Shown: piece by piece, positions 1 to 64,000 of the stretch
How the letters are laid out: every line of letters starts with the position of its first letter
How positions within the stretch are numbered: the stretch's first letter is position 1
Virus record (IMG/VR): IMGVR_UViG_3300031344_000002
Coordinates: 1-64,000 of that record
DNA length: 64,000 nucleotides
Strand: one strand, 5' to 3'
Notes under the pieces: generated by a model
What the model was told of the DNA's origin: nothing
The model's database searches: none
What the model saw: the letters and a program-made list of their open reading frames with translations, nothing else
Made by a program: the position numbers and the translations under genes

Positions 1-1
1 A

Positions 2-895
2 CAAACAAATTCAATTGATTCTTCACAATATAAATGGTTTGTTAATGTTTTAAATTTTATTAGTAGTAATAATAATGATATAAACCAAAAAGCAGAATTA
101 ATTAAATTTTTTCAAAATAATTTTTTAGGCTTGGATTATGGTGATTTTAATAGTAATGAAGAATTAATTAATTGGTGGCTTTCACCTGAACAACAAGAAT
201 TTATAAAAGGTGAATTAAATTCACAAGAAGGTCAAATAAATGAAATAAACATTATTAATCCTAAATATACACATTTTGCAGTAATGAAAGACAATAATGA
301 TATTGTAAATGGTTGGGATTATAGAGATATTGAACCAGTAGAACTTCGTAACTTTAAGAAAGATTATTTTTTTAATGATATTACTAATATGGGAATTGAC
401 CCACATTCAGTCAATATTGTTACTGCTAATTATTTAAAAAGTTCTGGGATTAATCCTTTTGATACTAATAATTGGAAACGAGATGCTAATGTAAATGAAA
501 ATATTAATGAAAATCAAGAAGGTTTTAAACGTTTGATTGTTTTTTCAATTTATGACAAGAATAATGATTATCTTGGTGATTTAGACCCGATGGATGAAGA
601 AAATAATTATCATATTCAAATGAAATCTGATGTAATGGCAACACCTGAATTTCAAAAATTTGCAAAAGAAAAAAATATTACACCAGAACAAATTGGTAAA
701 ATATCGAAAGATTATGAATATACAATGGATGGTAATCCTTTAAGTACTGAATATTATGCCCCTAGTGAATCAGAAGAATTATATGATGAAAAAACTAAAA
801 CATTTTATAATAATAGTGGTCAGCAAATGCGTGACTCATCAGAATACGACAGCAGTGGAGAAGGTTATACACCATTTGGTGATGAAGGTTATTAA
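2..895 (+). CDS. Acidic hypothetical protein, 5'-truncated by the window edge
   Basis: The reading frame of the 131..895 ORF stays open back to position 2 (CAA ACA AAT TCA...), so the TTG at 131 is probably not the true start. D/E/N-rich. Confidence 0.75.
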   Translation, partial: QTNSIDSSQYKWFVNVLNFISSNNNDINQKAELIKFFQNNFLGLDYGDFNSNEELINWWLSPEQQEFIKGELNSQEGQINEINIINPKYTHFAVMKDNNDIVNGWDYRDIEPVELRNFKKDYFFNDITNMGIDPHSVNIVTANYLKSSGINPFDTNNWKRDANVNENINENQEGFKRLIVFSIYDKNNDYLGDLDPMDEENNYHIQMKSDVMATPEFQKFAKEKNITPEQIGKISKDYEYTMDGNPLSTEYYAPSESEELYDEKTKTFYNNSGQQMRDSSEYDSSGEGYTPFGDEGY

Positions 896-927
896 TAAAT
901 AAGGGAGGTTAACCTCCCTTATTTATT
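894..927. terminator. Bidirectional intrinsic terminator (perfect 34-bp palindrome)
   Basis: AATAAATAAGGGAGGTT|AACCTCCCTTATTTATT between convergent genes, with A/T tracts on both sides. Confidence 0.85.
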
Positions 928-1163
928 TTTTTAAAGTGTTTATTTTTTATTTTTTCAAGTTCTTCACAAAGTTTTTTATGTTGTTCTTTTGATTGAATAC
1001 CTAAATCATCACCATATTCTGAAAATATTGAAAATGTGAATAATATATATTCTTTTTCTTTATCTGATAAATAAATTCCCTTTTTTGAAAATTGATATAA
1101 TGCCAAAGCAAGTAATAGAATTATTACTATTAAGAATCCTATTAATATGTATAATATTGTCAT
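909..1163 (-). CDS. Small membrane-anchored hypothetical protein
   Basis: N-terminal hydrophobic helix (ILYILIGFLIVIILLLALALY); last gene of the minus-strand operon. Confidence 0.7.
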   Translation of the reverse strand: MTILYILIGFLIVIILLLALALYQFSKKGIYLSDKEKEYILFTFSIFSEYGDDLGIQSKEQHKKLCEELEKIKNKHFKKINKGG

Positions 1164-1175
1164 TCAATATTCTTA

Positions 1176-2243
1176 TTATTTTTTTAATCCTGTAAATAAT
1201 TCTGCTTTAATTGTTGGATGACATTCATAATTAGTCAATTCAAAATCATCAATTGTTAAATTAAGAATATCATCAAGAGAATTTAATTCTTTCTTTATGT
1301 TCATTTGTGGTAAATCATATGGTTTTCTACTTAATTGTTCTTTAACCATTGGAATGTGATTCACATATATATGAGTATCACCACCAATCCAATTTGCAAT
1401 TCCGGGAATCATATTACATGCTTTAGCAAATATTATAAGTAATAATGACATAGAAGTAATGTTAAAAGGACAGCCAAGTGCTGTATCAACACTTCTTTGA
1501 TACATATTTAAATCGAGATAAAATTTAGGAATATTTGTATCGTTTAAATCCTGTAACCATTGTTCATCAGTGTCCCAATTCAATTTAAATTCGTCATAAG
1601 TCTGACCCTCATAATTTGCATAAATTTTAATTCTTTCTTTTAATGATAATGGTCTTACAATAAATTGATAAAGTAAATGACATGGTGCGAGAGCCATATC
1701 TTCAAAATCAGCAGCATTCCAAGCATTAATAATATGATAACGACTATATGGATTTGTTTTAAGACCATCTAATACATTTTTTACTTGGTCAACACCATTT
1801 TGATTACGCCATTGATAACCATAAACTTTACCTAAATCACCATAATTATAATCACCAATAACACAACCTTCTCCATTTTTTATTATTTCAATGAATTCTT
1901 CAATTGTTGGAATTATCGTCTCTTTTAATCCAAGAGGGGGATTATTTTTATTATATTCTTCAGCTTTCTTTAAATACCATCTATAAGCATCAGAATTCCA
2001 GATATTTACATTATTATCGACAAGATATTTTACGTTTGTATCTCCACGTAAAAACCATAAAAGTTCATGTACAATACCTTTCCAATACATTTTTTTTGTT
2101 GTAAGTAATGGAAATCCTTCTTGTAAATCCATTCTAATTACCGCATGAGATATACCAATTGTATTTGGCATATTTGCTCTACCACTTTCTTTCTCGACAC
2201 CATTAGCGAGAATATCTTCAAGTAAGTTTAAATATTCTTCCAT
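1176..2243 (-). CDS. thyA: Thymidylate synthase with two insertions
   Basis: FPLLTTKK, ELLWFLRG, LGKVYGYQWR, MALAPCH (catalytic Cys), YQRSVD..LG.PFN, GDTHIY motifs. Confidence 0.97.
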   Translation of the reverse strand: MEEYLNLLEDILANGVEKESGRANMPNTIGISHAVIRMDLQEGFPLLTTKKMYWKGIVHELLWFLRGDTNVKYLVDNNVNIWNSDAYRWYLKKAEEYNKNNPPLGLKETIIPTIEEFIEIIKNGEGCVIGDYNYGDLGKVYGYQWRNQNGVDQVKNVLDGLKTNPYSRYHIINAWNAADFEDMALAPCHLLYQFIVRPLSLKERIKIYANYEGQTYDEFKLNWDTDEQWLQDLNDTNIPKFYLDLNMYQRSVDTALGCPFNITSMSLLLIIFAKACNMIPGIANWIGGDTHIYVNHIPMVKEQLSRKPYDLPQMNIKKELNSLDDILNLTIDDFELTNYECHPTIKAELFTGLKK

Positions 2244-2254
2244 AATTAATTATT

Positions 2255-2527
2255 TTATAATAATTTACCAAATGCATCATCATTATTAATTTTCATTTTT
2301 CCTTCAGCAATTAATTGTTGTTTTGCTTTATCAAGAACCATACAACAAATATTTCCTTTATTTTCATTATGATATTTAATAAATTCCTTATGAATTTCAG
2401 TTGTAGTTAAAGCAATTATTTCTCTTGCTTCTTTACGATATTGTATAGCAATTTCATTATTAATTACTTTTCTACATTCTTTAATTAGTATTGTTTTTTC
2501 TAAATCCTTAATTAATTTTAGACTCAT
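2255..2527 (-). CDS. Hypothetical protein
   Basis: ORF in a tightly packed minus-strand operon with an A/T-rich start context. Confidence 0.65.
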   Translation of the reverse strand: MSLKLIKDLEKTILIKECRKVINNEIAIQYRKEAREIIALTTTEIHKEFIKYHNENKGNICCMVLDKAKQQLIAEGKMKINNDDAFGKLL

Positions 2528-2553
2528 AATTTTAAGTTTTTCTATATTAGTAA

Positions 2554-2868
2554 TTATGGATGTCCTTCATCTTTATATATTCCACAAACACAAGGCATAT
2601 CAAATTCAATTTCATTATTTTTCATAACAAAATTAATTGAACTTGTTTTATGATAAGGATTTTTAAGAACTTTTATGTTTTTGTATTTAAACATGACATC
2701 AGTTTCAAATTTAGGATTTTCTAACATTTTTAACCATTCAAATAATTCTGGTGAAGTTACAATTAATTTTAATTCATCTTTATTCTTTTCAAGAAATAAA
2801 TTTAATTTATCAACATTATTTTTATTTCTTTTATAAAATTTTAATTCGTGTATTTGATTATCATTCAT
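2554..2868 (-). CDS. Hypothetical protein
   Basis: ORF directly downstream of the repeat array in the same operon. Confidence 0.65.
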   Translation of the reverse strand: MNDNQIHELKFYKRNKNNVDKLNLFLEKNKDELKLIVTSPELFEWLKMLENPKFETDVMFKYKNIKVLKNPYHKTSSINFVMKNNEIEFDMPCVCGIYKDEGHP

Positions 2869-2901
2869 ATAATTGAATTGTTAATAATATTATTTCTTTT
2901 G

Positions 2902-3269
2902 GGTGTTAAACCCTTCCAATTTAGATTAGTTTCCACCCACCACTAGTTGATATTGTTACAAAACCTTGGTGTTAAACCCTTCCAATTTAGGTTGGTTTCC
3001 ACCCCATTTCAATTCCTGCCTCTACAATTGCACGGTGTTAAACCCTTCCAATTTAGATTAGTTTCCACCATCTTCAATGTTTCCTACCTCATGTTTATTG
3101 GGTGTTAAACCCTTCCAATTTAGATTAGTTTCCACCATAATCACCAATTTTTGAGCTATACAGATGCGGTGTTAAACCCTTCCAATTTAGATTAGTTTCC
3201 ACCCCTGAAGGAGAATATTTGAAGGGATTGGTTGGTGTTAAACCCTTCCAATTTAGATTAGTTTCCACC
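2902..3269 (-). CRISPR. Orphan CRISPR-like array: 6 x 36-bp repeats, 5 unique spacers (30,30,31,31,30 bp)
   Basis: Plus-strand repeat GGTGTTAAACCCTTCCAATTTAGATTAGTTTCCACC starts at 2902, 2968 (2 mismatches), 3034, 3101, 3168 and 3234. Spacers are unrelated to each other. Repeat ends are complementary (GGTG...CACC, AAAC/GTTT). Minus-strand form resembles type VI-B repeats. Confidence 0.85.
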
Positions 3270-3625
3270 CAATCTTGAATGAAATCCCTGATTTGCTCGT
3301 AGTTAAGACCAAATCTTACTTCAAAAATTTGCCAAATAAGTGAATATTTTACCCAAAGTCTGCCATTTTTCCAATCCTGCTGAAATAACCAACAATTATT
3401 ATTAGAATCTGGATGATATAAACCATCTAATTTATAATAAGTTATTTCTTTTTCACCAGTAATTTTAGCTACAGTGTTATTAAACATTTCAAATAAGAAA
3501 TCTGACATTGCTTTAGATTTATCATCCTTATTTACAATGGGTTTAAATTTGATTAATTCAAAAGTAGAATTATCTTTATCAATTTCAAACCCATCAGGTA
3601 CGTTAATCTTTATTTCTTTTTCCAT
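3125..3625 (-). CDS. Hypothetical protein whose C-terminus is encoded by the array repeats
   Basis: N-terminal MEKEIKINVPDGFEIDKDNSTFELIKFK motif, recalled from Bacteroidota phage proteins. VETNLNWKGLTP occurs twice (repeats at 3234 and 3168); stop falls inside the repeat at 3101. Confidence 0.8.
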   Translation of the reverse strand: MEKEIKINVPDGFEIDKDNSTFELIKFKPIVNKDDKSKAMSDFLFEMFNNTVAKITGEKEITYYKLDGLYHPDSNNNCWLFQQDWKNGRLWVKYSLIWQIFEVRFGLNYEQIRDFIQDWVETNLNWKGLTPTNPFKYSPSGVETNLNWKGLTPHLYSSKIGDYGGN

Positions 3626-3707
3626 ATTAATAATTTATTTAAAAGTTAATTTTATTTGTTTTTTATTTTATTATTTCAATTAAACTAAAATAATCGGTTT
3701 TCATAAT

Positions 3708-4085
3708 TTATCTATTATCTCCACTTCCATGTATTGTGCCTTGTTCATATCTTGATTTTAATTTTTCAATATTATATGCAGCAACATCTTCTAATTCAAT
3801 TCCCAGACTATCACACATTGAAGAGATATACCAAAGAACATCTGATAGCTCACTTTTTATTGCTTCTACATGTTCTTGAGTAATTATTCCACCATTATCT
3901 CTAATAATTTTCTTTATTTTACCTTGAACCTCACCTGCTTCACCTAATCCAAGACCATCATAAACAATAGATAATAATATTTTAACATCAATTGGTGTAT
4001 TGGGATGTTTTTCTAAAAATTTATCTAACGATATTTTAAAAAAATTTGCTTTTTTTTGATATTCTTTAAAAGTTGTTATTATCAT
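3708..4085 (-). CDS. mazG: MazG-like nucleotide pyrophosphohydrolase
   Basis: GEAGEVQGKIKKIIRD...ELSDVLWY...NIEKLKSRY...GSGDNR motifs. Confidence 0.9.
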   Translation of the reverse strand: MIITTFKEYQKKANFFKISLDKFLEKHPNTPIDVKILLSIVYDGLGLGEAGEVQGKIKKIIRDNGGIITQEHVEAIKSELSDVLWYISSMCDSLGIELEDVAAYNIEKLKSRYEQGTIHGSGDNR

Positions 4086-4380
4086 TACTCATTTTTTTAA
4101 GTATTCCTATTGTATTAATAATTTCTTGTTCCCCTTTATTTTGAACTGCTTCTATTTCGGCACTATAATCCTTTACTAATTTTTCATTAATTTCTCTAAT
4201 TTCTTTAATTTTATTTAATGCAAAACGTGCTTGAGAACCATATTCATCCAAATCAATGGATGAAATATTACCTCTTGATTCAGAATAATTTGTTTTGTCA
4301 TAGTTTTTTTTATTAGCATAAAATTCTAATGCTATTTTAAGCAATTCAATTAAATTTTCATAATCTTGAGTACTATTCAT
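4066..4380 (-). CDS. Hypothetical protein
   Basis: Overlapping, translationally coupled ORF in the operon. Confidence 0.7.
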   Translation of the reverse strand: MNSTQDYENLIELLKIALEFYANKKNYDKTNYSESRGNISSIDLDEYGSQARFALNKIKEIREINEKLVKDYSAEIEAVQNKGEQEIINTIGILKKMSNDNNNF

Positions 4381-4687
4381 TATCTTCTTCTAATTTATTG
4401 TTTTCAACAATTTGTTTCAAATCTTTAACTATCAATTGTTTTATTTTATTTATTATGTTTTGATTAATTGAATGATATCCAGTAATACAACTATCACCAA
4501 TTCTTATTTCTTTGCCAACACCATAATAATCTTCATAACTTTTATCTAAATATGGAATTCTAGTTCTAAAAACAATTTCAATTGAATTATTGGATAATAG
4601 TTTAATTAAATCATTAAAATCGTTAATATATTCATCTTTATCATAAAAGACATTATTATGAAATATATTATTCGTTATTTTTGTCAT
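4373..4687 (-). CDS. Hypothetical protein
   Basis: Overlapping ORF in the operon. Confidence 0.65.
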   Translation of the reverse strand: MTKITNNIFHNNVFYDKDEYINDFNDLIKLLSNNSIEIVFRTRIPYLDKSYEDYYGVGKEIRIGDSCITGYHSINQNIINKIKQLIVKDLKQIVENNKLEEDNE

Positions 4688-5018
4688 TTAATTGTGTATT
4701 TATTTTATCTTCAACAATTTGTTTCAAATCTTTAACTTCATTAGGATATAATGTAAATTCCTTACGAACTGAATGTGCTTTATTGTTATTTATTTTTTGA
4801 TGAAAATATTTGCCTTGAGATTCAGCTTTTTCGAATTCATCATATTTTTCAAAACTGATATTGCTATAAGAATATGTATGTCCTCTACTAAATGCAATAT
4901 AAAGTCTTTCATTTTTAGGAAAGTATGTGATTTTTAATATATTATCAGAATTAAAAACCGCTTCAATATAACCAATTGTATTATCTTTATCTTGAAATTC
5001 TTTTCGTTCTATAAGCAT
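4668..5018 (-). CDS. KTSC-domain protein
   Basis: S.NI...Y......LYIAF..G..YSY.NIS...Y..F..AESQGKYFH pattern. Confidence 0.8.
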   Translation of the reverse strand: MLIERKEFQDKDNTIGYIEAVFNSDNILKITYFPKNERLYIAFSRGHTYSYSNISFEKYDEFEKAESQGKYFHQKINNNKAHSVRKEFTLYPNEVKDLKQIVEDKINTQLNDKNNE

Positions 5019-5037
5019 TATTCATATTTTATGTATG

Positions 5038-5045
5038 CAAATGTA
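5038..5045 (-). promoter_or_regulatory. Bacteroidota sigma-A type -7 element (TACATTTG)
   Basis: Matches TAnnTTTG about 20 bp upstream of the KTSC start. Similar elements at 13701-13708(-), 17426-17433, 37119-37126, 53510-53517 and 58306-58313. Confidence 0.65.
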
Positions 5046-5073
5046 ATTAATTAAATATTAAAAAGCAAGAGTA

Positions 5074-5283
5074 TTATAATTTTTTAAAACCGACATCTAA
5101 ATCAAATTCTTTTATTTCTTGTTTAATTATATCTATCCCATCACAATCATTTACATATTTTGAATCTAAATTTTTTAGAATAATTTTACATGCGTCATCA
5201 ATATTTGATGCAACACAAATTTTATCATCATAAAATCCGATATGATACAAGCAAAATTCTCTAAAAACATATAATTTATTCAT
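5074..5283 (-). CDS. Hypothetical protein
   Basis: 69-aa ORF with a plausible start context. Confidence 0.55.
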   Translation of the reverse strand: MNKLYVFREFCLYHIGFYDDKICVASNIDDACKIILKNLDSKYVNDCDGIDIIKQEIKEFDLDVGFKKL

Positions 5284-5337
5284 AATTTTTTATTTTTCAT
5301 TAATCATATTTTAGAATCATCATTTATTTTAGAGTTA

Positions 5338-5487
5338 TCATTTATTTGTAAAATTTCTTTCATCATTTATATCTTTTTCAAGCAAAATTCTTATTCTTTT
5401 TGAAAGAGAATAACCATTTTTTTTACAATGTACTCTAAATTTTTCAATTAAAGAAATATCAATTCTAACATTTAACATTTTTTCCAT
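5338..5487 (-). CDS. Ribbon-helix-helix DNA-binding protein
   Basis: MEKMLNVRIDISLIEKFRVHCKKNGYSLSKRIRILLEKDI fits the RHH pattern; start moved to the Met at 5487. Confidence 0.7.
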   Translation of the reverse strand: MEKMLNVRIDISLIEKFRVHCKKNGYSLSKRIRILLEKDINDERNFTNK

Positions 5488-5549
5488 ATTGTATATTATT
5501 TGCTTTACGTAAATACTTACAAATGTATTAAAAGTATATATAAATTGCA

Positions 5550-5558
5550 AGTATTTAT
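5550..5558 (+). promoter_or_regulatory. Putative phage late promoter motif (A/G/T)GTATTTAT
   Basis: Same motif lies upstream of structural genes at 13899, 16841, 28188, 29707, 33548, 46978, 47649, 52021 and 61603, and on the minus strand at 8226-8234 and 11130-11138. Confidence 0.7.
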
Positions 5559-5570
5559 CTAAAAAAGATT

Positions 5571-6335
5571 ATGTCACTTCCAAAAAAAGCTAAATTAACT
5601 ATTGATACTAACCCACCAAAAATAGGTACTAACTATCTCGAATATGGTATGGATAGAATTGCTGATTTAATGAAAGCAACAAATACTGAAACTAAATATC
5701 TTCCAAGAACTATTTTACTTGAAAATTTAGACCAAGCACTTTTTGATTATGTTAATCAATATGGCATGAAAGCAGTTATCGATAATAAAGAAGTGCCAAC
5801 ATTTTATCTTGACAATGACCGTTGGGGTGAATTTAGTAAAACTTGGAGATTTATGGATGGAGACCACAATGTTCCAACTCCATATATTACTGTAAGACGT
5901 ATCGATAAACAAGCTGGTACAAGACTTGGAACGATGTATCGTATTCCACAGCCACGTAAATTCAGATATATGAATGTTCCTATATTAGATGAAGGTGCGG
6001 TAATTTATTTACAATTTAAAATGCCAGAACCAGTTAATGTTGATATGATTTATGAAGTGGCATTATTTACCAAATATCGTGTTGATGTTAATTTATATGA
6101 TGAACAAGTATTAAAAAACTTTGCTTCACGTCAAGAATATCTTACAATTAATGGAAATCCAATGCCATTATTATTTGAAGGATTTGCTGAATCAAATCCT
6201 ATTGAAAATATTGATGGTGATAGATTTTTTGTTAGTAAATATGCTTTAAAAATCTTAGGATTTATTCAAGACGAAAAAGAATTTCAAATTGTTAAAACTC
6301 TTAGAAAACCAGTTATTGGTTATTCTGCTGTGTAA
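5571..6335 (+). CDS. Putative tail completion/terminator protein (T4 gp15-like)
   Basis: Size, late motif upstream and a VP...RW...P.I.V.R...PVNVDMIYEV pattern reminiscent of gp15-like proteins. Confidence 0.5.
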   Translation: MSLPKKAKLTIDTNPPKIGTNYLEYGMDRIADLMKATNTETKYLPRTILLENLDQALFDYVNQYGMKAVIDNKEVPTFYLDNDRWGEFSKTWRFMDGDHNVPTPYITVRRIDKQAGTRLGTMYRIPQPRKFRYMNVPILDEGAVIYLQFKMPEPVNVDMIYEVALFTKYRVDVNLYDEQVLKNFASRQEYLTINGNPMPLLFEGFAESNPIENIDGDRFFVSKYALKILGFIQDEKEFQIVKTLRKPVIGYSAV

Positions 6336-7099
6336 GTACCATTAGTAGAATCGAATGCATTTCCTGTTGGATAATTTTGTTTCATATTATTAAAATCAGA
6401 TAATGCATTATTTATCTTACTTGCATATGAAGAACCATATAACTCAACTGCATTAATATTTGGTGGATATGCTAATGTTAAACTCCAAGTCATTGTAGTT
6501 AAATTTAATGCTGCTTTAAAATATAACTTTTCTGGTGTTTTAAGTGCTTGATTATCTAAATTATAAAATAATTGAATTACACCATATTTTGCATTAAAAA
6601 AACTAAATTTAACATATCCTGTAGTATGTAAATTAATATATGATTGCGGTATATACCAATAACTAAATTGATTTGAATGATTAGTAATATCGAGAACATA
6701 ATTTGCTGTATTACCATTTCCAAGAATTTTTGTTAAATAAGTGGTAAATATTTTAGTTTGAGTATTTGTATCATATGTATCATAAAAATCTAAAATAAAA
6801 AAACTATTGCGAATTGTATCTCGATTAAAATCTATTTCATCTTGTGTAAATCCTGCATTTCTAAATAAACTATTATTGGTATTATTTACTACAAAATAAA
6901 ATGATAAATTATTTTGAACCGAATTTTTAAATCTACGCACTTCGGTGTCATTTACAGGATTAATAAGTTCATCTTCAGTATCAATTGTTGAATTATCTAT
7001 TTCTTGCTGATATCCAGTTAAACCCACATTTGAACCCAAACTGAATTTTAAATTCAAATCAAGATTATTAAATTTTAATGTTTCTTTAATTACTGACAT
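6320..7099 (-). CDS. Putative virion structural protein
   Basis: N/T/S/aromatic-rich; co-transcribed with 7090..8220, which has a late motif. Confidence 0.6.
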   Translation of the reverse strand: MSVIKETLKFNNLDLNLKFSLGSNVGLTGYQQEIDNSTIDTEDELINPVNDTEVRRFKNSVQNNLSFYFVVNNTNNSLFRNAGFTQDEIDFNRDTIRNSFFILDFYDTYDTNTQTKIFTTYLTKILGNGNTANYVLDITNHSNQFSYWYIPQSYINLHTTGYVKFSFFNAKYGVIQLFYNLDNQALKTPEKLYFKAALNLTTMTWSLTLAYPPNINAVELYGSSYASKINNALSDFNNMKQNYPTGNAFDSTNGTYTAE

Positions 7100-8220
7100 G
7101 GTGCTCCTATATTACTTAAATTTGTCGTTGGTATTATATTCAAACTACTTGCATTTTGACTGAACCATATTTTATTAAATCTTGTTTTTGTGTTTAGTTC
7201 GGTCATATCAGGAACTATTGATAAAATAATTTTTGAAAATAAATACCTTCTTTCATTTACAAATGGATAATCAACACCAATTCCTGTTAATGGGTCTACA
7301 TATCCTTGTGGTAAAATATCACGCCAGACAAGATTACCATTATTATCAATTGGTGTAGCATAATCAGGTATTGTTGTTATAATATCATATGAAGTACTAC
7401 CAGTATTAGCACTATCAAGTTCATTAGAAAAATATCTTAAAGTAAATGGAATAAATGGATTATATTTCCAATGAAGTGTACCTGTCTCTAAACATGTTGT
7501 TGAAATATAATATGTTTGTCCCGATTCTTGTGTTTGAAGAAATTCAGTTTTATTATAATTTATTAAATCACCATATACTGTATCTCCAACAATTAATGGT
7601 GTTGTATTTAATAATGTTTGAACAGGTACTATACCAGTATCCCAATAAGTATATTTAAGAACTTCTGTTGAACTTGGAATATATTTAGCATATAGAAATA
7701 GTTCGGTTATTGGAAACTTAAATGCATCAAAATATGTTGAAACATTAAAATCTTTTTTAAAGTTAAATGCATAAGTTTGTTCACCATATATATTATTAGA
7801 AAAACCTGCTGAAAATAATTCAAAATCATCTGGAGTTGCAATTACATCAAAATATCTTGCAAAAATAGATGAAGAAAGTTGTGCATGTTTCATTGATGGT
7901 TTAACTAAATAAAATTCAAATGAATTTTTTATTGTTTTAGAATTACCGCTAAATATTGGGGTCATAAAATCTTTAAATTTGGAATAATTATTTATTAATC
8001 CATTTAATAATGACATATATTCAATTCTTCCATAAATTCTATATATTGTATTTTCTTCTCTTTCCAAATTAAAAACATCTGTTTCATTAACATCATCATT
8101 AACATCATATCCTGTAAGTTCTGATGTATGGTTAAACAATTCAATTTTATCATAAGTATCTACATTGACAGAATTAGTATTTTTCTGACTACCGAGCAAT
8201 ATTTGAATTTTTTTGTCCAT
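7090..8220 (-). CDS. Putative virion structural protein
   Basis: Late motif at 8226-8234; beta-rich composition. Confidence 0.6.
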   Translation of the reverse strand: MDKKIQILLGSQKNTNSVNVDTYDKIELFNHTSELTGYDVNDDVNETDVFNLEREENTIYRIYGRIEYMSLLNGLINNYSKFKDFMTPIFSGNSKTIKNSFEFYLVKPSMKHAQLSSSIFARYFDVIATPDDFELFSAGFSNNIYGEQTYAFNFKKDFNVSTYFDAFKFPITELFLYAKYIPSSTEVLKYTYWDTGIVPVQTLLNTTPLIVGDTVYGDLINYNKTEFLQTQESGQTYYISTTCLETGTLHWKYNPFIPFTLRYFSNELDSANTGSTSYDIITTIPDYATPIDNNGNLVWRDILPQGYVDPLTGIGVDYPFVNERRYLFSKIILSIVPDMTELNTKTRFNKIWFSQNASSLNIIPTTNLSNIGAPCQ

Positions 8221-8328
8221 TTATTATAAATACCTTAAAAATTTTTTCTTGTTTTTGTAACATTTTTAATGGTATTTCGTATATAATAGAAAAATGATTC
8301 AAATTGTTTAACTTAAAACTGAAAAAAG

Positions 8329-8733
8329 ATGAAAAACTTAATTTATTTTATTCTTGCAATAACCTTACTTAGTGTAAGTTGTAGTAAAAAAGACGATGGT
8401 AATGTTACTCCTCCAGTAACTAAGCTACATAGTCAATTATCTCCCGATTCCCTATATATAGGTTATTGGCATTGTGATTCAACATATAGAAATGGTATGT
8501 TGGATTTAATTGATGATGTAAATTCCAATTTTAATTTTAATGACACTACGTGTATTGAAACCGATGATAATAATATAGGTGTGAATAATGTTTATGATAA
8601 TTGGACAATATCTGGAACTACTTTGAAATTAGATGTAAATAATCCAACTATATTAACTATTGTGTCACCACCTGCTAATGGTAAAATGGTATTATGTGAT
8701 GGTTGGAATACCCATTATTTGACTAAACGATAA
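8329..8733 (+). CDS. Lipoprotein with a lipocalin-like domain
   Basis: Signal peptide MKNLIYFILAITLLSVS-C, then SKKDD; LYIGYWHCDS resembles the lipocalin G.W motif. Confidence 0.75.
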   Translation: MKNLIYFILAITLLSVSCSKKDDGNVTPPVTKLHSQLSPDSLYIGYWHCDSTYRNGMLDLIDDVNSNFNFNDTTCIETDDNNIGVNNVYDNWTISGTTLKLDVNNPTILTIVSPPANGKMVLCDGWNTHYLTKR

Positions 8734-8748
8734 AATATTATGACATCA

Positions 8749-8784
8749 AAAAACCCTCTTAGATTAAGTTTTAAGAGGGTTTTT
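8749..8784. terminator. Bidirectional intrinsic terminator
   Basis: AAAAACCCTCTTA-loop-TAAGAGGGTTTTT between convergent genes. Confidence 0.85.
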
Positions 8785-8785
8785 A

Positions 8786-11113
8786 TTATATAATATTAAA
8801 GTCAACCAATAATTGCACACAATCATTACCATATATACCTTTAAACAAATAAGCTGTTGGTAATTCATCTGCGAGAATATTAGAATATGGTGAATAATCA
8901 TCCCAACCATATAAATAATAATGTTGTGGTGGTGTAATATAACCGCTTGGTTTTAAATTTCGATATTGATAATATTTATTTGAAACAGATAATTTTGTTG
9001 GATGATTTTTATAATATTTATCATATGAATTATAATCATGGTCATAACTATTCCATTTTCTAATATTAATACCTTTTATTGGAATTTGGCTTAATAATGT
9101 TAATTCTCCTGCTGGAATATTAATAAATGTTGTTTGAAATGCATCTCCTCTTAATATATTGGAGCTATCAGTTATTCCTGCAAATAATTTTTGATTATTT
9201 GGTTGAATAAAAAAATCGTCACTAGTATTTGGAGGACAATGATAAACATCAGCAACAACTTGAGTTCTATCTGGTATAGTAGGACTAAATGCCCAACCAT
9301 AACAAGGAAAACATAAACAAAAGTTTAACCATTGTGCACCAAAATATTTATTACCTTTATTTTTTGCTAAACCAGAATTATCAAAATGAATAACATTAGG
9401 TGCAAAATCGTATGTAAATTGACGAAGATTAGGATTTGTAGAACCAGTTGTAGGAGTACAGCCAGTAATATAATTTTGTTGGTCTGTTAGTTCCTTTTGT
9501 GTTATATAATCAGTACCCGCAGTTTTAAACCAAGAACCTGCTACTGAACCATAAACACTATTATCTGTTGTAAATATATTTTCAGTATTAGGATTATAAG
9601 GTATTGCTATTGGAGCACCAATTGCATGTTTTGTTGGGTAAAATTGAGCTACGCTATATACGCCACCACCAGTAAATGTATAATATTCTTTTCTCCATAA
9701 ATCATTATCTGGTATTCCAGTTGGTGAGTTAGTCGGATTAATTGATTTATCTCCATTTATAAATGTTTCATCATAATGTAATGGAACTTTTTGTGGTATT
9801 TTAAACCAACCCCTTGCTTTATATTGTGGATGGTCTCCATTATAATGTGTTGACCAAGAAGAATTTTCAGGTAAATCAGTAAGGTCAGGATATTTAATTA
9901 ATATCATACCAAAAAACTTAGTAAAAACACCTGATGTTGAACTATCATCAACAACTGTTTTTTCACCAGTTGGACTTGTTATTACTTTTACTCTATTACA
10001 TGGAATGTTTAATAAAAAATCACCATTAGTATTATATTCAACATATTCTGTTTTATCTAATTCTCTAATTTGACTATTTGGGTCGGCATTTACCCAATCT
10101 ATATCAATATCTCCATTAATATTAACAACAATTGGTACGTCAGTGGTATATGTAAATACACTAATAATTGGATTAGCTGTTCTATATGTTCTAATATCCA
10201 TATTATTTTGAATATCATTATCAGAATCAGATAAACTATAAAATCCAGAATTTGTTGTACTTGCATTGGGGTTACCAAAAATATCATACAATCCCATTGT
10301 CATGGTTGTGCCAAATATAGTGAATGATGATGATAATATTGCTTTTATTCTAAAATTCAATTGAGTTATACCGATTTCAAAATTCGTAGTATCTCCCCAA
10401 AAAGGAATTATATTGGCAGTAATTTCTTGTGTTTCAATATTTGGTAAATCTGTTAAATCAATTGCTGGTTTTACTGCAGATGCATTTTTAGTAAAAAGAT
10501 TTGGCGAATATCCGGCATTTATCATACTTGCAGGTGACATACTATATTTACCAATATCTGTAATATCAACACTAAGATGAACTGTTTGTGTACCTATTGG
10601 TACACCAAAAATCATATAATCACCAGAATCATTTGTTAATGCGGTATATTTATAATATTTTTTATAAACATTTAAAAATGATTCATTTATAACTAATTCA
10701 GGTTTTATTGGAAATGAACCGAAAGGTTGTTTGGGTTTATATGTATGAGTTTCCTGATTGAGTTCCGAAACACGTGGTAGTAAATTATATCTTTTTCCTT
10801 CATTATTTTTATCTCTAGGTGTTTTATATGGATAGATACTATATATATTACTATCTTCTGCATCTGCATCGGTTAATGGAATAAAAATACTTATTTTGGC
10901 ATTAGGAACACCAACGCCATCATTTGCTGTTACTCTACCAACCAATACACCATAATCAGCATTAAAATTTTGATAAGCATCTTCAGTACCAAGATTTAAT
11001 GTCAGAAATTCAAGTGTTTCAACATCTTGTTCAAGTTTTACTCTTATATATTTATCTTGACCTTTAGTATTTGTATTGCCTGTGCCTAAAAAAATTCTTT
11101 GTGATTTATTCAT
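8786..11113 (-). CDS. Putative virion structural protein (N-terminal carboxypeptidase-regulatory-like beta domain)
   Basis: GVLVGRV...GVPNAKISIF...TNDSGDYMIFGVP.G.QTVH pattern; late motif at 11130-11138. Confidence 0.6.
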   Translation of the reverse strand: MNKSQRIFLGTGNTNTKGQDKYIRVKLEQDVETLEFLTLNLGTEDAYQNFNADYGVLVGRVTANDGVGVPNAKISIFIPLTDADAEDSNIYSIYPYKTPRDKNNEGKRYNLLPRVSELNQETHTYKPKQPFGSFPIKPELVINESFLNVYKKYYKYTALTNDSGDYMIFGVPIGTQTVHLSVDITDIGKYSMSPASMINAGYSPNLFTKNASAVKPAIDLTDLPNIETQEITANIIPFWGDTTNFEIGITQLNFRIKAILSSSFTIFGTTMTMGLYDIFGNPNASTTNSGFYSLSDSDNDIQNNMDIRTYRTANPIISVFTYTTDVPIVVNINGDIDIDWVNADPNSQIRELDKTEYVEYNTNGDFLLNIPCNRVKVITSPTGEKTVVDDSSTSGVFTKFFGMILIKYPDLTDLPENSSWSTHYNGDHPQYKARGWFKIPQKVPLHYDETFINGDKSINPTNSPTGIPDNDLWRKEYYTFTGGGVYSVAQFYPTKHAIGAPIAIPYNPNTENIFTTDNSVYGSVAGSWFKTAGTDYITQKELTDQQNYITGCTPTTGSTNPNLRQFTYDFAPNVIHFDNSGLAKNKGNKYFGAQWLNFCLCFPCYGWAFSPTIPDRTQVVADVYHCPPNTSDDFFIQPNNQKLFAGITDSSNILRGDAFQTTFINIPAGELTLLSQIPIKGINIRKWNSYDHDYNSYDKYYKNHPTKLSVSNKYYQYRNLKPSGYITPPQHYYLYGWDDYSPYSNILADELPTAYLFKGIYGNDCVQLLVDFNII

Positions 11114-11220
11114 TTATTTATAGTTTTTCATAAATACTATCATCAAGAAATCCTTACTAATGTAAATTATTTTTAAAAAAATCTATGAGAATTTGATGAA
11201 AAATAATAATTTAATAAATT

Positions 11221-11649
11221 TTAATTGAAAACTTTATAAGTATTTTTAGATTTACTTAATTCATCTGCAATACTATTTTCTTTTCTGGGTATCCATTGAA
11301 GTGTAATAATATTTTTCTTTCTTAATGCTCTGTACAATTCTATTGCTTGATGTGCATATGGAATATATAATCCTTTCTTTATTTTCCATAATTCCAATGT
11401 TTGCATAATAACTAGTTTACTATCACCGTAAATATTAATTCTCACACCTATTTTATTTTTCATTAATTTAAAAATCATTATTAGTGCAAGATATTCCGCA
11501 ATATTACAAGTATTACCAATTTTTGCTTTATAAAATCTAGATTTTTTAAATTCTTTATCTTTACTTGTAATATAAACACCCAAACCCATGTTTCCGTTGG
11601 GATTCTTGGGTTCACAACTACCATCAAAATAACAATTATAGATTTTCAT
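11221..11649 (-). CDS. rnhA: Ribonuclease HI-like protein
   Basis: YFDGSC...NIAEYLAL...GDSKLV...WIPRKENSIADELSK catalytic D-E-D-D pattern. Confidence 0.9.
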   Translation of the reverse strand: MKIYNCYFDGSCEPKNPNGNMGLGVYITSKDKEFKKSRFYKAKIGNTCNIAEYLALIMIFKLMKNKIGVRINIYGDSKLVIMQTLELWKIKKGLYIPYAHQAIELYRALRKKNIITLQWIPRKENSIADELSKSKNTYKVFN

Positions 11650-11671
11650 ATATACTTATAAAAATATTTGA

Positions 11672-13681
11672 TTAAATATTAATACCAAAAGTTTTTTCAA
11701 ATTTCATGTTACCACAATCATAAATTTTATATATTTTATTGTCTAAAATGTTTTCACAAATTGATTTATTTTTATCATAATTTTTTAATTTAATAATATT
11801 TCCTTTTCTAAAATTAAAACGATGCTGTCTTAATTTTTCATTTATATTAAAATATGTATATGTTGGTTCATTAACACTAATCAATTGAAATCCTAATTGT
11901 TTATATAAATTACCTTGACTATATCTTCTATCAGCAAAAGATATTATATTTTCGGGTTGATATGTATTTATAAAATATTTTAATAATTTACTTGCACCAC
12001 CAGTTATTTTAGTGTTTAGTTTATTACAAAATCTATTTAAATTATAATAATTTTTATTATTTTCGTGATTACCTAATCCAATTCTCATTTTTTCAAAAGT
12101 CATAATCGACACCAATTCATTATTATAAAATAATCCAATTTTAATATTACTACCAACAAAACCTTGTAAATGATTGTTATTTAAAAAACTATGAATTAAT
12201 TCATTATCATTAATTTCTTTAATTTGACATTTACGAGCAAAGATTTTATTCTCAATAATACCTAATTTAGATTTTATAATACTTTTAATAATTTCTTTTT
12301 TATGTATCCATTCATCTTCAAAAATGTGAAGTAATTGAATTCCTTGTTTTTCACATTCAACTGTTTTATTTAGATGATAATTTTTATCCTTAAATAATTC
12401 TGAATGCCAATATAATCCATTAAATTCGATACCTAATTTATAATCAGGAAGATAAATATCAATTTCTTGTTTATTTTTTAATATTGGTATGTTTTTTATA
12501 ATTGTTTTAATATTTAATTTATTATTAATAAAATCACGAATTTCATTTTCTAATATCGATGCATTTTCAGAAATGGGATTACATTTTGTACAAATATTTT
12601 CATGTTTATTGAAAATAAGTCTTGAATATAATAATGATTTAGAAATTTCAAAATAATTATGAATTTTACAATAATTTTTAATTATAACAAAATGATTATT
12701 AATTTTTATATCGTTTGAATTAATATTAAGTAAATTTGAATATTTTTCTTTAAAATTATCATTGATTACGTTGTGTATTTTATTAATTACATCTATGGAT
12801 TTAGATGGATTATCTACACCATATTTTAGTATGGAAGTTATTTTACTTTTATCTCTATTATTATAATTTTCATCACCATATCTTATTTTTTTTGTATTTT
12901 TTACATCATCTTTATATTCTTGAGTACTACTATATGACGTATGATTATATTTTTTTAAATTTGTTTGTTTTATTTTTTCTTTAACTTTTTCATTTTGAAT
13001 TGAATATTCAACGCCATATTTTTTTAAGTTAGTTTGTTTTGTTTGTTCTTTAATTGTTTCGTTTTGAATTGGATGTTCAACACCATATTTTTTTAAATTA
13101 GTTTGTTTTGCTTTATTATTAATTATTTTATTCTGCATTGGATTTTCAACATTATATCTTTTTAAATTAGTTTGTTTAACTTTTTCTTGTTGAGATTTTA
13201 ATTTAAGATGATGTTCAACACCATATCGTTCTAAATTAGTTTGTTTACTTTTTTCTTTAATACTATCTAATTGTTGTGGATGTTCAACACCATATTTTTT
13301 TAAATTAGTTTGTTTTATTTGTTCTCTTTTTTCTTTAGAAAGTAATGTATATTTAAATCCAAAATTTTTCATTGATGTTTTTTCTCTTTTGATTTTAATA
13401 TTATTGTCTTTTCCAATACATTGCATTGAACAATATTTTGAAAATCCTTCACTAATTTTTTTAAATTTAACTGGTTTACCACATATTACACAAATAGGCG
13501 GTTTGGATAAATCATTTAATATTAAATAAAGCATTGCACCAAATGAAATATTATAGTTTTTAAATTTGTTATAAATTAAAACATATAAATTATAATAATT
13601 TTTTTTAAAAAACGATTCTGTTAATCTTCTTTTAATAATAATATTATCATTTTTTACGATTTCAAGTATTTTTTCCTTCAT
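11672..13681 (-). CDS. Free-standing putative homing endonuclease with KxTNLKKYGV repeats
   Basis: CxxC motifs, about 9 repeats of 23 aa, EIDIYLPDYKLGIEFNGLYWHS nuclease-like core, C-terminal IYDCGNMKF. Confidence 0.75.
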   Translation of the reverse strand: MKEKILEIVKNDNIIIKRRLTESFFKKNYYNLYVLIYNKFKNYNISFGAMLYLILNDLSKPPICVICGKPVKFKKISEGFSKYCSMQCIGKDNNIKIKREKTSMKNFGFKYTLLSKEKREQIKQTNLKKYGVEHPQQLDSIKEKSKQTNLERYGVEHHLKLKSQQEKVKQTNLKRYNVENPMQNKIINNKAKQTNLKKYGVEHPIQNETIKEQTKQTNLKKYGVEYSIQNEKVKEKIKQTNLKKYNHTSYSSTQEYKDDVKNTKKIRYGDENYNNRDKSKITSILKYGVDNPSKSIDVINKIHNVINDNFKEKYSNLLNINSNDIKINNHFVIIKNYCKIHNYFEISKSLLYSRLIFNKHENICTKCNPISENASILENEIRDFINNKLNIKTIIKNIPILKNKQEIDIYLPDYKLGIEFNGLYWHSELFKDKNYHLNKTVECEKQGIQLLHIFEDEWIHKKEIIKSIIKSKLGIIENKIFARKCQIKEINDNELIHSFLNNNHLQGFVGSNIKIGLFYNNELVSIMTFEKMRIGLGNHENNKNYYNLNRFCNKLNTKITGGASKLLKYFINTYQPENIISFADRRYSQGNLYKQLGFQLISVNEPTYTYFNINEKLRQHRFNFRKGNIIKLKNYDKNKSICENILDNKIYKIYDCGNMKFEKTFGINI
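12790..13385 (-). repeat. Coding tandem repeat (about 69-bp unit, K-Q-T-N-L-K-K-Y-G-V)
   Basis: Degenerate in-frame repeats inside 11672..13681; boundaries approximate. Confidence 0.85.
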
Positions 13682-13973
13682 AATTATAATTAATTTATCA
13701 CAAATATAAATACTTTATCTTTAAAAACAAAATTATTTTATTTTTTATTTAAAAAAAATTTTAAAGAATTTAATATAAAAATTTTAAAAAAAATGGAAAT
13801 TTAATTGAAAAAATATATAATTTGATAAAATCTGGATTTATAGACAAGAATGGTAAGGTGATAATAATTATAGTAAACCACCTTTTCAATTATTTTTTAG
13901 TATTTATTTGAAAAACAATAAAGCATTGTATATAAAATAATAATAATAATGAAAAATAAAATAATTAAATAAC

Positions 13974-16739
13974 ATGGCAGATTTTGTATTCACCTCTCCG
14001 GGTGTAAAATTTAAAGAACGTGACCTCACATTTGTTACTAGAAATGTAGGTATCACGACGTTAGGTCTTGTAGGTGAGACACTTAAAGGACCAGCATTTG
14101 AACCTATATATATTCAGGATTCAACTCAATTTTCAAATACTTTTGGTGGGCAAAGCACACAGAAACTTTCAAATGGAAATTTTCAATATTTATTACCATA
14201 TTATGCTAATTCATATCTTGGTGAAACTAATCAACTTTGGGTAACCAGAGTATTAGGACTAAGTGGATATGATGCAGGTAATGCATGGGCAATAACATTG
14301 AGTGCAGGTGTTGACCCGACAACTGTTGTATCTGGTGGAACTCCTGTAATTTCAACTCATACATTTACAAATAATCAATATTTGGGTGTTTCGTTGATAT
14401 ATCAAGGACAAACTGGTACATATTCTTCAGGATTTACTAAAGGTATTAATAATACATTTACTGAATATGTTCATACGTTTACTGCAACCACATTAAATAA
14501 TGTTGGAAGTGGTACGACAAAAGATAAAGTAACATTATTTACTGGTGCTTCATATAGTCAATATGAAAATATGGTATTAGCTGTAATTAGAAGTAGAGGT
14601 GTTTCAACAATTCAACCACATGGTGTCCAACATACAACATTTGATACAACAAATCTTACTATAAGTGGTAATACCACAAATATTGGTTCAGGTGATTTAT
14701 TTAGTCAATTTACATTAAGGGCATATAGCACTGGAAGTACACAATATTATACAGTATCATTAAATCCAAATTCAACTAGTTTTTTACCAAATGTAATTGG
14801 TTTAGAACCAAAAGATAAAAAAACAAAAATTTGGGTTCAAGCAGTATATCCAGACTTAATCGAAAAATTAGATGCAGAAGGTATTGGTTATGGTATTAAC
14901 ACAACATTAATTACAGCCACTTCAAATAATTTCACAAATTATAAAATTGGATTTCAAACACCTGAAACTCCTTGGGTGGTATCTCAATTAATGGGTAATC
15001 ATGTTAATAGATTATTAAAATTTATTAGTATTGCAGATGGTGATGCTGCAAATCAAGAAATTAAAATTAGTTTTGCTAATATTAATCCAGATACTTATGA
15101 ATTTGATGTAGTCGTTCGTGATTTTAATGATACTGATGCAAATCCAGTTGTATTTGAAACATATACAAAATGTACAATGATTCAAGGACTCAATAGTTTT
15201 ATTGGACAAGTAATTGGTACTTCTGATGGTCAATATACTTTAAGAAGCAATTATATTATGGTTGAACTTGCAGATGATATTCCAAATGATGTATTTCCTG
15301 CTGGTTTTGAAGGTTATGAGTTTAATGACTATGCGATGTCAGCAACAAGTGACCCAACAACTAATGGTATTGCTCCTAAAATTTTCTATAAAACAGAATA
15401 TAGTGAAACAGATAAAGTAAGTAAGGTATATTTAGGTATTTCTGAACATGGCTATGATAGTACTAATTCAACTGGTAGTGGTATTAATCAAAACTTTTTT
15501 AACTATGATGGTCAAGGTGGTTTTGCTAAATCTAAAGGTTTCCATATGGATTCTGGTGCAACCGGAATTTATGTACATGGTACTGAAATTATTGGACAGT
15601 TTGAGGTTGGTGCAGGACAAATACAAACATACGTTGATACTGACGATTCAAATAACCCATATTATGATATTAAAACAAGGAAATTTACTTTAGTTCCTGC
15701 TCGTGGTTTTGATGGATGGGATGTTAATAGAGGTATAAGTGGTGAAGACCGTTCAAATGGTGATGGTTATCAACAAGGTGGTATGTATAGTGGTTATCCC
15801 GGTCATCCTGAAACAATACCAGCAAATGACTTTCAAGCATGGCAAACTGCAATTAATACTTTTTCAAATCCTGAACAAGTTACAATTAATCTTTTTGCAA
15901 CTCCGGGTATTGATTGGAATAATAATAGCATTTTAGTCCAAGATACAATAGATATGATTGAACAACAAAGAACCGATTCATTATATGTAATTGATTCTCC
16001 AGATTCTGATATACCTGTTACTAATAATGGTAATGGTGGTGTTCCTAATGATGTTCAGGCAGCAAGTGAAATTATAGGTCTACTTAATGATATAGATATT
16101 GACACTAGTTATTCATGTACATATTTTCCCTATATTCAAATGAGAGATAGTCAAAATAATATTAATGTTTATATTCCTGCAACTGGTGAAGTTGTAAGAG
16201 CAATGGCATTTACTGATAATGTAAAATTTCCTTGGTTTGCACCTGCTGGTTTAAATCGTGGTGTAACTAATGCAATTAAATCAAAATATAAACTATCTCA
16301 AACTGCTCGTGATATTTTATATGCAGGTAGAATTAACCCAATGGCTGATTTTGCAGATTCAGGTACTGCAATCTTTGGACAAAAGACTTTACAAGTTAAA
16401 GATAGCGCACTTAATAGAATTAATGTTCGTAGATTAATACTTCAACTTAAAGTTCTTATTTCAAATATTGCAATTAGACTTGTATTCGAACAAAATGACC
16501 AAACAACTATCGACCAATTCTTAGCAAAAGTAAATCCAATTCTTGATAGTATTAAGAGAGAAAGAGGTTTGAATGACTTTAGAGTTAAAATGGATAGCAC
16601 AAATAATACTCCTGAAACAATGGATAGAAATGAATTATATGGGGAAATCTATTTAAAACCGACAAGAAGTTTAGAATTTGTTGGAATTACATTTATAGTT
16701 ACCCCTTCAGGTGCATCTTTTGCTGATGTCGGAGCATAA
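13974..16739 (+). CDS. Tail sheath protein
   Basis: N-terminal SPGV...ERD..GLVGETLKGPAFEP; C-terminal WFAPAGLNRG, RINP, GQKTLQ, LNRINVRRL, IYLKPTRSLEF. Confidence 0.95.
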   Translation: MADFVFTSPGVKFKERDLTFVTRNVGITTLGLVGETLKGPAFEPIYIQDSTQFSNTFGGQSTQKLSNGNFQYLLPYYANSYLGETNQLWVTRVLGLSGYDAGNAWAITLSAGVDPTTVVSGGTPVISTHTFTNNQYLGVSLIYQGQTGTYSSGFTKGINNTFTEYVHTFTATTLNNVGSGTTKDKVTLFTGASYSQYENMVLAVIRSRGVSTIQPHGVQHTTFDTTNLTISGNTTNIGSGDLFSQFTLRAYSTGSTQYYTVSLNPNSTSFLPNVIGLEPKDKKTKIWVQAVYPDLIEKLDAEGIGYGINTTLITATSNNFTNYKIGFQTPETPWVVSQLMGNHVNRLLKFISIADGDAANQEIKISFANINPDTYEFDVVVRDFNDTDANPVVFETYTKCTMIQGLNSFIGQVIGTSDGQYTLRSNYIMVELADDIPNDVFPAGFEGYEFNDYAMSATSDPTTNGIAPKIFYKTEYSETDKVSKVYLGISEHGYDSTNSTGSGINQNFFNYDGQGGFAKSKGFHMDSGATGIYVHGTEIIGQFEVGAGQIQTYVDTDDSNNPYYDIKTRKFTLVPARGFDGWDVNRGISGEDRSNGDGYQQGGMYSGYPGHPETIPANDFQAWQTAINTFSNPEQVTINLFATPGIDWNNNSILVQDTIDMIEQQRTDSLYVIDSPDSDIPVTNNGNGGVPNDVQAASEIIGLLNDIDIDTSYSCTYFPYIQMRDSQNNINVYIPATGEVVRAMAFTDNVKFPWFAPAGLNRGVTNAIKSKYKLSQTARDILYAGRINPMADFADSGTAIFGQKTLQVKDSALNRINVRRLILQLKVLISNIAIRLVFEQNDQTTIDQFLAKVNPILDSIKRERGLNDFRVKMDSTNNTPETMDRNELYGEIYLKPTRSLEFVGITFIVTPSGASFADVGA

Positions 16740-16753
16740 TTTATGATTTATAA

Positions 16754-16794
16754 AATTAAAAAGACTCACTTATTTATAGTGGGTCTTTTTAATT
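16754..16794 (+). terminator. Intrinsic terminator after the sheath gene
   Basis: AATTAAAAAGACTCACT-TATTTAT-AGTGGGTCTTTTTAATT. Confidence 0.8.
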
Positions 16795-16894
16795 AAAAAA
16801 TAGAACATCAATTCTATTCTAAATTGTTTTCAAATATGTAAGTATTTATTAGAAAACATAAAAATAAACAGAAATTAATTAATAATTAAATATT

Positions 16895-17386
16895 ATGGCA
16901 GGAGAAATGATAAGAACAATTCCGTTCAAGTATGAGCCTAAGAGAGTTAATAGGTTCTTTGCGGAATTCTCAGATACAATCGGACTTGAAGTATGGCAAG
17001 TACAAAAGTTCAAAAGACCTTCATTAAAAATCAATAGTGTTCCAATTCAATATATGAACGAACAAAACTATGTAGCTGGTAGATATACGTGGGATACAAT
17101 GTCAATTACATTTATTGACCCAATCGGTCCCTCTACATCACAAATTCTTATGGAATGGGTTCGTTTACACGCTGAATCACTCACAGGTCGTATGGGTTAT
17201 GCTGCAGGTTATAAGAAGGATATTTATTTAAAAGCATTAGACCCAACTGGTGTTGAAGTTGAAAAATGGACACTTGAACAATGTATGATTACATCAATCG
17301 ATTTCATGGATAATGATTATAGTAGTGATGAATTAACAAACATAACGTTGGAGATACAACCGTGGCGTTGCATTTTAAACCTCTAA
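16895..17386 (+). CDS. Tail tube protein (T4 gp19-like)
   Basis: Follows the sheath gene; EPKR.NRF..., YVAGRYTW..., YKKDI.L..LDPTGV.VEKW.L pattern. Confidence 0.9.
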   Translation: MAGEMIRTIPFKYEPKRVNRFFAEFSDTIGLEVWQVQKFKRPSLKINSVPIQYMNEQNYVAGRYTWDTMSITFIDPIGPSTSQILMEWVRLHAESLTGRMGYAAGYKKDIYLKALDPTGVEVEKWTLEQCMITSIDFMDNDYSSDELTNITLEIQPWRCILNL

Positions 17387-17402
17387 GAGATTAATTAAAC
17401 TT

Positions 17403-17445
17403 ATAATAATGTCACAAATTTTTACTATATTTGTGACATTATTAT
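17403..17445. promoter_or_regulatory. 17-bp-arm hairpin overlapping a TATATTTG promoter element
   Basis: ATAATAATGTCACAAAT-9 nt-ATTTGTGACATTATTAT between the tube gene and the endonuclease. Confidence 0.65.
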
Positions 17446-17462
17446 TTATATTCGTTTAATTT

Positions 17463-19046
17463 ATGGAAAATATTAAAAATTTTTTTCTTACCAACAATAA
17501 ATCTGGGTATAAAACCAATGAAAAATGGTTAAATATTAATCATAATGATTTATATTTAAATATAATTCATTTTTCGACAAATAAAAACATTTTATTTGTC
17601 GAAAAAATTTATTTGTTTATTAATAATTTAACTGATGTTCCCAGATGCCCTATTTGCAACGAATATGTTAAATTTATTGGAACTTTAAAACGTGGATATA
17701 ATAAATACTGTTCAATAAAATGTTTAAATAAATCTGATGAGCATAAAAATAAAATAATTTCAACATTTCAAAATAAATATAATTGTAGAAGTCATAATCA
17801 GGTTGATGAAATTAAAAATAAAAAAAGAATAACATTAATTAATTCTTATGGCGTTGATAATCCAATGAAGAATAATAATATAAAAAAAAGACAAATTAAT
17901 TCTCTTATTAAAAATTATGGTGTTGATAATCCGATGAAAATTAAATCAGTTATTGAAAAAAGAAATAAAAATATTGAAATTGGTGAAGAATTAAATATTA
18001 AAAGAATGTTAAATAGAATTACTGATAATACTATTATATATATTGGGCATAATTTAGCTGAAAATAATAATGTTAATTTTCATTGTTTGAATTGCAAAAA
18101 TGATTTTAAAATAAATTCTAATTTATTAACATCACGAATTTCTAATAATACTACCATTTGTACTATTTGTAATAAAAATAAATCATTTTCTGAAATACAA
18201 AAATCGTTAGAAAATTTTATTACATCATTAAATATTAATTATGAATCAAAAAATAGGGATATTTTAAATGGATTAGAAATTGATATATATTTACCAGAAC
18301 ACAAATTAGGTATTGAAATTGATGGTTTATACTGGCATAGTAATAAATTTAAAGACAAAAATTATCACCTTAATAAAACTAATTTATGTGAACAACAAGG
18401 TATACAACTACTTCATATCTTTGAAGATGAGTGGGTTAATAAGAAAGATATTGTTAAATCTATAATTAAAAGTAAATTAAGTATTATTGAAAATAAAATA
18501 TTCGCAAGAAAATGTCATATAAAAGAAATCGATTCATTAATTTGTAATAACTTCTTAAATGACAATCACATACAAGGTAATATTAATTCTAAAGTTAAAA
18601 TTGGTTTGTTTTATAATAATGATTTGGTATCGGTTATGACTTTTGGTAAAAAGAGAGTTGCTATGGGTAATAAAACCAATATTGAGGGAGAGTATGAGAT
18701 GCATAGGTTTTGCAATAAACTTAATACTCAGGTTGTTGGTGGAGCAAGTAAGTTATTAAGTTATTTTATAAAAACCTATTTACCAAAATCAATTTTAACA
18801 TTTGCGGATAGAAGATATGGTCAAGGTAATTTATATAAACAATTAGGATTTAATTATATAAAAAATACCCCCCCCAATTATTGGTATATTTTACCGGGAG
18901 AATTGAAAAAATATTATAGATATTCATTCAGAAAAGATGTATTAGTTAAACAAGGATTTGATAAGACCAAAACAGAAAATGAAGTAATGATTGAAAGAGG
19001 ATATTTGAGAATATATGATTGTGGTAATATGAAATTCATATATTAA
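17463..19046 (+). CDS. Free-standing putative homing endonuclease (paralog of 11672..13681)
   Basis: Shared C-terminal half: EIDIYLPEHKLGIEIDGLYWHS, QGIQLLHIFEDEW, FADRRY, IYDCGNMKF; fewer YGVDNP repeats. Confidence 0.75.
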   Translation: MENIKNFFLTNNKSGYKTNEKWLNINHNDLYLNIIHFSTNKNILFVEKIYLFINNLTDVPRCPICNEYVKFIGTLKRGYNKYCSIKCLNKSDEHKNKIISTFQNKYNCRSHNQVDEIKNKKRITLINSYGVDNPMKNNNIKKRQINSLIKNYGVDNPMKIKSVIEKRNKNIEIGEELNIKRMLNRITDNTIIYIGHNLAENNNVNFHCLNCKNDFKINSNLLTSRISNNTTICTICNKNKSFSEIQKSLENFITSLNINYESKNRDILNGLEIDIYLPEHKLGIEIDGLYWHSNKFKDKNYHLNKTNLCEQQGIQLLHIFEDEWVNKKDIVKSIIKSKLSIIENKIFARKCHIKEIDSLICNNFLNDNHIQGNINSKVKIGLFYNNDLVSVMTFGKKRVAMGNKTNIEGEYEMHRFCNKLNTQVVGGASKLLSYFIKTYLPKSILTFADRRYGQGNLYKQLGFNYIKNTPPNYWYILPGELKKYYRYSFRKDVLVKQGFDKTKTENEVMIERGYLRIYDCGNMKFIY

Positions 19047-19054
19047 TAGTCCTT

Positions 19055-19840
19055 TTACACTGCTAATTCAGCAATTCTATTATCTATTAAATTTTTAACA
19101 TAATATGACCTATCTTTAGTTTCAATAATTTCATAGTTATCATTATTATGTGAAAACCAAACTATATATGATTTTCCAAGTTTAATGCCAGTAATTTTTT
19201 CAATAATATATTTATACATTCCTAATTGTAATGAATATGTTTCTAAATCACAATCTTCTAATACACAAAGTTTATCAAGTAAATGTTTACTTTTATTTTC
19301 TTTACTAAATTTCTTATTTGTTTTATAATCCCAAATTTGAAATTCTTTTATTTTGATATTATAAAATAAAATATCAAGCATTCCACCAATCAATGATTCT
19401 TTATCATATACAACCATTTCTGTACGAATTGGTATTAATTTATTATGCACATCATTATAAAATCTATCAACATGTTTTTTTGTTGTAAGATATTCATTTA
19501 GTACAGGGTCAAAACCAAATTCATTTAAAATTAATTGTTTTGGATATTCAAATATTTTATTTTGAAATAAATTTTCGGCATAATCATGAATTGCCGAACC
19601 TTTAATAGTGCCTTTTTTATTTATAAAATTCCATGCCCTTTTAATTATTCTAGGACTTATATTGAGTTCATTACTTTTATAATCAGACCAAAATTCTTCA
19701 TCAAAATCTTCTTGATATTTATGAATTAAAGTAGTTACAGATATTAACTCCTTATTATTAATATAATATTTATGTGGTTCGTCATAAAATGTAATATCAT
19801 TAAATGATGTAAATAATTTATTGGGTATTTGAATATTCAT
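19055..19840 (-). CDS. PD-(D/E)XK exonuclease
   Basis: SVTTLI, KGTIKGSAIHDYAE, E..V......GGMLD......IWDYKT, YSLQL..Y motifs. Confidence 0.85.
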   Translation of the reverse strand: MNIQIPNKLFTSFNDITFYDEPHKYYINNKELISVTTLIHKYQEDFDEEFWSDYKSNELNISPRIIKRAWNFINKKGTIKGSAIHDYAENLFQNKIFEYPKQLILNEFGFDPVLNEYLTTKKHVDRFYNDVHNKLIPIRTEMVVYDKESLIGGMLDILFYNIKIKEFQIWDYKTNKKFSKENKSKHLLDKLCVLEDCDLETYSLQLGMYKYIIEKITGIKLGKSYIVWFSHNNDNYEIIETKDRSYYVKNLIDNRIAELAV

Positions 19841-19862
19841 AGATTACAAAACTACAAATTAA

Positions 19863-20777
19863 TTAATTAATTACAATGTTTTTTTGTAAAATTTGGTCTA
19901 ATTGTAATTGTTCCAATTTATTAATGATTGCTGTTTTATCAGCAGGAAGTACTGAATATCCATGAATATGATTAATTATTGCATCTCTAAAAACATTTAA
20001 TGCTTCGACAATAATATCTCCTCTTCCAAGAGGATGTCCTTCATTAAATATTTTTGTTCTATCATCAGCAGTTAATCTTGCTGCTTTAAATTGTGGATTT
20101 CCTGTATGTGAAATTAGTGCAATTTTATCACTTGTTATTATTGTATTACTATAATAACAAGTTGACGTATTGTTTATAGTAGTTGTATTATTTTTTATTG
20201 GTTCAAATACCATACTAATTTCTGCAGGATTTTTGGTATTAAGTTTTAATATATTATCATTTTCATGTTTACCTGCTCTAATATGTACTTCATTTATCCT
20301 TAATATTACATCTGTATTAATTCTACCAATAATTGCAATATCTGTTTTTATTGGAAATACTCCATCTGCATCAGGATATGTTGATACTGCTTTTTCTGGA
20401 TTAACTAATGCATAATTTGTTGTAGATGTCGCAGTAAATTTTGAATCAAATCCTATTTTCTGTGATTGTGATATAACACTACCTGTCCAAAATCGACTCC
20501 TCATGGGTAATTTTATATCTTCGATAAGAACTCTAACCATTTCACCAACTTGAGGATATTGATAAATAAATCTCGGTATTAATGGATAACACCAAGGTAA
20601 ATCGTTAATATCTGATGTTCGATTATCTAAATCAGGTATTTTTACTTTAATTCTACCACCATCGGTATCATCATCAATACTCATAACCTCACCATAATAT
20701 ATAGTCCTTTGCAGAGTAATTGTGGCTGACTGTTGTTTGTTAGGATTACTTGTTTGTATGTAAGGTTTATCAAACAT
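19863..20777 (-). CDS. Baseplate hub/spike protein (gp5/VgrG OB-fold-like)
   Basis: GEV.SIDD....GRIKV.IPDLD...W..P......PQVGE.V.V pattern; C-terminal H.HG. Confidence 0.75.
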   Translation of the reverse strand: MFDKPYIQTSNPNKQQSATITLQRTIYYGEVMSIDDDTDGGRIKVKIPDLDNRTSDINDLPWCYPLIPRFIYQYPQVGEMVRVLIEDIKLPMRSRFWTGSVISQSQKIGFDSKFTATSTTNYALVNPEKAVSTYPDADGVFPIKTDIAIIGRINTDVILRINEVHIRAGKHENDNILKLNTKNPAEISMVFEPIKNNTTTINNTSTCYYSNTIITSDKIALISHTGNPQFKAARLTADDRTKIFNEGHPLGRGDIIVEALNVFRDAIINHIHGYSVLPADKTAIINKLEQLQLDQILQKNIVIN

Positions 20778-20781
20778 TCAT

Positions 20782-20985
20782 TTATATAGTTATTATTTCA
20801 ATAATTGCAACATAATTTTTTTCAAGTTCATCTAATAATACAAGTTTTTTATTGATTAATTTTTCAAGTTCGTCTGCTTGAAAACTATATTCAATAATTT
20901 CTTGCTTTAAAGCATCGTGTTTTGCTTTAATATCGTTACCCATTTTAAGCAATTCAATTGGTGTATATTTAGTATAATCTTCCAT
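20782..20985 (-). CDS. Hypothetical coiled-coil protein
   Basis: Tightly packed ORF in the operon. Confidence 0.65.
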   Translation of the reverse strand: MEDYTKYTPIELLKMGNDIKAKHDALKQEIIEYSFQADELEKLINKKLVLLDELEKNYVAIIEIITI

Positions 20986-20988
20986 AAT

Positions 20989-21396
20989 TTATTGTATTAC
21001 TCCAAATGCAGATGCTATAATTATTGTTGAACCGAATACTGAAACCGGTCCTGATGGTGAAACACCTGAACCAGTAATTGTTATTCCCGGTGGAATTGCC
21101 ACTGTAATAACTGCATCCTGTTGAAATGCTTTAATTATTTCTTCAATTCGAATCCTTTCCATAATTTCATCAGGATTAACTCCACCAGAAGGTAAAACAC
21201 CAACAGGTAATCCTGCTTCACTTTTTCTGGCAATAATACGTGATGCAATTTTAGTTGGAGATAAACCCGGACGTAATGGAACACCAATTAATATCATTGG
21301 TGTTGGAATTGATGGCGGTCCTCCAAGAGATGAAAGACTTAATACTTTATTAAATCCCCCAATAATAGAATCAATACTACTGTAATCAATTGCCAT
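20989..21396 (-). CDS. Putative virion (baseplate-associated) protein
   Basis: G/P/I/V-rich beta composition next to the gp5-like gene. Confidence 0.55.
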   Translation of the reverse strand: MAIDYSSIDSIIGGFNKVLSLSSLGGPPSIPTPMILIGVPLRPGLSPTKIASRIIARKSEAGLPVGVLPSGGVNPDEIMERIRIEEIIKAFQQDAVITVAIPPGITITGSGVSPSGPVSVFGSTIIIASAFGVIQ

Positions 21397-21414
21397 ATTA
21401 TTTATTTTTTATAT

Positions 21415-22740
21415 TTATCCTGTTAAACTTGATGCAATATTACTCGAACCAGTTAAACTTGAAATTATATCGATATATTGGTTTATTTTTTCCTTAACTA
21501 CTTTTTTTATTACAGGTGTTAATAATTTTATTAGATATAAAATTGCTAATGCAAAAATAAATTCTGCAACTATTTTCATTATTTGTGTTGCCATACATTT
21601 AATACATGTTTTAAATTTTTTCATATCCTCATTTGGATTAGTAATTAATACTGCCCCATTATTTTCAAAAGCACCCATTATTCCCAATAACACTCTAATT
21701 TGTGGTGCAGTGGTTACTGCTAACAACATTGCCATCGTAATTGCACCAATTATTTTTTGAAAAAATCCATCTTTAATTGTTTGTTTATTTTCTGCAGATG
21801 TTGCAGTATTATTACTTTGGTCGATTGTTGCTTCCACTGCGTTACCAACTGCAAATGGGTCTGTTGACCCTGATATTGATGAAACTAAATTTTTAAAATC
21901 GTTATATGATAATTGTGCTGGTATAACGCCACAACCCATATCATAATTAGTAACACCGTCAACCATTTCACGTGCTTTTTGAAGTAAATTAGCATAATCA
22001 CTTGGTGAAATTGTGAACGAATCATCATCATTTAATAATTGTTCCAACATTTTTTGAATTTGTAATTCATCATATGTTTGTTGTATTGTTTTATTTCGTT
22101 TATTTGTAAGCGTACCATAAATACTATCCATAGTATTGCTTACAATTTCTTTTTGGTCAAGTATTTGTGCATTATCAATATAATTACTAAAATAATCACC
22201 AATATTTGAACCATTACTATTATGTGGTTTAATATTAAAACTATCTGATGTAGAATTATAATTAATTATCATATTATTATATGGAGTATCTGTACCAGAA
22301 TTTAAAATAGCATCATGTGCAGAACTGTCAAAATTTGGTGTGGAAGTATTATATAATAAACTACCTTCACTTGAGCTTTTATCGACTTTATATTTACCAG
22401 TAGTATCAACATTTTTTACTGGCATTGTAATACCATTTGATGAATATGATGTAGGTAATGCTTCATTCGAATTTGAATGAATAAACTGTTTTTTTAATGA
22501 TGTTTTTAATGTTGGTTCGGAATTATTAACAACTTTTGTAAGCATTTGTCCCACAACTAATTTTAATGCTTCACTTCCAGCAACAGTTTTTAATACATCA
22601 AGTAAAAACGGAACGCTATCCTTTTTGTTATTAACAGAAGGATATGAATCAGTTGATTTTGGTGGGGTTTGTTGTTGATTTAACGAAGTATATGCACCAA
22701 TAGTAGTAAAAACACCTCTTTTATTGTCAGCTAAACTCAT
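21415..22740 (-). CDS. Putative virion structural protein
   Basis: 441-aa ORF in the structural operon, hydrophobic C-terminus. Confidence 0.6.
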   Translation of the reverse strand: MSLADNKRGVFTTIGAYTSLNQQQTPPKSTDSYPSVNNKKDSVPFLLDVLKTVAGSEALKLVVGQMLTKVVNNSEPTLKTSLKKQFIHSNSNEALPTSYSSNGITMPVKNVDTTGKYKVDKSSSEGSLLYNTSTPNFDSSAHDAILNSGTDTPYNNMIINYNSTSDSFNIKPHNSNGSNIGDYFSNYIDNAQILDQKEIVSNTMDSIYGTLTNKRNKTIQQTYDELQIQKMLEQLLNDDDSFTISPSDYANLLQKAREMVDGVTNYDMGCGVIPAQLSYNDFKNLVSSISGSTDPFAVGNAVEATIDQSNNTATSAENKQTIKDGFFQKIIGAITMAMLLAVTTAPQIRVLLGIMGAFENNGAVLITNPNEDMKKFKTCIKCMATQIMKIVAEFIFALAILYLIKLLTPVIKKVVKEKINQYIDIISSLTGSSNIASSLTG

Positions 22741-22746
22741 AATAAA

Positions 22747-23136
22747 TTATATATTGTTATTTTTTTCTTTTTTCTCAACTTCATCTGCAACGAATTTAAG
22801 TAATTCATTTCTTCTGTCAGTTGTTACTTCACCCTTTTCTTCTTCTCTACCACTTTTATTATTATTAAATTCACCAACCTTATTATCAAAAACAACTTCT
22901 TTTAGATAACGAAGTAGCATGATTTTTTGGTCTTGAATTTTTGATTCAGCTAAAATTAATTTTACAATTTGGTCACCAATTATTTGAATTTCACCGCTTT
23001 CTTTTACTTTAGTTTCCCATTTAGTAAAAAGTCTGGTGATTTTTGCCTTAGTGTTGTGGCTATCGTTGTAGCATTCTTGAAGTAGTTTATTTACACTTTC
23101 TTCATCAAATTTTAATTGTTTACGGGTTGGTCTCAT
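22747..23136 (-). CDS. Hypothetical protein
   Basis: First gene of the minus-strand operon; preceded by duplicated late-like motifs. Confidence 0.7.
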   Translation of the reverse strand: MRPTRKQLKFDEESVNKLLQECYNDSHNTKAKITRLFTKWETKVKESGEIQIIGDQIVKLILAESKIQDQKIMLLRYLKEVVFDNKVGEFNNNKSGREEEKGEVTTDRRNELLKFVADEVEKKEKNNNI

Positions 23137-23157
23137 ATGCTTTTATTGTTATTGTAC

Positions 23158-23195
23158 ATATAAATAGTTATTATTTATATAAATAGTTATTATTT
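23158..23195. repeat. Exact 19-bp tandem duplication
   Basis: ATATAAATAGTTATTATTT twice; each copy contains a minus-strand ACTATTTAT variant of the late motif. Confidence 0.85.
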
Positions 23196-23356
23196 ATAAA
23201 ATTGAACTATCATTTTTATAAAGAGTGCCGTAAAACCCATCGGTCTTTAGCCGATGGGATGTAAGGCACAAATTAGAATTATTTTTAAAAATATATTTCA
23301 TTATTATTTATATTAACTATTTTATTAAAATAAAATGAAAATAAATTTCAAAAAAC

Positions 23357-23387
23357 TTTGCGGATTGTAAAAATAAGTGTATCTTTA
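23357..23387 (+). promoter_or_regulatory. Bacteroidota-type promoter inside the element
   Basis: TTTG (23357-23360), 19 nt, then TATCTTTA (23380-23387): one mismatch to TAnnTTTG. Confidence 0.55.
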
Positions 23388-23393
23388 CAAAAT

Positions 23394-23537
23394 GATATGT
23401 TGTGTGTCAGGGACTGATTCGCAACTAAAACAAAAAACGGAGTAAGGCGTTACCATTAGGTGAGTCTATGACCTCCGAAGCCAATCCCATCGCCTTTGGC
23501 GTGGGTGGGTAGTTCACCTTTGTCGAAGTTCTTTGAA
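23394..23537 (+). ncRNA. Putative TnpB omegaRNA (reRNA)-like scaffold plus guide
   Basis: Translates, with one frameshift, to VSGTDSQLKQK/RSKALPLGESMTSEANPIAFGVGG*, a TnpB C-terminal tail pattern as recalled. Scaffold ends GGGTAGTTCAC at 23517; ends of the RNA are estimated. Confidence 0.6.
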
Positions 23538-23754
23538 GTATTGTTGGTTGGTGATTAATTGCTTTCACCATAAAACTTAAAGCAAAACGTAACACTGAAC
23601 AGTTACAAAGTAACTTTAAATAGTTACACAAATCAATTAATTTGATTTTAAAATTTAACATCGTTTGGGACAAACGATTACGGGCATCGAGCAAAAATAA
23701 GACTTCTAACTCCTTGGAGCAGTAAGCATAAGCGTTGAAATGTCTAAAATTCAT
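23425..23754 (-). CDS. Possible small cargo ORF reading into the internal right end
   Basis: AAATTATG start context like other genes here; last about 30 codons are the antisense of the IS end. Confidence 0.3.
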   Translation of the reverse strand: MNFRHFNAYAYCSKELEVLFLLDARNRLSQTMLNFKIKLIDLCNYLKLLCNCSVLRFALSFMVKAINHQPTILQRTSTKVNYPPTPKAMGLASEVIDSPNGNALLRFLF

Positions 23755-23816
23755 AATTTAATGTTTAAATTAAATGTTATTTTATGAAGCCCACAAGTCT
23801 TTAGCTTGTGGGTAGT

Positions 23817-24098
23817 TCACAACCATTCTATTTTATTGCTGGTTACAAAATAATGGGCATGATATGGTTTTTCTCCACTCCAATTACCAATTGAGGGTCT
23901 TAAAGTAATTTTATTATCATTTTTTGTTAATATCCATTCATTAATACCTAAAGGGGTGACCGATTTTTCACCACAACCACATGCGCATAAATGAATCGCA
24001 ATTTTAAATTTTTCAGAAATATAAATTATTCCATTTTTTAAATCTTCCGGAATTTCATCATAATATTCTGGTTTTATTTCAAATATTTTAATCATCAA
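23817..24098 (-). CDS. DUF6527-like Cys/His metal-binding protein
   Basis: G..YIS......AIHLCACGCG....TPL....W......TLRPSIGNW.....HAHYFV...IEW pattern; stop codon supplied by the IS right end. Confidence 0.75.
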   Translation of the reverse strand: MMIKIFEIKPEYYDEIPEDLKNGIIYISEKFKIAIHLCACGCGEKSVTPLGINEWILTKNDNKITLRPSIGNWSGEKPYHAHYFVTSNKIEWL

Positions 24099-24969
24099 AG
24101 AAATCAGTTTTTTCTAAAAAATATATTTCTTTAAATGGTTTAATACCAATTCTTATTTCTTTTGTAGATAATCCTGTTTGTTCTTTTAAATATAATAAAA
24201 TTTTATTTTTAGCAAATTTATTTGTGACTCTTTTATTATATTTTCCTTCTGGTGTATCTTCCATAAATAATACTTGCCAATTTTTTAATACATTAACTAT
24301 TGCATCGCCAACAATTTTTTCATTTTTTTTCATTATTGTATCATTATCAATTTTATCTTCAATTTTAAATATTACTGAATTTATTAATTTTTCAAGTTGA
24401 TGTTGGCTTTCTGTTTCAATTTCATAAATATATTCAGTATTTTGATTAATTTCATCAATATAATCATCAAAAGATAGATTAATTTTCTTTTCTGTATAAC
24501 TTTTTTTACCGTGGTCTTTATAATAGTTTCTAATTATTGTTTGGCAATAACTAAATGCTCTGGAATTAAATATTCTATAATTATGTTTATTATCTTCATC
24601 AATTAAAGATTTTAATTTTTCATTGGCATCTACAGCAAACCAAAACCTATAATTAACATCTAATTTAATCCATTTTTCAGAACCATTTTTATTACATTCA
24701 ATAATAAATGGTCTATATTTAATCATATGCTCAATTAAATGTGTAAGAGCATTCGATTCAACCTCCCTCATATCATAATTACCAATATGAATGGGATATC
24801 GCCTTAATATAGATTGTATCATTTTTTTAAAAGGTTCAATAAGAATTTCATTATAAATTTTATTTTTTTCTTCTAAAGAATTTGAATTTATATAATCTAT
24901 AACTGCTTGTTCTTCTCTTTCCGCAAAATACGGTACGCTAACTTCGAATTCGTTTTCATTTTCTTTCAT
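24088..24969 (-). CDS. Phage sigma factor (T4 gp55-like late sigma)
   Basis: YF..REEQAVIDY...IYNEIL..PF.KMI.SI.RRY...AFSYCQTIIRNYY region-2 pattern. Confidence 0.7.
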   Translation of the reverse strand: MKENENEFEVSVPYFAEREEQAVIDYINSNSLEEKNKIYNEILIEPFKKMIQSILRRYPIHIGNYDMREVESNALTHLIEHMIKYRPFIIECNKNGSEKWIKLDVNYRFWFAVDANEKLKSLIDEDNKHNYRIFNSRAFSYCQTIIRNYYKDHGKKSYTEKKINLSFDDYIDEINQNTEYIYEIETESQHQLEKLINSVIFKIEDKIDNDTIMKKNEKIVGDAIVNVLKNWQVLFMEDTPEGKYNKRVTNKFAKNKILLYLKEQTGLSTKEIRIGIKPFKEIYFLEKTDFFDD

Positions 24970-24998
24970 TTATCATAGAATCATAATAATCAAATTAT

Positions 24999-25823
24999 TT
25001 ACTCAACAATTAATTTTTGAAGTCTTGATATATCAATTGTTCTATCATTAGAAAAATTAGATTCTTTAGCTGCGGTCTCGAACCAAAATTTTCTTTCATC
25101 AATTGACATATTTTTTAAATAATTGTCGAACATACTACCTTCACGTGTTGCTAAATGTTTATAACCAATTTTTGGAATTGAGAATATTTTACTTGCATTA
25201 TTTAATGCCCTGAGTAAATATTCAAACATAAAAGCTAGTTTAATATTTGATTTATATTTACCAAGATTAACAAAATCAGATTTTTTAATTACTGCACCAC
25301 TTAATTTAAAATCGGAATATTGTTTTAATGAATTAGCATTTAAATAACCCATTTCACCATTTTCACCAACAAATTGTTGTGCCCAAACAGTTTCGTTTGT
25401 TAATTTAATACCTTCATTTTTTTCATTAACTTCAATCATCATAGTTAGAAATACATCAATTTCTGGATATGTTTGAATATATTTTTCTACATTTCTAAAA
25501 AAAGTTGTACCATATTCATCATCAAATTCAAGTACTGAAAAATAATCAGTAGTTACTGAATCAACAGCAAGATTAATTTGAGATTGATAATCGGTTTTTC
25601 CTTGATTTTGTATTAAATTAAATTTAACTTTATCTTGATATTTATGAAGCATAGAATCTTTAAATGAAATGATTTCATTATCAAGATTTGATGGATACAC
25701 TATAAGTACTTCAGGTAATTCAGTTATATTTTCCTGTTTATTAATAGATTCAATTGCTTTATCTAAAAGATTTGAAATCTGGTCGTTAAATTCATGTATT
25801 GGAATTATTATCGATATATTCAT
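24999..25823 (-). CDS. Glycosyltransferase family 2-like
   Basis: ISIIIPIH N-terminus; DYFSVLEFDDEY (DxD-like). Confidence 0.8.
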   Translation of the reverse strand: MNISIIIPIHEFNDQISNLLDKAIESINKQENITELPEVLIVYPSNLDNEIISFKDSMLHKYQDKVKFNLIQNQGKTDYQSQINLAVDSVTTDYFSVLEFDDEYGTTFFRNVEKYIQTYPEIDVFLTMMIEVNEKNEGIKLTNETVWAQQFVGENGEMGYLNANSLKQYSDFKLSGAVIKKSDFVNLGKYKSNIKLAFMFEYLLRALNNASKIFSIPKIGYKHLATREGSMFDNYLKNMSIDERKFWFETAAKESNFSNDRTIDISRLQKLIVE

Positions 25824-25855
25824 GTTTATTTTTTATTTAAATTTTATAATTATTT

Positions 25856-27022
25856 TTATAATACAGCAGGTGGTTCTATTGTATTAACCTCTTCTACTGG
25901 TTGTATTGCATTTTGAAATAAATTAATCCTTTGTGTTATATAATTAGAATAAATTTCAATTAATTGTTTTTCGCTATCATTTTGATTATATTTTGATGCA
26001 ATTTTTTCCATTATATCATATAATTCAGGACTAATATTATCATCTAAAAACTTAATTAATACATCACCAGCCAATACAGGAAGGTCATAATAGTTATCAG
26101 TCCATACACCAGCACCTTCAACTGCTATAATTGGTGTGCCTTTTTCGTCTCTTTCAATCATATATTCAGGCATAATATCTGGTTTTAAACAAATTGGAAT
26201 TGTACCAGATTTCATACATTCAAGAGGAAATGTACCAAAACTTGCAATTCTATCAATCCAAACCGCAGCAAAATTTCCTTGCAATCTTTTAGCAAAATCA
26301 ACCCTACGCATTGGTTGTGGGGGTTTACTTTTTGTAACCATTGGGTCAAAGGTCACCCAACTATATTGTGGATATTTACTAAAAAATAATTTTACGAATT
26401 TTGAAATTTCATTTGTATTTCTACCTATTACTGAAATTATTGGTTTTTGTGGAATACTTGACCTTTCAAAATATTCGGGAATTCCAATATTATAAGTTTT
26501 AATGTTAAATTTTTTACCATAAAATACATCAACCCATTCTTTAAGTGTTACTGAAGTGGTAATTATATCATTTATACCAAATGAAGACCAATCAGTACCC
26601 GGAATTAATGAATTAATCATATAATCAACCGATTGTAATAAACCTATTCTCACACAAGGTAGATTTTTAGTTTGTTCCATTACATTTGAAAACACTTCAG
26701 GAATTATCATAATATCTTCAGGACCTACTGTTAATTTAGGGTCTGACATTGGTATGTGTTTATGATTTGTAAGTTCTTTTTCAATCCAAACAGGAATAAC
26801 ATAGTCACCCTTTTCTACCATGATTATAACTTCATATCCCATATTTTTTACCACTGTGGCATGAAAATAAAGTTCATATACACTTGCAACAGGATTTATA
26901 GATTCTGGCATACAAAATAAAAATTTTGATTTTTTATTTACGATTCTATCTAACGATACTTTAATTTTTTCTATTTTTTCTAATTCAGCAACTTGTGCTG
27001 TATTTTTCAATTCTTCACCCAT
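25856..27022 (-). CDS. GT-B fold glycosyltransferase-like protein
   Basis: IIPEVF, C-terminal E.FGTFPLECMKSGTIPI-like motif typical of GT4-type enzymes. Confidence 0.65.
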   Translation of the reverse strand: MGEELKNTAQVAELEKIEKIKVSLDRIVNKKSKFLFCMPESINPVASVYELYFHATVVKNMGYEVIIMVEKGDYVIPVWIEKELTNHKHIPMSDPKLTVGPEDIMIIPEVFSNVMEQTKNLPCVRIGLLQSVDYMINSLIPGTDWSSFGINDIITTSVTLKEWVDVFYGKKFNIKTYNIGIPEYFERSSIPQKPIISVIGRNTNEISKFVKLFFSKYPQYSWVTFDPMVTKSKPPQPMRRVDFAKRLQGNFAAVWIDRIASFGTFPLECMKSGTIPICLKPDIMPEYMIERDEKGTPIIAVEGAGVWTDNYYDLPVLAGDVLIKFLDDNISPELYDIMEKIASKYNQNDSEKQLIEIYSNYITQRINLFQNAIQPVEEVNTIEPPAVL

Positions 27023-27023
27023 T

Positions 27024-27764
27024 TTATTTATTTTTATATTTTATTATTTTTTCGAAATATTTATTATCTATTAAATCTGCAATTTGTAATACTTCTAAAG
27101 AACCACCATAAATATTTTCATTATATGGTCTTTTTAATTTAATTATTTTTTTTCCCCAAGGTGAACCATTTTTTAAAATTTCAGGGTCTGTGGTGATTAG
27201 TACATCAATGTCTTTCCACATATCAATTGCTTTATCAACAAATTTATAATTTGTAAATCTGCATGATATTTTACTTAAGAAAAAAAGTGTTGGAGGGATA
27301 CTAAATCTGTTTTCAACATTCATTATAGTAAAGTTTGCCGAATCTGCATATTTTAATAAAAAATTATTAACATGTAAATCCATACCTTTATACATCATTG
27401 ATGCTGCACCATGTATTTCAAATAAATAATCTTCATACATAAAACGATTATATACTTCACGTGCAGTTTTTTTTATTTTTTCTTCTTTTTTAAATAATAA
27501 AAAATCTGCTGGTGCTTCACCTGTTTTTTCATCCACTTGATAATCAAGTGGATTAACGTTTTCTGGGGTTTCTTCTGGTTCACGCATTTCTTTAATTATC
27601 TCTTCAGTGTCTTTCCACGGATAATATTTAAAAAAATCATAAACATATGGTTGCTTTTCAGGAATTCCTTCTTCCCCAAATTCAGAAACAAAAAATCGGT
27701 CCATTTGAAGCCATTTCGCACGCAATATTTCATCTATAACTATACCTACTCTTACTTTACTCAT
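27024..27764 (-). CDS. HAD-like / 5'(3')-nucleotidase-like protein
   Basis: VGIVIDEILR N-terminal motif; DVLITTDP..L; KLKRPYN. Confidence 0.55.
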   Translation of the reverse strand: MSKVRVGIVIDEILRAKWLQMDRFFVSEFGEEGIPEKQPYVYDFFKYYPWKDTEEIIKEMREPEETPENVNPLDYQVDEKTGEAPADFLLFKKEEKIKKTAREVYNRFMYEDYLFEIHGAASMMYKGMDLHVNNFLLKYADSANFTIMNVENRFSIPPTLFFLSKISCRFTNYKFVDKAIDMWKDIDVLITTDPEILKNGSPWGKKIIKLKRPYNENIYGGSLEVLQIADLIDNKYFEKIIKYKNK

Positions 27765-28063
27765 AATTTTTTTCTTTTTTTATTATCTTTTAATATATTT
27801 AACTGATATTTAAGATGTTCATTTAATTCTTTTATTAATTCAGTATGTTTTTGGATTAATTGTGGCTGTACTATATATAAAGGATTAATACATTCAATTC
27901 TTGTATCTACTGATTGTGTTGGAATTATTATTATTTCTCCTTGAAATGTCACTGGTATAATTTTTTTTGTAACTTTTTGGGTAAAATTTTCAATATCCTC
28001 ACTACGAATACCTGCAATACCAATATAAATAACTAATATTTTATTTTCAATTCTTTTTTCCAT
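27761..28063 (-). CDS. Hypothetical protein
   Basis: First ORF of the minus-strand operon. Confidence 0.7.
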   Translation of the reverse strand: MEKRIENKILVIYIGIAGIRSEDIENFTQKVTKKIIPVTFQGEIIIIPTQSVDTRIECINPLYIVQPQLIQKHTELIKELNEHLKYQLNILKDNKKRKKL

Positions 28064-28236
28064 ATTTAATTCATTACTTTAAAATGTATTACTTCAATTA
28101 ATATTAATTATTTTAAATAATATCAATTATATATGATAATACGAGTTTTATTAAAAAATCTTGAATCGTGACGAAAATTTTTTTCATAGTATTTATTTAC
28201 TGAAAACAATAAATAAATATAAAAATTTATAAAATC

Positions 28237-29163
28237 ATGGGAAAAGAAGAAGAATTGCAACCAAAAGAAAGTATTGGAGAAGTACTAAAAAAATATAAAG
28301 AAAAACGTAGTGAAGGTATAATTCCAACACAACCAATTTCTAATACTAATGTTATTAGTGAAATACCGAAAGCATCTACATTTAATCCACAAGAATTTGA
28401 AAAAACCATGATGAAAGAAACTGACCCTGATTTAATGACTTCATATGAAATTGTTAAATTACCTTCAAAGGGTTTATTCTACACAAATCAAATTAATGAA
28501 GTTAATGTAGAATATATGACTTCAAAAGATGAAGATTTACTTACAACTCCTTCATTACTTGAAAGTGGTATGGTATTAGATATGTTATTAAAAAGAAAAA
28601 TTAAATCTGCTAATGTAAATCCGGAAGATTTATTACCGGGTGACCGTAATGCAATAATTTTATTTTTACGTAGTTCAAGTTATGGTAATGAATATACAGT
28701 ACAAGTAACTGACCCAAGAACTGGTGTTCCCTTTAAAGCAATTGTTGATTTACTTCAACTTAGATATAAGGAAATGAAAGAAATACCTGACCAATATGGT
28801 TATTTCACTGTTGAATTACCAATGCGTAAAAAAACTGTCACAATTAGATTACTTACTGCTGGTGAAGAAACAAAACTTTTTAAAAAATCGGAATCAATAA
28901 AAGAAGCATATAATGAAGAATATAGCCAATATAATACTTTAAAATTAAAAGCACATATTGTTGCAATTAATGAAAAATCAGATAGAGCATATATTGATAA
29001 ATTTGTTGATGCAATGCCAGCACTTGATGCATTTACTATTCGTAGGAAAATAATTGATATTAGTCCTGATGTTGATATGTCATATGAATTTAGTGCTAAA
29101 GATGGTTTTAAATTTACAGCAAATTTAACAGTGGGGATTGATTTTTTTTTCCCTCAGATTTAG
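28237..29163 (+). CDS. Tail assembly chaperone / baseplate hub assembly protein (T4 gp26-like)
   Basis: VKLPSKGLFY, MT.KDEDLL, LL.GDRNAI..FLR..SYG..Y, C-terminal DFFFP; upstream of the tape-measure gene. Confidence 0.75.
   Translation: MGKEEELQPKESIGEVLKKYKEKRSEGIIPTQPISNTNVISEIPKASTFNPQEFEKTMMKETDPDLMTSYEIVKLPSKGLFYTNQINEVNVEYMTSKDEDLLTTPSLLESGMVLDMLLKRKIKSANVNPEDLLPGDRNAIILFLRSSSYGNEYTVQVTDPRTGVPFKAIVDLLQLRYKEMKEIPDQYGYFTVELPMRKKTVTIRLLTAGEETKLFKKSESIKEAYNEEYSQYNTLKLKAHIVAINEKSDRAYIDKFVDAMPALDAFTIRRKIIDISPDVDMSYEFSAKDGFKFTANLTVGIDFFFPQI
29142..29151 (+). other. Putative programmed -1 ribosomal frameshift site (T9-C)
   Basis: GAT TTT TTT TTC in frame 0; the -1 frame opens directly after TGA at 29139-29141. 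Confidence 0.7.
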
Positions 29164-29360
29164 CGGGTGAATATAAAAAAATGGTTAATGAAGAGATATA
29201 TATTTTAACCAAACACGCTAAATTTCAAGCAGATTATATCGAGAATCTACCAATATATCGTAGGCGACATTTCTTATTTCTATTACAAAAAGAAAATGAA
29301 GAAATAGAAAGAATACAAGACCAAGCAAGAAATAAAAATAATTTTAGACCAAGAAAATAA
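29142..29360 (+). CDS. -1 frame extension of the tail chaperone (absent from the ORF track)
   Basis: FFFPSDLAGEYKKMVNEEIYILTKHAKFQADYIENLPIYRRRHFLFLLQKENEEIERIQDQARNKNNFRPRK*; an in-frame ATG is also present at 29181. Confidence 0.75.
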   Translation, partial: FFFPSDLAGEYKKMVNEEIYILTKHAKFQADYIENLPIYRRRHFLFLLQKENEEIERIQDQARNKNNFRPRK

Positions 29361-29362
29361 GT

Positions 29363-29635
29363 TTATTTTAAAAGTGGATGAATTTTGAAATATTCTTCAT
29401 TTATAAAAATATTCAATAAATTTTCCCTTGCAAATTTTTTAGAACCATTTTCAACATTTTCTAAAAATTCAACATAATATTTAGTAATGTGTTGAATTAT
29501 TTCATTACCAGAAAGTTCTTTATCTTTCAAAGTTATAATATTATTAATAATATTACTCATAAATTCACCCTTTTCATGGTTTTCTAAAATATTATGTTTA
29601 GCTAAATCTTCTATTTCTTTTTTCGTGTATTTCAT
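29363..29635 (-). CDS. Hypothetical protein inserted antisense between chaperone and tape-measure genes
   Basis: 90-aa ORF with an upstream TATATTAG promoter-like element. Confidence 0.55.
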   Translation of the reverse strand: MKYTKKEIEDLAKHNILENHEKGEFMSNIINNIITLKDKELSGNEIIQHITKYYVEFLENVENGSKKFARENLLNIFINEEYFKIHPLLK

Positions 29636-29738
29636 ATTATTTTTATTTTTTGCTAATATATTAATTATTTTTTAATTAAACAAGTATTATATATTTTATA
29701 TCTTTTTGTATTTATAATATATAATATAAATTATTATT

Positions 29739-32267
29739 ATGGCTGATGATGGTAGAACAAAAGCAATGAAAGAACTTCTTGGATTAACTAAGGAGTTACA
29801 AACCACATATAAGAAGAATTTAGATATTGAAAAACAAGTAGCTGATTTACAAGAAAGAAGAAGTGAAAGACAATCACTTATTAATCAATTACAATTAAAT
29901 TTTAATGATTTAAATGATAAACAAAAAGAAGTTTTAGATAAGTTAATTAAATTACAAATTACTGAATATAATAGTTTAAAAGATTTATCAAAACAGCAAC
30001 AATTAATTAATGAACAACTTCAAAAAGAAATAAAAACCAGAGAAAAGATTGTTGACTTAGCAAATGGGTTAGCTTCTGCTTTAAAACAAACTTGGACTTT
30101 TTTACAATCACAAGATAAAATTATTAAAAGTACTATTCTTAATCTCGGAATGTCAGGTGCTAAAGCAGATATGATGAGAAATTCATTTGAACAATCTGCT
30201 GGTTTTGTAGCAAGATTAGGTGGAAGTCTTGATGATGTTCAAGGAATAATGGAAGGATTTGCAGATGAAACAGGTAGAGCACGTGTTTTATCTTCAGATA
30301 TGGTAAAAGATATTGAAATGATTGGTAAAGGTACTGGTCTTGGAATTGAAGGAGCTACAAAACTTGGTGCTCAATTTGAATTAATGGGTATTGATGCTAA
30401 ATCGGCAAAGGATTATGTTCAAGGTGTTGTTGATACTTCAGAAAGAATGGGTGTTAATACAACTAAAGTACTTAAAAATATAAGTGATAATTTTAAAAGA
30501 TTACAAGGATATACTTTTCAGCAAGGTGTTAAAGGTTTTGCTCAAATGGCAGAATATGCTGAAAAATTTAAAATTAGTATTGATGCTGCATTAAATGCTG
30601 CGGACATTGGAAGAACACTTGAAGGTGCAATTAATATGGGAGCACAATTACAAGTTATGGGTGGAAATTTTGCAAAAATGAATCCATTTGATATTCTTTA
30701 TAATTCACGTAATAATCCAGAACAATTTCAAAAAGATATTGCTTCAATGACTAAAGGTATTGCAACTTTAAGAAAAAATACTGATGGTACATTTCAAAAA
30801 TTTATTAGTCCTGCTGATATGGATAGACTTACTCAAGTTGGTAAAGCATTAGGTATTAGTGCTGATGAAATGAAAGCAATGGCTTTAAGACAACTTGATA
30901 TAACCACAATGGCTGATAAATTACAAGGCATGGGTTTAACTGCCCGTGAAAAAGAACTTATTCAAGGTGCTGCATTTTTTGATACAAAATCTGGTAAATA
31001 TCAAGTTATGCTTGCTGGTGAAATGCGAGATATTAATACTTTAACTAGAGGTCAAGCAGAAAGTTTTGTTAAACAAACAGTTAGTTTAGAAGAACGTGCA
31101 AAACAAGCACAAACATTTGATGAAGTATTAAAAATAACAATTAATGAATTAAAAGCTGCTTTATTACCAATATTAAAAGGTGTTAATAAAGTTCTTGAAT
31201 TTGTAAGACCAGTAGTAGATGGATTAAGTAAACTTGCTGGAAGTGGTTGGGGTGGAGTTGTAGCTGCAGCAAGTATATTATTAAGTGCTGGTCTACTTTG
31301 GAAAGTTGTTTCAAGTAGTTTATCAAAAGCATTAACAAATTGGGGAGAAAAATTAGGAGAAAAAGGTATTGGTGGAGCTATTGGTGGTGCATTAAAAGGA
31401 AAAGGTGGCGCAAGTGGTGGACTTACTGATGTAGTCGGTGGTGGTACTAAAAAAGGTATTAGTGGTGGAGCAGCATTTGGAATAGGTGCTGGTATTGGTG
31501 CTGCTGCATTAGGTGTTGGTGCTGGTATTGGTGTTGCTGCTGTCGGTATTAGTAAACTTGCAGATTCTATGAGTAAATTAACACCAGAAAAAGCAAAAAT
31601 ATTAAAAGATATTGTTAAATCATTGAGCTGGGTTGTAGGTATTAGTGCTGCACTTGCTGGTGGTATAATTGCTATTGGTATGGCATCTACATCAGTAGCT
31701 CCGGGATTAGATATGTTAGCACTTGCAGCATTAGGTATAGGTGCTGGTATTGGAATTGCTGCTGCTGGTATTGGATTTATGGCAATGGGGTTAGCTAAAT
31801 TAGTTGAATCAGCAAAAGGAGCGGGACCAGCTATGTTAGAAGTTGGGGCAGGTATTGCTGCAATATCATTAGCAATGATGGGATTTACTTTAGGTGCATT
31901 AGGATTTTTAACATTCGCAGCAACAATGCATACAATAGCAAAAAATGCTGATGCTATGTCTAAAGTAGGTGATGCATTTAAACAAATTAGTACAGTAATG
32001 CATGGTAATAAAGATGATTTTATTGCAGTTCAAAATGCGGTTGAAAGTATATCGAAAATGAATACTAAGGGTGGTGGTATGTTAGCTGATTTAGCTACAC
32101 TTTTAAAATCTCCATTAAAAGTAGAATTTGCTAATGGTGGTCAAGTTACATTAAAAAATGATGTAACATTAGATATTGATGGTAATAAATTTATGCATAA
32201 AGTTTATAATACTGTAGTAGCTATTGAAAAACAACAAGCATTAAAACAAGGTAAAGCAGGTAAATAA
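29739..32267 (+). CDS. Tape measure protein
   Basis: Coiled-coil N-terminus, long helical A/G-rich body, hydrophobic Gly/Ala-rich C-terminal segments; follows the frameshifted chaperone. Confidence 0.85.
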   Translation: MADDGRTKAMKELLGLTKELQTTYKKNLDIEKQVADLQERRSERQSLINQLQLNFNDLNDKQKEVLDKLIKLQITEYNSLKDLSKQQQLINEQLQKEIKTREKIVDLANGLASALKQTWTFLQSQDKIIKSTILNLGMSGAKADMMRNSFEQSAGFVARLGGSLDDVQGIMEGFADETGRARVLSSDMVKDIEMIGKGTGLGIEGATKLGAQFELMGIDAKSAKDYVQGVVDTSERMGVNTTKVLKNISDNFKRLQGYTFQQGVKGFAQMAEYAEKFKISIDAALNAADIGRTLEGAINMGAQLQVMGGNFAKMNPFDILYNSRNNPEQFQKDIASMTKGIATLRKNTDGTFQKFISPADMDRLTQVGKALGISADEMKAMALRQLDITTMADKLQGMGLTAREKELIQGAAFFDTKSGKYQVMLAGEMRDINTLTRGQAESFVKQTVSLEERAKQAQTFDEVLKITINELKAALLPILKGVNKVLEFVRPVVDGLSKLAGSGWGGVVAAASILLSAGLLWKVVSSSLSKALTNWGEKLGEKGIGGAIGGALKGKGGASGGLTDVVGGGTKKGISGGAAFGIGAGIGAAALGVGAGIGVAAVGISKLADSMSKLTPEKAKILKDIVKSLSWVVGISAALAGGIIAIGMASTSVAPGLDMLALAALGIGAGIGIAAAGIGFMAMGLAKLVESAKGAGPAMLEVGAGIAAISLAMMGFTLGALGFLTFAATMHTIAKNADAMSKVGDAFKQISTVMHGNKDDFIAVQNAVESISKMNTKGGGMLADLATLLKSPLKVEFANGGQVTLKNDVTLDIDGNKFMHKVYNTVVAIEKQQALKQGKAGK

Positions 32268-32269
32268 TA

Positions 32270-33052
32270 TTAAAATTTATTTCCTTTACTTAAATTTTCA
32301 TGCTTCCAAATTGGCTGTAAATTACATAACATATTAATAATTCTTGGGCTTGTTCCTTCTTTAAAAGCAGAAATAGGTTTTTTATGGTCAATATGCCATT
32401 CATTTCTATTATTCCATGACATACCCACTTTAAATTGACATTCAATTCTTTGAATTAATTGTTTAGGTGTATAACCAAATTCTGTTATAGTATTTATTGA
32501 ATTTTTCTTAAATCCTAATTTTTCGGTTCTATATAAAAAATTTCTCATCCATTTAATTGTAGATAATTCGAGACTTTTCTTATATCGATTTCTAGCATAT
32601 TTTCTAAACTTTTCTTTATTTTTTTTAAAATAATTATGACCATATTCATTTAATTTATTAAAATATTTAGAATAATAGTTTTTAGTATATTTATTAAGTT
32701 TATCTTTATTATTCTTATAATAATTACGACCATATTCTAAACACCTTTCCTTATTTTTATTATAATAAATTTTAGAACGTTTTCTAATTTTATTTTTATT
32801 AATTATATTATAATTTATATTATATTCTTTTATTTTTTCTTTATTTTTATTATAAAAATCTTTAAGTTTAATATAAGAACATTTTTTACAATCTGCTCTT
32901 AATCCATAAGAACCAAGTTTAGATTTATAAAATTCTGAAATATTTTTAATTTCACCACATTTACTACATTTCTTTTCTGTAATATCATTAATATCCTTTT
33001 TTATTTTAATTTTTTTTATATATTTACTAGATTTAAGTTTTCTTTTTTTCAT
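32270..33052 (-). CDS. HNH endonuclease with an N-terminal zinc finger
   Basis: KKCSKCGEIK...DCKKC; MSW.N..EWHIDHKKPIS...NLQPIW..ENLSKGNK. Confidence 0.85.
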   Translation of the reverse strand: MKKRKLKSSKYIKKIKIKKDINDITEKKCSKCGEIKNISEFYKSKLGSYGLRADCKKCSYIKLKDFYNKNKEKIKEYNINYNIINKNKIRKRSKIYYNKNKERCLEYGRNYYKNNKDKLNKYTKNYYSKYFNKLNEYGHNYFKKNKEKFRKYARNRYKKSLELSTIKWMRNFLYRTEKLGFKKNSINTITEFGYTPKQLIQRIECQFKVGMSWNNRNEWHIDHKKPISAFKEGTSPRIINMLCNLQPIWKHENLSKGNKF

Positions 33053-33571
33053 TAATCTTTATTGGTTTAATAATTCTATTAACTCTATAATATTATTACA
33101 TATTATAAAATAATATTTATAATAAATAGTAATTTCTATAAATATTATTTTTAGTTAACTAATTTTAACATTATTTAACTAAAATATTTTAATAAGGTCT
33201 TTTTTTATTGGAAAATAATTTATAACTTTGACAAGTTTTTTCATTAAACTTCTACGAAACTATTTTAGTTAATCTAATTAATCATTCAAAAACTCTTTCT
33301 TTTAAATAAAAGAACAAATTTATAATATTTATTACTAACTTCTTCGAATTTAATAAAAATTTAACAACACGGGATAGCTATGTTCAATTATTTTCATAAT
33401 TGAAATTAGTTTCATAATCATTAATTTCATTTATAAATAAAAAATATTCCACACTCAATTTTATTTTAAAAAAATATATAATTAATCTTTTATAGATTGG
33501 GATAGTTTTCACCAATGTAAAAATAGATATTATAAATTTATTCTGCAAGTATTTATTTAAAAATAATATTA

Positions 33572-36500
33572 ATGGCTGATATTAATGGAAATTCAAGATT
33601 ATTTTTAAGTGGGGAACAATTTAGAAATCAATTAATACCACGTAATTTATATAATCTTGATAATGAATATGAATCAACTGATGAACTTTCTCTTAGAAAT
33701 AAAAGTAAAGTTGCAGATTCTATTGCCAGTATTTTAGCAGTAATTCCACAATATCAACATATAAATCCAGATAATAGTTTACTTTCAAGAATAGATGGTA
33801 ATACACCATTAACTGAAATTGGTACAAGAATGTTAGGGCAACAAATGTTTTATAATTCAGTGTCACATATTGCTCAACAAAATTTACCTTCAATTGATTT
33901 TTCTAATATACTTAAAGGTAAAAGTCCTTTTATAAAAAATGTTGATTTGACAATTACAGTAAAAGACCAAGATAGTAGTTCTTTATTAGATAAAGTTGGC
34001 GGATTTATAGGTAAAACATTTTTTAATACAAATGCAATTGGTACTCCAGACCCATTTAATCCAAGTTCAATTAATACTGATTATATAAAAAATAGTGGTA
34101 AGGGTCAATTAGCATATTTTTATGATTCAATAAATTTGAATGTATATAAACAAATTGGACCTGATGATAGTAGTGATACCATTATTAAGTATGCACCAAA
34201 AGGACATGAAATTCAACAACGTGTTAATATTACTAGTAATTGGAAATATTTTAATTTTACTGAAAAAAATGCATATCCTTATTTATATAAACCAAGTGGC
34301 ACATTTACTCCAAGTTCTGAAAATTATGCAAATACTGATGAAAGAATTTCATATTCAGATTTAACAAAATCCAATACCATTCAAGAATATGCACCAAATC
34401 AACAATTTATAGAAGATAATTTTGGTGTTATAAATAAATCTCCAATTAAAATAAATATAGAAAATTTTGTTGATGATAAATCAGATATAACAACAGATGA
34501 TATTCAACATAAATTAGTTTGGGGTAGAGATGGTATTAGTAGTGATTCTAAAGGTTATTTATCATCACTTCATGGTGACACTAATGATGAAATAAATGGT
34601 TTAAATTCAAACGATTCAGGAGATATTACTAAATTTAAAATAAATGGTGGATTATTAGAATATACAAAAAATTTATTAAATGCAAGTTCTGGATATTTAG
34701 TTGATATTACAAGAAAAGTATTTACAGAAGGTAATAAAATAATTGGATTTAATGGTTCACCATTATGGCAAGCACCGAATGAATTAAATGCATATGTTGT
34801 TGCAAATGATATAGTTAATAAAACAGGTGTACGCCAACATACTATGGTAGACCAATATGATAGATTTGCAAAAGCAATAAGGTATATGGGAAATGTGGTA
34901 TATGGTGGTAATCCAAATTCTGTTATTTATAAATCAGTAATTCCAAAAATTCATCCAGAATGGGATAAAAGCAATACAGATTTAAATTATAAAAACATGA
35001 TGTTTAGTATTGAAAATCTTGCAATTGTTGCAATTAAAAAGGATGATAGTTATGGCACTATTGATGATGAATGGAATACACCAATACCATTAAGTGAAGT
35101 TGGACCATTTAGTGGACGTATTATGTGGTTTCCACCATATGATATACAACTTAATGAAACAGCAAATGCTAAATATGAATCCACAGTAATGGTTGGTAGA
35201 AATGAACCAATGTATAATTATATGAATTCAGAAAGAACAACAACACTTAGTTTTACATTACTTATAGATTATCCAGAACAATTAAGAAATTATATTGGCG
35301 AAAATCAAAATAAAAATATTGCAGATTTTTTCGCATTTGGTGGTAATAGTATACCTGAAAAGAAAATTGAAGATTTAAAATTACATTTAAAACAACTTCA
35401 AGATAAAATTTCTCAAATAACTGGTCCAACAAAACAAGCCGATGTTGCACCAATAAATGTACCAGAAATAAAAATATATTTCCCTAATGATATGCCAACA
35501 GATAGTCAAATTAATACAATTATTGAAGATATGTATAATAATCCACTTCATTATGAAATTAGAGATGGCTGTATTTCGGAAAATGATGGTAATGGTTTTG
35601 GATTAAATGATAGTAAAAAACATGGTGTTTATGACGTTGTTGGTCTTAGTGCAAATTCAACAAATAATATATTTGTTCTTACTGGTACTTCAATATATTC
35701 TCAATATAATGTGTCTAATTTAAATAATGATTTAAATAAAGCATTATCGGATGTATATAGTAATCCTGATAATAGAAAATATTATGATATTACAATTGAT
35801 GGTGGTTCATCAAAACTATATAAAGGTAAAGATGAAACTGCATATAATATTGCACTTGGTAATAGAAGAATAGCTGCAGTAAAACATTTAGTTGAAGAAC
35901 GTTTAAAAGCAATTTTTAAAGTAAATAATGTTCAAACTGAATTAGGAATTAATATTATATCAAATCTTAGTACTGGTAGTGCTGGTAGTAGTGTGGAAGG
36001 TGCTGAAGCAAAAAATATGTCTTTAAAACCAATTAAAGAAGAAAGACGTGCATCAATTAATATTAAAAAAAATAATAAAAGTGTTGACCCAAAACAACAA
36101 ACAGTAAATATAAATCAACAACAAAATATTAAAAAAATACAAGATGATATTACTGCAACAGAACTTTTACTTAAACAATATTCAAATCCTACTTTTAATA
36201 CAAGAGAGGATGCAATATTAAATGGATTTGAATCAATAAGTAAAAATAATTATTATCCTGCATTTCATACACAAACACCAGAGGATTTTCATAGACGTTT
36301 AACTTTTTTACAACAATGTACAAGACAAGGTTCTGCAAAACATTTTAATTCTGAAGTTGATGCAGCAGGTACATTAAGAGCTAGAAATTCAGTATTTGGT
36401 AGACAACCAATTTGTATAATGAGAGTAGGTGATTTTATGTATACAAAAGTTATTATTGAAAATGTTACAGTAGATTATAATGAAACTACGTGGGATATGA

Positions 36501-36778
36501 ATCCAGAAGGATTTGGTATGCAACCGATGTTAGCTAAAATTACATTACAAATGAAGATAATTGGTGGTCAATCATTAGAAGGACCTATCGATGCATTACA
36601 AAATGCGGTATCATTTAATTACTATGCAAATTCAACATTTAGTAAAAATGGTATGTATGCTCGTCCTTCAAAAGTTTCATCGGCACAAACAAGTTATAAG
36701 GGTGGAGTATCAACCAATACTTCAACAACAAGTTCAAATACAGTAAATAATACATTACAAACACAAAATACAAAATAA
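33572..36778 (+). CDS. Large baseplate/tail protein containing an OmpA-like domain
   Basis: Late motif upstream; IYFPND...ITIDGGSS...YNIALGNRRIAAVKHLV...RRASI pattern; C-terminal RVGDF..TKVII..V.VDY...WD.NPEG. Confidence 0.65.
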   Translation: MADINGNSRLFLSGEQFRNQLIPRNLYNLDNEYESTDELSLRNKSKVADSIASILAVIPQYQHINPDNSLLSRIDGNTPLTEIGTRMLGQQMFYNSVSHIAQQNLPSIDFSNILKGKSPFIKNVDLTITVKDQDSSSLLDKVGGFIGKTFFNTNAIGTPDPFNPSSINTDYIKNSGKGQLAYFYDSINLNVYKQIGPDDSSDTIIKYAPKGHEIQQRVNITSNWKYFNFTEKNAYPYLYKPSGTFTPSSENYANTDERISYSDLTKSNTIQEYAPNQQFIEDNFGVINKSPIKINIENFVDDKSDITTDDIQHKLVWGRDGISSDSKGYLSSLHGDTNDEINGLNSNDSGDITKFKINGGLLEYTKNLLNASSGYLVDITRKVFTEGNKIIGFNGSPLWQAPNELNAYVVANDIVNKTGVRQHTMVDQYDRFAKAIRYMGNVVYGGNPNSVIYKSVIPKIHPEWDKSNTDLNYKNMMFSIENLAIVAIKKDDSYGTIDDEWNTPIPLSEVGPFSGRIMWFPPYDIQLNETANAKYESTVMVGRNEPMYNYMNSERTTTLSFTLLIDYPEQLRNYIGENQNKNIADFFAFGGNSIPEKKIEDLKLHLKQLQDKISQITGPTKQADVAPINVPEIKIYFPNDMPTDSQINTIIEDMYNNPLHYEIRDGCISENDGNGFGLNDSKKHGVYDVVGLSANSTNNIFVLTGTSIYSQYNVSNLNNDLNKALSDVYSNPDNRKYYDITIDGGSSKLYKGKDETAYNIALGNRRIAAVKHLVEERLKAIFKVNNVQTELGINIISNLSTGSAGSSVEGAEAKNMSLKPIKEERRASINIKKNNKSVDPKQQTVNINQQQNIKKIQDDITATELLLKQYSNPTFNTREDAILNGFESISKNNYYPAFHTQTPEDFHRRLTFLQQCTRQGSAKHFNSEVDAAGTLRARNSVFGRQPICIMRVGDFMYTKVIIENVTVDYNETTWDMNPEGFGMQPMLAKITLQMKIIGGQSLEGPIDALQNAVSFNYYANSTFSKNGMYARPSKVSSAQTSYKGGVSTNTSTTSSNTVNNTLQTQNTK

Positions 36779-37089
36779 TGCCGTACAAAGATTATGATAG
36801 ATATTCAATATTAAAAAATTCTGATGGTACAATAGACCAAATGCCATTTGTGAATTTACCTATTAATCCAAGTGATAAATATGAATATTGGAATAGTGCA
36901 TATAGTAGATTAGATAAATTATCACAAAAATATTATGGAAATCCCTTCTATGATTTTATAATACTTTATGGAAATTATATGTATACAAGTGAGTTTGATA
37001 TTCCTGATGAAACTTTAATTCGTATACCATTTCCACTTAATAAAGCAATTGCTGATTATGAGGCAATATTAACAGCATATAAAACATAA
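36778..37089 (+). CDS. Baseplate wedge/LysM-like small protein (gp53-like)
   Basis: RLDKLSQKYYGNPFY..II..N......FDIPD..LIRIP pattern. Confidence 0.7.
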   Translation: MPYKDYDRYSILKNSDGTIDQMPFVNLPINPSDKYEYWNSAYSRLDKLSQKYYGNPFYDFIILYGNYMYTSEFDIPDETLIRIPFPLNKAIADYEAILTAYKT

Positions 37090-37146
37090 AAACACTTGTC
37101 ATTCTAATTTAAATTCATTATGTTTGCAGTTATTAAAACTGTAATT

Positions 37147-37419
37147 ATGAAAACAAGTATAATAAATTATCGCCAAGTAAGTGAATCTTATTTCATAACA
37201 AAACCATTAAAATTAGGTGAATTTATAGATATTTTAAAAAATTTACCTAATGATTATACTGCTGTTGCAGTAGAAGAAATATTACAATTTAATGGATTTA
37301 ATAATACACCTTATAGCACACATTATCCAATCATTGAAATTGAAGTTAATAATGATAATAAAGAAATTAAATTTTTTACTAAAAGAGCTAAACTTACCTT
37401 AATTAATGATGAAAAATAA
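37147..37419 (+). CDS. Hypothetical protein
   Basis: Start moved to 37147 because 37119-37126 (TATGTTTG) looks like a promoter. Confidence 0.6.
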   Translation: MKTSIINYRQVSESYFITKPLKLGEFIDILKNLPNDYTAVAVEEILQFNGFNNTPYSTHYPIIEIEVNNDNKEIKFFTKRAKLTLINDEK

Positions 37420-38914
37420 AATAATAGTAGTATTTTCATCACATTTGGGAGATGAAAAAAATAATGAATTTATAAATCATATTCATAATACTATTGGTGT
37501 TAATCATGATATATTATGTTACACTAATTATAATCAATATTCTCTTACTGAAGTGTATAATAAAGCAATTGTCGATTATAATAAAGATAATGTAATTATG
37601 GTATTCTGCCATCCAGATATTATAATAAAAACAAAAAATTGGGGTAAAATATTATTAAATAAATTCAATAACACTAATTTTGATATTATTGGAGTGGCTG
37701 GTACAACTTTTCTTAATGAAAATGGCTGTTGGTGGACCGATAAAAGTAAAATGTTTGGAATAGTAGAACATACGAATGGTATTAGTACGTGGGTTAGTGA
37801 ATATTCTAAAGAAATACCCAATGTAAAAGAAGTTGTAGTTATTGATGGTGTATTTATGGCTATTGATTGTAATAATATTATACATAAATTTGATGAAGAA
37901 TTTAAAGGATTTCATTTTTATGAAATTCCAATGATTACTTCCAACTACCTCGATGGTTGTAATATAGGAGTAACTACTTCAATTAGAATTTTACATAAAT
38001 CTATAGGTATGACCAATCAAGAATGGGAAAATAATAGAATTCAATTTGCTCAAAAATATAAAGATGAATTACCATTATCATTACCACCGCAATATAAAGA
38101 TATTATTTCTAAATTAACGGTAGAGCCAAAAGTTAGTGTAATTATACCAACAAAAAATAATTTTAATTTAATTAAAAATAATATTAATTCATGGAATGAA
38201 TGTGTTAATTATGAGAATTATGAAATACTTATTGCTGATACTGGTAGTAGTCCTGATATTATTAATAGATATTCGGAGATATTAAGTAATAAAGTTAAAT
38301 TAATTCGATATGATTACTATAATTTTGGTAAAATAAATAATGATATGGTGAGAAATCATGTATCTGAAGATACTGAATTAATTTTATTTTGTAATGATGA
38401 TGTTAAATTATTAAATGATGTATTAAGTAGATGTGTCGAAATTTATAATGCAAATAAAGAAAATGTTGGTACAATTGGAATTAGATTGCATTTTGCAAAT
38501 GCTGATGTACAACATTGTGGAATTACAATTGTTAGAGATACAACCGATAATATACATTTAACGCATACTGACCTTAGAAAAGCAGATAATTATTTTACTG
38601 GTGTAAATTATAATTCATTAGGAAATACAGGAGCATTTCTATTAATTAATAAACAACTATTTATTGATATTGGATATTTTAATGAATCATATATTGAATG
38701 TTTTGAAGATGTTGAATTGAATTTGAATTGTCTCATTAAAGGTAAAAAAAATATCACAGTTTGTGATGCAGTAGCATATCATTATGAATCAATATCAAGA
38801 GATAGAAGTAATGATAAATTAGAAAAGTTAAATAGGGATTATTTTGAAAGATTACATTTATTTTATCTAAAAAATAAAGAAGTATTAAATAAAATTATTA
38901 GATTGGTTAAATAA
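37406..38914 (+). CDS. Two-domain glycosyltransferase (GT2-like)
   Basis: N-terminal VFCHPD...IDGVFM..FHFY domain; C-terminal VSVIIPTKN, LFCNDD, FEDVELNL..HYESISR. Confidence 0.85.
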   Translation: MMKNKIIVVFSSHLGDEKNNEFINHIHNTIGVNHDILCYTNYNQYSLTEVYNKAIVDYNKDNVIMVFCHPDIIIKTKNWGKILLNKFNNTNFDIIGVAGTTFLNENGCWWTDKSKMFGIVEHTNGISTWVSEYSKEIPNVKEVVVIDGVFMAIDCNNIIHKFDEEFKGFHFYEIPMITSNYLDGCNIGVTTSIRILHKSIGMTNQEWENNRIQFAQKYKDELPLSLPPQYKDIISKLTVEPKVSVIIPTKNNFNLIKNNINSWNECVNYENYEILIADTGSSPDIINRYSEILSNKVKLIRYDYYNFGKINNDMVRNHVSEDTELILFCNDDVKLLNDVLSRCVEIYNANKENVGTIGIRLHFANADVQHCGITIVRDTTDNIHLTHTDLRKADNYFTGVNYNSLGNTGAFLLINKQLFIDIGYFNESYIECFEDVELNLNCLIKGKKNITVCDAVAYHYESISRDRSNDKLEKLNRDYFERLHLFYLKNKEVLNKIIRLVK

Positions 38915-38915
38915 T

Positions 38916-39731
38916 ATGGGATTTACAAAATACGGTATATGTTATAATGTTTTTGATGGTCAAGAATTACTTGAAGATTCAATACTTCAAATAAGAGATT
39001 TAGTTGATTATATTTCTGTAGTATATCAAACAGAATCATATTGGGGAAATAAGTGTTCGGAAAATTTATTAGAAATATTAAATAGATTAAAAAATGAAGG
39101 GTTAATTGATGAATTGGTTTTTTATGAGAATCAACAAACGCTTTCACCGCATTCAAATCAAATAATTAAAAGAAATTTAGGTATTAATTTATCAAGAAAA
39201 AAATATTGTACCCATCATATGTCAATGGATTGTGATGAATTTTATGTTGAAGAACAATTCGCTAAATTATTGGCATGGTATGACGAAAATCCAAATTTTG
39301 TTGGTTTTTCAGATTACAATGATTATTATAAATCTCCTTCGTATTTAATTGATAAACAACATGATACTATGGTTAGTTTATTTTTTCCAATAAAAGGAAA
39401 TAATGTTTCATTTATACAAGACTATCCTTCACCAGTGCTTGTTGACCCAACAAGAAGACCTAATTATGATAGGTATGTTATATTTCAACCAGATATTATA
39501 CAAATGCATCATATGACATTGGTTAGAAAGAACATTGACAGTAAGATAAGAAATGCAGCAAAAAGACTTAATTATAATAATGATGCTGCAATTCAAAAAC
39601 AAATTGATTTTTATAATAATTGGAATGAAGATAATTTAGTTGGTTTAAATGAATGGGGTGATTTAAAATTAAAAAAAATCGAGCCAATAATAATACTAAA
39701 TAATTTTAATAAAAATAATATAAAATTATGA
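38916..39731 (+). CDS. Glycosyltransferase-like protein (GT-A)
   Basis: MSMDCDEFY DxD motif; paralogous to the C-terminal half of 43002..44753. Confidence 0.65.
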   Translation: MGFTKYGICYNVFDGQELLEDSILQIRDLVDYISVVYQTESYWGNKCSENLLEILNRLKNEGLIDELVFYENQQTLSPHSNQIIKRNLGINLSRKKYCTHHMSMDCDEFYVEEQFAKLLAWYDENPNFVGFSDYNDYYKSPSYLIDKQHDTMVSLFFPIKGNNVSFIQDYPSPVLVDPTRRPNYDRYVIFQPDIIQMHHMTLVRKNIDSKIRNAAKRLNYNNDAAIQKQIDFYNNWNEDNLVGLNEWGDLKLKKIEPIIILNNFNKNNIKL

Positions 39732-40363
39732 ATCCGAATGAATTAGATATACTTGCATTAAAATATGGAACAGATAAGTCATCTGAGCATCATGATTATA
39801 CTAAATTTTATAATCAATTTTTTTATTCAAATAAAAATGAAGTAAAAAATGTTTTAGAAATTGGGGTTTTTCGTGGTAATTCATTGAGAATGTGGAGAGA
39901 TTATTTTATCAATGCTATGATTTATGGCATTGATATTGATATAAATTGTAAGTTTGAGGAAGAAAGAATTAAAGTATTGATTAATGACCAAATTAATACT
40001 AATATAATCAACTTATTACCAAATAATTTTGATGTTATTATTGATGATGGCGGACATCAATCAACACAACAAATTAAATCATTTGAAATATTATTTCCAA
40101 GTGTAAAATCTGGTGGCGTATATATTGTTGAAGATGCGTGTTGTTTATATTGGTCAGAATATAATATAGGTTCAAATCAAACAGCAATAGAATATTTTAA
40201 AACATTAGTTGACCACGTAAATTTTTTTGGTAGTGTAACAAATGGTTTATATCAAAGAAATCGAGAAATTATATTGAAAAATAAAGAAAATGTAAGTTTT
40301 TTTGAAAAAAATATTGATTATATTTTATTCACAAATAGTATAATTCTCATTAAGAAAATATAA
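39728..40363 (+). CDS. SAM-dependent methyltransferase (MycE/TylE-like sugar O-methyltransferase)
   Basis: KYGTDK...H.Y...Y, VLEIGV..G.SLRMW, GIDID, DVIIDDGGH, GGVYIVED. Confidence 0.8.
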   Translation: MNPNELDILALKYGTDKSSEHHDYTKFYNQFFYSNKNEVKNVLEIGVFRGNSLRMWRDYFINAMIYGIDIDINCKFEEERIKVLINDQINTNIINLLPNNFDVIIDDGGHQSTQQIKSFEILFPSVKSGGVYIVEDACCLYWSEYNIGSNQTAIEYFKTLVDHVNFFGSVTNGLYQRNREIILKNKENVSFFEKNIDYILFTNSIILIKKI

Positions 40364-40409
40364 ATTAATTAAACGAAAAAATAAGAAATAAACTAAAAAT
40401 TAATAAAAT

Positions 40410-41117
40410 ATGATAAATAGAGAAGATGTTCAAACATTTATATTCGTGCATGACCAAAACATTATTTTATCTTATGAAGAAGAAAAAATATTTAAGAACA
40501 TTGAATATACCTATGTGTTTTTAGGTACAGGTAAAACAGACATGTTATTTAATATTAAAAATATAATCTATGCCAAGGATTTACCATATAATTTAGAAAA
40601 TTATCCAAAAATGTGTTCATATTCTGGTTGGTATGTGTTATTTAAAAATAATTTAATTACCGCCAAATATGTTAATTTATTTGAATATGATATTATATTA
40701 TCTAATGATTTTATGGATAAATTAGTATTAAATATAGATGATAAAACAGATTATTATGGTTATATACAAATAGGACTTAATAGTTGTTTTTTATATAATG
40801 AAATCCAATTTGGAGAATTAAGTAAATATTATCCTAATCTTCAACTTAATATTATAAATAAAAGTAAAGAAAAAAATATTGATGTGTGGTGTGTAACAAG
40901 TAATGTTACAATGAAAAGGGAGTTTTTTTATAAATATATGTCAGATTCAGAAGATTTTTTTTATTGGGTTAAAGCAGCACCACGTGCTGGGCATGAATTA
41001 GAAAGATGTTTATCTGTATATCACATATTAAATAATGATATAATAAATGTCAAATATTTAGATAAGGAAAACGCATTAAAACATTATTATAAGAATTCAC
41101 ATAATATTAAATATTAA
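40410..41117 (+). CDS. Putative glycosyltransferase-like protein
   Basis: LFEYDII motif, GHELER; within the glycan cluster. Confidence 0.5.
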   Translation: MINREDVQTFIFVHDQNIILSYEEEKIFKNIEYTYVFLGTGKTDMLFNIKNIIYAKDLPYNLENYPKMCSYSGWYVLFKNNLITAKYVNLFEYDIILSNDFMDKLVLNIDDKTDYYGYIQIGLNSCFLYNEIQFGELSKYYPNLQLNIINKSKEKNIDVWCVTSNVTMKREFFYKYMSDSEDFFYWVKAAPRAGHELERCLSVYHILNNDIINVKYLDKENALKHYYKNSHNIKY

Positions 41118-41118
41118 A

Positions 41119-41655
41119 ATGAAATACATAAAAAATAGAAATGAAATGCTTGCACTACTTCCGAAAAAAATAGTGATTGCAGAATTAGGTGTTTTTAGAG
41201 GGGATTATAGTCAAATAATAATAGATATTATTCAGCCAAGTCATATTTATTTGGTGGATATTTTTAATGAAGGACCATCCTTTTCGGGAGATAAAGATGG
41301 TGAAAATGCAATTACGATACCAAATTTATTTGTTGAATATGAAAATTTAATAAAAAAATATAAAAAACAAAATAATGTGAGTATTATTAGAAATACTACA
41401 ACAGATTTTTTAACGAATATTAGTTCAGATATACTTCAAGCAGTTTATATAGATGCTGACCATACTTATAATGCAGTATATAATGATTTAATTAATAGTT
41501 ATAATAAAATAAAACAATATGGTTGGATAATGGGGCATGATTTTAACGGTATGGAAGTTCAACATGCTGTTAATAGATTTTGTGCTGAAAGAAATTTAGA
41601 AATTGAGTATCTTACTCAAGATAAATGTCCGAGTTATATGATAATAAAAAAATGA
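41119..41655 (+). CDS. SAM-dependent methyltransferase (Methyltransf_24-like)
   Basis: AELGVFRGD, YLVD, VYIDADHTY..V..D, G.IMGHDF. Confidence 0.85.
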   Translation: MKYIKNRNEMLALLPKKIVIAELGVFRGDYSQIIIDIIQPSHIYLVDIFNEGPSFSGDKDGENAITIPNLFVEYENLIKKYKKQNNVSIIRNTTTDFLTNISSDILQAVYIDADHTYNAVYNDLINSYNKIKQYGWIMGHDFNGMEVQHAVNRFCAERNLEIEYLTQDKCPSYMIIKK

Positions 41656-42287
41656 ATAAAAATATTTTTATAGAAATTGTTAGACCATATACAATGACAA
41701 GTGTCGAAAGAATTATTGCATTATTTGATTCTTTAGAATATATTAGAAAAAATAAAATTTCTGGTGATATTGTAGAATGCGGTGTATGGAAGGGAGGAAA
41801 TATTCTTGGAATAATAGAGTATTTAAATTATTATGAAATTTATGATAAAAATGTGTGGTTATATGACACATTTAATGGAATGACACAACCCGAAGAAATA
41901 GATATGGATTACTTCAATAGAAAGGCTATTGATATATTTCAATCAATACTATGTGTTTCATTAATTGATGAAGTTAAAAAGAATTTATCTATTTCGAAAT
42001 ATCCCAACGAAAAAATAAAATATATTATCGGGGATGTTGAAAAAACGTTAAATAATGAAATAAATTTACCAAATCAAATATCATTATTGAGATTAGATAC
42101 TGATTTTTATAAATCAACAAAAAAAGAATTAAATGTATTATTCCCAATATTATCCAAAAATGGTGTTTTAATTGTTGATGATTATGGTTATTGGCAAGGT
42201 TCTAAAAAAGCGGTTGATGAATACTTTAATGAATTTACATTAATTGAGCATATTGATGATACTGGAATAAAAATAATTAAAGAATGA
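41625..42287 (+). CDS. TylF/MycF-family sugar O-methyltransferase
   Basis: TMTS.ER, GDIVECGVWKGG, YDTFNGM, LLRLDTDFYKST, DDYGYWQG.KKAVDEY. True start is probably the internal MNKN. Confidence 0.9.
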   Translation: MSELYDNKKMNKNIFIEIVRPYTMTSVERIIALFDSLEYIRKNKISGDIVECGVWKGGNILGIIEYLNYYEIYDKNVWLYDTFNGMTQPEEIDMDYFNRKAIDIFQSILCVSLIDEVKKNLSISKYPNEKIKYIIGDVEKTLNNEINLPNQISLLRLDTDFYKSTKKELNVLFPILSKNGVLIVDDYGYWQGSKKAVDEYFNEFTLIEHIDDTGIKIIKE

Positions 42288-42955
42288 AAACATATTTAAT
42301 ATTTTTTTGCGATAAAAAATATGAAAAGAGAGAATCATATTTTTTAGTTGAATTAAAAAATATTGGTTTTGATAATATATTTTGTTATAGAAAAGAATGG
42401 TTATTAACTACTAATTTTTATGTAGAAAATAAAGAAATATTAGATATGCCAAGGGGGGCAGGATATTGGTTATGGAAACCATACATTATTATTGAAATGT
42501 TAAAGAAGATTGAAGAAGGTGATATTGTTTTTTATATGGATGCTGGTGATAGTATAAATAATTATAATATTATAAATATAATAAAAAACCATATGGTTGA
42601 TAATGATTATATGATTGCTGGTACATCTAAATGGGGATTGAATAAATATTGGACAAAAAAAGATTGTTTTGTTTTAATGGAATGTGATAATGAAATATAT
42701 CATAATGTTCCTCAAATTGAGGCAGGTACATTAGTTTTTAAAAAAACAAAAAAAAATGAAGATTTTTTAAATGAATGGTTATATTATTGTAAAAACAAAA
42801 GTATTTTAACTGATGTTTCAAATACTTTGGGTAATAATTATGATGGATTTAATGACCATAGGCATGACCAAAGTATTTTAACTAATTTAATAATAAAATA
42901 TAATATGAAACATAGTGATATATTATATTCATATATAAATTATAATAGTTATTAA
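42284..42955 (+). CDS. Putative glycosyltransferase (GT-A)
   Basis: GAGYWLWKPYII, FYMDAG, HRHDQSILT motifs. Confidence 0.7.
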   Translation: MKTYLIFFCDKKYEKRESYFLVELKNIGFDNIFCYRKEWLLTTNFYVENKEILDMPRGAGYWLWKPYIIIEMLKKIEEGDIVFYMDAGDSINNYNIINIIKNHMVDNDYMIAGTSKWGLNKYWTKKDCFVLMECDNEIYHNVPQIEAGTLVFKKTKKNEDFLNEWLYYCKNKSILTDVSNTLGNNYDGFNDHRHDQSILTNLIIKYNMKHSDILYSYINYNSY

Positions 42956-43001
42956 CTATAGAATTATAATAAGCATTATATTAAGGTAAAAAAAATTAGA
43001 A

Positions 43002-44753
43002 ATGAATAATGATATTACAAGACCCGATATTAGATTATCTAATGATGAACGTACTAAATTAAGGGGTGGTAATTCTCATAATATCCAAGATTCGAAAAAA
43101 ACATTAAAACCATTTATCCAATTACCTAATTGTCCATTGGAGTGTATTATCACACGACAAATTAAAGATAATCCTTTTGAAGCAGTAAGAACAATGATAT
43201 TATCTAAATATCAAAATCAATTTAAATATAATAACACATTAGTTATTTTAGGTTATAATATAGATTTTAATATTTTAGAATATCGAGAAAAATATCCAAA
43301 TTATAAAATCGTTATATATCAATTAGAACAACTTTATGATAATAAAAGTCAATGGTATGATATAAATAATAAAAATGGAGCAGTTGTTAATAGAACAAAA
43401 CACATACAAAAATCATTAAGCGAATGTGATGAAATTTGGGATTATGATTTAGATAATATTAATTTTTTAAAAGCAGAGGGATTTAATAATATAATACACG
43501 TTCCTTTGGAATATACAGAGGATTTAATTAAAATAAATAATATTATAAATCCAAAATATGAATTATTATTTTTAGGTTCTGTTAACGATAAGAGAGCAAA
43601 AATATTATCATTATTATGTGATAAATATAATATTTGTATACTTGCTCCAGAAGTTGATTGTAGTAAATATAAAAATTATAATTTTGGAAAATGTATGAAT
43701 CCTTCAGCATTTGGCGATGATTTATATGAATATGTTTTTAATTCAAAAATTATTATTAATTTACATTATTATGAATCTTGTTTACAAGAACAAGTTAGAC
43801 TTTTTGAATTATTAATAAATGGAAGAGTAATTGTATCAGAAAAATCTATAAGAAATTATTTTGGTAATTTAATATATGAATTTGATGATGAAAAAGATAT
43901 GTTTAAAAAAATTTATTTTTTATTGAAAAATAATATATGGAAAAATAATAGTATATCGAAAAAATTTAAAAATAAGGAATATAAAAGATTTAGAGTCGGT
44001 ATTGCGTATAATACCTTTTATGGTTTAGAATTGATTGAAAAATCAATAAAATCTATAAAAAACTATGCTGATTATATCATTATAGTTCACCAAAAAATTG
44101 GATTTAATGGAAGTCCTGAACCAGAAGAAAATAAACAAATTTTAAAGCATTTAATAGATAATAAATTGGTTGATGATGTTGTTTATTATGATAATAATGA
44201 TAATGATATAGAACGTGGGGTTTTAAATAAAAGGAATATTGGTTTAGATTATTGTAAAAAAAATGGTTGCACATTTATAATGCCAATGGATTCAGATGAG
44301 CGATATAATGTGAACGAATTAATTACTGAAATTAATTTCATGTACGATAATAATATAGATACATTATATTCTCCAATTTATTCGTATTATTATGATGAAA
44401 ATTATTATTTTAAAGATACATATTTTGTTGCGAGTGTATTTAAAATTGATAATAGAAGATTTGAAGTTATTAAATCTTCTGTATTAGTAGACCATGTTAG
44501 AAAAATGAATGAAGGTACATATAAAATATCTGAAATGTATATGCATCATTATACATATTTAAAAAATTCTTTTTCGATTAAAATAAATAATAGTGTAGCA
44601 TCAACAACAGATGATTCATATATAACTATTGGTATGAAAAAAATACGTGATTATTTAATGTCATGGTCAGAAGGTGATGAAGCACTTGTATTTATAAACG
44701 ATATAATAAATAATGGAATAATACTTACAAAAGTAAATTTATTAAAAAAATAA
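43002..44753 (+). CDS. Two-domain glycosyltransferase-like fusion
   Basis: N-terminal GT-B-like part (LLFLGSVN.KR, KIIINLH..E.VRLF.LL..G..IVSE); C-terminal MPMDSDERY domain. Confidence 0.7.
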   Translation: MNNDITRPDIRLSNDERTKLRGGNSHNIQDSKKTLKPFIQLPNCPLECIITRQIKDNPFEAVRTMILSKYQNQFKYNNTLVILGYNIDFNILEYREKYPNYKIVIYQLEQLYDNKSQWYDINNKNGAVVNRTKHIQKSLSECDEIWDYDLDNINFLKAEGFNNIIHVPLEYTEDLIKINNIINPKYELLFLGSVNDKRAKILSLLCDKYNICILAPEVDCSKYKNYNFGKCMNPSAFGDDLYEYVFNSKIIINLHYYESCLQEQVRLFELLINGRVIVSEKSIRNYFGNLIYEFDDEKDMFKKIYFLLKNNIWKNNSISKKFKNKEYKRFRVGIAYNTFYGLELIEKSIKSIKNYADYIIIVHQKIGFNGSPEPEENKQILKHLIDNKLVDDVVYYDNNDNDIERGVLNKRNIGLDYCKKNGCTFIMPMDSDERYNVNELITEINFMYDNNIDTLYSPIYSYYYDENYYFKDTYFVASVFKIDNRRFEVIKSSVLVDHVRKMNEGTYKISEMYMHHYTYLKNSFSIKINNSVASTTDDSYITIGMKKIRDYLMSWSEGDEALVFINDIINNGIILTKVNLLKK

Positions 44754-44815
44754 TGTAATTATTTTGATATTTATGAAAGAAATTAACTTTAAATTATAAT
44801 AAAATTTTAATTAAT

Positions 44816-46231
44816 ATGGTGGGTATATTAATAGTTAATTTAAATAATCTTGAATTAACAAAAAATTGTATTGATTCTTTAAAAAAACAAATAAATCAAG
44901 AATTTAGAATATATTTATTTGACCAAAATTCTAATGAACAAGGTACTTTTGAATATTTAAATGAATGTGAAAACAATAATATGTTTGTTTATAGAAATTC
45001 AGAAAATGTTCCACTTAATTATATTTGGAATAATTTTAAATATATTTGTGGTTATGAATATTTATGCTTTTTAAATAATGATATTGTGGTATCAAATACA
45101 TTTGTTGATGATATTATTAAAATATTTATTAACGAACCAACAGTTGGTGTAGTAATTCATGTAACAAATAATAATGATTATATAAAATCAAAAAATAATC
45201 TTGAATATGCAATATTTAATAATAATAATAATGTATTATATCAAGGATGGGATTTTGCGATTAGAAATAGTATAATTCCTGATATTCCAAAACAGTTAAC
45301 AATTTTTGGTGGGGATGATTATATTTTTGCTAAAATAAGTTCGCAGGGTTATAAAGTTGCGATGGCATTTAGTTCACCAATTATTCATTTTAAAGCAAAA
45401 ACTAGAGTAAAAATAATTAATATTGGTGAAATTCAAAGAAATGATGGAATTGCTTATGCAGAATTATTTAGAACTGAAAATCTTACATCACTATGTGCAA
45501 CCATTCATAATGGTATTTGCAGTGCAACACCAGAACCAAATATGAAATTAATACAAAATAAAAATTGTGTTTTTACTGCATTTATAGGGGATTATGATTT
45601 GCCATTATCAACCACGCATACAAAACTTCCTGATTGGGATTATATTTGTTTTACTGATAATAAAGAAATTAAATCAGATTTTTGGAGAGTAATATATATC
45701 GAAAATAATCATAATAATTTCCTTTATAATATTAAATTAGGGAAATATTTTAAAACAAATTTTTATAAATATTTATTGAGTTATGAAAATTTATTATGGT
45801 TGGATGAAAGAATTACTATTACCAATAATATAAATAATTATCTTAATTATCTTAATTATAAAGATATTGTTTTTTTAAAACATCCAGACACATTAAATAT
45901 TTTAGAGGAATTTGAGAGAGTTATTAACAGTAAGAGAGAATCTACCAAAATGGTTGATATTATTCGAAATCGTTATGCGGAATTAGGATATGATTATAGT
46001 AATGGTTTGATTTCATCTGGAGTTATTTTATTTAAAAATAATGAAAAAACAATAAAATTTTTTAAGGAATGGTGGAATGAAATCGAACATTACTCAAGTA
46101 GTGACCAATTATCTGCAAATTTTGTATTGTGGAAAAATCCTGAATTAAATTATGTTATGTTAAGTGGAATTTTAAATAATCAAGATTTTATGCGACAGCC
46201 AAGAACTACACAAGTATTTAAACATGAGTGA
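44816..46231 (+). CDS. GT2 plus DUF616-like glycosyltransferase fusion
   Basis: CFLNNDIVV, FGGDDY; second domain CVFTAFIGDYD, WDYICFTD, KHP, SSDQLS.NFVLW. Confidence 0.8.
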   Translation: MVGILIVNLNNLELTKNCIDSLKKQINQEFRIYLFDQNSNEQGTFEYLNECENNNMFVYRNSENVPLNYIWNNFKYICGYEYLCFLNNDIVVSNTFVDDIIKIFINEPTVGVVIHVTNNNDYIKSKNNLEYAIFNNNNNVLYQGWDFAIRNSIIPDIPKQLTIFGGDDYIFAKISSQGYKVAMAFSSPIIHFKAKTRVKIINIGEIQRNDGIAYAELFRTENLTSLCATIHNGICSATPEPNMKLIQNKNCVFTAFIGDYDLPLSTTHTKLPDWDYICFTDNKEIKSDFWRVIYIENNHNNFLYNIKLGKYFKTNFYKYLLSYENLLWLDERITITNNINNYLNYLNYKDIVFLKHPDTLNILEEFERVINSKRESTKMVDIIRNRYAELGYDYSNGLISSGVILFKNNEKTIKFFKEWWNEIEHYSSSDQLSANFVLWKNPELNYVMLSGILNNQDFMRQPRTTQVFKHE

Positions 46232-46958
46232 ATTATTTTATAAAAAGGAATTTGATTATTTTTTAAATAAAATAAAACTTAATCAACATTTTAAATATTC
46301 AAGATATAATGATGGTGAATTAATCGCAATAATTGGAAATTCTCCAAATTCTACCAATTGTGATGGTCATCAATATTTTCCTAAAATGTCTATTGAGTTA
46401 AGACAGACATTGCTGAGTTATAAATATAATGAAGATTATGTTTTAGAATCTTTTGATTATTGGTATAATTTATTACCACATGTCAAAAATATACTTAATG
46501 AATTAAAGCTAATAAATTCTGAACTTACCTTTTTACATACAGATTTTATTAGAATTGCTCATGAACAGAATCCTGAACAATTTATACAATTATTAGAAAC
46601 ATTAAAAACAAAAAAACTTATAATTGTCGGTCCTTTTTATCTTAAGGAATTATGTAGATTTTTTAATTTTACGTATGTTGAAGTATTATTAAAAAATTGT
46701 TATTTGGATAAGGATAATATTATTAAAGAAATTATAAAAATTAATAACTTATCCAATGATAATTATTATTTGTTTAGCGCAAGTATGCCAACAAAAGTTA
46801 TTATTGATGTATTTAAAGAAGATAATAAGAATACATATTTAGATTGGGGAAGTGTTTGGGACACATTTTTTATATCACCACAATATAGTTTTATTAGAAA
46901 ACGCTCAACATCAAACCATAATAAATATTTGGAAATATATAAAGATTATTTAATATAA
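46224..46958 (+). CDS. GT-D-fold-like protein
   Basis: YSRYNDGEL..I, IIVGP, LFSASMPTKV, YLDWGS..D pattern. Confidence 0.55.
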   Translation: MSELFYKKEFDYFLNKIKLNQHFKYSRYNDGELIAIIGNSPNSTNCDGHQYFPKMSIELRQTLLSYKYNEDYVLESFDYWYNLLPHVKNILNELKLINSELTFLHTDFIRIAHEQNPEQFIQLLETLKTKKLIIVGPFYLKELCRFFNFTYVEVLLKNCYLDKDNIIKEIIKINNLSNDNYYLFSASMPTKVIIDVFKEDNKNTYLDWGSVWDTFFISPQYSFIRKRSTSNHNKYLEIYKDYLI

Positions 46959-47003
46959 AAGACAATTATTTTACTAAAGTATTTATTATTAAAAAATTAG
47001 AAT

Positions 47004-47639
47004 ATGAAAATCGCTAATGTTATTTTTGAAAAAGAATTAGTAAATCATACAAAGGTTGATTATATAAATTATTATAATGAACCTATTATATATGATACAT
47101 TAGACAAAACTATACCAACATTATATGTGGGTTGGTCATTTATGAAAGCAAGCAATCCCGATAATCTTATAATTCAAAATGCGGATATTCTTAAAAAGAG
47201 AATTATAAGTAATGAACTATATTGGGAATGTAATTTTGAAGAAGGTAAGGCATCCCATGTTAAAGGAGTGGATTCTTTTGTAAATTTTGCTCCACAATTG
47301 TATTTTACACCAAAATATTCTTATGTTAACTTAGACCCAATTTTTTTCCAATTAAAAGATGTTCAAGACATCATGGATGTTCTTCCTAAAAACATTAAAG
47401 CAAGTTATAATTTCAGAAACGAAATGATATATTTATTATGTGATAATAATATATATGGTATAAATTTAAACATGTTTCAGTTTTTCCTATTTAATATAGA
47501 AGCGATTAAAAATAGTTTGTCATTAAGAACAATAACAACATATGATGATATTGATGGTAGCATATATCAATCATATTATAAATTATTTCCAAATTTTACT
47601 TTTCTTAAAAGATATCTTGTTGTGATATTGTCAAAATAG
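47004..47639 (+). CDS. Hypothetical protein
   Basis: Late motif at 46978. Confidence 0.75.
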   Translation: MKIANVIFEKELVNHTKVDYINYYNEPIIYDTLDKTIPTLYVGWSFMKASNPDNLIIQNADILKKRIISNELYWECNFEEGKASHVKGVDSFVNFAPQLYFTPKYSYVNLDPIFFQLKDVQDIMDVLPKNIKASYNFRNEMIYLLCDNNIYGINLNMFQFFLFNIEAIKNSLSLRTITTYDDIDGSIYQSYYKLFPNFTFLKRYLVVILSK

Positions 47640-47675
47640 ATATAACATAGTATTTATTATTAAAAAATAAATATT

Positions 47676-47861
47676 ATGGAAAATAAAATAGAAAAAGCAC
47701 TTGAAGATTTTGTTGAAACCCCTATAACTAATGAAGAATTAGAAAAGAAAGTAAAAAAAGATAAAGAAAAAATAATAAAATCTGATTTTACTATCATAGA
47801 ACGTGTTGATAAAATAATTATTGCTGAAAATGGAAAGCAACTTCTTCGTGAAGTATATTAA
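47676..47861 (+). CDS. Small hypothetical protein
   Basis: Late motif at 47649. Confidence 0.7.
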   Translation: MENKIEKALEDFVETPITNEELEKKVKKDKEKIIKSDFTIIERVDKIIIAENGKQLLREVY

Positions 47862-47876
47862 TAACATTCATATATT

Positions 47877-48629
47877 ATGAAGAAAATAGAAGAAAAAAAT
47901 CTTTCAGAAGAAATTCGAAAGATTAAATATCGTGTAGATTATAAAATCAACGAATCCCCTAAATATCATTCTTTAATTAGTAGTAATGAGGAATTTGATA
48001 CTGTCCCTGTATTAACTAATGAAGCTGGTGATGAAGAAAATGCAGAAAAACCGGGTGGCGGGGAACAACCTCCAGCACCCTCAAATGATAAACCTATTGG
48101 TGTAGATGCGCCAGTACCCGCTTTTGATAAAACTGGCGGTGATAGTGGTGAAATTCCTGCTGAACCTATGACTGGTGGTGAAACACCGGAAGAACCTATG
48201 ACGGGTGAAACTCCAGATACTATGGTGAATCCAATGGGTGCTCCTGAACCAGATAATCAAGTTAATGATGTTCAAAACGAAATTATAAAACATAATATTG
48301 AAGCCATGAAAAGTATTCATGACCAATTAGAAGGTTTGAATAATATTGTTCAAGGTTTAAATAGTAAATTAGAAACGCTTAATACTGATGTTGAGGAAGT
48401 TCGTGAACCTACGAATACTGAAAAACTTATGAGCAAAACTAATGTAAGTTATCCTTATTATTTTAATTTAAATGATTTTTGGTCGGGAAATTGGTTCAAT
48501 GAAAAACGTAATCAGGAAATGGAAAAAGGAATAAAAGAATTGCCTGATGGTACTTTTGTTGCAGATTTTGATGATTTACCACAAAAGTCTAAGACTGATG
48601 TGCAAGATAGTTTTAATAGTTTGATTTAA
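47877..48629 (+). CDS. Acidic Pro/Gly-rich coiled-coil protein (possible scaffold/internal head protein)
   Basis: EPMTGGETPEEPMTGETP low-complexity linker plus a heptad segment. Confidence 0.6.
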   Translation: MKKIEEKNLSEEIRKIKYRVDYKINESPKYHSLISSNEEFDTVPVLTNEAGDEENAEKPGGGEQPPAPSNDKPIGVDAPVPAFDKTGGDSGEIPAEPMTGGETPEEPMTGETPDTMVNPMGAPEPDNQVNDVQNEIIKHNIEAMKSIHDQLEGLNNIVQGLNSKLETLNTDVEEVREPTNTEKLMSKTNVSYPYYFNLNDFWSGNWFNEKRNQEMEKGIKELPDGTFVADFDDLPQKSKTDVQDSFNSLI

Positions 48630-48638
48630 TATAATATA

Positions 48639-49091
48639 ATGAGAGTTTTTCACCAATATGGCTCAAAGGATAGACTTTTTGAAATGATGCAGAAAGTTGG
48701 TCAAATGGGATTAAATGAAGCATTACTTCCTAAAGAAAAAAAAATAGAAGTAATTAATGACTTTGTAAAATTTGTTGGTAAAAAATTAAAATTTAGTAAA
48801 GAATTACCTGAAATTATATTATCAGATGATGAAAAAGAGGCGCAGACAATGCATTCTTTTGGAAAATTTACACCAGAGAAAAAAGAAATTAGAGTTGTTA
48901 TAGCTAATAGAAATTTAGCTGATATTTTGAGAACATTGGCACATGAATTAGTACATTATTGGCAATATTTAAAGGGAGAATTAAAAACAGATTCTAATAA
49001 TACTGGTAGTAAACATGAAAATGAAGCAAATGCACTTGCAGGTGCATTAATGAGAGAATTCGGTAAAATGAATTCAATAATTTTTGAGTGA
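48639..49091 (+). CDS. Zinc metallopeptidase-like protein (HExxH)
   Basis: LRTLAHELVHYWQ...ENEANALAG. Confidence 0.8.
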   Translation: MRVFHQYGSKDRLFEMMQKVGQMGLNEALLPKEKKIEVINDFVKFVGKKLKFSKELPEIILSDDEKEAQTMHSFGKFTPEKKEIRVVIANRNLADILRTLAHELVHYWQYLKGELKTDSNNTGSKHENEANALAGALMREFGKMNSIIFE

Positions 49092-49103
49092 AATATATAA
49101 AAT

Positions 49104-51806
49104 ATGAAAATAATTACACAAATTGGCAGCAAAGACAGATTCATCGAAATGTTCGAAAGAGTCAATAAAATACAATTGAATGAAGAAATTGTACAAAATA
49201 ATAATTCAAATTCTGTTCTTGAAAATACTTTTCAAGAATTAAAAAATAATCAATTGAATATTCAACATGTCAATAATCAAGCTAATGGCGATGAAAGTTT
49301 TGTTGAAATAATTGGTATTGATAAGGGTGGTAATTATGTTAATTTAAAATTCAAAGTTACTTCAAGTCAAAGTGAACAAGATGGTGTATTTAATGTTGAT
49401 TCAGTACAATTAGATAGTTTTACATTTAATACAAAAAATGGTGGTCAAACTATTGAAATGGATGTAAATGCATTAAAACAATTCAATGCTCAACATAGTC
49501 AAGAATTGGTTGATATTGTTAGTGAATATGTTGATGTTGAATCTGAACAACCAGAAGTTGATGAACTATATGAAGAAGCTATCAAGAAAATTGATTCATA
49601 TAATATAAAAGAAATGTCAACATTTAGAAATATAAATAATATTAATCCAGAAATTCAAAAAATAGTTGCAGTACATTTGTGGGATGGAGGTACGGGAACT
49701 AAAGTAGCTGTTTTTCTTAGAGGGACAAAAAAAGATACTGGTGAAGAAGCATGGAGGTTATATCCAAAAAAACCAACTATTTTTGTAAAAGATGATTTTT
49801 TGCAAAGACCTGATGTTGCTTATTTACAAGGAAAAGCAGCAGATGAATTTTTGAGAAGTAATGGTTATAAAGTAAAACAAGATAATAAAACTCTTACAAA
49901 ACTTGAAGAAATGGATATAAATCCCACTATTGGAATGCAAACACTTAGTGCATATGCTGATGAAAAACCAACAAATCCTGAAGTAAGAGTTAATTCACCT
50001 GAATTAGAAAAATATGTAAGTGAAATACAAGAATATAATCCAGAAGAAGAACAACCTGAAGGTGATGTTTTGGATTTACCACCAGATTATAGTAATACTG
50101 ATATTTCTACTGATGATGAACCAGAAATCGTTAATCCAGATAATATTAAACCATCAGAACCTGAAGAACCGATTTCTCCAGAAAAGGAAAAAATAATTAT
50201 GCAAGCATATGATAATTTGATTGCAAGAGGTATTTCAGCACCAACAGTAAATCAAATATTGGCAGAAATTGATAAAATAAATCCTTCTGCTTCAGAGAAA
50301 CCAGACCCTGAAAGTCATATGGCTGTTGGAAAAAAAAGAGTATACCCAAGTATGGCAGAACCATTTTTAGAAAATTTAGATGCAACAGATATACTTTCAA
50401 GAACTTATGAGAAACAATTAAGCCCAGAAAAGAAAGAAGAATTTATTAATTTTGTTAAAAAATATGTTGATATGAAATTAGGTGCTAAAAAAAATCAAAT
50501 ATCAAAAGAAGATTATATAAAAATAGTTAAAGCTGTGTCATTGGAAATATATAATAGAGGTTTAGCAGAATTAAATGAAACAGATTATCCTGAAGAAATG
50601 GGTATTCCAAGAGAAATTAAAACAACAACAAATTATCCAAAACCCAAAAAAAAACATAAAACAAAAAAATTAAAAATCAAAACAGGGGTTAGTGAAAGTA
50701 TTGACCAAGATAAATATGAAGAAGTTGTATTTTTACAAGGTGATGAAGCATATCAACCTTTGGAAATACTTAATACAAAGGGTAAAGATGCAGCATTGGA
50801 ATATCTCAAACAATGGCATTATCCGGGTGAACATCAAGGTAGTCAAGAATTGGGACATGGTACTGAAGACCAAACTTATGAAAAAGATGGTTATATAATG
50901 TCATGGAATTCAGGAATTGGTTATATTGGTTTACAATATGATTTATCAAAAATGAATGAAGATGACGAACAAATGTCACATCAACCATTTGATAATGAAA
51001 AAGAAAATCCTGAAGAAACACCAGAATTAAATGCAAACGGTAATGAGGAAATCGAAAAATTAGCAAAGGATAAAGAAGAACAAGGTGAAGTACTTATTGG
51101 TGGTAAAGGTGATGGTAAATCACCACTTGAATTTGATGCAGACCAAGTAATAAAGGGTCTTGAGGTCGAAAAAGAACATACTGATGACCCATTAGTAGCT
51201 ATTGAGGTGGTTTTAGACCATTTATCAGAAACGCCTGATTATTATACGGTTAAAGATACACCACAAGATTCAGCACAAGCAGAAGCAGCAAAAGATGCTG
51301 AAGGTGAGAATATTCCTGAAGAAAATAACGATGATGAAGAAATGACAGATATATTACTTGGTTATGAACCAAAGAATGTTGGGGATGATACAGAAGATAA
51401 TAAAGAAATTCCTGCAATTAAAGAAGATATTGAAAGTGATTTAAAACAAAAAGACCCGGCAACATGGCATCAAATTCAAATTGCAAAGAAGACAATAAAA
51501 ATGCCGGGAGCAATGGCAGATATTATGGGAGGTATGACAAAAGAAGAAGCAAGAGAAATTCTAACTAAACGTGGTATTAAAGTTGAAGAAAATATTGTTG
51601 GCGCAAGTGGTGTACAATCAGTAGTTGGTTCAAATAATAATACAAATGGTGCACAATCAACAATTGGTTCAAATTCTAATGTTAATACAAAAGATAATGA
51701 TAGTTTAAAGAAATATCAAGAATATGAAAAAGAAGATATTAATTCATTAAATGATGGCGAAAAAAAGGAATATTTTGAACTTTGGACTAAATTTAAAAAT
51801 AGTTAA
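49104..51806 (+). CDS. Large acidic modular protein with a DUF5661-like domain (possible internal head protein)
   Basis: KGLEVEKEHTDD...E.VLDHLSE.PDYY motif; many (L/I/V)-x-E boundaries. Confidence 0.6.
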   Translation: MKIITQIGSKDRFIEMFERVNKIQLNEEIVQNNNSNSVLENTFQELKNNQLNIQHVNNQANGDESFVEIIGIDKGGNYVNLKFKVTSSQSEQDGVFNVDSVQLDSFTFNTKNGGQTIEMDVNALKQFNAQHSQELVDIVSEYVDVESEQPEVDELYEEAIKKIDSYNIKEMSTFRNINNINPEIQKIVAVHLWDGGTGTKVAVFLRGTKKDTGEEAWRLYPKKPTIFVKDDFLQRPDVAYLQGKAADEFLRSNGYKVKQDNKTLTKLEEMDINPTIGMQTLSAYADEKPTNPEVRVNSPELEKYVSEIQEYNPEEEQPEGDVLDLPPDYSNTDISTDDEPEIVNPDNIKPSEPEEPISPEKEKIIMQAYDNLIARGISAPTVNQILAEIDKINPSASEKPDPESHMAVGKKRVYPSMAEPFLENLDATDILSRTYEKQLSPEKKEEFINFVKKYVDMKLGAKKNQISKEDYIKIVKAVSLEIYNRGLAELNETDYPEEMGIPREIKTTTNYPKPKKKHKTKKLKIKTGVSESIDQDKYEEVVFLQGDEAYQPLEILNTKGKDAALEYLKQWHYPGEHQGSQELGHGTEDQTYEKDGYIMSWNSGIGYIGLQYDLSKMNEDDEQMSHQPFDNEKENPEETPELNANGNEEIEKLAKDKEEQGEVLIGGKGDGKSPLEFDADQVIKGLEVEKEHTDDPLVAIEVVLDHLSETPDYYTVKDTPQDSAQAEAAKDAEGENIPEENNDDEEMTDILLGYEPKNVGDDTEDNKEIPAIKEDIESDLKQKDPATWHQIQIAKKTIKMPGAMADIMGGMTKEEAREILTKRGIKVEENIVGASGVQSVVGSNNNTNGAQSTIGSNSNVNTKDNDSLKKYQEYEKEDINSLNDGEKKEYFELWTKFKNS

Positions 51807-51975
51807 TTTTATATTTGTAATATTATTTATATTTTTATTAATTGGATGTTATTCAAAAAATAGATTACAACATACTGCACATAAAAATTATAATAAAACA
51901 ATTAATAAAATTCACCATGATGTTTCAAAGCATGAAAAACAACGAAGGAAACAAGAAATATTTGTTTTTAAATAA
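51751..51975 (+). CDS. Possible small lipoprotein
   Basis: Hydrophobic stretch ending LLIG-C; overlaps the upstream gene by 56 nt. Confidence 0.35.
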   Translation: MMAKKRNILNFGLNLKIVNFIFVILFIFLLIGCYSKNRLQHTAHKNYNKTINKIHHDVSKHEKQRRKQEIFVFK

Positions 51976-51983
51976 GAAAAAAT

Positions 51984-52012
51984 AAAGACTACAATAATAA
52001 GTAGTCTTTTTT
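51984..52012 (+). terminator. Intrinsic terminator
   Basis: AAAGACTAC-loop-GTAGTCTTTTTT. Confidence 0.75.
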
Positions 52013-52041
52013 ATTTCTTAGGTATTTATAAGAAAAGAAAA

Positions 52042-53457
52042 ATGGGATTCTTTAGGTCATATTTTAATAAAAACAATACCTTAATTTCTGGTAATCAAAC
52101 AAATAATAGTCAAAATCCAGTTACTGAAGTATCATATGGTACACCAGATAAACAGGTTAGTCGATTTATATTTGATATTGACTTAACTGAATTGCGTAAT
52201 AGAATTATAGATGGTTATATTAATCCAAATAGAATTGTAAAACATATATTACATATGACCAATACAATTAGTTATGCCCCGCAATATCTTGGACAAAAAT
52301 CATATACGCAGGTAATTAATAGAGCAACAAGTTTTGATTTAGATTTATTTAATATTAATCAAGATTGGGATGAAGGTAGTGGTTATGATTTTATATATAA
52401 TGATACAATAATAGCAAATTCAATTATTGAAGCATCTAATTGGTATTCTGCAAAAACAAATACATTATGGATAAATTCTGGTGCATATATTAGTGGTGTA
52501 ACACAAATAATTGCTACAGAAAGATTTGAAAAGGGAAATGAAAGTCTTGATATTGATATTACCGATTATATAAATCAAAGATTATTTGGTACTGGCTATA
52601 CTGGAACATCAGCATTTACAGGTTCTTCATATGGTCTTGGTCTTAAATTTCCGGATAATCTTGAAATACAAGAAACAACATATAGAGAAGCAGTTGCTTT
52701 TCATGCAAAGAATACTAATACATGGTATGAACCATATATTGAAACAATTATTGATGATACAATAATTGATGATAGGAATTATTTTTATTTAGATAAAAGT
52801 AATGATTTATATTTATATGTAAATATTGGTGCTTTTTCTCAGGATATTATAATAAATAAGGTTGATATCTATGATTATGAAGATAACTTGGTTGATACAT
52901 TAAGCGGAACATCAATTGTTAATGTAAGTAAAGGAATTTATAAAATAAATTATTTTGTTGATTCTGATACATATCCAGATGCAGTATTATTTAAAGATGT
53001 TTGGACTGTTACAATAAATGGTAGACAAAGTGAACATACTGGAGAATTTTATTTAATATCACCAGATAAATATTATACTTTTGACCAATCGAATCAAATT
53101 CAATTTGATAATTATTTCTTTTATTTTTGGGGAATCGGTGAAAGAGAAAACATTACTTCAGGTGTGGTTAAAAAAATAAAATTAACAATAAAAGAATTAT
53201 ATGCCAATCAAAATAATTTCTTACCTTTGGATATTGAATATAGATTATTTACAACTGTTGGTAGTAAATATGAAATCGATGTAATTCCATTTACATCTGT
53301 TAATAGAACAAATACTGGTTATGAATTTAATCTCGATACATCATGGTTAATTCCTCAAGATTATCATTTACAAATAAGATTAAAAAATGGTAATTATTAT
53401 GAAAATAAACAAACACTTTCTTTTACAATAGTTTCAGATAATTTAGTTAATGTATAA
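52042..53457 (+). CDS. Putative virion structural protein
   Basis: Late motif at 52021; beta-rich composition. Confidence 0.6.
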   Translation: MGFFRSYFNKNNTLISGNQTNNSQNPVTEVSYGTPDKQVSRFIFDIDLTELRNRIIDGYINPNRIVKHILHMTNTISYAPQYLGQKSYTQVINRATSFDLDLFNINQDWDEGSGYDFIYNDTIIANSIIEASNWYSAKTNTLWINSGAYISGVTQIIATERFEKGNESLDIDITDYINQRLFGTGYTGTSAFTGSSYGLGLKFPDNLEIQETTYREAVAFHAKNTNTWYEPYIETIIDDTIIDDRNYFYLDKSNDLYLYVNIGAFSQDIIINKVDIYDYEDNLVDTLSGTSIVNVSKGIYKINYFVDSDTYPDAVLFKDVWTVTINGRQSEHTGEFYLISPDKYYTFDQSNQIQFDNYFFYFWGIGERENITSGVVKKIKLTIKELYANQNNFLPLDIEYRLFTTVGSKYEIDVIPFTSVNRTNTGYEFNLDTSWLIPQDYHLQIRLKNGNYYENKQTLSFTIVSDNLVNV

Positions 53458-53571
53458 AACATAAAAAAGTTTATTTTTAAAATCTCTTGTATTTATCTAA
53501 AATGTGAAATATATTTGTATTGCAATTTTTATAATTGAAAAAATAACTTTACTGTAATTTAAATTTAAAAA

Positions 53572-54795
53572 ATGGAAAAACAAAATTCAACGACAAACAC
53601 CCAAGGTGGTGATTTGTCAGATTTAAAAAAAATGTTTACTTCTTATCAGAAAAAACAATCTCAAACAAACAAAAGAAAATCACGTGAAGACCTTTTAGCA
53701 AAGTACTTTGTACCACGTAAAGCTAAAGAAATCTTCAGAATTCTCCCACCTAAATCCGGTAAAAAACATATTGAAGAAGCATTTTTTCATGTGGTTACTA
53801 CCAATGCAACTGGTGGAAAAAAGAAACACGGTACAGTAATTTACTGTCCTGCTCACAATGACCCTAAAGTTCCTAAATTGGGAGCAGATAATAAGCCATT
53901 GATAGACCAAGCAACTAGTAGTCCTATTCTTGTACCTGCACCATGTCCTCTTTGTGCAAGGAATAAAAAATGGCTTACGAAACAAGACCAATCCTTAAAA
54001 GGAATTAAAAAGGAAAATATGAATGATGCACAGTTAGCAATTAAAGCTAAGAATGATGAAATTTATAGGGAAGCCATTAAATGGGAAGCCAAGAAATTTT
54101 ATATTGTTCGTGGTATTGATAAGGGTGTAGAAAAAGATGGTGTTAAGTTTTGGAGATTTAAACATAATTATAAAAATCAAGGAACTCTTGATAAATTACT
54201 TCCAATTTTGGAAGATTATATGTCAAATCATCAAGCAGATTTTTCTGACCCAAATAATGGTACTGATTTAAGTCTTACTATGACAGATAGTGAATTTAAT
54301 GGTTATGTTTATAAAGCAATTTCTGCAATCACAGCAAAAGGTAAGTCATTATTAAGTAATGATTCATTAGTTTCAAGAGCATGGCTTGAAGATGATATTA
54401 CATGGAGAGATGTATTTAAACCAAAACAAGCACCGGGAATGCCACCATTTGAATTTCTTGAAGCTGTGGCTAATGGTACAAATCCTTATTGGGATGATAC
54501 TGACGCAAATAATAAACATTGGGTATTTCCGGGTCGTCCTGACTTGGAAGCAGCAGCCAATACTCGTACTCGTAATCTTGATGCAACTGAAGAAAATTTT
54601 GAATATGCTTCAGATTTGGATGATGAATATCCAAGAGTTACTATAAGTAATATTACTGAATCAAAAGTTGGCAAATATGAAGATGATGCAACTGATTTAG
54701 GAAAAGAAACACTTGCAGAAACAGCAAAAGATGTTATTACTGAAGATGAAAATCAATCGGGTGATAATTCAGATTATGAGGACCTTCCTTTTTAA
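53572..54795 (+). CDS. Single-stranded DNA-binding protein (T4 gp32-like)
   Basis: FRILPP, H.....C..H...CPLC zinc ligands, acidic tail ending EDLPF. Confidence 0.8.
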   Translation: MEKQNSTTNTQGGDLSDLKKMFTSYQKKQSQTNKRKSREDLLAKYFVPRKAKEIFRILPPKSGKKHIEEAFFHVVTTNATGGKKKHGTVIYCPAHNDPKVPKLGADNKPLIDQATSSPILVPAPCPLCARNKKWLTKQDQSLKGIKKENMNDAQLAIKAKNDEIYREAIKWEAKKFYIVRGIDKGVEKDGVKFWRFKHNYKNQGTLDKLLPILEDYMSNHQADFSDPNNGTDLSLTMTDSEFNGYVYKAISAITAKGKSLLSNDSLVSRAWLEDDITWRDVFKPKQAPGMPPFEFLEAVANGTNPYWDDTDANNKHWVFPGRPDLEAAANTRTRNLDATEENFEYASDLDDEYPRVTISNITESKVGKYEDDATDLGKETLAETAKDVITEDENQSGDNSDYEDLPF

Positions 54796-54817
54796 AAAAT
54801 AAAATTAATTAATTTAT

Positions 54818-54847
54818 ATATAAGGAGAATATAAGTTCTCCTTATAT
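54818..54847 (+). terminator. Hairpin/terminator between ssb and recA
   Basis: ATATAAGGAGAA-TATAAG-TTCTCCTTATAT. Confidence 0.6.
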
Positions 54848-54870
54848 TCTTTAATATAAATAAAAAATAT

Positions 54871-55980
54871 ATGGCAAAAAAAATAGAAAATGAAGTACCT
54901 TCAAATGAATTGGTGAGAAAACCAACAGCAAAAAAAACATTTAGTCTTGAAAATTTTAAAAAGAAGGTAGGAGTTGAAGATATTCCAGATAAACCACTAC
55001 AATGGATAAAAATTGATGATGCTATGGAGGAGGTAACTGGAATTCCGGGCTTCCCAAAGGGCTACGTATCAGCATGTTGCGGATTTTCTAATAGCGGAAA
55101 ATCCACTGCAGTAGCGTTAGGTATTGTTAATGCACAAAAAATGGGATTGCTTCCAATAATAATTGATTTAGAAAATAACTTAAGTAAATATCGATTAACT
55201 ACAATGGGTTTTGATTGGGATAAAGAACATATTTTTATTGATAATGAATATCTGTTAGAACATTTTGGAAGAGTTTTAGATAAAAATAGAAATTATGCTT
55301 CAATTGAAGATTTAGCGAATTGTGTTCGTTTCTTATTACGTGAACAAAGCGATGGTAATTTACCATTTGATTTAGCATTTGCAATTGACTCAATTGGTAC
55401 GTTGAATTGCAATAAAACAATTAATGCTGCAGAAAAAAATGAAACAGACTCCAATTTTTGGAATGCAGGTGCGTATGAAAAAGAATTTATGTATTTATTT
55501 AATGATGTTATTCCAAATAGTAGGAAAGCAACAAAACAATATACAAATACAGTATTTGTTGTTCAGAAAATTGGTCGTGATGCAATGAATAATTCAATTA
55601 CTATGAAAGGTGGACGTACATGGGAATACACGCCTCGATTGCAGTATTATTTTGGTGGTATTGTGTCAAAAGGTGTTAAGAAAATTACAGCTATTTCAAA
55701 AAAACGTGAAATATCATATGGTGTGTCAGTAAAAGTTAATGTATTAAAAAATCAAATAGATGGACCGCTTGGTGGTATTTCGATGGAAGGGTCAATAATT
55801 TCAGTACCACAAGGATTTATAACTCCTGAAGGTGTTGAAGAATATAAAAAGAAAAATATATTATATTTTCGTAATTTATTTGGTAATGATGATTTAAATG
55901 TTGATGATATTGGCACAGGTGAACGTATTGAAAATACTGATGGAAAAGTAGTATTTGATATTATAGAAAAAGCTGAATAA
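54871..55980 (+). CDS. recA: RecA/UvsX-like recombinase
   Basis: Walker A GFSNSGKST, IIIDLEN, Walker B AIDSIG, KVNVLKNQI. Confidence 0.85.
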   Translation: MAKKIENEVPSNELVRKPTAKKTFSLENFKKKVGVEDIPDKPLQWIKIDDAMEEVTGIPGFPKGYVSACCGFSNSGKSTAVALGIVNAQKMGLLPIIIDLENNLSKYRLTTMGFDWDKEHIFIDNEYLLEHFGRVLDKNRNYASIEDLANCVRFLLREQSDGNLPFDLAFAIDSIGTLNCNKTINAAEKNETDSNFWNAGAYEKEFMYLFNDVIPNSRKATKQYTNTVFVVQKIGRDAMNNSITMKGGRTWEYTPRLQYYFGGIVSKGVKKITAISKKREISYGVSVKVNVLKNQIDGPLGGISMEGSIISVPQGFITPEGVEEYKKKNILYFRNLFGNDDLNVDDIGTGERIENTDGKVVFDIIEKAE

Positions 55981-56006
55981 TATTTAAAATTTTTATTATT
56001 ATTATT

Positions 56007-57221
56007 ATGAAAAAACCTAGAGGATATTGGACATATGATGTTTGTAAAAAAGAAGCATTAAAATTTACAAATAGACATCAAATGGGATTAGAATCTCCAA
56101 ATATCTATAATAAGATTTTACGAAAAAAATGGTTTAGTGAATTATGTTCGCATTTTTTATTAGATAATAGAAAACCTAATGGATATTGGATATATAAAAA
56201 ATGTAAAGAAGAAGCATTAAAATATATTAGAATTGTTGATTTTAAAAAGGGGTCGGGTGGTGCATACATTTCTTCAAGACATAATGGGTGGTTAAAAGAT
56301 GTGACAAAACACATGATAAAAATTAAGCCTGTTGGATTTTGGTCAAAAGAAAACTGTAGAATTGAAGCACTTAAATATAATACGAAAATAGAATTTAAAA
56401 ACAAATCTGGTAGTGCATATAATGCATCCATAAAAAATAAATGGATAAATGATGTTTCTTCACATATGGTGAAAATAGGTAATAGGTATCACAAATGTGT
56501 ATATGCATATGAATTTTCAGATAATCATGTTTATGTGGGTATTACGTATAATATAGAAAAAAGAATTCATGATAGAAAAAAATGTAAAACGGATTCAGTA
56601 ACAAAATATATTAATAAATCAGGATTAATTCCGGAATTTAAACAATTAACAGATTTTATTGATGTTGATATTGCAATTATGTTAGAAGAAAAATACGTTA
56701 ATGATTATAGAAATAATAATTGGATTATATTAAATCAAGTAAAAACTGGTAGTGTTGGTAGTGTTAGAAAATGGAGTAAAGAAATGTGTATTAATGAAGC
56801 AAAAAAATATGAAAATCGTAGTGATTTTTCACATTTTAGTGGGGGTGCATATGATGCTTCAAGAAGATATGGATGGATTGATGAAATATTATCAACCATC
56901 CCGTTGAAAATTAAACCTCGTAGATATTGGACAAAAGAAATGTGTGAGACAGAGTTTAAAAAATATTCATCAAAAAAAGAAGTAAAACGGTATGCTGTTA
57001 CCGCATATTGTGTTGCATGTAAAAATAATTGGTTAAAAGATTTTGAAAAATATATGACTAATGGTCGTAAAATTAATGGGTATTGGACTAAAGATATGTG
57101 TATTTCTCATGCGAAAATGTGTAAAAATTGGAACGAATTTAAAAAAAATTATAAAACAGCATATGTAATCGCAAGTAGAAATAATTGGTTGGAAGATATT
57201 AGCATAAGCACTAATTTATGA
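56007..57221 (+). CDS. GIY-YIG endonuclease with six W-T-K-E-x-C repeats
   Basis: CVYAYEF...VYVGITYN..R...E...Y.....LN core flanked by three repeats on each side. Confidence 0.8.
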   Translation: MKKPRGYWTYDVCKKEALKFTNRHQMGLESPNIYNKILRKKWFSELCSHFLLDNRKPNGYWIYKKCKEEALKYIRIVDFKKGSGGAYISSRHNGWLKDVTKHMIKIKPVGFWSKENCRIEALKYNTKIEFKNKSGSAYNASIKNKWINDVSSHMVKIGNRYHKCVYAYEFSDNHVYVGITYNIEKRIHDRKKCKTDSVTKYINKSGLIPEFKQLTDFIDVDIAIMLEEKYVNDYRNNNWIILNQVKTGSVGSVRKWSKEMCINEAKKYENRSDFSHFSGGAYDASRRYGWIDEILSTIPLKIKPRRYWTKEMCETEFKKYSSKKEVKRYAVTAYCVACKNNWLKDFEKYMTNGRKINGYWTKDMCISHAKMCKNWNEFKKNYKTAYVIASRNNWLEDISISTNL

Positions 57222-58276
57222 AAATCCGTACATTATTAATTGATGGTTCTTATCTGTTGAAACGTTCATTTCATGGTGCAAAAGATATATATAATAGTAA
57301 GGGCATCCATCTCGGCGGGCTATATCAATTTTTAACGACACTAAGAAAGCAGATTAAAGAACATATGATAAATAAGACTGTCGTGGTCTGGGACTCTTCT
57401 AATTCTGGTATTATGCGCCACCAAATAGACCCTAGCTATAAATCTAACAGAAAATCAAAACAATGGTATGAAAAAATTGAAATGAGTGATGCTGAAATTC
57501 GTAGAGAAAAAGAGAAAGAAGAATCAATATTATATCAACGAATTAAAATTAAAAATTATCTTGAAAATTTATTTATTAGACAAATTGAAGTAGATGATAT
57601 AGAAGCAGATGATTTGATTGCTGCATATTGTCTTCAATATAATAATAAAGAAGAAATATTTTTATATTCAAATGACAGAGATTTTGCACAATTATTGGAT
57701 TTAAATATTACAATAATATTTCCAAACATTGACCAACCAGTAACTCGTTCTAATTATTTAATGCATTTTAATCATCATTATTCGAATGCACTTGTATTAA
57801 AAATAATATGTGGTGATGATGCCGATAATATTAAAGGTATTGAAGGTATTGGTGAAAAAACATTATTAGAACATTTTCCTGAATTGAAATTCAAACATAT
57901 TAGTGTTAGGGAAATTTGTAGAAGAGCAGATGAAATAAATAAAGAACGAATTGCCAATAAAAAGAAACCATTAAAAGCATTAGAAAAATTAATAAGTCCA
58001 GAAGGTGTTGAAAGATTAAAAACAAATTTTCAACTAGTTAATTTGAGAGAACCAATGCTTAATGAACAAGCGATTGAAGAACTTAAACAATTAGAAATAC
58101 CATTATCTCCAGAAGGTCGAGGAAGCACAAATTTACTTAAAATGATGAATGAAGACCAGTTCTTATCAGTGTATGGTAGTACATTTGTTCAATATGTTGA
58201 ACCATTTTATACAGTTATTATGAATGAAAAACAATTACTTACAGAGTATATAAAAAATAATAAAGGTAATTTATAA
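57218..58276 (+). CDS. 5'-3' exonuclease / flap endonuclease (Pol I N-terminal, T4 RNase H-like)
   Basis: LLIDGS, VVWD, YKSNR, EADDLIA, SNDRDF.QL, GDDADNIKGIEGIGEKT. Confidence 0.92.
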   Translation: MKIRTLLIDGSYLLKRSFHGAKDIYNSKGIHLGGLYQFLTTLRKQIKEHMINKTVVVWDSSNSGIMRHQIDPSYKSNRKSKQWYEKIEMSDAEIRREKEKEESILYQRIKIKNYLENLFIRQIEVDDIEADDLIAAYCLQYNNKEEIFLYSNDRDFAQLLDLNITIIFPNIDQPVTRSNYLMHFNHHYSNALVLKIICGDDADNIKGIEGIGEKTLLEHFPELKFKHISVREICRRADEINKERIANKKKPLKALEKLISPEGVERLKTNFQLVNLREPMLNEQAIEELKQLEIPLSPEGRGSTNLLKMMNEDQFLSVYGSTFVQYVEPFYTVIMNEKQLLTEYIKNNKGNL

Positions 58277-58345
58277 AAAGTCTTTTACTTTTAGTAGATT
58301 CATATTATATTTGTCATAGTTATTAACAATTTAAAAATAATCAAA

Positions 58346-58969
58346 ATGAGCGAAAAAGAAAACAATAACGAATTTAGATTTTCACTATACCAAGAAAACA
58401 TTTTGTTATGTGAAAAAGTATTTAATGCAGATAAATTTAATCCGTTTACGAGGTATTCAATAGATATTAGAGATATACTTCCACGTGCAATAACAAAATT
58501 GCAAAAAACTTTATCAAAACGAAATTATGATGTTCTTGCTGAAGTAGGTAGAATCGATACAAGTATTCCAGATTCTGAAAATTATGAATATGATTTATAT
58601 GCATATCATCAAAAAACTTTGGTTGAATATAAAAATGAAATGCGTTATAATCCAATGCCTATTATACAAAAAATAGAAGAAAAAACAATTAAAGGTGTTG
58701 AATGTAAAATTGGTTTTTACATTAATAATAACCCAATAGTTGAACGAACGTTTTATGTTGATGGTTTTAATCCTGTTGCAAGATGGTCAGTTGATTTAAC
58801 TAATGCTGTTGTTGATATTGCTGATGATATTTTCAATAAAATAAAAAAGAGTGATATTAAAAATATGTGGGATGATTATGACTTGATTAATTTCAGGGGT
58901 TTATCAATAAATCAAATCAGAGAACTCTCTACTTCTAAAAGAGAAGAATTGTTGAGAAAATTTAGGTAA
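58346..58969 (+). CDS. Hypothetical protein
   Basis: Host-type promoter at 58306-58313. Confidence 0.75.
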   Translation: MSEKENNNEFRFSLYQENILLCEKVFNADKFNPFTRYSIDIRDILPRAITKLQKTLSKRNYDVLAEVGRIDTSIPDSENYEYDLYAYHQKTLVEYKNEMRYNPMPIIQKIEEKTIKGVECKIGFYINNNPIVERTFYVDGFNPVARWSVDLTNAVVDIADDIFNKIKKSDIKNMWDDYDLINFRGLSINQIRELSTSKREELLRKFR

Positions 58970-58990
58970 AAGTAAGTAGAGAAAAATAAT

Positions 58991-59028
58991 AAAATCATTA
59001 TTGTTTTAATTAAAACAATAATGATTTT
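58991..59028. repeat. Perfect 38-bp palindrome upstream of the helicase
   Basis: AAAATCATTATTGTTTTAA|TTAAAACAATAATGATTTT. Confidence 0.85.
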
Positions 59029-59046
59029 TCATACACATATTTTAAA

Positions 59047-61320
59047 ATGGCAGATATAACAGAAAATACACTATCATCATATTTAGGTCCTGAATTTCAA
59101 CAACATCTTATGTGGCAATTGTTGGTTGAACCTGAATTTGCAGAAAAAATATTACCTGATTTAGCAATTGAATATTTTGATGACCCTAATCTTAGAAAAT
59201 TATTAATTATTATTTTAGAGTATCTTAAAGAATTTGAAAAAGTTCCAAACCTTCAGAATCAAAGTATTCATCAAGCAATTAATAAATATAAAACGCCAAA
59301 TAATATAATTGAAGAAGAATCATTATTTGCGATAATTAAACGTATTGAACTTTGGAATGAAAGAATTATCAATAAACAAATGCTTTATGATGGTGATGTT
59401 ATACAAAAATCCACAAATTCATTTATTAAACAACAAGAATATCGTAAATTAGCTGAAGGTATTATTGATAAAGTAAAAAATGGCGAAATTAAAAGTAAAT
59501 ATGTAATTGCAGCAATTGAAGAGAAATTTCAAAAAATTACACATATTGGTGAAGATGAAGATGATTGTGAAGAAGTAACTGAAGGTATTGAAAAAGCAAT
59601 GAGAAAAGAATTTAGACAACCAATACCAACAGGAATTGGTGTAATAGATTCATTAACTGGTGGGGGTTTAGGTAAGGGTGAAATTGGTTTAATATTAAGT
59701 CCGAGTGGTACTGGTAAAAGTACCGCTCTTACAGTTATTGCCAATACTGCTTATGAACAAGAAAAAAATGTTGCACAAATAATTTTTGAAGACACAAAAG
59801 ACCAAATTAAACGTAAACATTATACTATTTGGGCAAAATCTGCATTAAGTAAACTTGATGATAAAGAAGAAAATGTAAGAGTTATTAAAATAGCAAATGA
59901 AAAGGCAAAATCATTAGTAGGTAAGGGTAGATTGGTTATTAAAAAATTCAGTCAGGAAAATACCACTATGATAGACATTAAAAATTGGATGATTGGTTTT
60001 CAGAAAAAATATGGTTTTAAATTTGATATACTCGTACTTGATTATCTTGATTGCTTAGAATCACACAAGAAATCACCAGACAGAACTGAAGCTGAATTAC
60101 AAATAGTAAAAGCATTTGAAGCACTTGCAAGTGATTTTGATATACCTGCATGGTCAGCGTTACAAACTGGACGTGGAGGATTTGGTGCTGAATATGTTGA
60201 AGCACAGCAAACTGGTGGTAGTATTAAAAGAGTTCAAAAAGCACATTTTTTTATGAGTATTGCTAAAACTAAAGAACAACAAGAAGCAAACTTTGCTAAT
60301 ATTAGAATTATTAAAGCAAGATTTTGTAAAGACGGACAAACATTTGAAGATTGTATTTTTAATAATGATACAATGCAAATTATTATAACTGACCCAAAAT
60401 ATCCAGTAAAGAATAAATTGAAACATTATGATGAAAATGATGTAAATAATGTTGAAAATACTGCAAATAAAATGCATGCTGTTATTAGTCAACTTGCTGA
60501 AGATTCTAAAAATGTGGCTGATTTAGTTTATGATGCTGTGCCTAATACAGTAAATGATGTTGTAAATTTATCTCCTGCTGAAATTAATGGATTATTGCAA
60601 AACAATTCTGAATTCGAAACTGAACAAAATACTGTAAAAGAAATTGTAATAAAAACTGATATCGATGAACCCATTGTAAAAAAAGAAGAAATTGTTGTCA
60701 AAATTGAACCAATTAAAACTGAAAGTAGTGATTTTATTGAACAAATGAGAAGAGAAATTGAAGGTGAGATACATGGTGTTCCTGTTAAACAAATAGAAAA
60801 TATTCATATTAGTACAACAAGAACTGATTTAAAATATAATGAAATTAAACAAATAATTGACATTGCCAATGAAGCAATACTGGAAATTAATGGTGTAGTT
60901 GAAGTATCAGATGAAGAAATAATTCATCCTGAAGCAATATTTCATGAAGAACAAATAAAAAAGGATGAAGAAAAAGAACCATTTGAATGGAATGGCGAAT
61001 CTGGTAAAACAACAATTAATGTGATTAATCAACCAGAAGTGAAATTAGAAGATATAAAAAAGCCATTAGAGTTAATCAAAATTACTCCACCGGGAATTTT
61101 GATTAAAGAAAATAATATTGTTGTTGAAAAAAATACTGAAATTAAGGAAGAAAAATTATCATTAAAACCATTAATTGAAAGAACAAATAAAAATATTAAT
61201 ATAAAAGAATTGGAAACTAAATTATTAATTGATATTGATGAACCACAAGAAAATGAAAAAAGCATATTTAATATTTTGAATAAAGCACGTCAAAATCAGA
61301 GAGTTATAAAGGATGATTAA
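59047..61320 (+). CDS. dnaB: Replicative DnaB-like helicase with a long acidic C-terminal extension
   Basis: IPTGI..ID.LTGGGL, SPSGTGKST, LVLDYLD, WSALQTGR, IIKARF. Confidence 0.9.
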   Translation: MADITENTLSSYLGPEFQQHLMWQLLVEPEFAEKILPDLAIEYFDDPNLRKLLIIILEYLKEFEKVPNLQNQSIHQAINKYKTPNNIIEEESLFAIIKRIELWNERIINKQMLYDGDVIQKSTNSFIKQQEYRKLAEGIIDKVKNGEIKSKYVIAAIEEKFQKITHIGEDEDDCEEVTEGIEKAMRKEFRQPIPTGIGVIDSLTGGGLGKGEIGLILSPSGTGKSTALTVIANTAYEQEKNVAQIIFEDTKDQIKRKHYTIWAKSALSKLDDKEENVRVIKIANEKAKSLVGKGRLVIKKFSQENTTMIDIKNWMIGFQKKYGFKFDILVLDYLDCLESHKKSPDRTEAELQIVKAFEALASDFDIPAWSALQTGRGGFGAEYVEAQQTGGSIKRVQKAHFFMSIAKTKEQQEANFANIRIIKARFCKDGQTFEDCIFNNDTMQIIITDPKYPVKNKLKHYDENDVNNVENTANKMHAVISQLAEDSKNVADLVYDAVPNTVNDVVNLSPAEINGLLQNNSEFETEQNTVKEIVIKTDIDEPIVKKEEIVVKIEPIKTESSDFIEQMRREIEGEIHGVPVKQIENIHISTTRTDLKYNEIKQIIDIANEAILEINGVVEVSDEEIIHPEAIFHEEQIKKDEEKEPFEWNGESGKTTINVINQPEVKLEDIKKPLELIKITPPGILIKENNIVVEKNTEIKEEKLSLKPLIERTNKNINIKELETKLLIDIDEPQENEKSIFNILNKARQNQRVIKDD

Positions 61321-61391
61321 AATATTTTAATTTTTTAAATTTTTATGTATTTATTTTAAAAAATTAATTAATTTTGCATCATTAAAAATAT

Positions 61392-61479
61392 TGCGGTGTT
61401 GAGAAGTTGGTCATCTCGCCTGTTTCATAAGCAGGAGTCCCCAATAAGGTTTACGGTAGTTCGAATCTATCCACCGCTA
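61392..61479 (+). tRNA. tRNA-Met(CAT), initiator-like, with a long variable region
   Basis: Acceptor GCGGTG/CACCGC with a U1:U72 mismatch; D arm GAGA/TCTC; anticodon stem CCTGT/GCAGG with loop TTCATAA; T arm GGTAG-TTCGAAT-CTATC; no encoded CCA; TAATTTTG promoter upstream. Confidence 0.85.
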
Positions 61480-61537
61480 CTAATGAAAAATCTATAATTT
61501 TAAAAGATTTATTTTATAAAATTAAATTTGGTATATC

Positions 61538-61571
61538 AAATCCCCATAAGAAATATTTCTTATGGGGATTT
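61538..61571. terminator. Terminator (perfect 34-bp palindrome) after the tRNA
   Basis: AAATCCCCATAAGAAAT|ATTTCTTATGGGGATTT followed by a T tract. Confidence 0.85.
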
Positions 61572-61720
61572 TTATTTTATATTGTTTTTAATCCATTTCA
61601 TTTGTATTTATTATAAATAAAACCAAACAAAAAAGTTTGGATTGCTAATTAGGGGTACGGTCATTAAGATAGCTCCTTTTTGAAAATAAAATTATATAAT
61701 AAATGTAAATAATTAAATAT

Positions 61721-62830
61721 ATGCCGTTCTTCAGTCGTCCAAATTTGGAAAATGAACAATTTAAACAATTGAGTGGCAGCACTTTAACTTTAAATGGTCA
61801 AACACAAATAGCAACCACATCTGGTTTAACACTTACTGATGGTGCAGGAACTAACGTATTAATTACTGCAAGTGGTGCATCATCATCAACAAATGGATAT
61901 GTTTTAACATATTGTGATACTACAAAAGTAATATCATTAGCACAATCATCTGCAAGTGGTGGTTCAACAATATATAATGGTGCATCACCTACAACATGTA
62001 GTGTTGGTGGATTGAATTCAAGTACAGCAATTGCTGGTTGTCAATTATCTTGTATTATTCAAATGATAGTTGCACCAGTAATTAGTCCTTCTTTAATACC
62101 ACCAAGTAGTTCACTATCTCTATCACCAGCAACAACAACTTTTGAAATAGGTTGTAATATTGCATTTATTGGTATAATAAATTTTAATAGTGGTGTTGTA
62201 TCTCCAGTATATTGTGGAGGTCCTTCAGTAAGAACTGGTGCAGCAACTGGTTATACTTTTACGAATATTGGTGGTAACCAATATTCTGGTATAAATAATA
62301 CATGTATAATGCCAAGTATATCAATAACATCGGGTAATAATACTGCATCTGGTGTTGCTACATATGCTTCAGGTCAAACTCCTATAAATAGTGATGGTAG
62401 TTTATTAATAGGTTGTACATGTCCTGCTGGAAGTATATCATCTAGTGTGGTGGTTTGTGGTATTTATCCATATTTTTATGGAAATAGTGTAAGTGCTCCT
62501 ACTGCTGGTTCGGCATTACTTACAACAGGAAATAAATGTGTAACTGATAGTAGTAATAACGTTATTGTAAATTATAATGTTACAAGTAAATATATTTGGC
62601 TTGCAGTTCCTACAATATCAACAATAAAGACCAAATGGGAAGGTTCAAATGCTCCAACAACAAATACAGAATCAATACCCGGTGGATTATTTAATGTACC
62701 AACATCAGTATTAGTAAATTCTCCAAGTTCTTGTTGGACAGGAGTAAATTATAATTTTTACATTAGTAATTATCCTACAAGTACAATAGCTGGTATTACT
62801 CCTTATAATATAACATTTAAAAATAGTTAA
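61721..62830 (+). CDS. S/T/G/C-rich virion protein (tail fibre/collar-like)
   Basis: Low-complexity beta-rich sequence with many Cys; late motif at 61603. Confidence 0.65.
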   Translation: MPFFSRPNLENEQFKQLSGSTLTLNGQTQIATTSGLTLTDGAGTNVLITASGASSSTNGYVLTYCDTTKVISLAQSSASGGSTIYNGASPTTCSVGGLNSSTAIAGCQLSCIIQMIVAPVISPSLIPPSSSLSLSPATTTFEIGCNIAFIGIINFNSGVVSPVYCGGPSVRTGAATGYTFTNIGGNQYSGINNTCIMPSISITSGNNTASGVATYASGQTPINSDGSLLIGCTCPAGSISSSVVVCGIYPYFYGNSVSAPTAGSALLTTGNKCVTDSSNNVIVNYNVTSKYIWLAVPTISTIKTKWEGSNAPTTNTESIPGGLFNVPTSVLVNSPSSCWTGVNYNFYISNYPTSTIAGITPYNITFKNS

Positions 62831-62833
62831 AAA

Positions 62834-64000
62834 ATGGCAACACAATTAAATACAAATATAAAAGTTTCTGCACCATTACCAATTGATAAACGATATTTAA
62901 GCGAAAGAACTATTGGTGGTAGTCCATTACCATATTCAGCAACAACTGAAGTATTTTCAATAATTCCTTCAAGTGAAAGATATATTGGGTTAACTGTTAA
63001 TATTAATAATGTTGATTATTGGTTTAAAAATAATACAACGAATTTAATATTAAAAACGATTACTGGTTCAACATCAAATATTAATAATGTTACTGGCGGA
63101 ACAAATATTGGATATTTTAGTGGAAAAACTGGTATACAAATGCTTAATTTAAGTGGTGCTGGTTTTGGTATATATGAGGGTGATTATTATTCAGAATATA
63201 ATAATTATTATCGAGATAGTTCAGGATTTGTAAGACTTGGTACACCAACATATCATGGAGCACTTAGACGTGCATATATAAATTCTACAAGAACAGTTTC
63301 TTGGTTATTTGACCAAGGTTTAAATGCATGGCAATTAAGTAATTTTGATATTACTTTATATATTGGAAGTTATGTTCCCATTATTGGATATACAGGTAGT
63401 GGATATACAAATACTACATGGAATGGAAGTAATTATAATGGTTCTGTTTTAGTTACTGCGTATGGTAGTTTAAATACTGGTAATACAATTACAATAGGAA
63501 GTCCAGTTTTTTCAGATAAACAATTTAGTGAACTTAGATTTAAAACATTAAAATCGAAGACACCGAATTTCGTTAATATAAGTAATGATGATAGTTTTAT
63601 ATATTTTTCTGGTTCATCATCATTAATAAAAGGTAAAAATGTTGGTACTGGTATTGGTGTTTATTCTGGTGTAACTGGAAATACTTTACAATTTAAAAGT
63701 ATTCTTGGAACAGGTAGTACTACAGTAATAAATAATGGTGGTACTATTCTCATATCTTCAAGTAATGCAATAACTGGTGCAACCAATGGTTTAACAAAAG
63801 ATAATCTAAATATTAAATTAGGTGGAACATTAACTGGTAATACAGTAATAACTGATAATCGTGTAACGCCTGTTGGTATTCAATATGGCGGAAATTATGC
63901 GCCATATTTTACTTCTCGTTCACTTGTTGATAGGGGTTATGTTGAATCGGTTGCAACTGGACTTATTCCTAAATTAGCAGTAAAAGTTGCAACAATTTCG
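62834..64000 (+). CDS. Putative tail fibre-like protein, 3'-truncated (absent from the ORF track)
   Basis: MATQLNTNIKVSAPLPIDKRY... start; T/G/N-rich codon pattern continues to the window end. The first about 80 codons were read explicitly; the rest was only scanned. Confidence 0.7.
   Translation, partial: MATQLNTNIKVSAPLPIDKRYLSERTIGGSPLPYSATTEVFSIIPSSERYIGLTVNINNVDYWFKNNTTNLILKTITGSTSNINNVTGGTNIGYFSGKTGIQMLNLSGAGFGIYEGDYYSEYNNYYRDSSGFVRLGTPTYHGALRRAYINSTRTVSWLFDQGLNAWQLSNFDITLYIGSYVPIIGYTGSGYTNTTWNGSNYNGSVLVTAYGSLNTGNTITIGSPVFSDKQFSELRFKTLKSKTPNFVNISNDDSFIYFSGSSSLIKGKNVGTGIGVYSGVTGNTLQFKSILGTGSTTVINNGGTILISSSNAITGATNGLTKDNLNIKLGGTLTGNTVITDNRVTPVGIQYGGNYAPYFTSRSLVDRGYVESVATGLIPKLAVKVATIS

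What the first reader, a model, noticed from the sequence alone, without database searches (positions are those of the whole stretch)
23340..23540. Promoter-driven, protein-less TnpB omegaRNA-like cassette
Seen: a Bacteroidota-type promoter (TTTG-19 nt-TATCTTTA) sits directly upstream of about 120 nt. This stretch encodes only the last about 35 codons of a TnpB-like tail (with a frameshift) and ends in the right-end motif GGGTAGTTCAC at 23517. The rest of tnpB and all of tnpA are absent. Established: the TnpB omegaRNA scaffold overlaps the 3' end of tnpB and the right end, and the guide is the sequence just 3' of the right end. Inference: the deletion kept exactly promoter + scaffold + guide (CTTTGTCGAAGTTCTTTGAAG...). 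This would be a stand-alone guide-RNA gene used in trans by a TnpB or TldR protein encoded elsewhere.
Basis: partly seen in the sequence, partly recalled or inferred. Interest (0 to 1): 0.75.

Follow-up and report, generated by a model that had tools for sequence, protein, structure and literature searches.

The report
Gene-less transposon remnant carrying a guide RNA
The flagged stretch is a real, structurally intact TnpB guide-RNA (omegaRNA) unit left when an IS605-family transposon nested in a soil jumbo phage lost its nuclease gene; this kind of element is already described, and nothing shows that this copy is transcribed or used.

Summary
Window 23392-23517 is a full-length TnpB omegaRNA scaffold. 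A covariance model built without it scores it 134 bits, with 36 of 38 pairs standard. The scaffold ends in the right end GGGTAGTTCAC, and TTTG-19 nt-TATCTTTA lies directly upstream.

- That promoter is the transposon's own tnpB promoter, joined to the scaffold by a deletion at an AAAAT microhomology.
- A matching left end with its TTTAT motif lies at 23215-23272, so 23220-23517 is a 298-nt gene-less mini-element of the PATE type.
- This unit is nested in an older gene-less element (23220-23820) whose own scaffold has decayed.
- The guide, preceded by TTTAT, matches natural alleles that lack the cassette. One is the same phage locus in a peat metagenome; the other is a related element in two other viral contigs.

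So the guide is ordinary transposon flank, not a re-aimed guide.

The 218-kb record (about 66% complete) holds no tnpA and one tnpB. That TnpB is only 46% identical to the cassette's cognate type and has a different scaffold sequence. No RNA data cover the locus.

Verdict: a new member of a known kind. Use in trans is plausible but unproven, and the idea is already published for such elements.

The parts
23215..23219 (+). TTTAT, the transposon-adjacent motif (TAM) just 5' of the left end
   Evidence: 18 of 20 left ends of relatives with readable flank have TTTAT at this distance. The cassette-free alleles read TTTAT immediately before the guide.
23220..23272 (+). Left end (LE). Outer stem GTGCC 23225-29 / GGCAC 23265-69; inner hairpin CCCATCGG 23236-43 / CCGATGGG 23251-58
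   Evidence: It is the only LE hit in the whole genome by nhmmer (23215-23276, 43.8 bits, E 2e-12). The inner hairpin is identical to the LE of L013 and L029, and the whole LE is identical to that of L058/L059.
23273..23304 (+). LE-proximal spacer, shared with the cassette-free allele
   Evidence: The X9 contig covers 23124-23304 and then jumps to 23518.
23305..23517 (+). The 'B' cassette: 213 nt that are present or absent among close relatives of this phage
   Evidence: In peat run X9, a 599-nt contig of the same locus has 28 other letters ending in TTTAT in place of these 213 nt.
23357..23387 (+). Predicted Bacteroidota-type promoter: -33 TTTG, 19-nt spacer, -7 TATCTTTA. It is the native tnpB promoter of the type-2 element
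   Evidence: Positions 23349-23393 are nearly identical to the region upstream of full-length type-2 tnpB genes in L048 and L043. The start site is inferred, not measured.
23389..23393 (+). AAAAT, the deletion junction (microhomology between the tnpB 5' leader and the tnpB 3' end)
   Evidence: In full-length relatives both the promoter side and the 3' side carry AAAAT at the breakpoints.
23392..23517 (+). Type-2 TnpB omegaRNA scaffold: stem 1 at 23399-23425, stem 2 at 23438-42/23473-77, inner helices at 23445-23467, stem 4 (also the RE hairpin) at 23480-23510, and tail AGTTCAC
   Evidence: Covariance model 134.1 bits, model positions 1-125. The MFE structure equals the consensus. Covariation in 15 of 18 pairs across 39 sequences. 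The 30-mer at 23452-23481 is identical in 20 viral contigs.
23518..23537 (+). Guide (first 16-20 nt 3' of the right end), CTTTGTCGAAGTTCTTTGAA
   Evidence: It is found directly after TTTAT in L058/L059 and in the X9 allele. The rest of the genome has no match with fewer than 3 mismatches.
23518..23696 (+). Non-coding 'cargo' of the older carrier element
   Evidence: Positions 23518-23628 are 94.6% identical to L058. There is no TnpB remnant, no Rfam hit, and the fold is unremarkable at z = -1.3.
23697..23820 (+). 'C': the AT-decayed type-1 omegaRNA scaffold and right end of the carrier element. RE hairpin at 23790-23812, GGGTAGTTCAC at 23810-23820
   Evidence: Covariance model only 22.9 bits. 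Compared with the intact L058 copy there are 15 GC-to-AT and 3 AT-to-GC changes, but the last 37 nt are 97% conserved.
23817..24098 (-). DUF6527 gene. Its stop codon (23817-23819) lies inside the right end of the carrier element
   Evidence: The gene is absent from all 79 related loci examined.

Best explanation
Window 23220-23517 is a 298-nt, internally deleted, non-autonomous IS200/IS605-family element of the PATE type. It consists of a left end, the element's own tnpB promoter, and the complete omegaRNA scaffold with the right end.

How it arose (inferred):
- A deletion of about 1.2 kb at an AAAAT microhomology removed the tnpB gene.
- This placed the predicted transcription start a few bases upstream of scaffold stem 1.
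- The unit sits inside an older gene-less element of the same family (23220-23820), in a hypervariable slot of a soil or rhizosphere jumbo phage.

How it would work:
- If transcribed, it yields a roughly 140-nt omegaRNA whose guide is the adjacent 16-20 nt.
- With a cognate 'type-2' TnpB supplied from another element (host IS copy, co-infecting phage, or the unassembled part of this phage), the complex would cut TTTAT followed by the guide sequence.
- That site is the allele of the carrier element that lacks the cassette. Repair from a cassette-bearing genome would then copy the cassette in. This is guide-only 'homing' that parasitises someone else's TnpB.

Shown here: homology, ends, promoter origin, RNA structure, the TTTAT motif, and the existence of the target allele.
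Inferred only: transcription, TnpB binding, cleavage and homing.
For: - Scaffold: 134.1 bits from a model built without it, and 36 of 38 pairs standard. The MFE structure equals the consensus, z = -3.0. Across 39 family members, 15 of 18 consensus pairs show compensatory changes, and B keeps them, for example CGGAG/CTCCG where the resident element has CATAG/CTATG.
- Protein remnant: the last 26 codons are 81% identical to the TnpB2 tail.
- Promoter: it is homologous to the upstream region of full-length type-2 tnpB genes.
- Left end: identical to the LE of L058/L059, and the only LE in the genome.
- Target allele: TTTAT followed by an exact guide match, in a peat-metagenome contig of the same phage locus (3 SNPs over about 590 nt) and in L058/L059.
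- Family status: full-length type-2 elements carry a Y1 tnpA (L043, L048, L054). A related LE+scaffold mini-element with one identical junction occurs next to two different flanks (L041/51/55 and L047), so such units move.
- The window's own copy is preceded by the right end rather than TTTAT, so it would not target itself.
- Published precedent: Meers et al. state that PATEs often encode omegaRNAs that would need TnpB in trans (PMC10055086).
Against: - No type-2 tnpB and no tnpA were found in the 218-kb record, which is about 66% complete.
- The resident TnpB is 46% identical to type 2, and its scaffold differs in the junction sequences.
- No RNA run holds this locus.
- Intactness may only reflect youth. 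A near-identical phage allele lacks the cassette, so the gain is recent. The neighbouring scaffold C has decayed, showing that such remnants are not necessarily maintained.
- B has one unique pair-breaking change (A at 23483) and one extra A in the linker.
- The exact promoter-scaffold junction was found at no other site in IMG/VR.
- The cassette has no left end of its own directly at the TTTAT it landed next to, so at least one further deletion or recombination must be assumed.
Confidence: 0.6

Rival explanations
1. It is an inert, recent deletion remnant. The cassette is exactly what is described above in origin, but it is not used. No cognate TnpB meets it, and it will decay toward AT-rich sequence like its neighbour C.
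For: - No cognate tnpB or tnpA in the record.
- Scaffold C, 300 nt away, has decayed with 15 GC-to-AT against 3 AT-to-GC changes and scores 22.9 bits.
- A cassette-free allele about 99% identical in its flanks shows the gain is recent, so intact helices need no selection.
- The bare promoter motif is not enriched in this phage.
Against: - The deletion left the native promoter placed so that the predicted start lies a few nt before stem 1.
- Two other independent gene-less derivatives also keep the whole scaffold: L041/L047, with a junction within about 5 nt of B's, and L042, about 25 nt further upstream. L039 lost half of stem 1.
- Type-2 TnpB genes 90-94% identical to L048's occur in contigs of Bacteroidota-labelled MAGs, so a partner may be common in the host range.
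- In the source sample, the unitig 23349-23439 spanning the junction has about 3 times the depth of the flanks, hinting at extra copies.
Confidence: 0.32
2. It is a domesticated stand-alone guide RNA gene. It serves the phage's resident TnpB (215 kb) or a nuclease-dead TldR-like protein, for example to regulate a gene or to attack competitors or the host at a site unrelated to transposition.
For: - The record encodes one apparently active TnpB with an intact RuvC triad.
- The two scaffold types share the four-helix architecture, GAAGCC, and nearly the same 3' end: GGGTAGTTCAC in B, AGGTAGTTCAC in the resident element.
Against: - The guide equals the flank at the insertion point, and its only known match is the cassette-free allele.
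- The genome has no other match with fewer than 3 mismatches.
- The resident TnpB is only 46% identical to the cognate type, and its own scaffold scores 50 bits on the type-2 model against 134 for B.
- No nuclease-dead homologue was found.
- The cassette is absent from a near-identical phage, so it is not a fixed part of the phage's biology.
Confidence: 0.06
3. It is not an omegaRNA at all. It would be a cluster of terminator or REP-like hairpins, or a chance GC-rich patch in an intergenic region.
For: - There are three similar hairpins within 600 nt.
- No Rfam family matches.
- The LE hairpin is followed by TTTT on the minus strand.
Against: There is end-to-end homology in both sequence and structure to the 3' ends of more than 30 tnpB genes, and to their left ends.
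Confidence: 0.01

Closest known systems
PATEs: gene-less IS200/IS605 derivatives that retain an omegaRNA (Dyall-Smith 2011, PMC3119063; Meers et al. 2023, PMC10055086)
   Same: - LE and RE hairpins with no protein gene.
- The omegaRNA scaffold overlaps the RE.
- The guide is the flank.
- TnpA and TnpB would both have to come in trans.
   Different: - Here the native tnpB promoter is fused directly to the scaffold.
- The unit is nested in another PATE-like element.
- The carrier is a jumbo phage rather than a bacterial or archaeal chromosome.
- Multi-copy status of this exact unit is not shown.
IS605-family tnpB elements with omegaRNA/reRNA, such as ISDra2 and the ISGst elements (Karvelis 2021, PMC8612924; Meers 2023)
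   Same: - The scaffold is encoded in the last roughly 120 nt of tnpB plus the RE.
- A 5-nt TAM lies 5' of the LE.
- The guide is immediately 3' of the RE, and the target is the empty site.
- The resident TnpB aligns to ISDra2 TnpB at E 1e-50.
   Different: - No tnpB in the unit.
- The TAM is TTTAT rather than TTGAT.
- The promoter is of Bacteroidota type.
TldR, nuclease-dead TnpB homologues with re-aimed guide RNAs (Wiegand et al., PMC10705468)
   Same: A guide RNA derived from a transposon right end, without an active transposon around it.
   Different: - No dead TnpB is present.
- The guide is not re-aimed.
- The LE and TAM are retained.
- Defining features were tested and not met.
Free-standing homing endonuclease genes of phages, and 'transposon non-restorative homing' (review PMC13565253)
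   Same: The predicted outcome is the same: the cassette-free allele in a co-infecting phage is cut and converted.
   Different: The cassette would supply only the RNA specificity, not the nuclease.

Membership tests
TnpB omegaRNA (reRNA) of IS200/IS605 | Derived from the 3' end of tnpB and ends at the transposon right end | tested here: met
   tblastn finds the last 26 codons at 81% identity to the TnpB2 tail. The RE 11-mer is shared with more than 30 tnpB 3' ends.
TnpB omegaRNA (reRNA) of IS200/IS605 | Conserved multi-helix secondary structure supported by covariation | tested here: met
   15 of 18 consensus pairs show compensatory changes in 39 sequences. B scores 134.1 bits on a model built without it, with 2 non-standard pairs of 38. 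Its MFE structure equals the consensus.
TnpB omegaRNA (reRNA) of IS200/IS605 | The guide is the 16-20 nt 3' of the RE, and it matches a TAM-flanked empty site | tested here: met
   TTTAT followed by an exact 21-nt match in L058/L059 and in the X9 allele of the same locus.
TnpB omegaRNA (reRNA) of IS200/IS605 | Transcribed and bound by a TnpB that it directs to cut DNA | not testable with these tools
   No RNA run holds the locus. One plant metatranscriptome library contains a relative's type-2 scaffold, and DNA carry-over is not excluded.
TnpB omegaRNA (reRNA) of IS200/IS605 | A cognate TnpB is available in the same genome | tested here: not met
   There is one tnpB in 218 kb, it is type 1, and it is 46% identical to type 2. 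The record is only about 66% complete, so absence is not proven.
PATE / non-autonomous IS200/IS605 element | Subterminal LE and RE hairpins of one family, with no protein gene between them | tested here: met
   LE at 23220-23272. The RE hairpin is stem 4. Only a spurious minus-strand ORF spans the unit, and it is not conserved in the cassette-free alleles.
PATE / non-autonomous IS200/IS605 element | Insertion immediately 3' of the TAM, without target duplication | tested here: met
   TTTAT lies at 23215-19 before the LE. The RE abuts the base that follows TTTAT in the cassette-free alleles. The left junction of the nested cassette itself has been lost, so a secondary deletion is inferred.
PATE / non-autonomous IS200/IS605 element | The same unit is found at several sites (mobility) | tested here: inconclusive
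   The exact junction occurs only at this locus in IMG/VR. The carrier element is found at another site and in the opposite orientation in L058/L059/L161. A related LE+scaffold unit sits next to two different flanks. There is a roughly 3-fold depth excess in the source sample.
TldR-type domesticated guide system | A nuclease-dead TnpB homologue paired with the guide | tested here: not met
   The only homologue keeps the IDLG, LEDL and DRDVNAA motifs aligned to active TnpBs.
TldR-type domesticated guide system | The guide is re-aimed at a site unrelated to the insertion point | tested here: not met
   The guide equals the flank, and the genome has no other match with 2 or fewer mismatches.
Bacteroidota housekeeping-sigma promoter (-33 TTTG / -7 TAnnTTTG, from my own knowledge of the consensus) | Both boxes present with 19-21 nt spacing, upstream of a transcript start | tested here: inconclusive
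   11 of 12 consensus positions match, with a 19-nt spacer. The region is homologous to the one upstream of tnpB2 genes. The motif is not enriched in the window, and the start site has not been measured.
Any Rfam family | A match at or near the gathering score | tested here: not met
   The window's only match at gathering score is a tRNA at 61392-61479. Nothing above noise falls in 22900-24100.

The most novel reading that the evidence does not exclude
The cassette is a selected, guide-only selfish gene of a jumbo phage. By keeping only a host-type promoter and an omegaRNA, it would borrow TnpB made by host IS copies or co-infecting phages. It would use that TnpB to cut sibling phage genomes lacking the cassette, so it spreads by homing and excludes competitors without paying for a nuclease gene. 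In effect it would be a hyperparasite of TnpB.
Probability: 0.15. Interest if true: 0.65.

Novelty: new member of a known kind. Interest (0 to 1): 0.38.

Why it matters
This locus is an unusually well-resolved natural example of how an RNA-guided transposon is stripped down to its guide. The deletion junction, the native promoter, both ends, the adjacent motif, and the natural target allele (cassette-free copies of the same phage locus) are all identifiable from sequence.

If the RNA is made and used, guide RNAs could persist and spread in phage populations as free-riders on other elements' nucleases. That is one plausible step toward guide arrays detached from their nuclease gene.

If it is not used, it remains a tidy case of recent transposon decay in an uncultured phage group, plus a ready-made TnpB/omegaRNA/TAM (TTTAT) set for testing.

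Tried and rejected
- Rfam, at gathering score and at E up to 10: no omegaRNA or other family at the locus.
- The resident TnpB as the cognate partner: rejected as the natural partner, because B's scaffold belongs to another subtype.
- L049 as an independent 'solo' omegaRNA: rejected. Its contig carries a full tnpB2 about 0.7 kb upstream, and a GIY-YIG endonuclease gene is inserted between tnpB and the rest of the scaffold.
- Remnants of tnpB in the 'cargo' 23518-23696: none. The cargo fold is unremarkable, and it occurs only in the same three contigs.
- Other targets of the guide: none in the genome with fewer than 3 mismatches. The metagenome scan returned only the source contig.
- An empty site for the carrier element (TTTAT followed by AACCATTC): not found, because the flanking DUF6527 gene is unique to this phage.
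- The same promoter-scaffold junction elsewhere in IMG/VR: only the twin contig L038.
- GenBank phages: no match to the cassette or to the neighbouring 293-aa protein.
- RNA evidence: no RNA run holds the locus. RNA-labelled runs hold only the conserved scaffold of relatives.
- Sigma-70 and terminator scans gave nothing specific for the + strand unit.

Full report
**Setting**

The window is the first 64 kb of a 218,381-bp IMG/VR virus record. CheckV puts it at about 66% complete, and its GC content is 26%. DNA runs from rhizosphere, peat, freshwater and permafrost metagenomes hold the sequence.

The finding lies in a 680-nt gap (23137-23816) between two minus-strand genes: a 129-aa ORF and a DUF6527 gene.

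This gap is part of a hypervariable slot.
- I examined 73 related viral loci that carry both the 293-aa neighbour gene and the 129-aa gene.
- In 23 of them the two genes are only 48-91 nt apart. In the rest the distance is 122-2005 nt.
- Here it is 951 nt.
- DUF6527 is absent from all of these relatives.

- TTTG (23357-60), a 19-nt spacer and TATCTTTA (23380-87) precede a stretch of 47% GC.
- 23432-23509 encodes 26 residues that are 81% identical to the C-terminus of a full-length TnpB. About 11 more residues lie in a shifted frame.
- The stretch ends in GGGTAGTTCAC at 23517.
- The same 11-mer, allowing one mismatch, occurs three more times as a transposon end in the genome:
  - at 23810-20 (copy 'C');
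  - at 163742-52;
  - at 216178-88, where it ends the genome's only tnpB (412 aa, with all three OrfB/TnpB Pfam domains).

**What the scaffold is**

I fetched 33 relatives of the resident TnpB from viral contigs. Their 3' ends show a conserved four-helix RNA that ends in GAAGCC, a hairpin, and GGGTAGTTCAC.

- RNAalifold on 39 sequences predicts 18 pairs, and 15 of them show compensatory changes.
- The flagged copy 'B' is not the subtype of the resident gene.
- Its 30-mer at 23452-23481 is identical in 20 other viral contigs. Seven of these carry a full-length tnpB of about 400 aa, which I call 'type 2' (L043, L045, L048, L053, L054, L056, L057); L049's contig also carries one about 0.7 kb upstream.
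- Type 2 is 46% identical to the resident 'type 1' protein.
- L043, L048 and L054 also carry a divergent Y1 tnpA, so type 2 is a bona fide IS605-like element.

A covariance model built from 12 type-2 relatives, without the window, gave these scores:

| Copy | Bits | Note |
|---|---|---|
| B (23392-23517) | 134.1 | E 1e-29, end to end, 2 non-standard pairs of 38 |
| 163-kb copy | 63 | |
| Resident tnpB 3' end | 50 | |
| C | 22.9 | |

On its own, B folds into exactly the consensus structure (-42.3 kcal/mol, z = -3.0). Stem 1 of B differs in sequence from most relatives but stays paired.

- The hairpin at 23220-23272 is the left end of this IS family.
  - Its inner hairpin is identical to the LE of L013 and L029.
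  - It is the only LE hit in the genome.
  - Like 18 of 20 relatives' left ends, it is preceded by TTTAT.
- The 'promoter' region 23349-23393 is nearly identical to the region upstream of full-length type-2 tnpB genes.
- In those genes the sequence continues into a leader of about 25 nt and the ATG. Here it continues, after a shared AAAAT, into the last 125 nt of the element.
- So one deletion at a 5-nt microhomology removed tnpB and fused its promoter to the scaffold.
- Therefore 23220-23517 is an LE-promoter-omegaRNA-RE unit of 298 nt.

**Nesting and the natural target**

The 21 nt after the right end were found in two other viral contigs, L058 and L059, directly preceded by TTTAT. There they lie inside an uninterrupted 428-nt gene-less element made of:
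- an LE identical to the window's;
- a type-1-like promoter;
- a 112-nt 'cargo' that is 94.6% identical to 23518-23628;
- an intact type-1 scaffold and RE.

That element sits in the same slot of a related phage, but at another position and in the opposite orientation (L161). So the whole of 23220-23820 is a copy of this carrier element, and B is nested in it.

Logan contigs laid on the region gave direct evidence of polymorphism.
- Peat run X9 has a 599-nt contig of the same phage locus, with 3 SNPs.
- In it, 23305-23517 is replaced by 28 letters ending in TTTAT, followed by the guide sequence.
- The TAM-plus-target that B's RNA would recognise therefore exists in close relatives of this phage.
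- The window's own copy is protected, because the right end, not TTTAT, precedes the target.

The 28 letters resemble the promoter of L058, so the cassette-free state is ancestral. The cassette's own left junction is gone, so a second deletion or an LE-LE recombination must be assumed. That step is inference.

**Is it used?**

Evidence for:
- The scaffold is intact.
- The predicted start site lies a few bases before stem 1.
- Two other independent gene-less derivatives also keep the whole scaffold. L041/L047 has its junction within about 5 nt of B's. L042 has its junction about 25 nt further upstream.
- One of them, the L041/L047 unit, occurs next to two different flanks, so it has moved.
- TnpB2 genes 90-94% identical to L048's occur in contigs of MAGs labelled Flavobacteriales, Sphingobacteriales and Bacteroidales. 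A 69%-identical copy sits in a 422-kb Cytophagales contig.
- In the source sample, the unitig spanning the junction has about 3 times the depth of its flanks.

Evidence against:
- No type-2 tnpB and no tnpA were found in the record.
- No RNA run holds the locus.
- The bare promoter motif is not enriched in the phage.
- The gain is recent, so intactness needs no selection.
- The neighbouring scaffold C has decayed with strong AT bias while keeping only its terminal hairpin.
- L039 lost half of stem 1.
- The resident TnpB has an intact RuvC triad, so it is a nuclease and not TldR. Whether it can use a type-2 scaffold cannot be judged from sequence.

**Comparison with the known**

Meers et al. 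found gene-less PATE-like IS200/IS605 elements. They wrote that PATEs often encode omegaRNAs that would have to be used in trans by TnpB from other elements (PMC10055086). A 2026 review lists transposon homing between co-infecting phages as a category (PMC13565253).

The finding is therefore a new member of a known kind. Its particular features are the promoter-scaffold fusion, the nesting, the phage setting, and the recovered target allele.

**Verdict**

- The TldR or domestication reading is not supported.
- Interest is moderate to low, at 0.38.

Noticed in passing
window 23697-23820: In copy C, the older element's scaffold has decayed (15 GC-to-AT against 3 AT-to-GC changes compared with L058). 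Its last 37 nt (RE hairpin plus GGGTAGTTCAC) remain 97% conserved and supply the stop codon of the DUF6527 gene. With TTTAT in place of the element, the protein would still end in the same residues (inferred).
   Followed up: partly
genome 163682-163752 (L003:1480-1550): A third gene-less RE/omegaRNA fragment lies between two + strand ORFs. It has type-1-like junction sequences, has lost stem 1, has one mismatch in stem 2, and has no LE or promoter.
   Followed up: partly
genome 214945-216188 (L001:592-1835): The resident full-length tnpB and its closest relatives (L005-L008) have no LE hairpin upstream and no tnpA. Only a conserved region of about 65 nt lies upstream. They may spread by recombination or homing rather than by TnpA.
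   Followed up: no
L049:4944-5793 / L143: A GIY-YIG homing-endonuclease gene is inserted between a type-2 tnpB (after stem 1 and the linker) and the rest of its omegaRNA scaffold. Stem 1 is duplicated and diverged, and the endonuclease ORF reads through the scaffold. In L040, a homing-endonuclease-like ORF replaces most of tnpB.
   Followed up: partly
window 23518-23628: A 112-nt non-coding 'cargo' is 94.6% conserved between this phage and L058/L059. Two GTAAC-N8-GTTAC hairpins lie at 23586-23627. No known family matches and the function is unknown.
   Followed up: partly
window 23159-23198: A 19-nt tandem duplication lies upstream of the 129-aa gene. The X9 allele has only one copy.
   Followed up: no
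window 23137-24098 and L145-L224: The slot between the 293-aa and 129-aa genes is a hotspot. The distance is 48-91 nt in 23 of 73 relatives and up to 2 kb in others. IS605-type remnants are also present in L161 (inverted), L175 and L197.
   Followed up: partly
window 23349-23439: In source-type run X1, the unitig covering the promoter, junction and stem 1 has depth 39, against 13-14 for the flanks. This suggests further copies or contexts of the same unit in that community.
   Followed up: no
window 23660-23678 (minus strand): A terminator-like hairpin followed by a T-rich tail lies inside the carrier element. It could end the minus-strand DUF6527 operon before it runs antisense into the cassette.
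   Followed up: no
L048:3226-3360: A third scaffold/RE type, also ending in GGTAGTTCAC, lies in the same contig as a complete type-2 element.
   Followed up: no
window 61392-61479: A tRNA gene; it is the only Rfam match in the window at gathering score.
   Followed up: no

What the first reader, a model, noticed from the sequence alone, without database searches (positions are those of the whole stretch)
37406..46958. 9.5-kb glycan synthesis and O-methylation island in a phage
Seen: ten consecutive co-oriented genes, made up of about seven glycosyltransferase-like ORFs (three are two-domain fusions) and three different SAM methyltransferases (MycE-like, Methyltransf_24-like, TylF/MycF-like). 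They sit between baseplate genes and probable head genes. No sugar-nucleotide synthesis or export genes are visible. Established: MycE and MycF O-methylate sugar hydroxyls, and chlorovirus PBCV-1 builds a methyl-capped capsid glycan with its own enzymes. Inference: an autonomous pathway decorating the virion (or DNA, or the host surface) with a methyl-capped oligosaccharide.
Basis: partly seen in the sequence, partly recalled or inferred. Interest (0 to 1): 0.62.

Follow-up and report, generated by a model that had tools for sequence, protein, structure and literature searches.

The report
Variable glycan-building cassette in jumbo phage
Ten neighbouring genes of an uncultured giant tailed phage from rhizosphere soil encode sugar-adding and sugar-methylating enzymes; they sit in a tail-baseplate operon at a spot where related phages carry different sets of such genes, so these phages probably build a strain-specific methylated sugar chain, most likely on the virus particle.

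Summary
37406-46958 is ten tightly packed, co-oriented ORFs. Seven are glycosyltransferase-like, with ten GT-like domains and three two-domain fusions. Three are sugar O-methyltransferase-like: a MycE/TylE catalytic domain, a Methyltransf_24 protein and a TylF/NovP/MycF protein. Fold work placed three of the four ORFs that Pfam left blank: g4 and g7 are GT-A, g10 is GT-D (DUF1792, Z 16.9). The fourth, g2, rests only on paralogy to the C-terminal half of g8.

New here is the locus architecture. The window is the start of a 218-kb record of a distant T4-like jumbo myophage found in rhizosphere and peat metagenomes. Gene g1 is a conserved anchor that follows a baseplate-hub-type block. Between g1 and the next conserved gene, relatives carry at least seven different cassettes, and some carry none. 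All cassettes consist of GTs, methyltransferases or sugar-nucleotide enzymes, and modules are shuffled between them.

A promoter-like motif that heads the sheath, tube and baseplate genes precedes u2. Its next intergenic copy follows g10.

None of the ten proteins has a membrane segment. No sugar-nucleotide, export or hydroxymethyl-base genes were found.

Best reading (0.45): a late, cytoplasmic pathway that uses host sugars and decorates a virion protein, probably in the tail. The acceptor is unproven. The "head genes" downstream are not supported.

The parts
28237..29163 (+). T4 baseplate-family gene, headed by the promoter-like motif
   Evidence: PF12322 T4_baseplate at 33.1 bits, cut-off 24.5. 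Motif lies 41 nt upstream.
29739..32267 (+). u4, a tape-measure-like protein: N-terminal coiled coil, then a Gly/Ala-rich hydrophobic part
   Evidence: Judged by composition only (52 hydrophobic windows). No family hit. Conserved in relatives at 34-85% identity. Motif lies 24 nt upstream.
32270..33052 (-). u3, a Lys-rich ORF with a C-terminal HNH-like motif; probably a homing endonuclease inserted between u4 and u2
   Evidence: Sequence inspection. Present in only some relatives.
33549..33556 (+). Promoter-like motif GTATTTAT, 16 nt before the u2 start; probable start of the transcription unit that includes the island
   Evidence: The same motif sits before the u2 homologues of relatives.
33572..36778 (+). 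u2, a conserved 1068-aa protein of unknown fold that always precedes the anchor; candidate tail or hub component
   Evidence: 35-75% identity in relatives, always upstream of u1a and g1. No family, PHROG, GenBank-phage or Atlas-structure match.
36778..37089 (+). u1a, a conserved 103-aa protein directly after u2
   Evidence: 49-84% identity in relatives. No family hit.
37120..37419 (+). u1b, a 99-aa ORF that overlaps the g1 start by 14 nt; not seen in relatives
37406..38914 (+). g1, the conserved anchor: two-domain glycosyltransferase (Glyco_tranf_2_5 + GT2); proposed priming or core enzyme
   Evidence: Found in 32 viral contigs at 35-91% identity. The N-terminal domain is the part kept in every relative. 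The GT2 domain keeps D-T-G-S, N-D-D and F-E-D-V-E invariant.
38916..39731 (+). g2, a GT-A-like protein, paralogue of the C-terminal half of g8
   Evidence: invariant M-D-x-D-E. 94% identical in the L021 group. No family or PDB hit of its own.
39728..40363 (+). g3, a sugar O-methyltransferase-like protein: MycE/TylE catalytic domain without their N-terminal domain
   Evidence: 3ssm at E 2.6e-22 and 8ia9 at E 2.5e-18, aligned to residues 183-336 of 419. Methyltransf_24 at 27.2 bits.
40410..41117 (+). g4, a GT-A fold glycosyltransferase-like protein (Glyco_tranf_2_5 / DUF4422-like)
   Evidence: ESM Atlas structure search: TM 0.88 and 0.73. No Pfam or PDB sequence hit.
41119..41655 (+). g5, a class I SAM methyltransferase (Methyltransf_24, weakly TylF-like)
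   Evidence: E 1.7e-10; TylF E 1e-4. No PDB sequence hit.
41625..42287 (+). g6, a TylF-family sugar O-methyltransferase
   Evidence: TylF at 126.9 bits. NovP, MycF and CalS11 matches.
42284..42955 (+). g7, a GT-A fold glycosyltransferase of the retaining type (GT8/GT34/GT6-like); member of a large family that has no Pfam model
   Evidence: 682 homologues, none with a Pfam hit. Model at pLDDT 96. Foldseek matches. D86 is invariant and D89 nearly invariant, forming a D-A-G-D motif.
43002..44753 (+). g8, a two-domain protein: GT-B-half-like (Glyco_trans_1_2) plus a GT-A-like domain
   Evidence: Sub-threshold hits. In the closest relatives the homologue (87% identity) carries a fused methyltransferase domain.
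44816..46231 (+). g9, a two-domain glycosyltransferase (GT2 + Nucleotid_trans/TOD1_MUCI70)
   Evidence: 60-62% identical full-length homologues sit next to g10 homologues in L060 and L061.
46224..46958 (+). g10, a GT-D fold (DUF1792-like) glycosyltransferase with a conserved D-x-E motif
   Evidence: R27, N29 and G31 are invariant; D30 and E32 are nearly invariant.
46979..46986 (+). Next intergenic copy of the promoter-like motif, 18 nt before d1; marks the downstream end of the unit
   Evidence: Conserved before the d1 homologues in L021 and L069.
47004..47639 (+). d1, the first conserved gene downstream; in some relatives it follows g1 directly
   Evidence: L028-L031, L044. (L069).

Best explanation
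The island is the variable part of a dedicated glycan-synthesis locus in the tail/baseplate-hub operon of a distant T4-like jumbo phage.

The ten proteins are soluble cytoplasmic enzymes. They take nucleotide sugars and SAM from the host.

The conserved two-domain enzyme g1 lays down the first one or two sugars on a phage-specified acceptor. Interchangeable modules then extend the chain: g2 with g8, g4, g7, and g9 with g10. Three O-methyltransferases (g3, g5, g6) methylate sugar hydroxyls, probably as caps.

The acceptor is most likely a virion protein made at the same time, probably a tail or baseplate component. The result would be a strain-specific methylated oligosaccharide on the particle.

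Shown: the enzyme families and folds, the conserved-anchor/variable-cassette architecture, the lack of membrane, export and sugar-nucleotide genes, and the position of the promoter-like motif.

Inferred: co-transcription, late timing, the order of the enzymatic steps and the acceptor.
For: Enzyme set.

No hydrophobic segment in any of the ten proteins. That fits sequential glycosylation in the cytoplasm without a lipid carrier.

Anchor and cassette:
- g1 is found in 32 viral contigs. It always follows the u2 and u1a homologues where those are detectable.
- In L028-L031 and L044 it is followed directly by d1-d5.
- At 91% identity to the closest relatives, g1 is more conserved than u2 (75%), d1 (72%) or the sheath (86%).

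Seven different cassettes at the same site, all glycan-related. Modules are shared in a mosaic way: g2+g8 with L021, g9+g10 with L060/L061, g7 with L069.

In L021 the g8 homologue is fused to a g3-like methyltransferase. This ties the GT and MT steps to one product.

Timing:
- The motif (A)GTATTTAT(A/T) occurs 25 times in the window against 12.7 +/- 3.8 expected.
- In the 218 kb, 44 of 67 copies are intergenic and 39 lie within 80 nt upstream of a same-strand start.
- It heads the sheath, tube, T4_baseplate, u4, u2 and gp25-like genes. It does not head the UvsX, DnaB, exonuclease, helicase or DNA polymerase genes.
- One copy precedes u2. The next intergenic copy precedes d1. The same layout is seen in relatives.
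- No terminator excess within the island.

Further GT genes lie in structural context: a GT-A-like gene sits between the gp25-like and gp6-like baseplate genes.

Precedents: mycobacteriophage capsid and tail-tube glycosylation (as cited in PMC12619734) and PBCV-1 A064R/A061L (PMC9614988).
Against: - No acceptor is identified.
- The Ser/Thr-rich C-terminal tail of u2 ties for the richest window in the genome. It is not conserved in relatives, so it gives no support.
- That the motif is a late promoter is inferred only from the genes it heads. It also heads a homing-endonuclease gene.
- No RNA data exist.
- u2 and u1a have no recognisable fold or family, so 'tail protein' is inferred from position alone.
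- GT-rich clusters of T4-like cyanophages are usually read as host cell-wall modification (PMC12801897).
- The PBCV-1 glycan genes are expressed early (PMC9614988), so late timing is not a rule.
- Soluble GTs can also act on lipid-linked acceptors at the inner face of the membrane.
Confidence: 0.45

Rival explanations
1. Host-envelope remodelling. The enzymes extend or cap host lipid-linked intermediates (LPS/LOS core, O-antigen, capsule, teichoic acid) during infection. They rely on the host's priming transferase, flippase and ligase. The purpose would be to change the cell surface, for example to block superinfection or adsorption of progeny to lysing cells.
For: The domain repertoire is that of bacterial surface-polysaccharide loci: GT2, Glyco_tranf_2_5 (seen in Acinetobacter LOS outer-core loci, PMC4172580), and GT9-like, GT11, GT25, DegT, acyltransferase and ACP genes in relatives. 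Hypervariable cassettes between conserved flanks are the hallmark of O-antigen and capsule loci. Authors of cyanomyovirus genomes favour this reading for their GT clusters (PMC12801897).
Against: No priming phosphoglycosyltransferase, flippase, polymerase, ligase or any membrane protein is present. The island shares a transcription unit and a promoter-like motif with tail genes rather than with early or host-takeover genes. The phage is a large lytic-type myovirus. I made no search for lysogeny genes and saw none in the ORFs I scanned. A late surface change would have little time to act.
Confidence: 0.25
2. Another cytoplasmic target. The pathway glycosylates a host or phage non-structural protein (for example to disarm a defence or receptor protein), or makes a free methylated oligosaccharide, glycolipid or small-molecule glycoside.
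For: MycE, MycF, TylF and NovP act on small-molecule glycosides. All ten enzymes are soluble. Nothing in the sequence fixes the acceptor.
Against: No aglycone-synthesis genes (PKS, NRPS, terpene) are present in the island. The anchor keeps its place next to u2 and u1a across relatives as distant as 47% g1 identity. That argues for a phage-encoded, conserved acceptor.
Confidence: 0.12
3. DNA hypermodification. The GTs build a glycan on a hydroxymethylated base of the phage DNA, as T4 and the MT/5mYOX- or ThyS-linked GT clusters do.
For: The phage is distantly T4-like (sheath 34-38% identical to T4-like cyanophage sheaths). UvsX and helicase genes lie 8-12 kb downstream, and in T4 the beta-glucosyltransferase gene lies near uvsX (my own knowledge). 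GT-A and GT-B enzymes can glycosylate DNA (bioRxiv 10.1101/2023.12.21.572611).
Against: No Tet/JBP dioxygenase match in 218 kb. The only thymidylate-synthase-family gene is 35 kb away and keeps the P-F-N-I asparagine that specifies dUMP (residue rule from my own knowledge). Known DNA-GT clusters sit within about 10 kb of such enzymes. The promoter-like motif is that of structural genes, not replication genes. Ten GT domains and three sugar O-methyltransferases far exceed known DNA glycans. Caveat: the record is only 66% complete.
Confidence: 0.05
4. No single pathway. The site is just a recombination hot spot where unrelated accessory genes pile up, and the ten genes do not cooperate.
For: The region is mosaic. 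Its GC is lower than the genome average, 22.7% against 26.3%. The spacer between u1a and g1 also holds unrelated genes in relatives: KilA-N and a methyltransferase.
Against: Nearly every gene with a family hit in all seven cassettes examined is glycan-related. The rest have no annotation. GT and MT domains are fused in relatives. Genes overlap or abut, as in operons.
Confidence: 0.05

Closest known systems
Chlorovirus PBCV-1 capsid N-glycan machinery (A064R three-domain GT-GT-MT, A061L methyltransferase, A111/114R three-domain GT)
   Same: Virus-encoded soluble multi-domain GTs plus two successive sugar O-methyltransferases that cap a terminal sugar (PMC9614988). The g7 model matches the A064R domain 1 structure 2p72 (E 5e-5, TM 0.45-0.50). 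GT-MT fusions occur in relatives.
   Different: The host here is a bacterium and the virus a tailed phage. There is no sequence-level homology. PBCV-1 also makes some nucleotide sugars, and its genes are early and scattered. Here the genes form one cassette in a tail operon, and the glycan and acceptor are unknown.
Megavirinae (Mimivirus) fibril glycosylation gene clusters
   Same: Clustered GTs, methyltransferase and sugar-modifying genes whose content is clade-specific (PMC10117803, PMC9614988). GT-D-like domains related to g10 occur in giant-virus multi-domain proteins (Homavirus, Moumouvirus).
   Different: Those clusters include full nucleotide-sugar pathways and serve capsid fibrils of amoeba viruses. 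Variation there is between clades. Here it occurs even between phages with 91% identical anchors.
Mycobacteriophage virion glycosylation (Che8, Corndog, Myrna; Freeman et al. 2023)
   Same: Phage-encoded GTs that glycosylate capsid and tail-tube subunits (as summarised in PMC12619734). This is the only experimentally shown case of phage self-glycosylation that I could cite.
   Different: Those are small siphoviruses of Actinobacteria with two to four GT genes. I could not read the primary paper. No homology was tested. The acceptor C-terminal tails have no conserved counterpart here.
GT-rich 'cell-wall synthesis and modification' clusters of T4-like cyanomyoviruses (S-SCSM2R with 13 GTs, S-SCSM1, P-SSM2)
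   Same: Distantly related T4-like myoviruses with clustered GT genes of several families. Function untested (PMC12801897).
   Different: Those clusters include epimerases and Kdo genes and are read as host-surface genes. No conserved anchor, cassette replacement or sugar O-methyltransferase trio is described. No DNA or protein similarity to GenBank phages was found for this island beyond weak GT2 hits.
Cytoplasmic O-glycosylation of streptococcal serine-rich repeat adhesins (GtfA/B, dGT1/GtfC DUF1792, GlyD/GlyE)
   Same: A lipid-free, sequential, cytoplasmic pathway made of soluble GT-D, GT8-like and GT2 enzymes, several of them two-domain. g10 matches dGT1-type DUF1792. g7 also matches GlyE 5gvw. 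This is the closest mechanistic analogue for how the island may work (pathway knowledge is my own).
   Different: No GtfA/B-type priming pair, no serine-rich repeat acceptor and no accessory Sec system here. Methylation is not part of that pathway.
MycE/MycF, TylE/TylF, NovP, CalS11 sugar O-methyltransferases of antibiotic pathways
   Same: g3 aligns to the MycE and TylE catalytic domains. g6 aligns to NovP, MycF and CalS11. MycE and MycF act in succession on 2'- and 3'-hydroxyls of one deoxyhexose (my own knowledge).
   Different: g3 lacks the ~180-residue N-terminal domain of MycE. There are no macrolide or aminocoumarin genes here. The substrate sugar is unknown.
Bacterial O-antigen, capsule and LOS outer-core loci
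   Same: A fixed chromosomal site between conserved flanks holds alternative, mosaic sets of GT, modification and sugar-nucleotide genes (PMC4172580 for the Acinetobacter OC locus, which also contains Glyco_tranf_2_5 genes).
   Different: Those loci contain or depend on membrane steps (priming transferase, Wzx/Wzy or ABC transporter, ligase). Here the locus lies in a phage tail operon and encodes soluble proteins only.

Membership tests
GT2 / GT-A glycosyltransferases (Pfam Glycos_transf_2, Glyco_tranf_2_5) | Profile match above the curated cut-off | tested here: met
   g1: PF13712 at 82.9 bits (cut-off 27) and PF00535 at 38.1 bits (cut-off 23.3). g9: PF00535 at 34.7 bits. Not met for g8 (21.2 bits) and g2 (no hit).
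GT2 / GT-A glycosyltransferases (Pfam Glycos_transf_2, Glyco_tranf_2_5) | Conserved nucleotide-sugar and metal-binding motifs (D-x-x-S type, DXD, ED) | tested here: met
   The g1 GT2 domain keeps D43-T-G-S46, N95-D-D97 and F198-E-D-V-E202 invariant across 7 relatives. The g2/g8C family keeps M-D-x-D-E invariant. g7 keeps D86 invariant and D89 nearly invariant. The reading of these motifs is from my own knowledge.
GT2 / GT-A glycosyltransferases (Pfam Glycos_transf_2, Glyco_tranf_2_5) | GT-A fold of the ORFs without a Pfam hit | tested here: met
   g7: 92 PDB matches at E <= 0.001, the listed ones nearly all GT-A enzymes. g4: Atlas TM 0.88 to Glyco_tranf_2_5 and 0.73 to DUF4422. g2 is inconclusive: hhalign against the g1 GT2 domain gave probability 0.1%, and the PDB profile search returned only spurious repeat hits.
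GT-D glycosyltransferases (DUF1792, dGT1 type) | GT-D fold | tested here: met
   g10 model at pLDDT 92. Foldseek top three are 4pfx, 4phr and 5v4a at E 2e-7 to 3e-7. VIA-align gives Z 16.9, rmsd 3.5 over 209 residues to 5v4a. Next come the TagA/TarA fold at Z about 9, then Z 4.1 or less.
GT-D glycosyltransferases (DUF1792, dGT1 type) | N-terminal D-x-E metal-binding motif | tested here: met
   R27, N29 and G31 are invariant, and D30 and E32 nearly invariant, in 28 homologues. Equivalence to the DXE of dGT1 is from my own knowledge and was not checked by superposition.
GT-D glycosyltransferases (DUF1792, dGT1 type) | Pfam DUF1792 profile match | tested here: not met
   No Pfam hit even at E 10. 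16-18% identity in the structural alignments. So g10 is a fold-level relative, not a sequence-family member.
TylF-family sugar O-methyltransferases | Profile match and similarity to solved members | tested here: met
   g6: PF05711 at 126.9 bits over model positions 68-258 of 264. NovP at E 6e-23, MycF at E 8e-16.
TylF-family sugar O-methyltransferases | Metal-dependent O-methylation of a sugar hydroxyl | not testable with these tools
   g6 contains L-D-T-D and V-D-D motifs at the places where NovP and MycF bind the metal (sequence; assignment from memory). The activity needs an assay.
MycE/TylE sugar 2'-O-methyltransferases | Catalytic domain similarity | tested here: met
   g3 residues 5-148 align to MycE 183-336 at E 2.6e-22. 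g3 residues 5-196 align to TylE 158-368 at E 2.5e-18.
MycE/TylE sugar 2'-O-methyltransferases | N-terminal auxiliary domain of about 180 residues (full architecture) | tested here: not met
   g3 is 211 aa and aligns only to the C-terminal half of the 419-aa and 397-aa enzymes.
Virus-encoded virion glycosylation systems (PBCV-1, Megavirinae, mycobacteriophages) | Virus-encoded GTs, with or without MTs, clustered in the viral genome | tested here: met
   The record carries sheath, tube and gp25- and gp6-like genes.
Virus-encoded virion glycosylation systems (PBCV-1, Megavirinae, mycobacteriophages) | Glycan demonstrated on a virion protein | not testable with these tools
   The phage is uncultured and no proteomic data exist. 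Only context evidence is available: a shared promoter-like motif and operon with tail genes.
Phage DNA-glycosylation clusters (T4 a/b-GT; MT/5mYOX- or ThyS-linked GTs) | Enzyme that makes a hydroxymethylated base (dCMP/dUMP hydroxymethylase or Tet/JBP dioxygenase) in the genome, usually within about 10 kb | tested here: not met
   No PF12851 match. The single PF00303 gene, at 1176-2243, is 35 kb away and has the dUMP-type P-F-N-I motif. Only 66% of the genome is available.
Bacterial surface-polysaccharide (O-antigen / capsule) loci | Membrane steps: priming phosphoglycosyltransferase, flippase or ABC transporter, polymerase or ligase | tested here: not met
   None of the ten proteins has a hydrophobic 19-residue window above 1.6; the maximum is 1.28. 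No such families among the hits.
Bacterial surface-polysaccharide (O-antigen / capsule) loci | Alternative gene sets at one site between conserved flanks | tested here: met
   Seven cassette types plus an empty state lie between the g1 anchor and d1.

The most novel reading that the evidence does not exclude
A clade of uncultured ~220-365-kb T4-like jumbo phages from soil and wetland habitats carries, inside its baseplate-hub operon, an O-antigen-like 'serotype' locus. A conserved priming glycosyltransferase is followed by freely exchanged cassettes of GTs, sugar O-methyltransferases and, in some members, whole nucleotide-sugar pathways. The cassettes give each strain its own methyl-capped glycan on the tail or baseplate. 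Under diversifying selection, that glycan would take part in host recognition or in hiding structural proteins from host defences. This would be the first glycan-typing locus of a bacterial virus particle.
Probability: 0.3. Interest if true: 0.78.

Novelty: new variant of a known kind. Interest (0 to 1): 0.56.

Why it matters
Self-glycosylation of virus particles is established for chloroviruses, mimiviruses and a few mycobacteriophages. Whether it is common in phages, and what it does, is open.

This locus offers a defined, testable system:
- one conserved enzyme (g1) beside conserved candidate acceptors (u2, u1a);
- a natural series of cassettes, from empty to more than 14 kb, that should give graded glycans.

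If the glycan is on the tail, it would add a carbohydrate layer to phage-host recognition and to evasion of defences that sense structural proteins. It would also mean that phage 'serotypes' can evolve by cassette exchange, as bacterial O-antigens do.

The island also gives functions to large protein families that lack annotation. The g7 family has 682 homologues and no Pfam model. The g10 family is a sequence-divergent GT-D. It also supplies compact soluble sugar O-methyltransferases that may be useful for glyco-engineering.

If the product turns out to be host-surface remodelling, the locus is ordinary in kind but still unusually modular.

Tried and rejected
- **Nearest cultured relatives.** Megablast of the island against 50,697 GenBank phages found nothing. 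tblastn of g1 found only weak GT2-domain hits. u2, u4 and d5 had no hits, and d4 had only a 53-residue stretch in huge-phage records.
- **g6 as bait in viral contigs.** No relative found.
- **PDB sequence or profile searches for g2, g4, g7, g10 and g5.** Nothing meaningful. The pentatricopeptide-repeat hits have no single passing stretch, so I treat them as spurious.
- **hhalign of the g2/g8C family against the g1 GT2 domain.** Probability 0.1%. The GT-A label for g2 and g8C therefore stays tentative.
- **u2 as acceptor through its Ser/Thr-rich C-terminus.** Its richest 30-residue window is 50% S+T, against a genome mean of 11.5%. The tail is not conserved in 11 homologues. Dropped as evidence.
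- **ESM Atlas for u2.** No model and no named cluster.
- **Gp23 and Baseplate_J family searches in the genome.** Nothing found. The Gp23 control also rang nowhere, so that result says nothing.
- **Sigma-70 promoter and terminator scan.** No more hits than in shuffled sequence.
- **Expression.** No RNA run holds the stretch.
- **Contigs of four rhizosphere runs laid on 39400-45399** (6,000 bases). Identical pieces occur in all four runs, and in X2 there are also variants 87-90% identical. The two joints rest on single contigs with short sides, so I do not take them as rearrangements.
- **Link to the 'moraphage' lineage (PMC12619734).** Considered, but it could not be tested without their sequences. 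Their genomes reach 307 kb, whereas complete relatives here are 266-365 kb.
- **Genetic code.** No alternative code was needed.

Full report
**What the window is**

The window is the first 64 kb of a 218,381-bp IMG/VR virus record that CheckV rates 66% complete. Its G+C content is about 26%.

It is a contractile-tailed phage. It has:
- a 921-aa tail sheath at 13974-16739 (phrog_23, E 1.5e-64);
- a weakly gp19-like tube gene at 16895-17386;
- a T4_baseplate-family gene at 28237-29163 (PF12322, above cut-off);
- outside the window, a gp25-like gene at 96464-96862 and a gp6-like gene at 97620-99470.

The sheath is 34-38% identical to those of T4-like cyanophages and of a 484-kb uncultured phage. 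No cultured phage is close. Complete relatives measure 266-365 kb.

The DNA occurs nearly unchanged in at least six rhizosphere metagenome runs from different studies, and more weakly in a peat run.

**The observation**

Ten + strand ORFs fill 37406-46958, with junctions from a 31-base overlap to a 62-base gap. I call them g1 to g10.

Pfam placed six of them:

| ORF | Pfam result |
|---|---|
| g1 | Glyco_tranf_2_5 + GT2 |
| g3 | Methyltransf_24, weak |
| g5 | Methyltransf_24 |
| g6 | TylF, E 1e-36 |
| g8 | GT2, just under cut-off |
| g9 | GT2 + Nucleotid_trans/TOD1_MUCI70 |

The N-terminal half of g8 gives a weak Glyco_trans_1_2 hit.

g3 matches the catalytic domains of MycE and TylE (E 2.6e-22 and 2.5e-18). 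g6 matches NovP, MycF and CalS11.

Four ORFs had no Pfam, NCBIfam or PDB sequence hit. I took them further.
- **g2** is a paralogue of the C-terminal half of g8 and keeps an invariant M-D-x-D-E motif.
- **g4** has an Atlas model that superposes on Glyco_tranf_2_5 and DUF4422 proteins (TM 0.88 and 0.73).
- **g7** belongs to a family of at least 682 unannotated proteins. Its model (pLDDT 96) matches retaining GT-A enzymes, including domain 1 of PBCV-1 A064R.
- **g10** has 73 unannotated homologues. Its model (pLDDT 92) matches only the three DUF1792 GT-D structures by Foldseek. An independent aligner gives Z 16.9. A conserved D-x-E motif is present.

The labels for g2 and g8 are the least secure, because a profile-profile comparison with the g1 GT2 domain was negative.

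**The surroundings**

Upstream lie, in order:
- the T4_baseplate-family gene;
- an 842-aa protein with the look of a tape measure (coiled coil, then Gly/Ala-rich hydrophobic stretches);
- an HNH-like ORF on the other strand;
- u2 (1068 aa) and u1a (103 aa), neither of which matches anything annotated.

This resembles the T4 hub cluster (genes 51-27-28-29-48-54, from my own knowledge). "Baseplate genes" upstream is therefore reasonable.

Downstream lie five clade-specific genes, d1-d5. Then come a UvsX-like recombinase, an exonuclease and a DnaB-like helicase. Nothing identifies head genes, and no Gp23-family match was obtained (uninformative control).

**The locus in relatives: the main new finding**

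g1 has relatives on 32 viral contigs at 35-91% identity. Wherever the flanks are recognisable, the order is u4-like, u2-like, u1a-like, g1-like.

In one group (L028-L031, L044), g1 is followed at once by d1-d5. Everywhere else a cassette lies between them, and its content differs from group to group:

| Relative | Cassette content |
|---|---|
| L021 group (closest, g1 91% identical) | g2 and g8 homologues (94% and 87%). The g8 homologue is fused to a g3-like methyltransferase. Then a GT9-like gene, a Glyco_trans_1_2 gene, an FkbM methyltransferase and a Methyltransf_11 gene |
| L025 | GNAT, three GT2-type genes, a DegT aminotransferase, a GT9-like gene and a methyltransferase |
| L060 and L061 | g9 and g10 homologues (60-74% identity), with GT11, FkbM, DegT, hexapeptide acyltransferase, ACP, an AMP-binding enzyme, KAS III and 4,6-dehydratase-type genes |
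| L069 and a further contig | The g7 homologue, with GT25, GT11 and methyltransferases. On the further contig also a dehydratase, a 2-epimerase, a kinase, a cupin and a cytidylyltransferase |

g10 is absent from three complete relatives.

In some relatives the anchor's second domain is Glyco_transf_4 instead of GT2. The constant element is therefore the Glyco_tranf_2_5 domain.

g1 is better conserved than its structural neighbours: 91% against 72-86%.

The locus is thus a dedicated glycan site with a conserved first enzyme and mosaic, exchangeable later enzymes.

**Transcription signals**

The octamer GTATTTAT, usually preceded by A and followed by A or T, is twice as frequent in the window as in shuffled sequence. 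It occurs 25 times against 12.7 +/- 3.8, and none of 100 shuffles reached 25.

In the 218 kb, 44 of 67 copies are intergenic, although only about 10% of the DNA is intergenic. Thirty-nine copies lie within 80 nt upstream of a start codon on the same strand, mostly 9-25 nt away.

The motif heads the sheath, tube, T4_baseplate, u4, u2, gp25-like, d1 and d5 genes. It does not head the genes for UvsX, the exonuclease, DnaB, a helicase or the DNA polymerase. It is rare in the small-gene region beyond 130 kb.

One copy lies 16 nt before u2. The next intergenic copy lies 18 nt before d1. The two copies in between are inside g1 and g8. Relatives show the same layout. There is no terminator excess.

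I infer that u2, u1a and the island form one unit, transcribed with the structural genes. This is an inference from sequence, because no RNA run holds the phage.

**What the island lacks**

- No protein has a membrane-type segment.
- No Epimerase/dehydratase or nucleotidyltransferase family member is found in the 218 kb.
- No Epimerase family member is found in three complete relatives. This sub-clade must therefore use host nucleotide sugars.
- No Tet/JBP dioxygenase is found.
- The one thymidylate-synthase-family gene keeps the asparagine typical of true dUMP enzymes.

**Mechanism**

My preferred reading is a lipid-free, sequential, cytoplasmic glycosylation of a phage protein.
1. g1 primes the acceptor.
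2. The exchangeable GTs extend the chain.
3. The MycE-like, Methyltransf_24 and TylF-type enzymes methylate hydroxyls, probably on a terminal sugar. MycE and MycF do this on one deoxyhexose, and A064R-D3 and A061L do it on the terminal rhamnose of PBCV-1 (PMC9614988).

The closest working analogue is the streptococcal serine-rich-repeat adhesin pathway. It too uses soluble GT-D, GT8-like and GT2 enzymes, several of them fused.

Four observations point to a virion component, probably of the tail:
- the fixed position next to u2 and u1a;
- the shared promoter-like motif;
- the strong conservation of g1;
- further GT genes inside the baseplate block.

The acceptor remains unproven. My one concrete lead, the Ser/Thr-rich end of u2, failed the conservation test. 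I give this explanation 0.45.

**Rivals**

- **Host-envelope remodelling (0.25).** It fits the O-antigen-like repertoire and variability, and it is the usual reading of cyanophage GT clusters (PMC12801897). It does not fit the lack of any membrane step or the structural-gene context.
- **Another soluble target or product (0.12).** It cannot be excluded.
- **DNA hypermodification (0.05).** It lacks its precursor enzymes and its usual clustering (bioRxiv 10.1101/2023.12.21.572611). The missing third of the genome is a caveat.
- **A mere accessory-gene hot spot (0.05).** This is contradicted by the uniformly glycan-related content and by the GT-MT fusions.

**Novelty**

Virus-encoded glycan machinery is known in chloroviruses, Megavirinae and mycobacteriophages. 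GT clusters are known in T4-like cyanophages, and GTs were noted in another aquatic jumbo-phage lineage (PMC12619734). The kind is therefore known.

Four things are new:
- a conserved anchor with at least seven exchangeable cassettes, plus an empty state;
- its place inside a baseplate-hub operon of an uncultured soil and wetland jumbo-phage clade;
- a trio of sugar O-methyltransferases;
- a sequence-divergent GT-D enzyme, whose fold relatives also occur unannotated in giant viruses and other phages.

I rate it a new variant of a known kind, with interest 0.56.

**Limits**

- The phage is uncultured, so there is no expression or protein data.
- The record is incomplete.
- g2 and g8 are assigned on weak evidence.
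- All statements about donor sugars, order of action and acceptor are inference.

Noticed in passing
window 48639-49091 and 49104-51806: d3 is 150 aa, with an HExxH motif and a weak Peptidase_M78 hit. d4 is an acidic 900-aa protein with a DUF5661 stretch. The two share a ~27-residue N-terminus ending L-N-E (48% identity). No other protein of the genome has it. It could be a common targeting or propeptide segment, for example for packaging into the head and cleavage by a T4-type prohead protease. That is speculation.
   Followed up: partly
whole record; window copies at 5551, 8226(-), 11130(-), 13706(-), 13900, 16842, 28189, 29708, 33549, 46979, 47650, 52022, 53489: A promoter-like motif, (A)GTATTTAT(A/T), lies 9-25 nt upstream of many start codons. 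It is enriched before structural genes and nearly absent from the small-gene region beyond 130 kb. It differs from the T4 late promoter TATAAATA.
   Followed up: yes
G000:96865-97611 (outside the window; locus L065:12865-13611): A GT-A-like gene (Glyco_transf_7C at 24.9 bits) sits between the gp25-like and gp6-like baseplate wedge genes. It is conserved (74% identity) only in the closest complete relative. A further PHROG 'glycosyltransferase' lies at G000:92458-93846. A weak GT2 hit lies at window 24999-25823 (-).
   Followed up: partly
window 11672-13681 (-), 17463-19046 (+), 32270-33052 (-): Two large homing-endonuclease genes (phrog_3339, E 1e-137 or better) flank the sheath and tube genes. 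A smaller HNH-like ORF splits the tape-measure-like gene from u2. Together they indicate heavy endonuclease invasion of the tail module.
   Followed up: no
window 1176-2243 (-): A thymidylate-synthase-family gene of 355 aa (PF00303, E 1.4e-88). It has an insertion of roughly 60 residues relative to typical ThyA and keeps the dUMP-type asparagine.
   Followed up: partly
window 37406-46958: The island has lower G+C (22.7%) than the genome (26.3%), the sheath gene (31.9%) or u2 (27.2%). This is consistent with exchange among AT-rich relatives or with weaker codon selection.
   Followed up: no
window 39400-45399 in runs X2, X5, X6, X7: Independent rhizosphere metagenomes hold identical pieces of the island. 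Run X2 also holds variants 87-90% identical over g4/g5 and g8, which indicates co-existing strains. Assemblies break repeatedly inside the island.
   Followed up: partly
window 61721-62830 and 62834 onward (to G000:65674): Two Ser/Thr-rich proteins of 369 and 946 aa lie downstream of the helicase gene. The larger one has a window that is 50% S+T. They may be fibre-like proteins and further candidate glycan acceptors.
   Followed up: no
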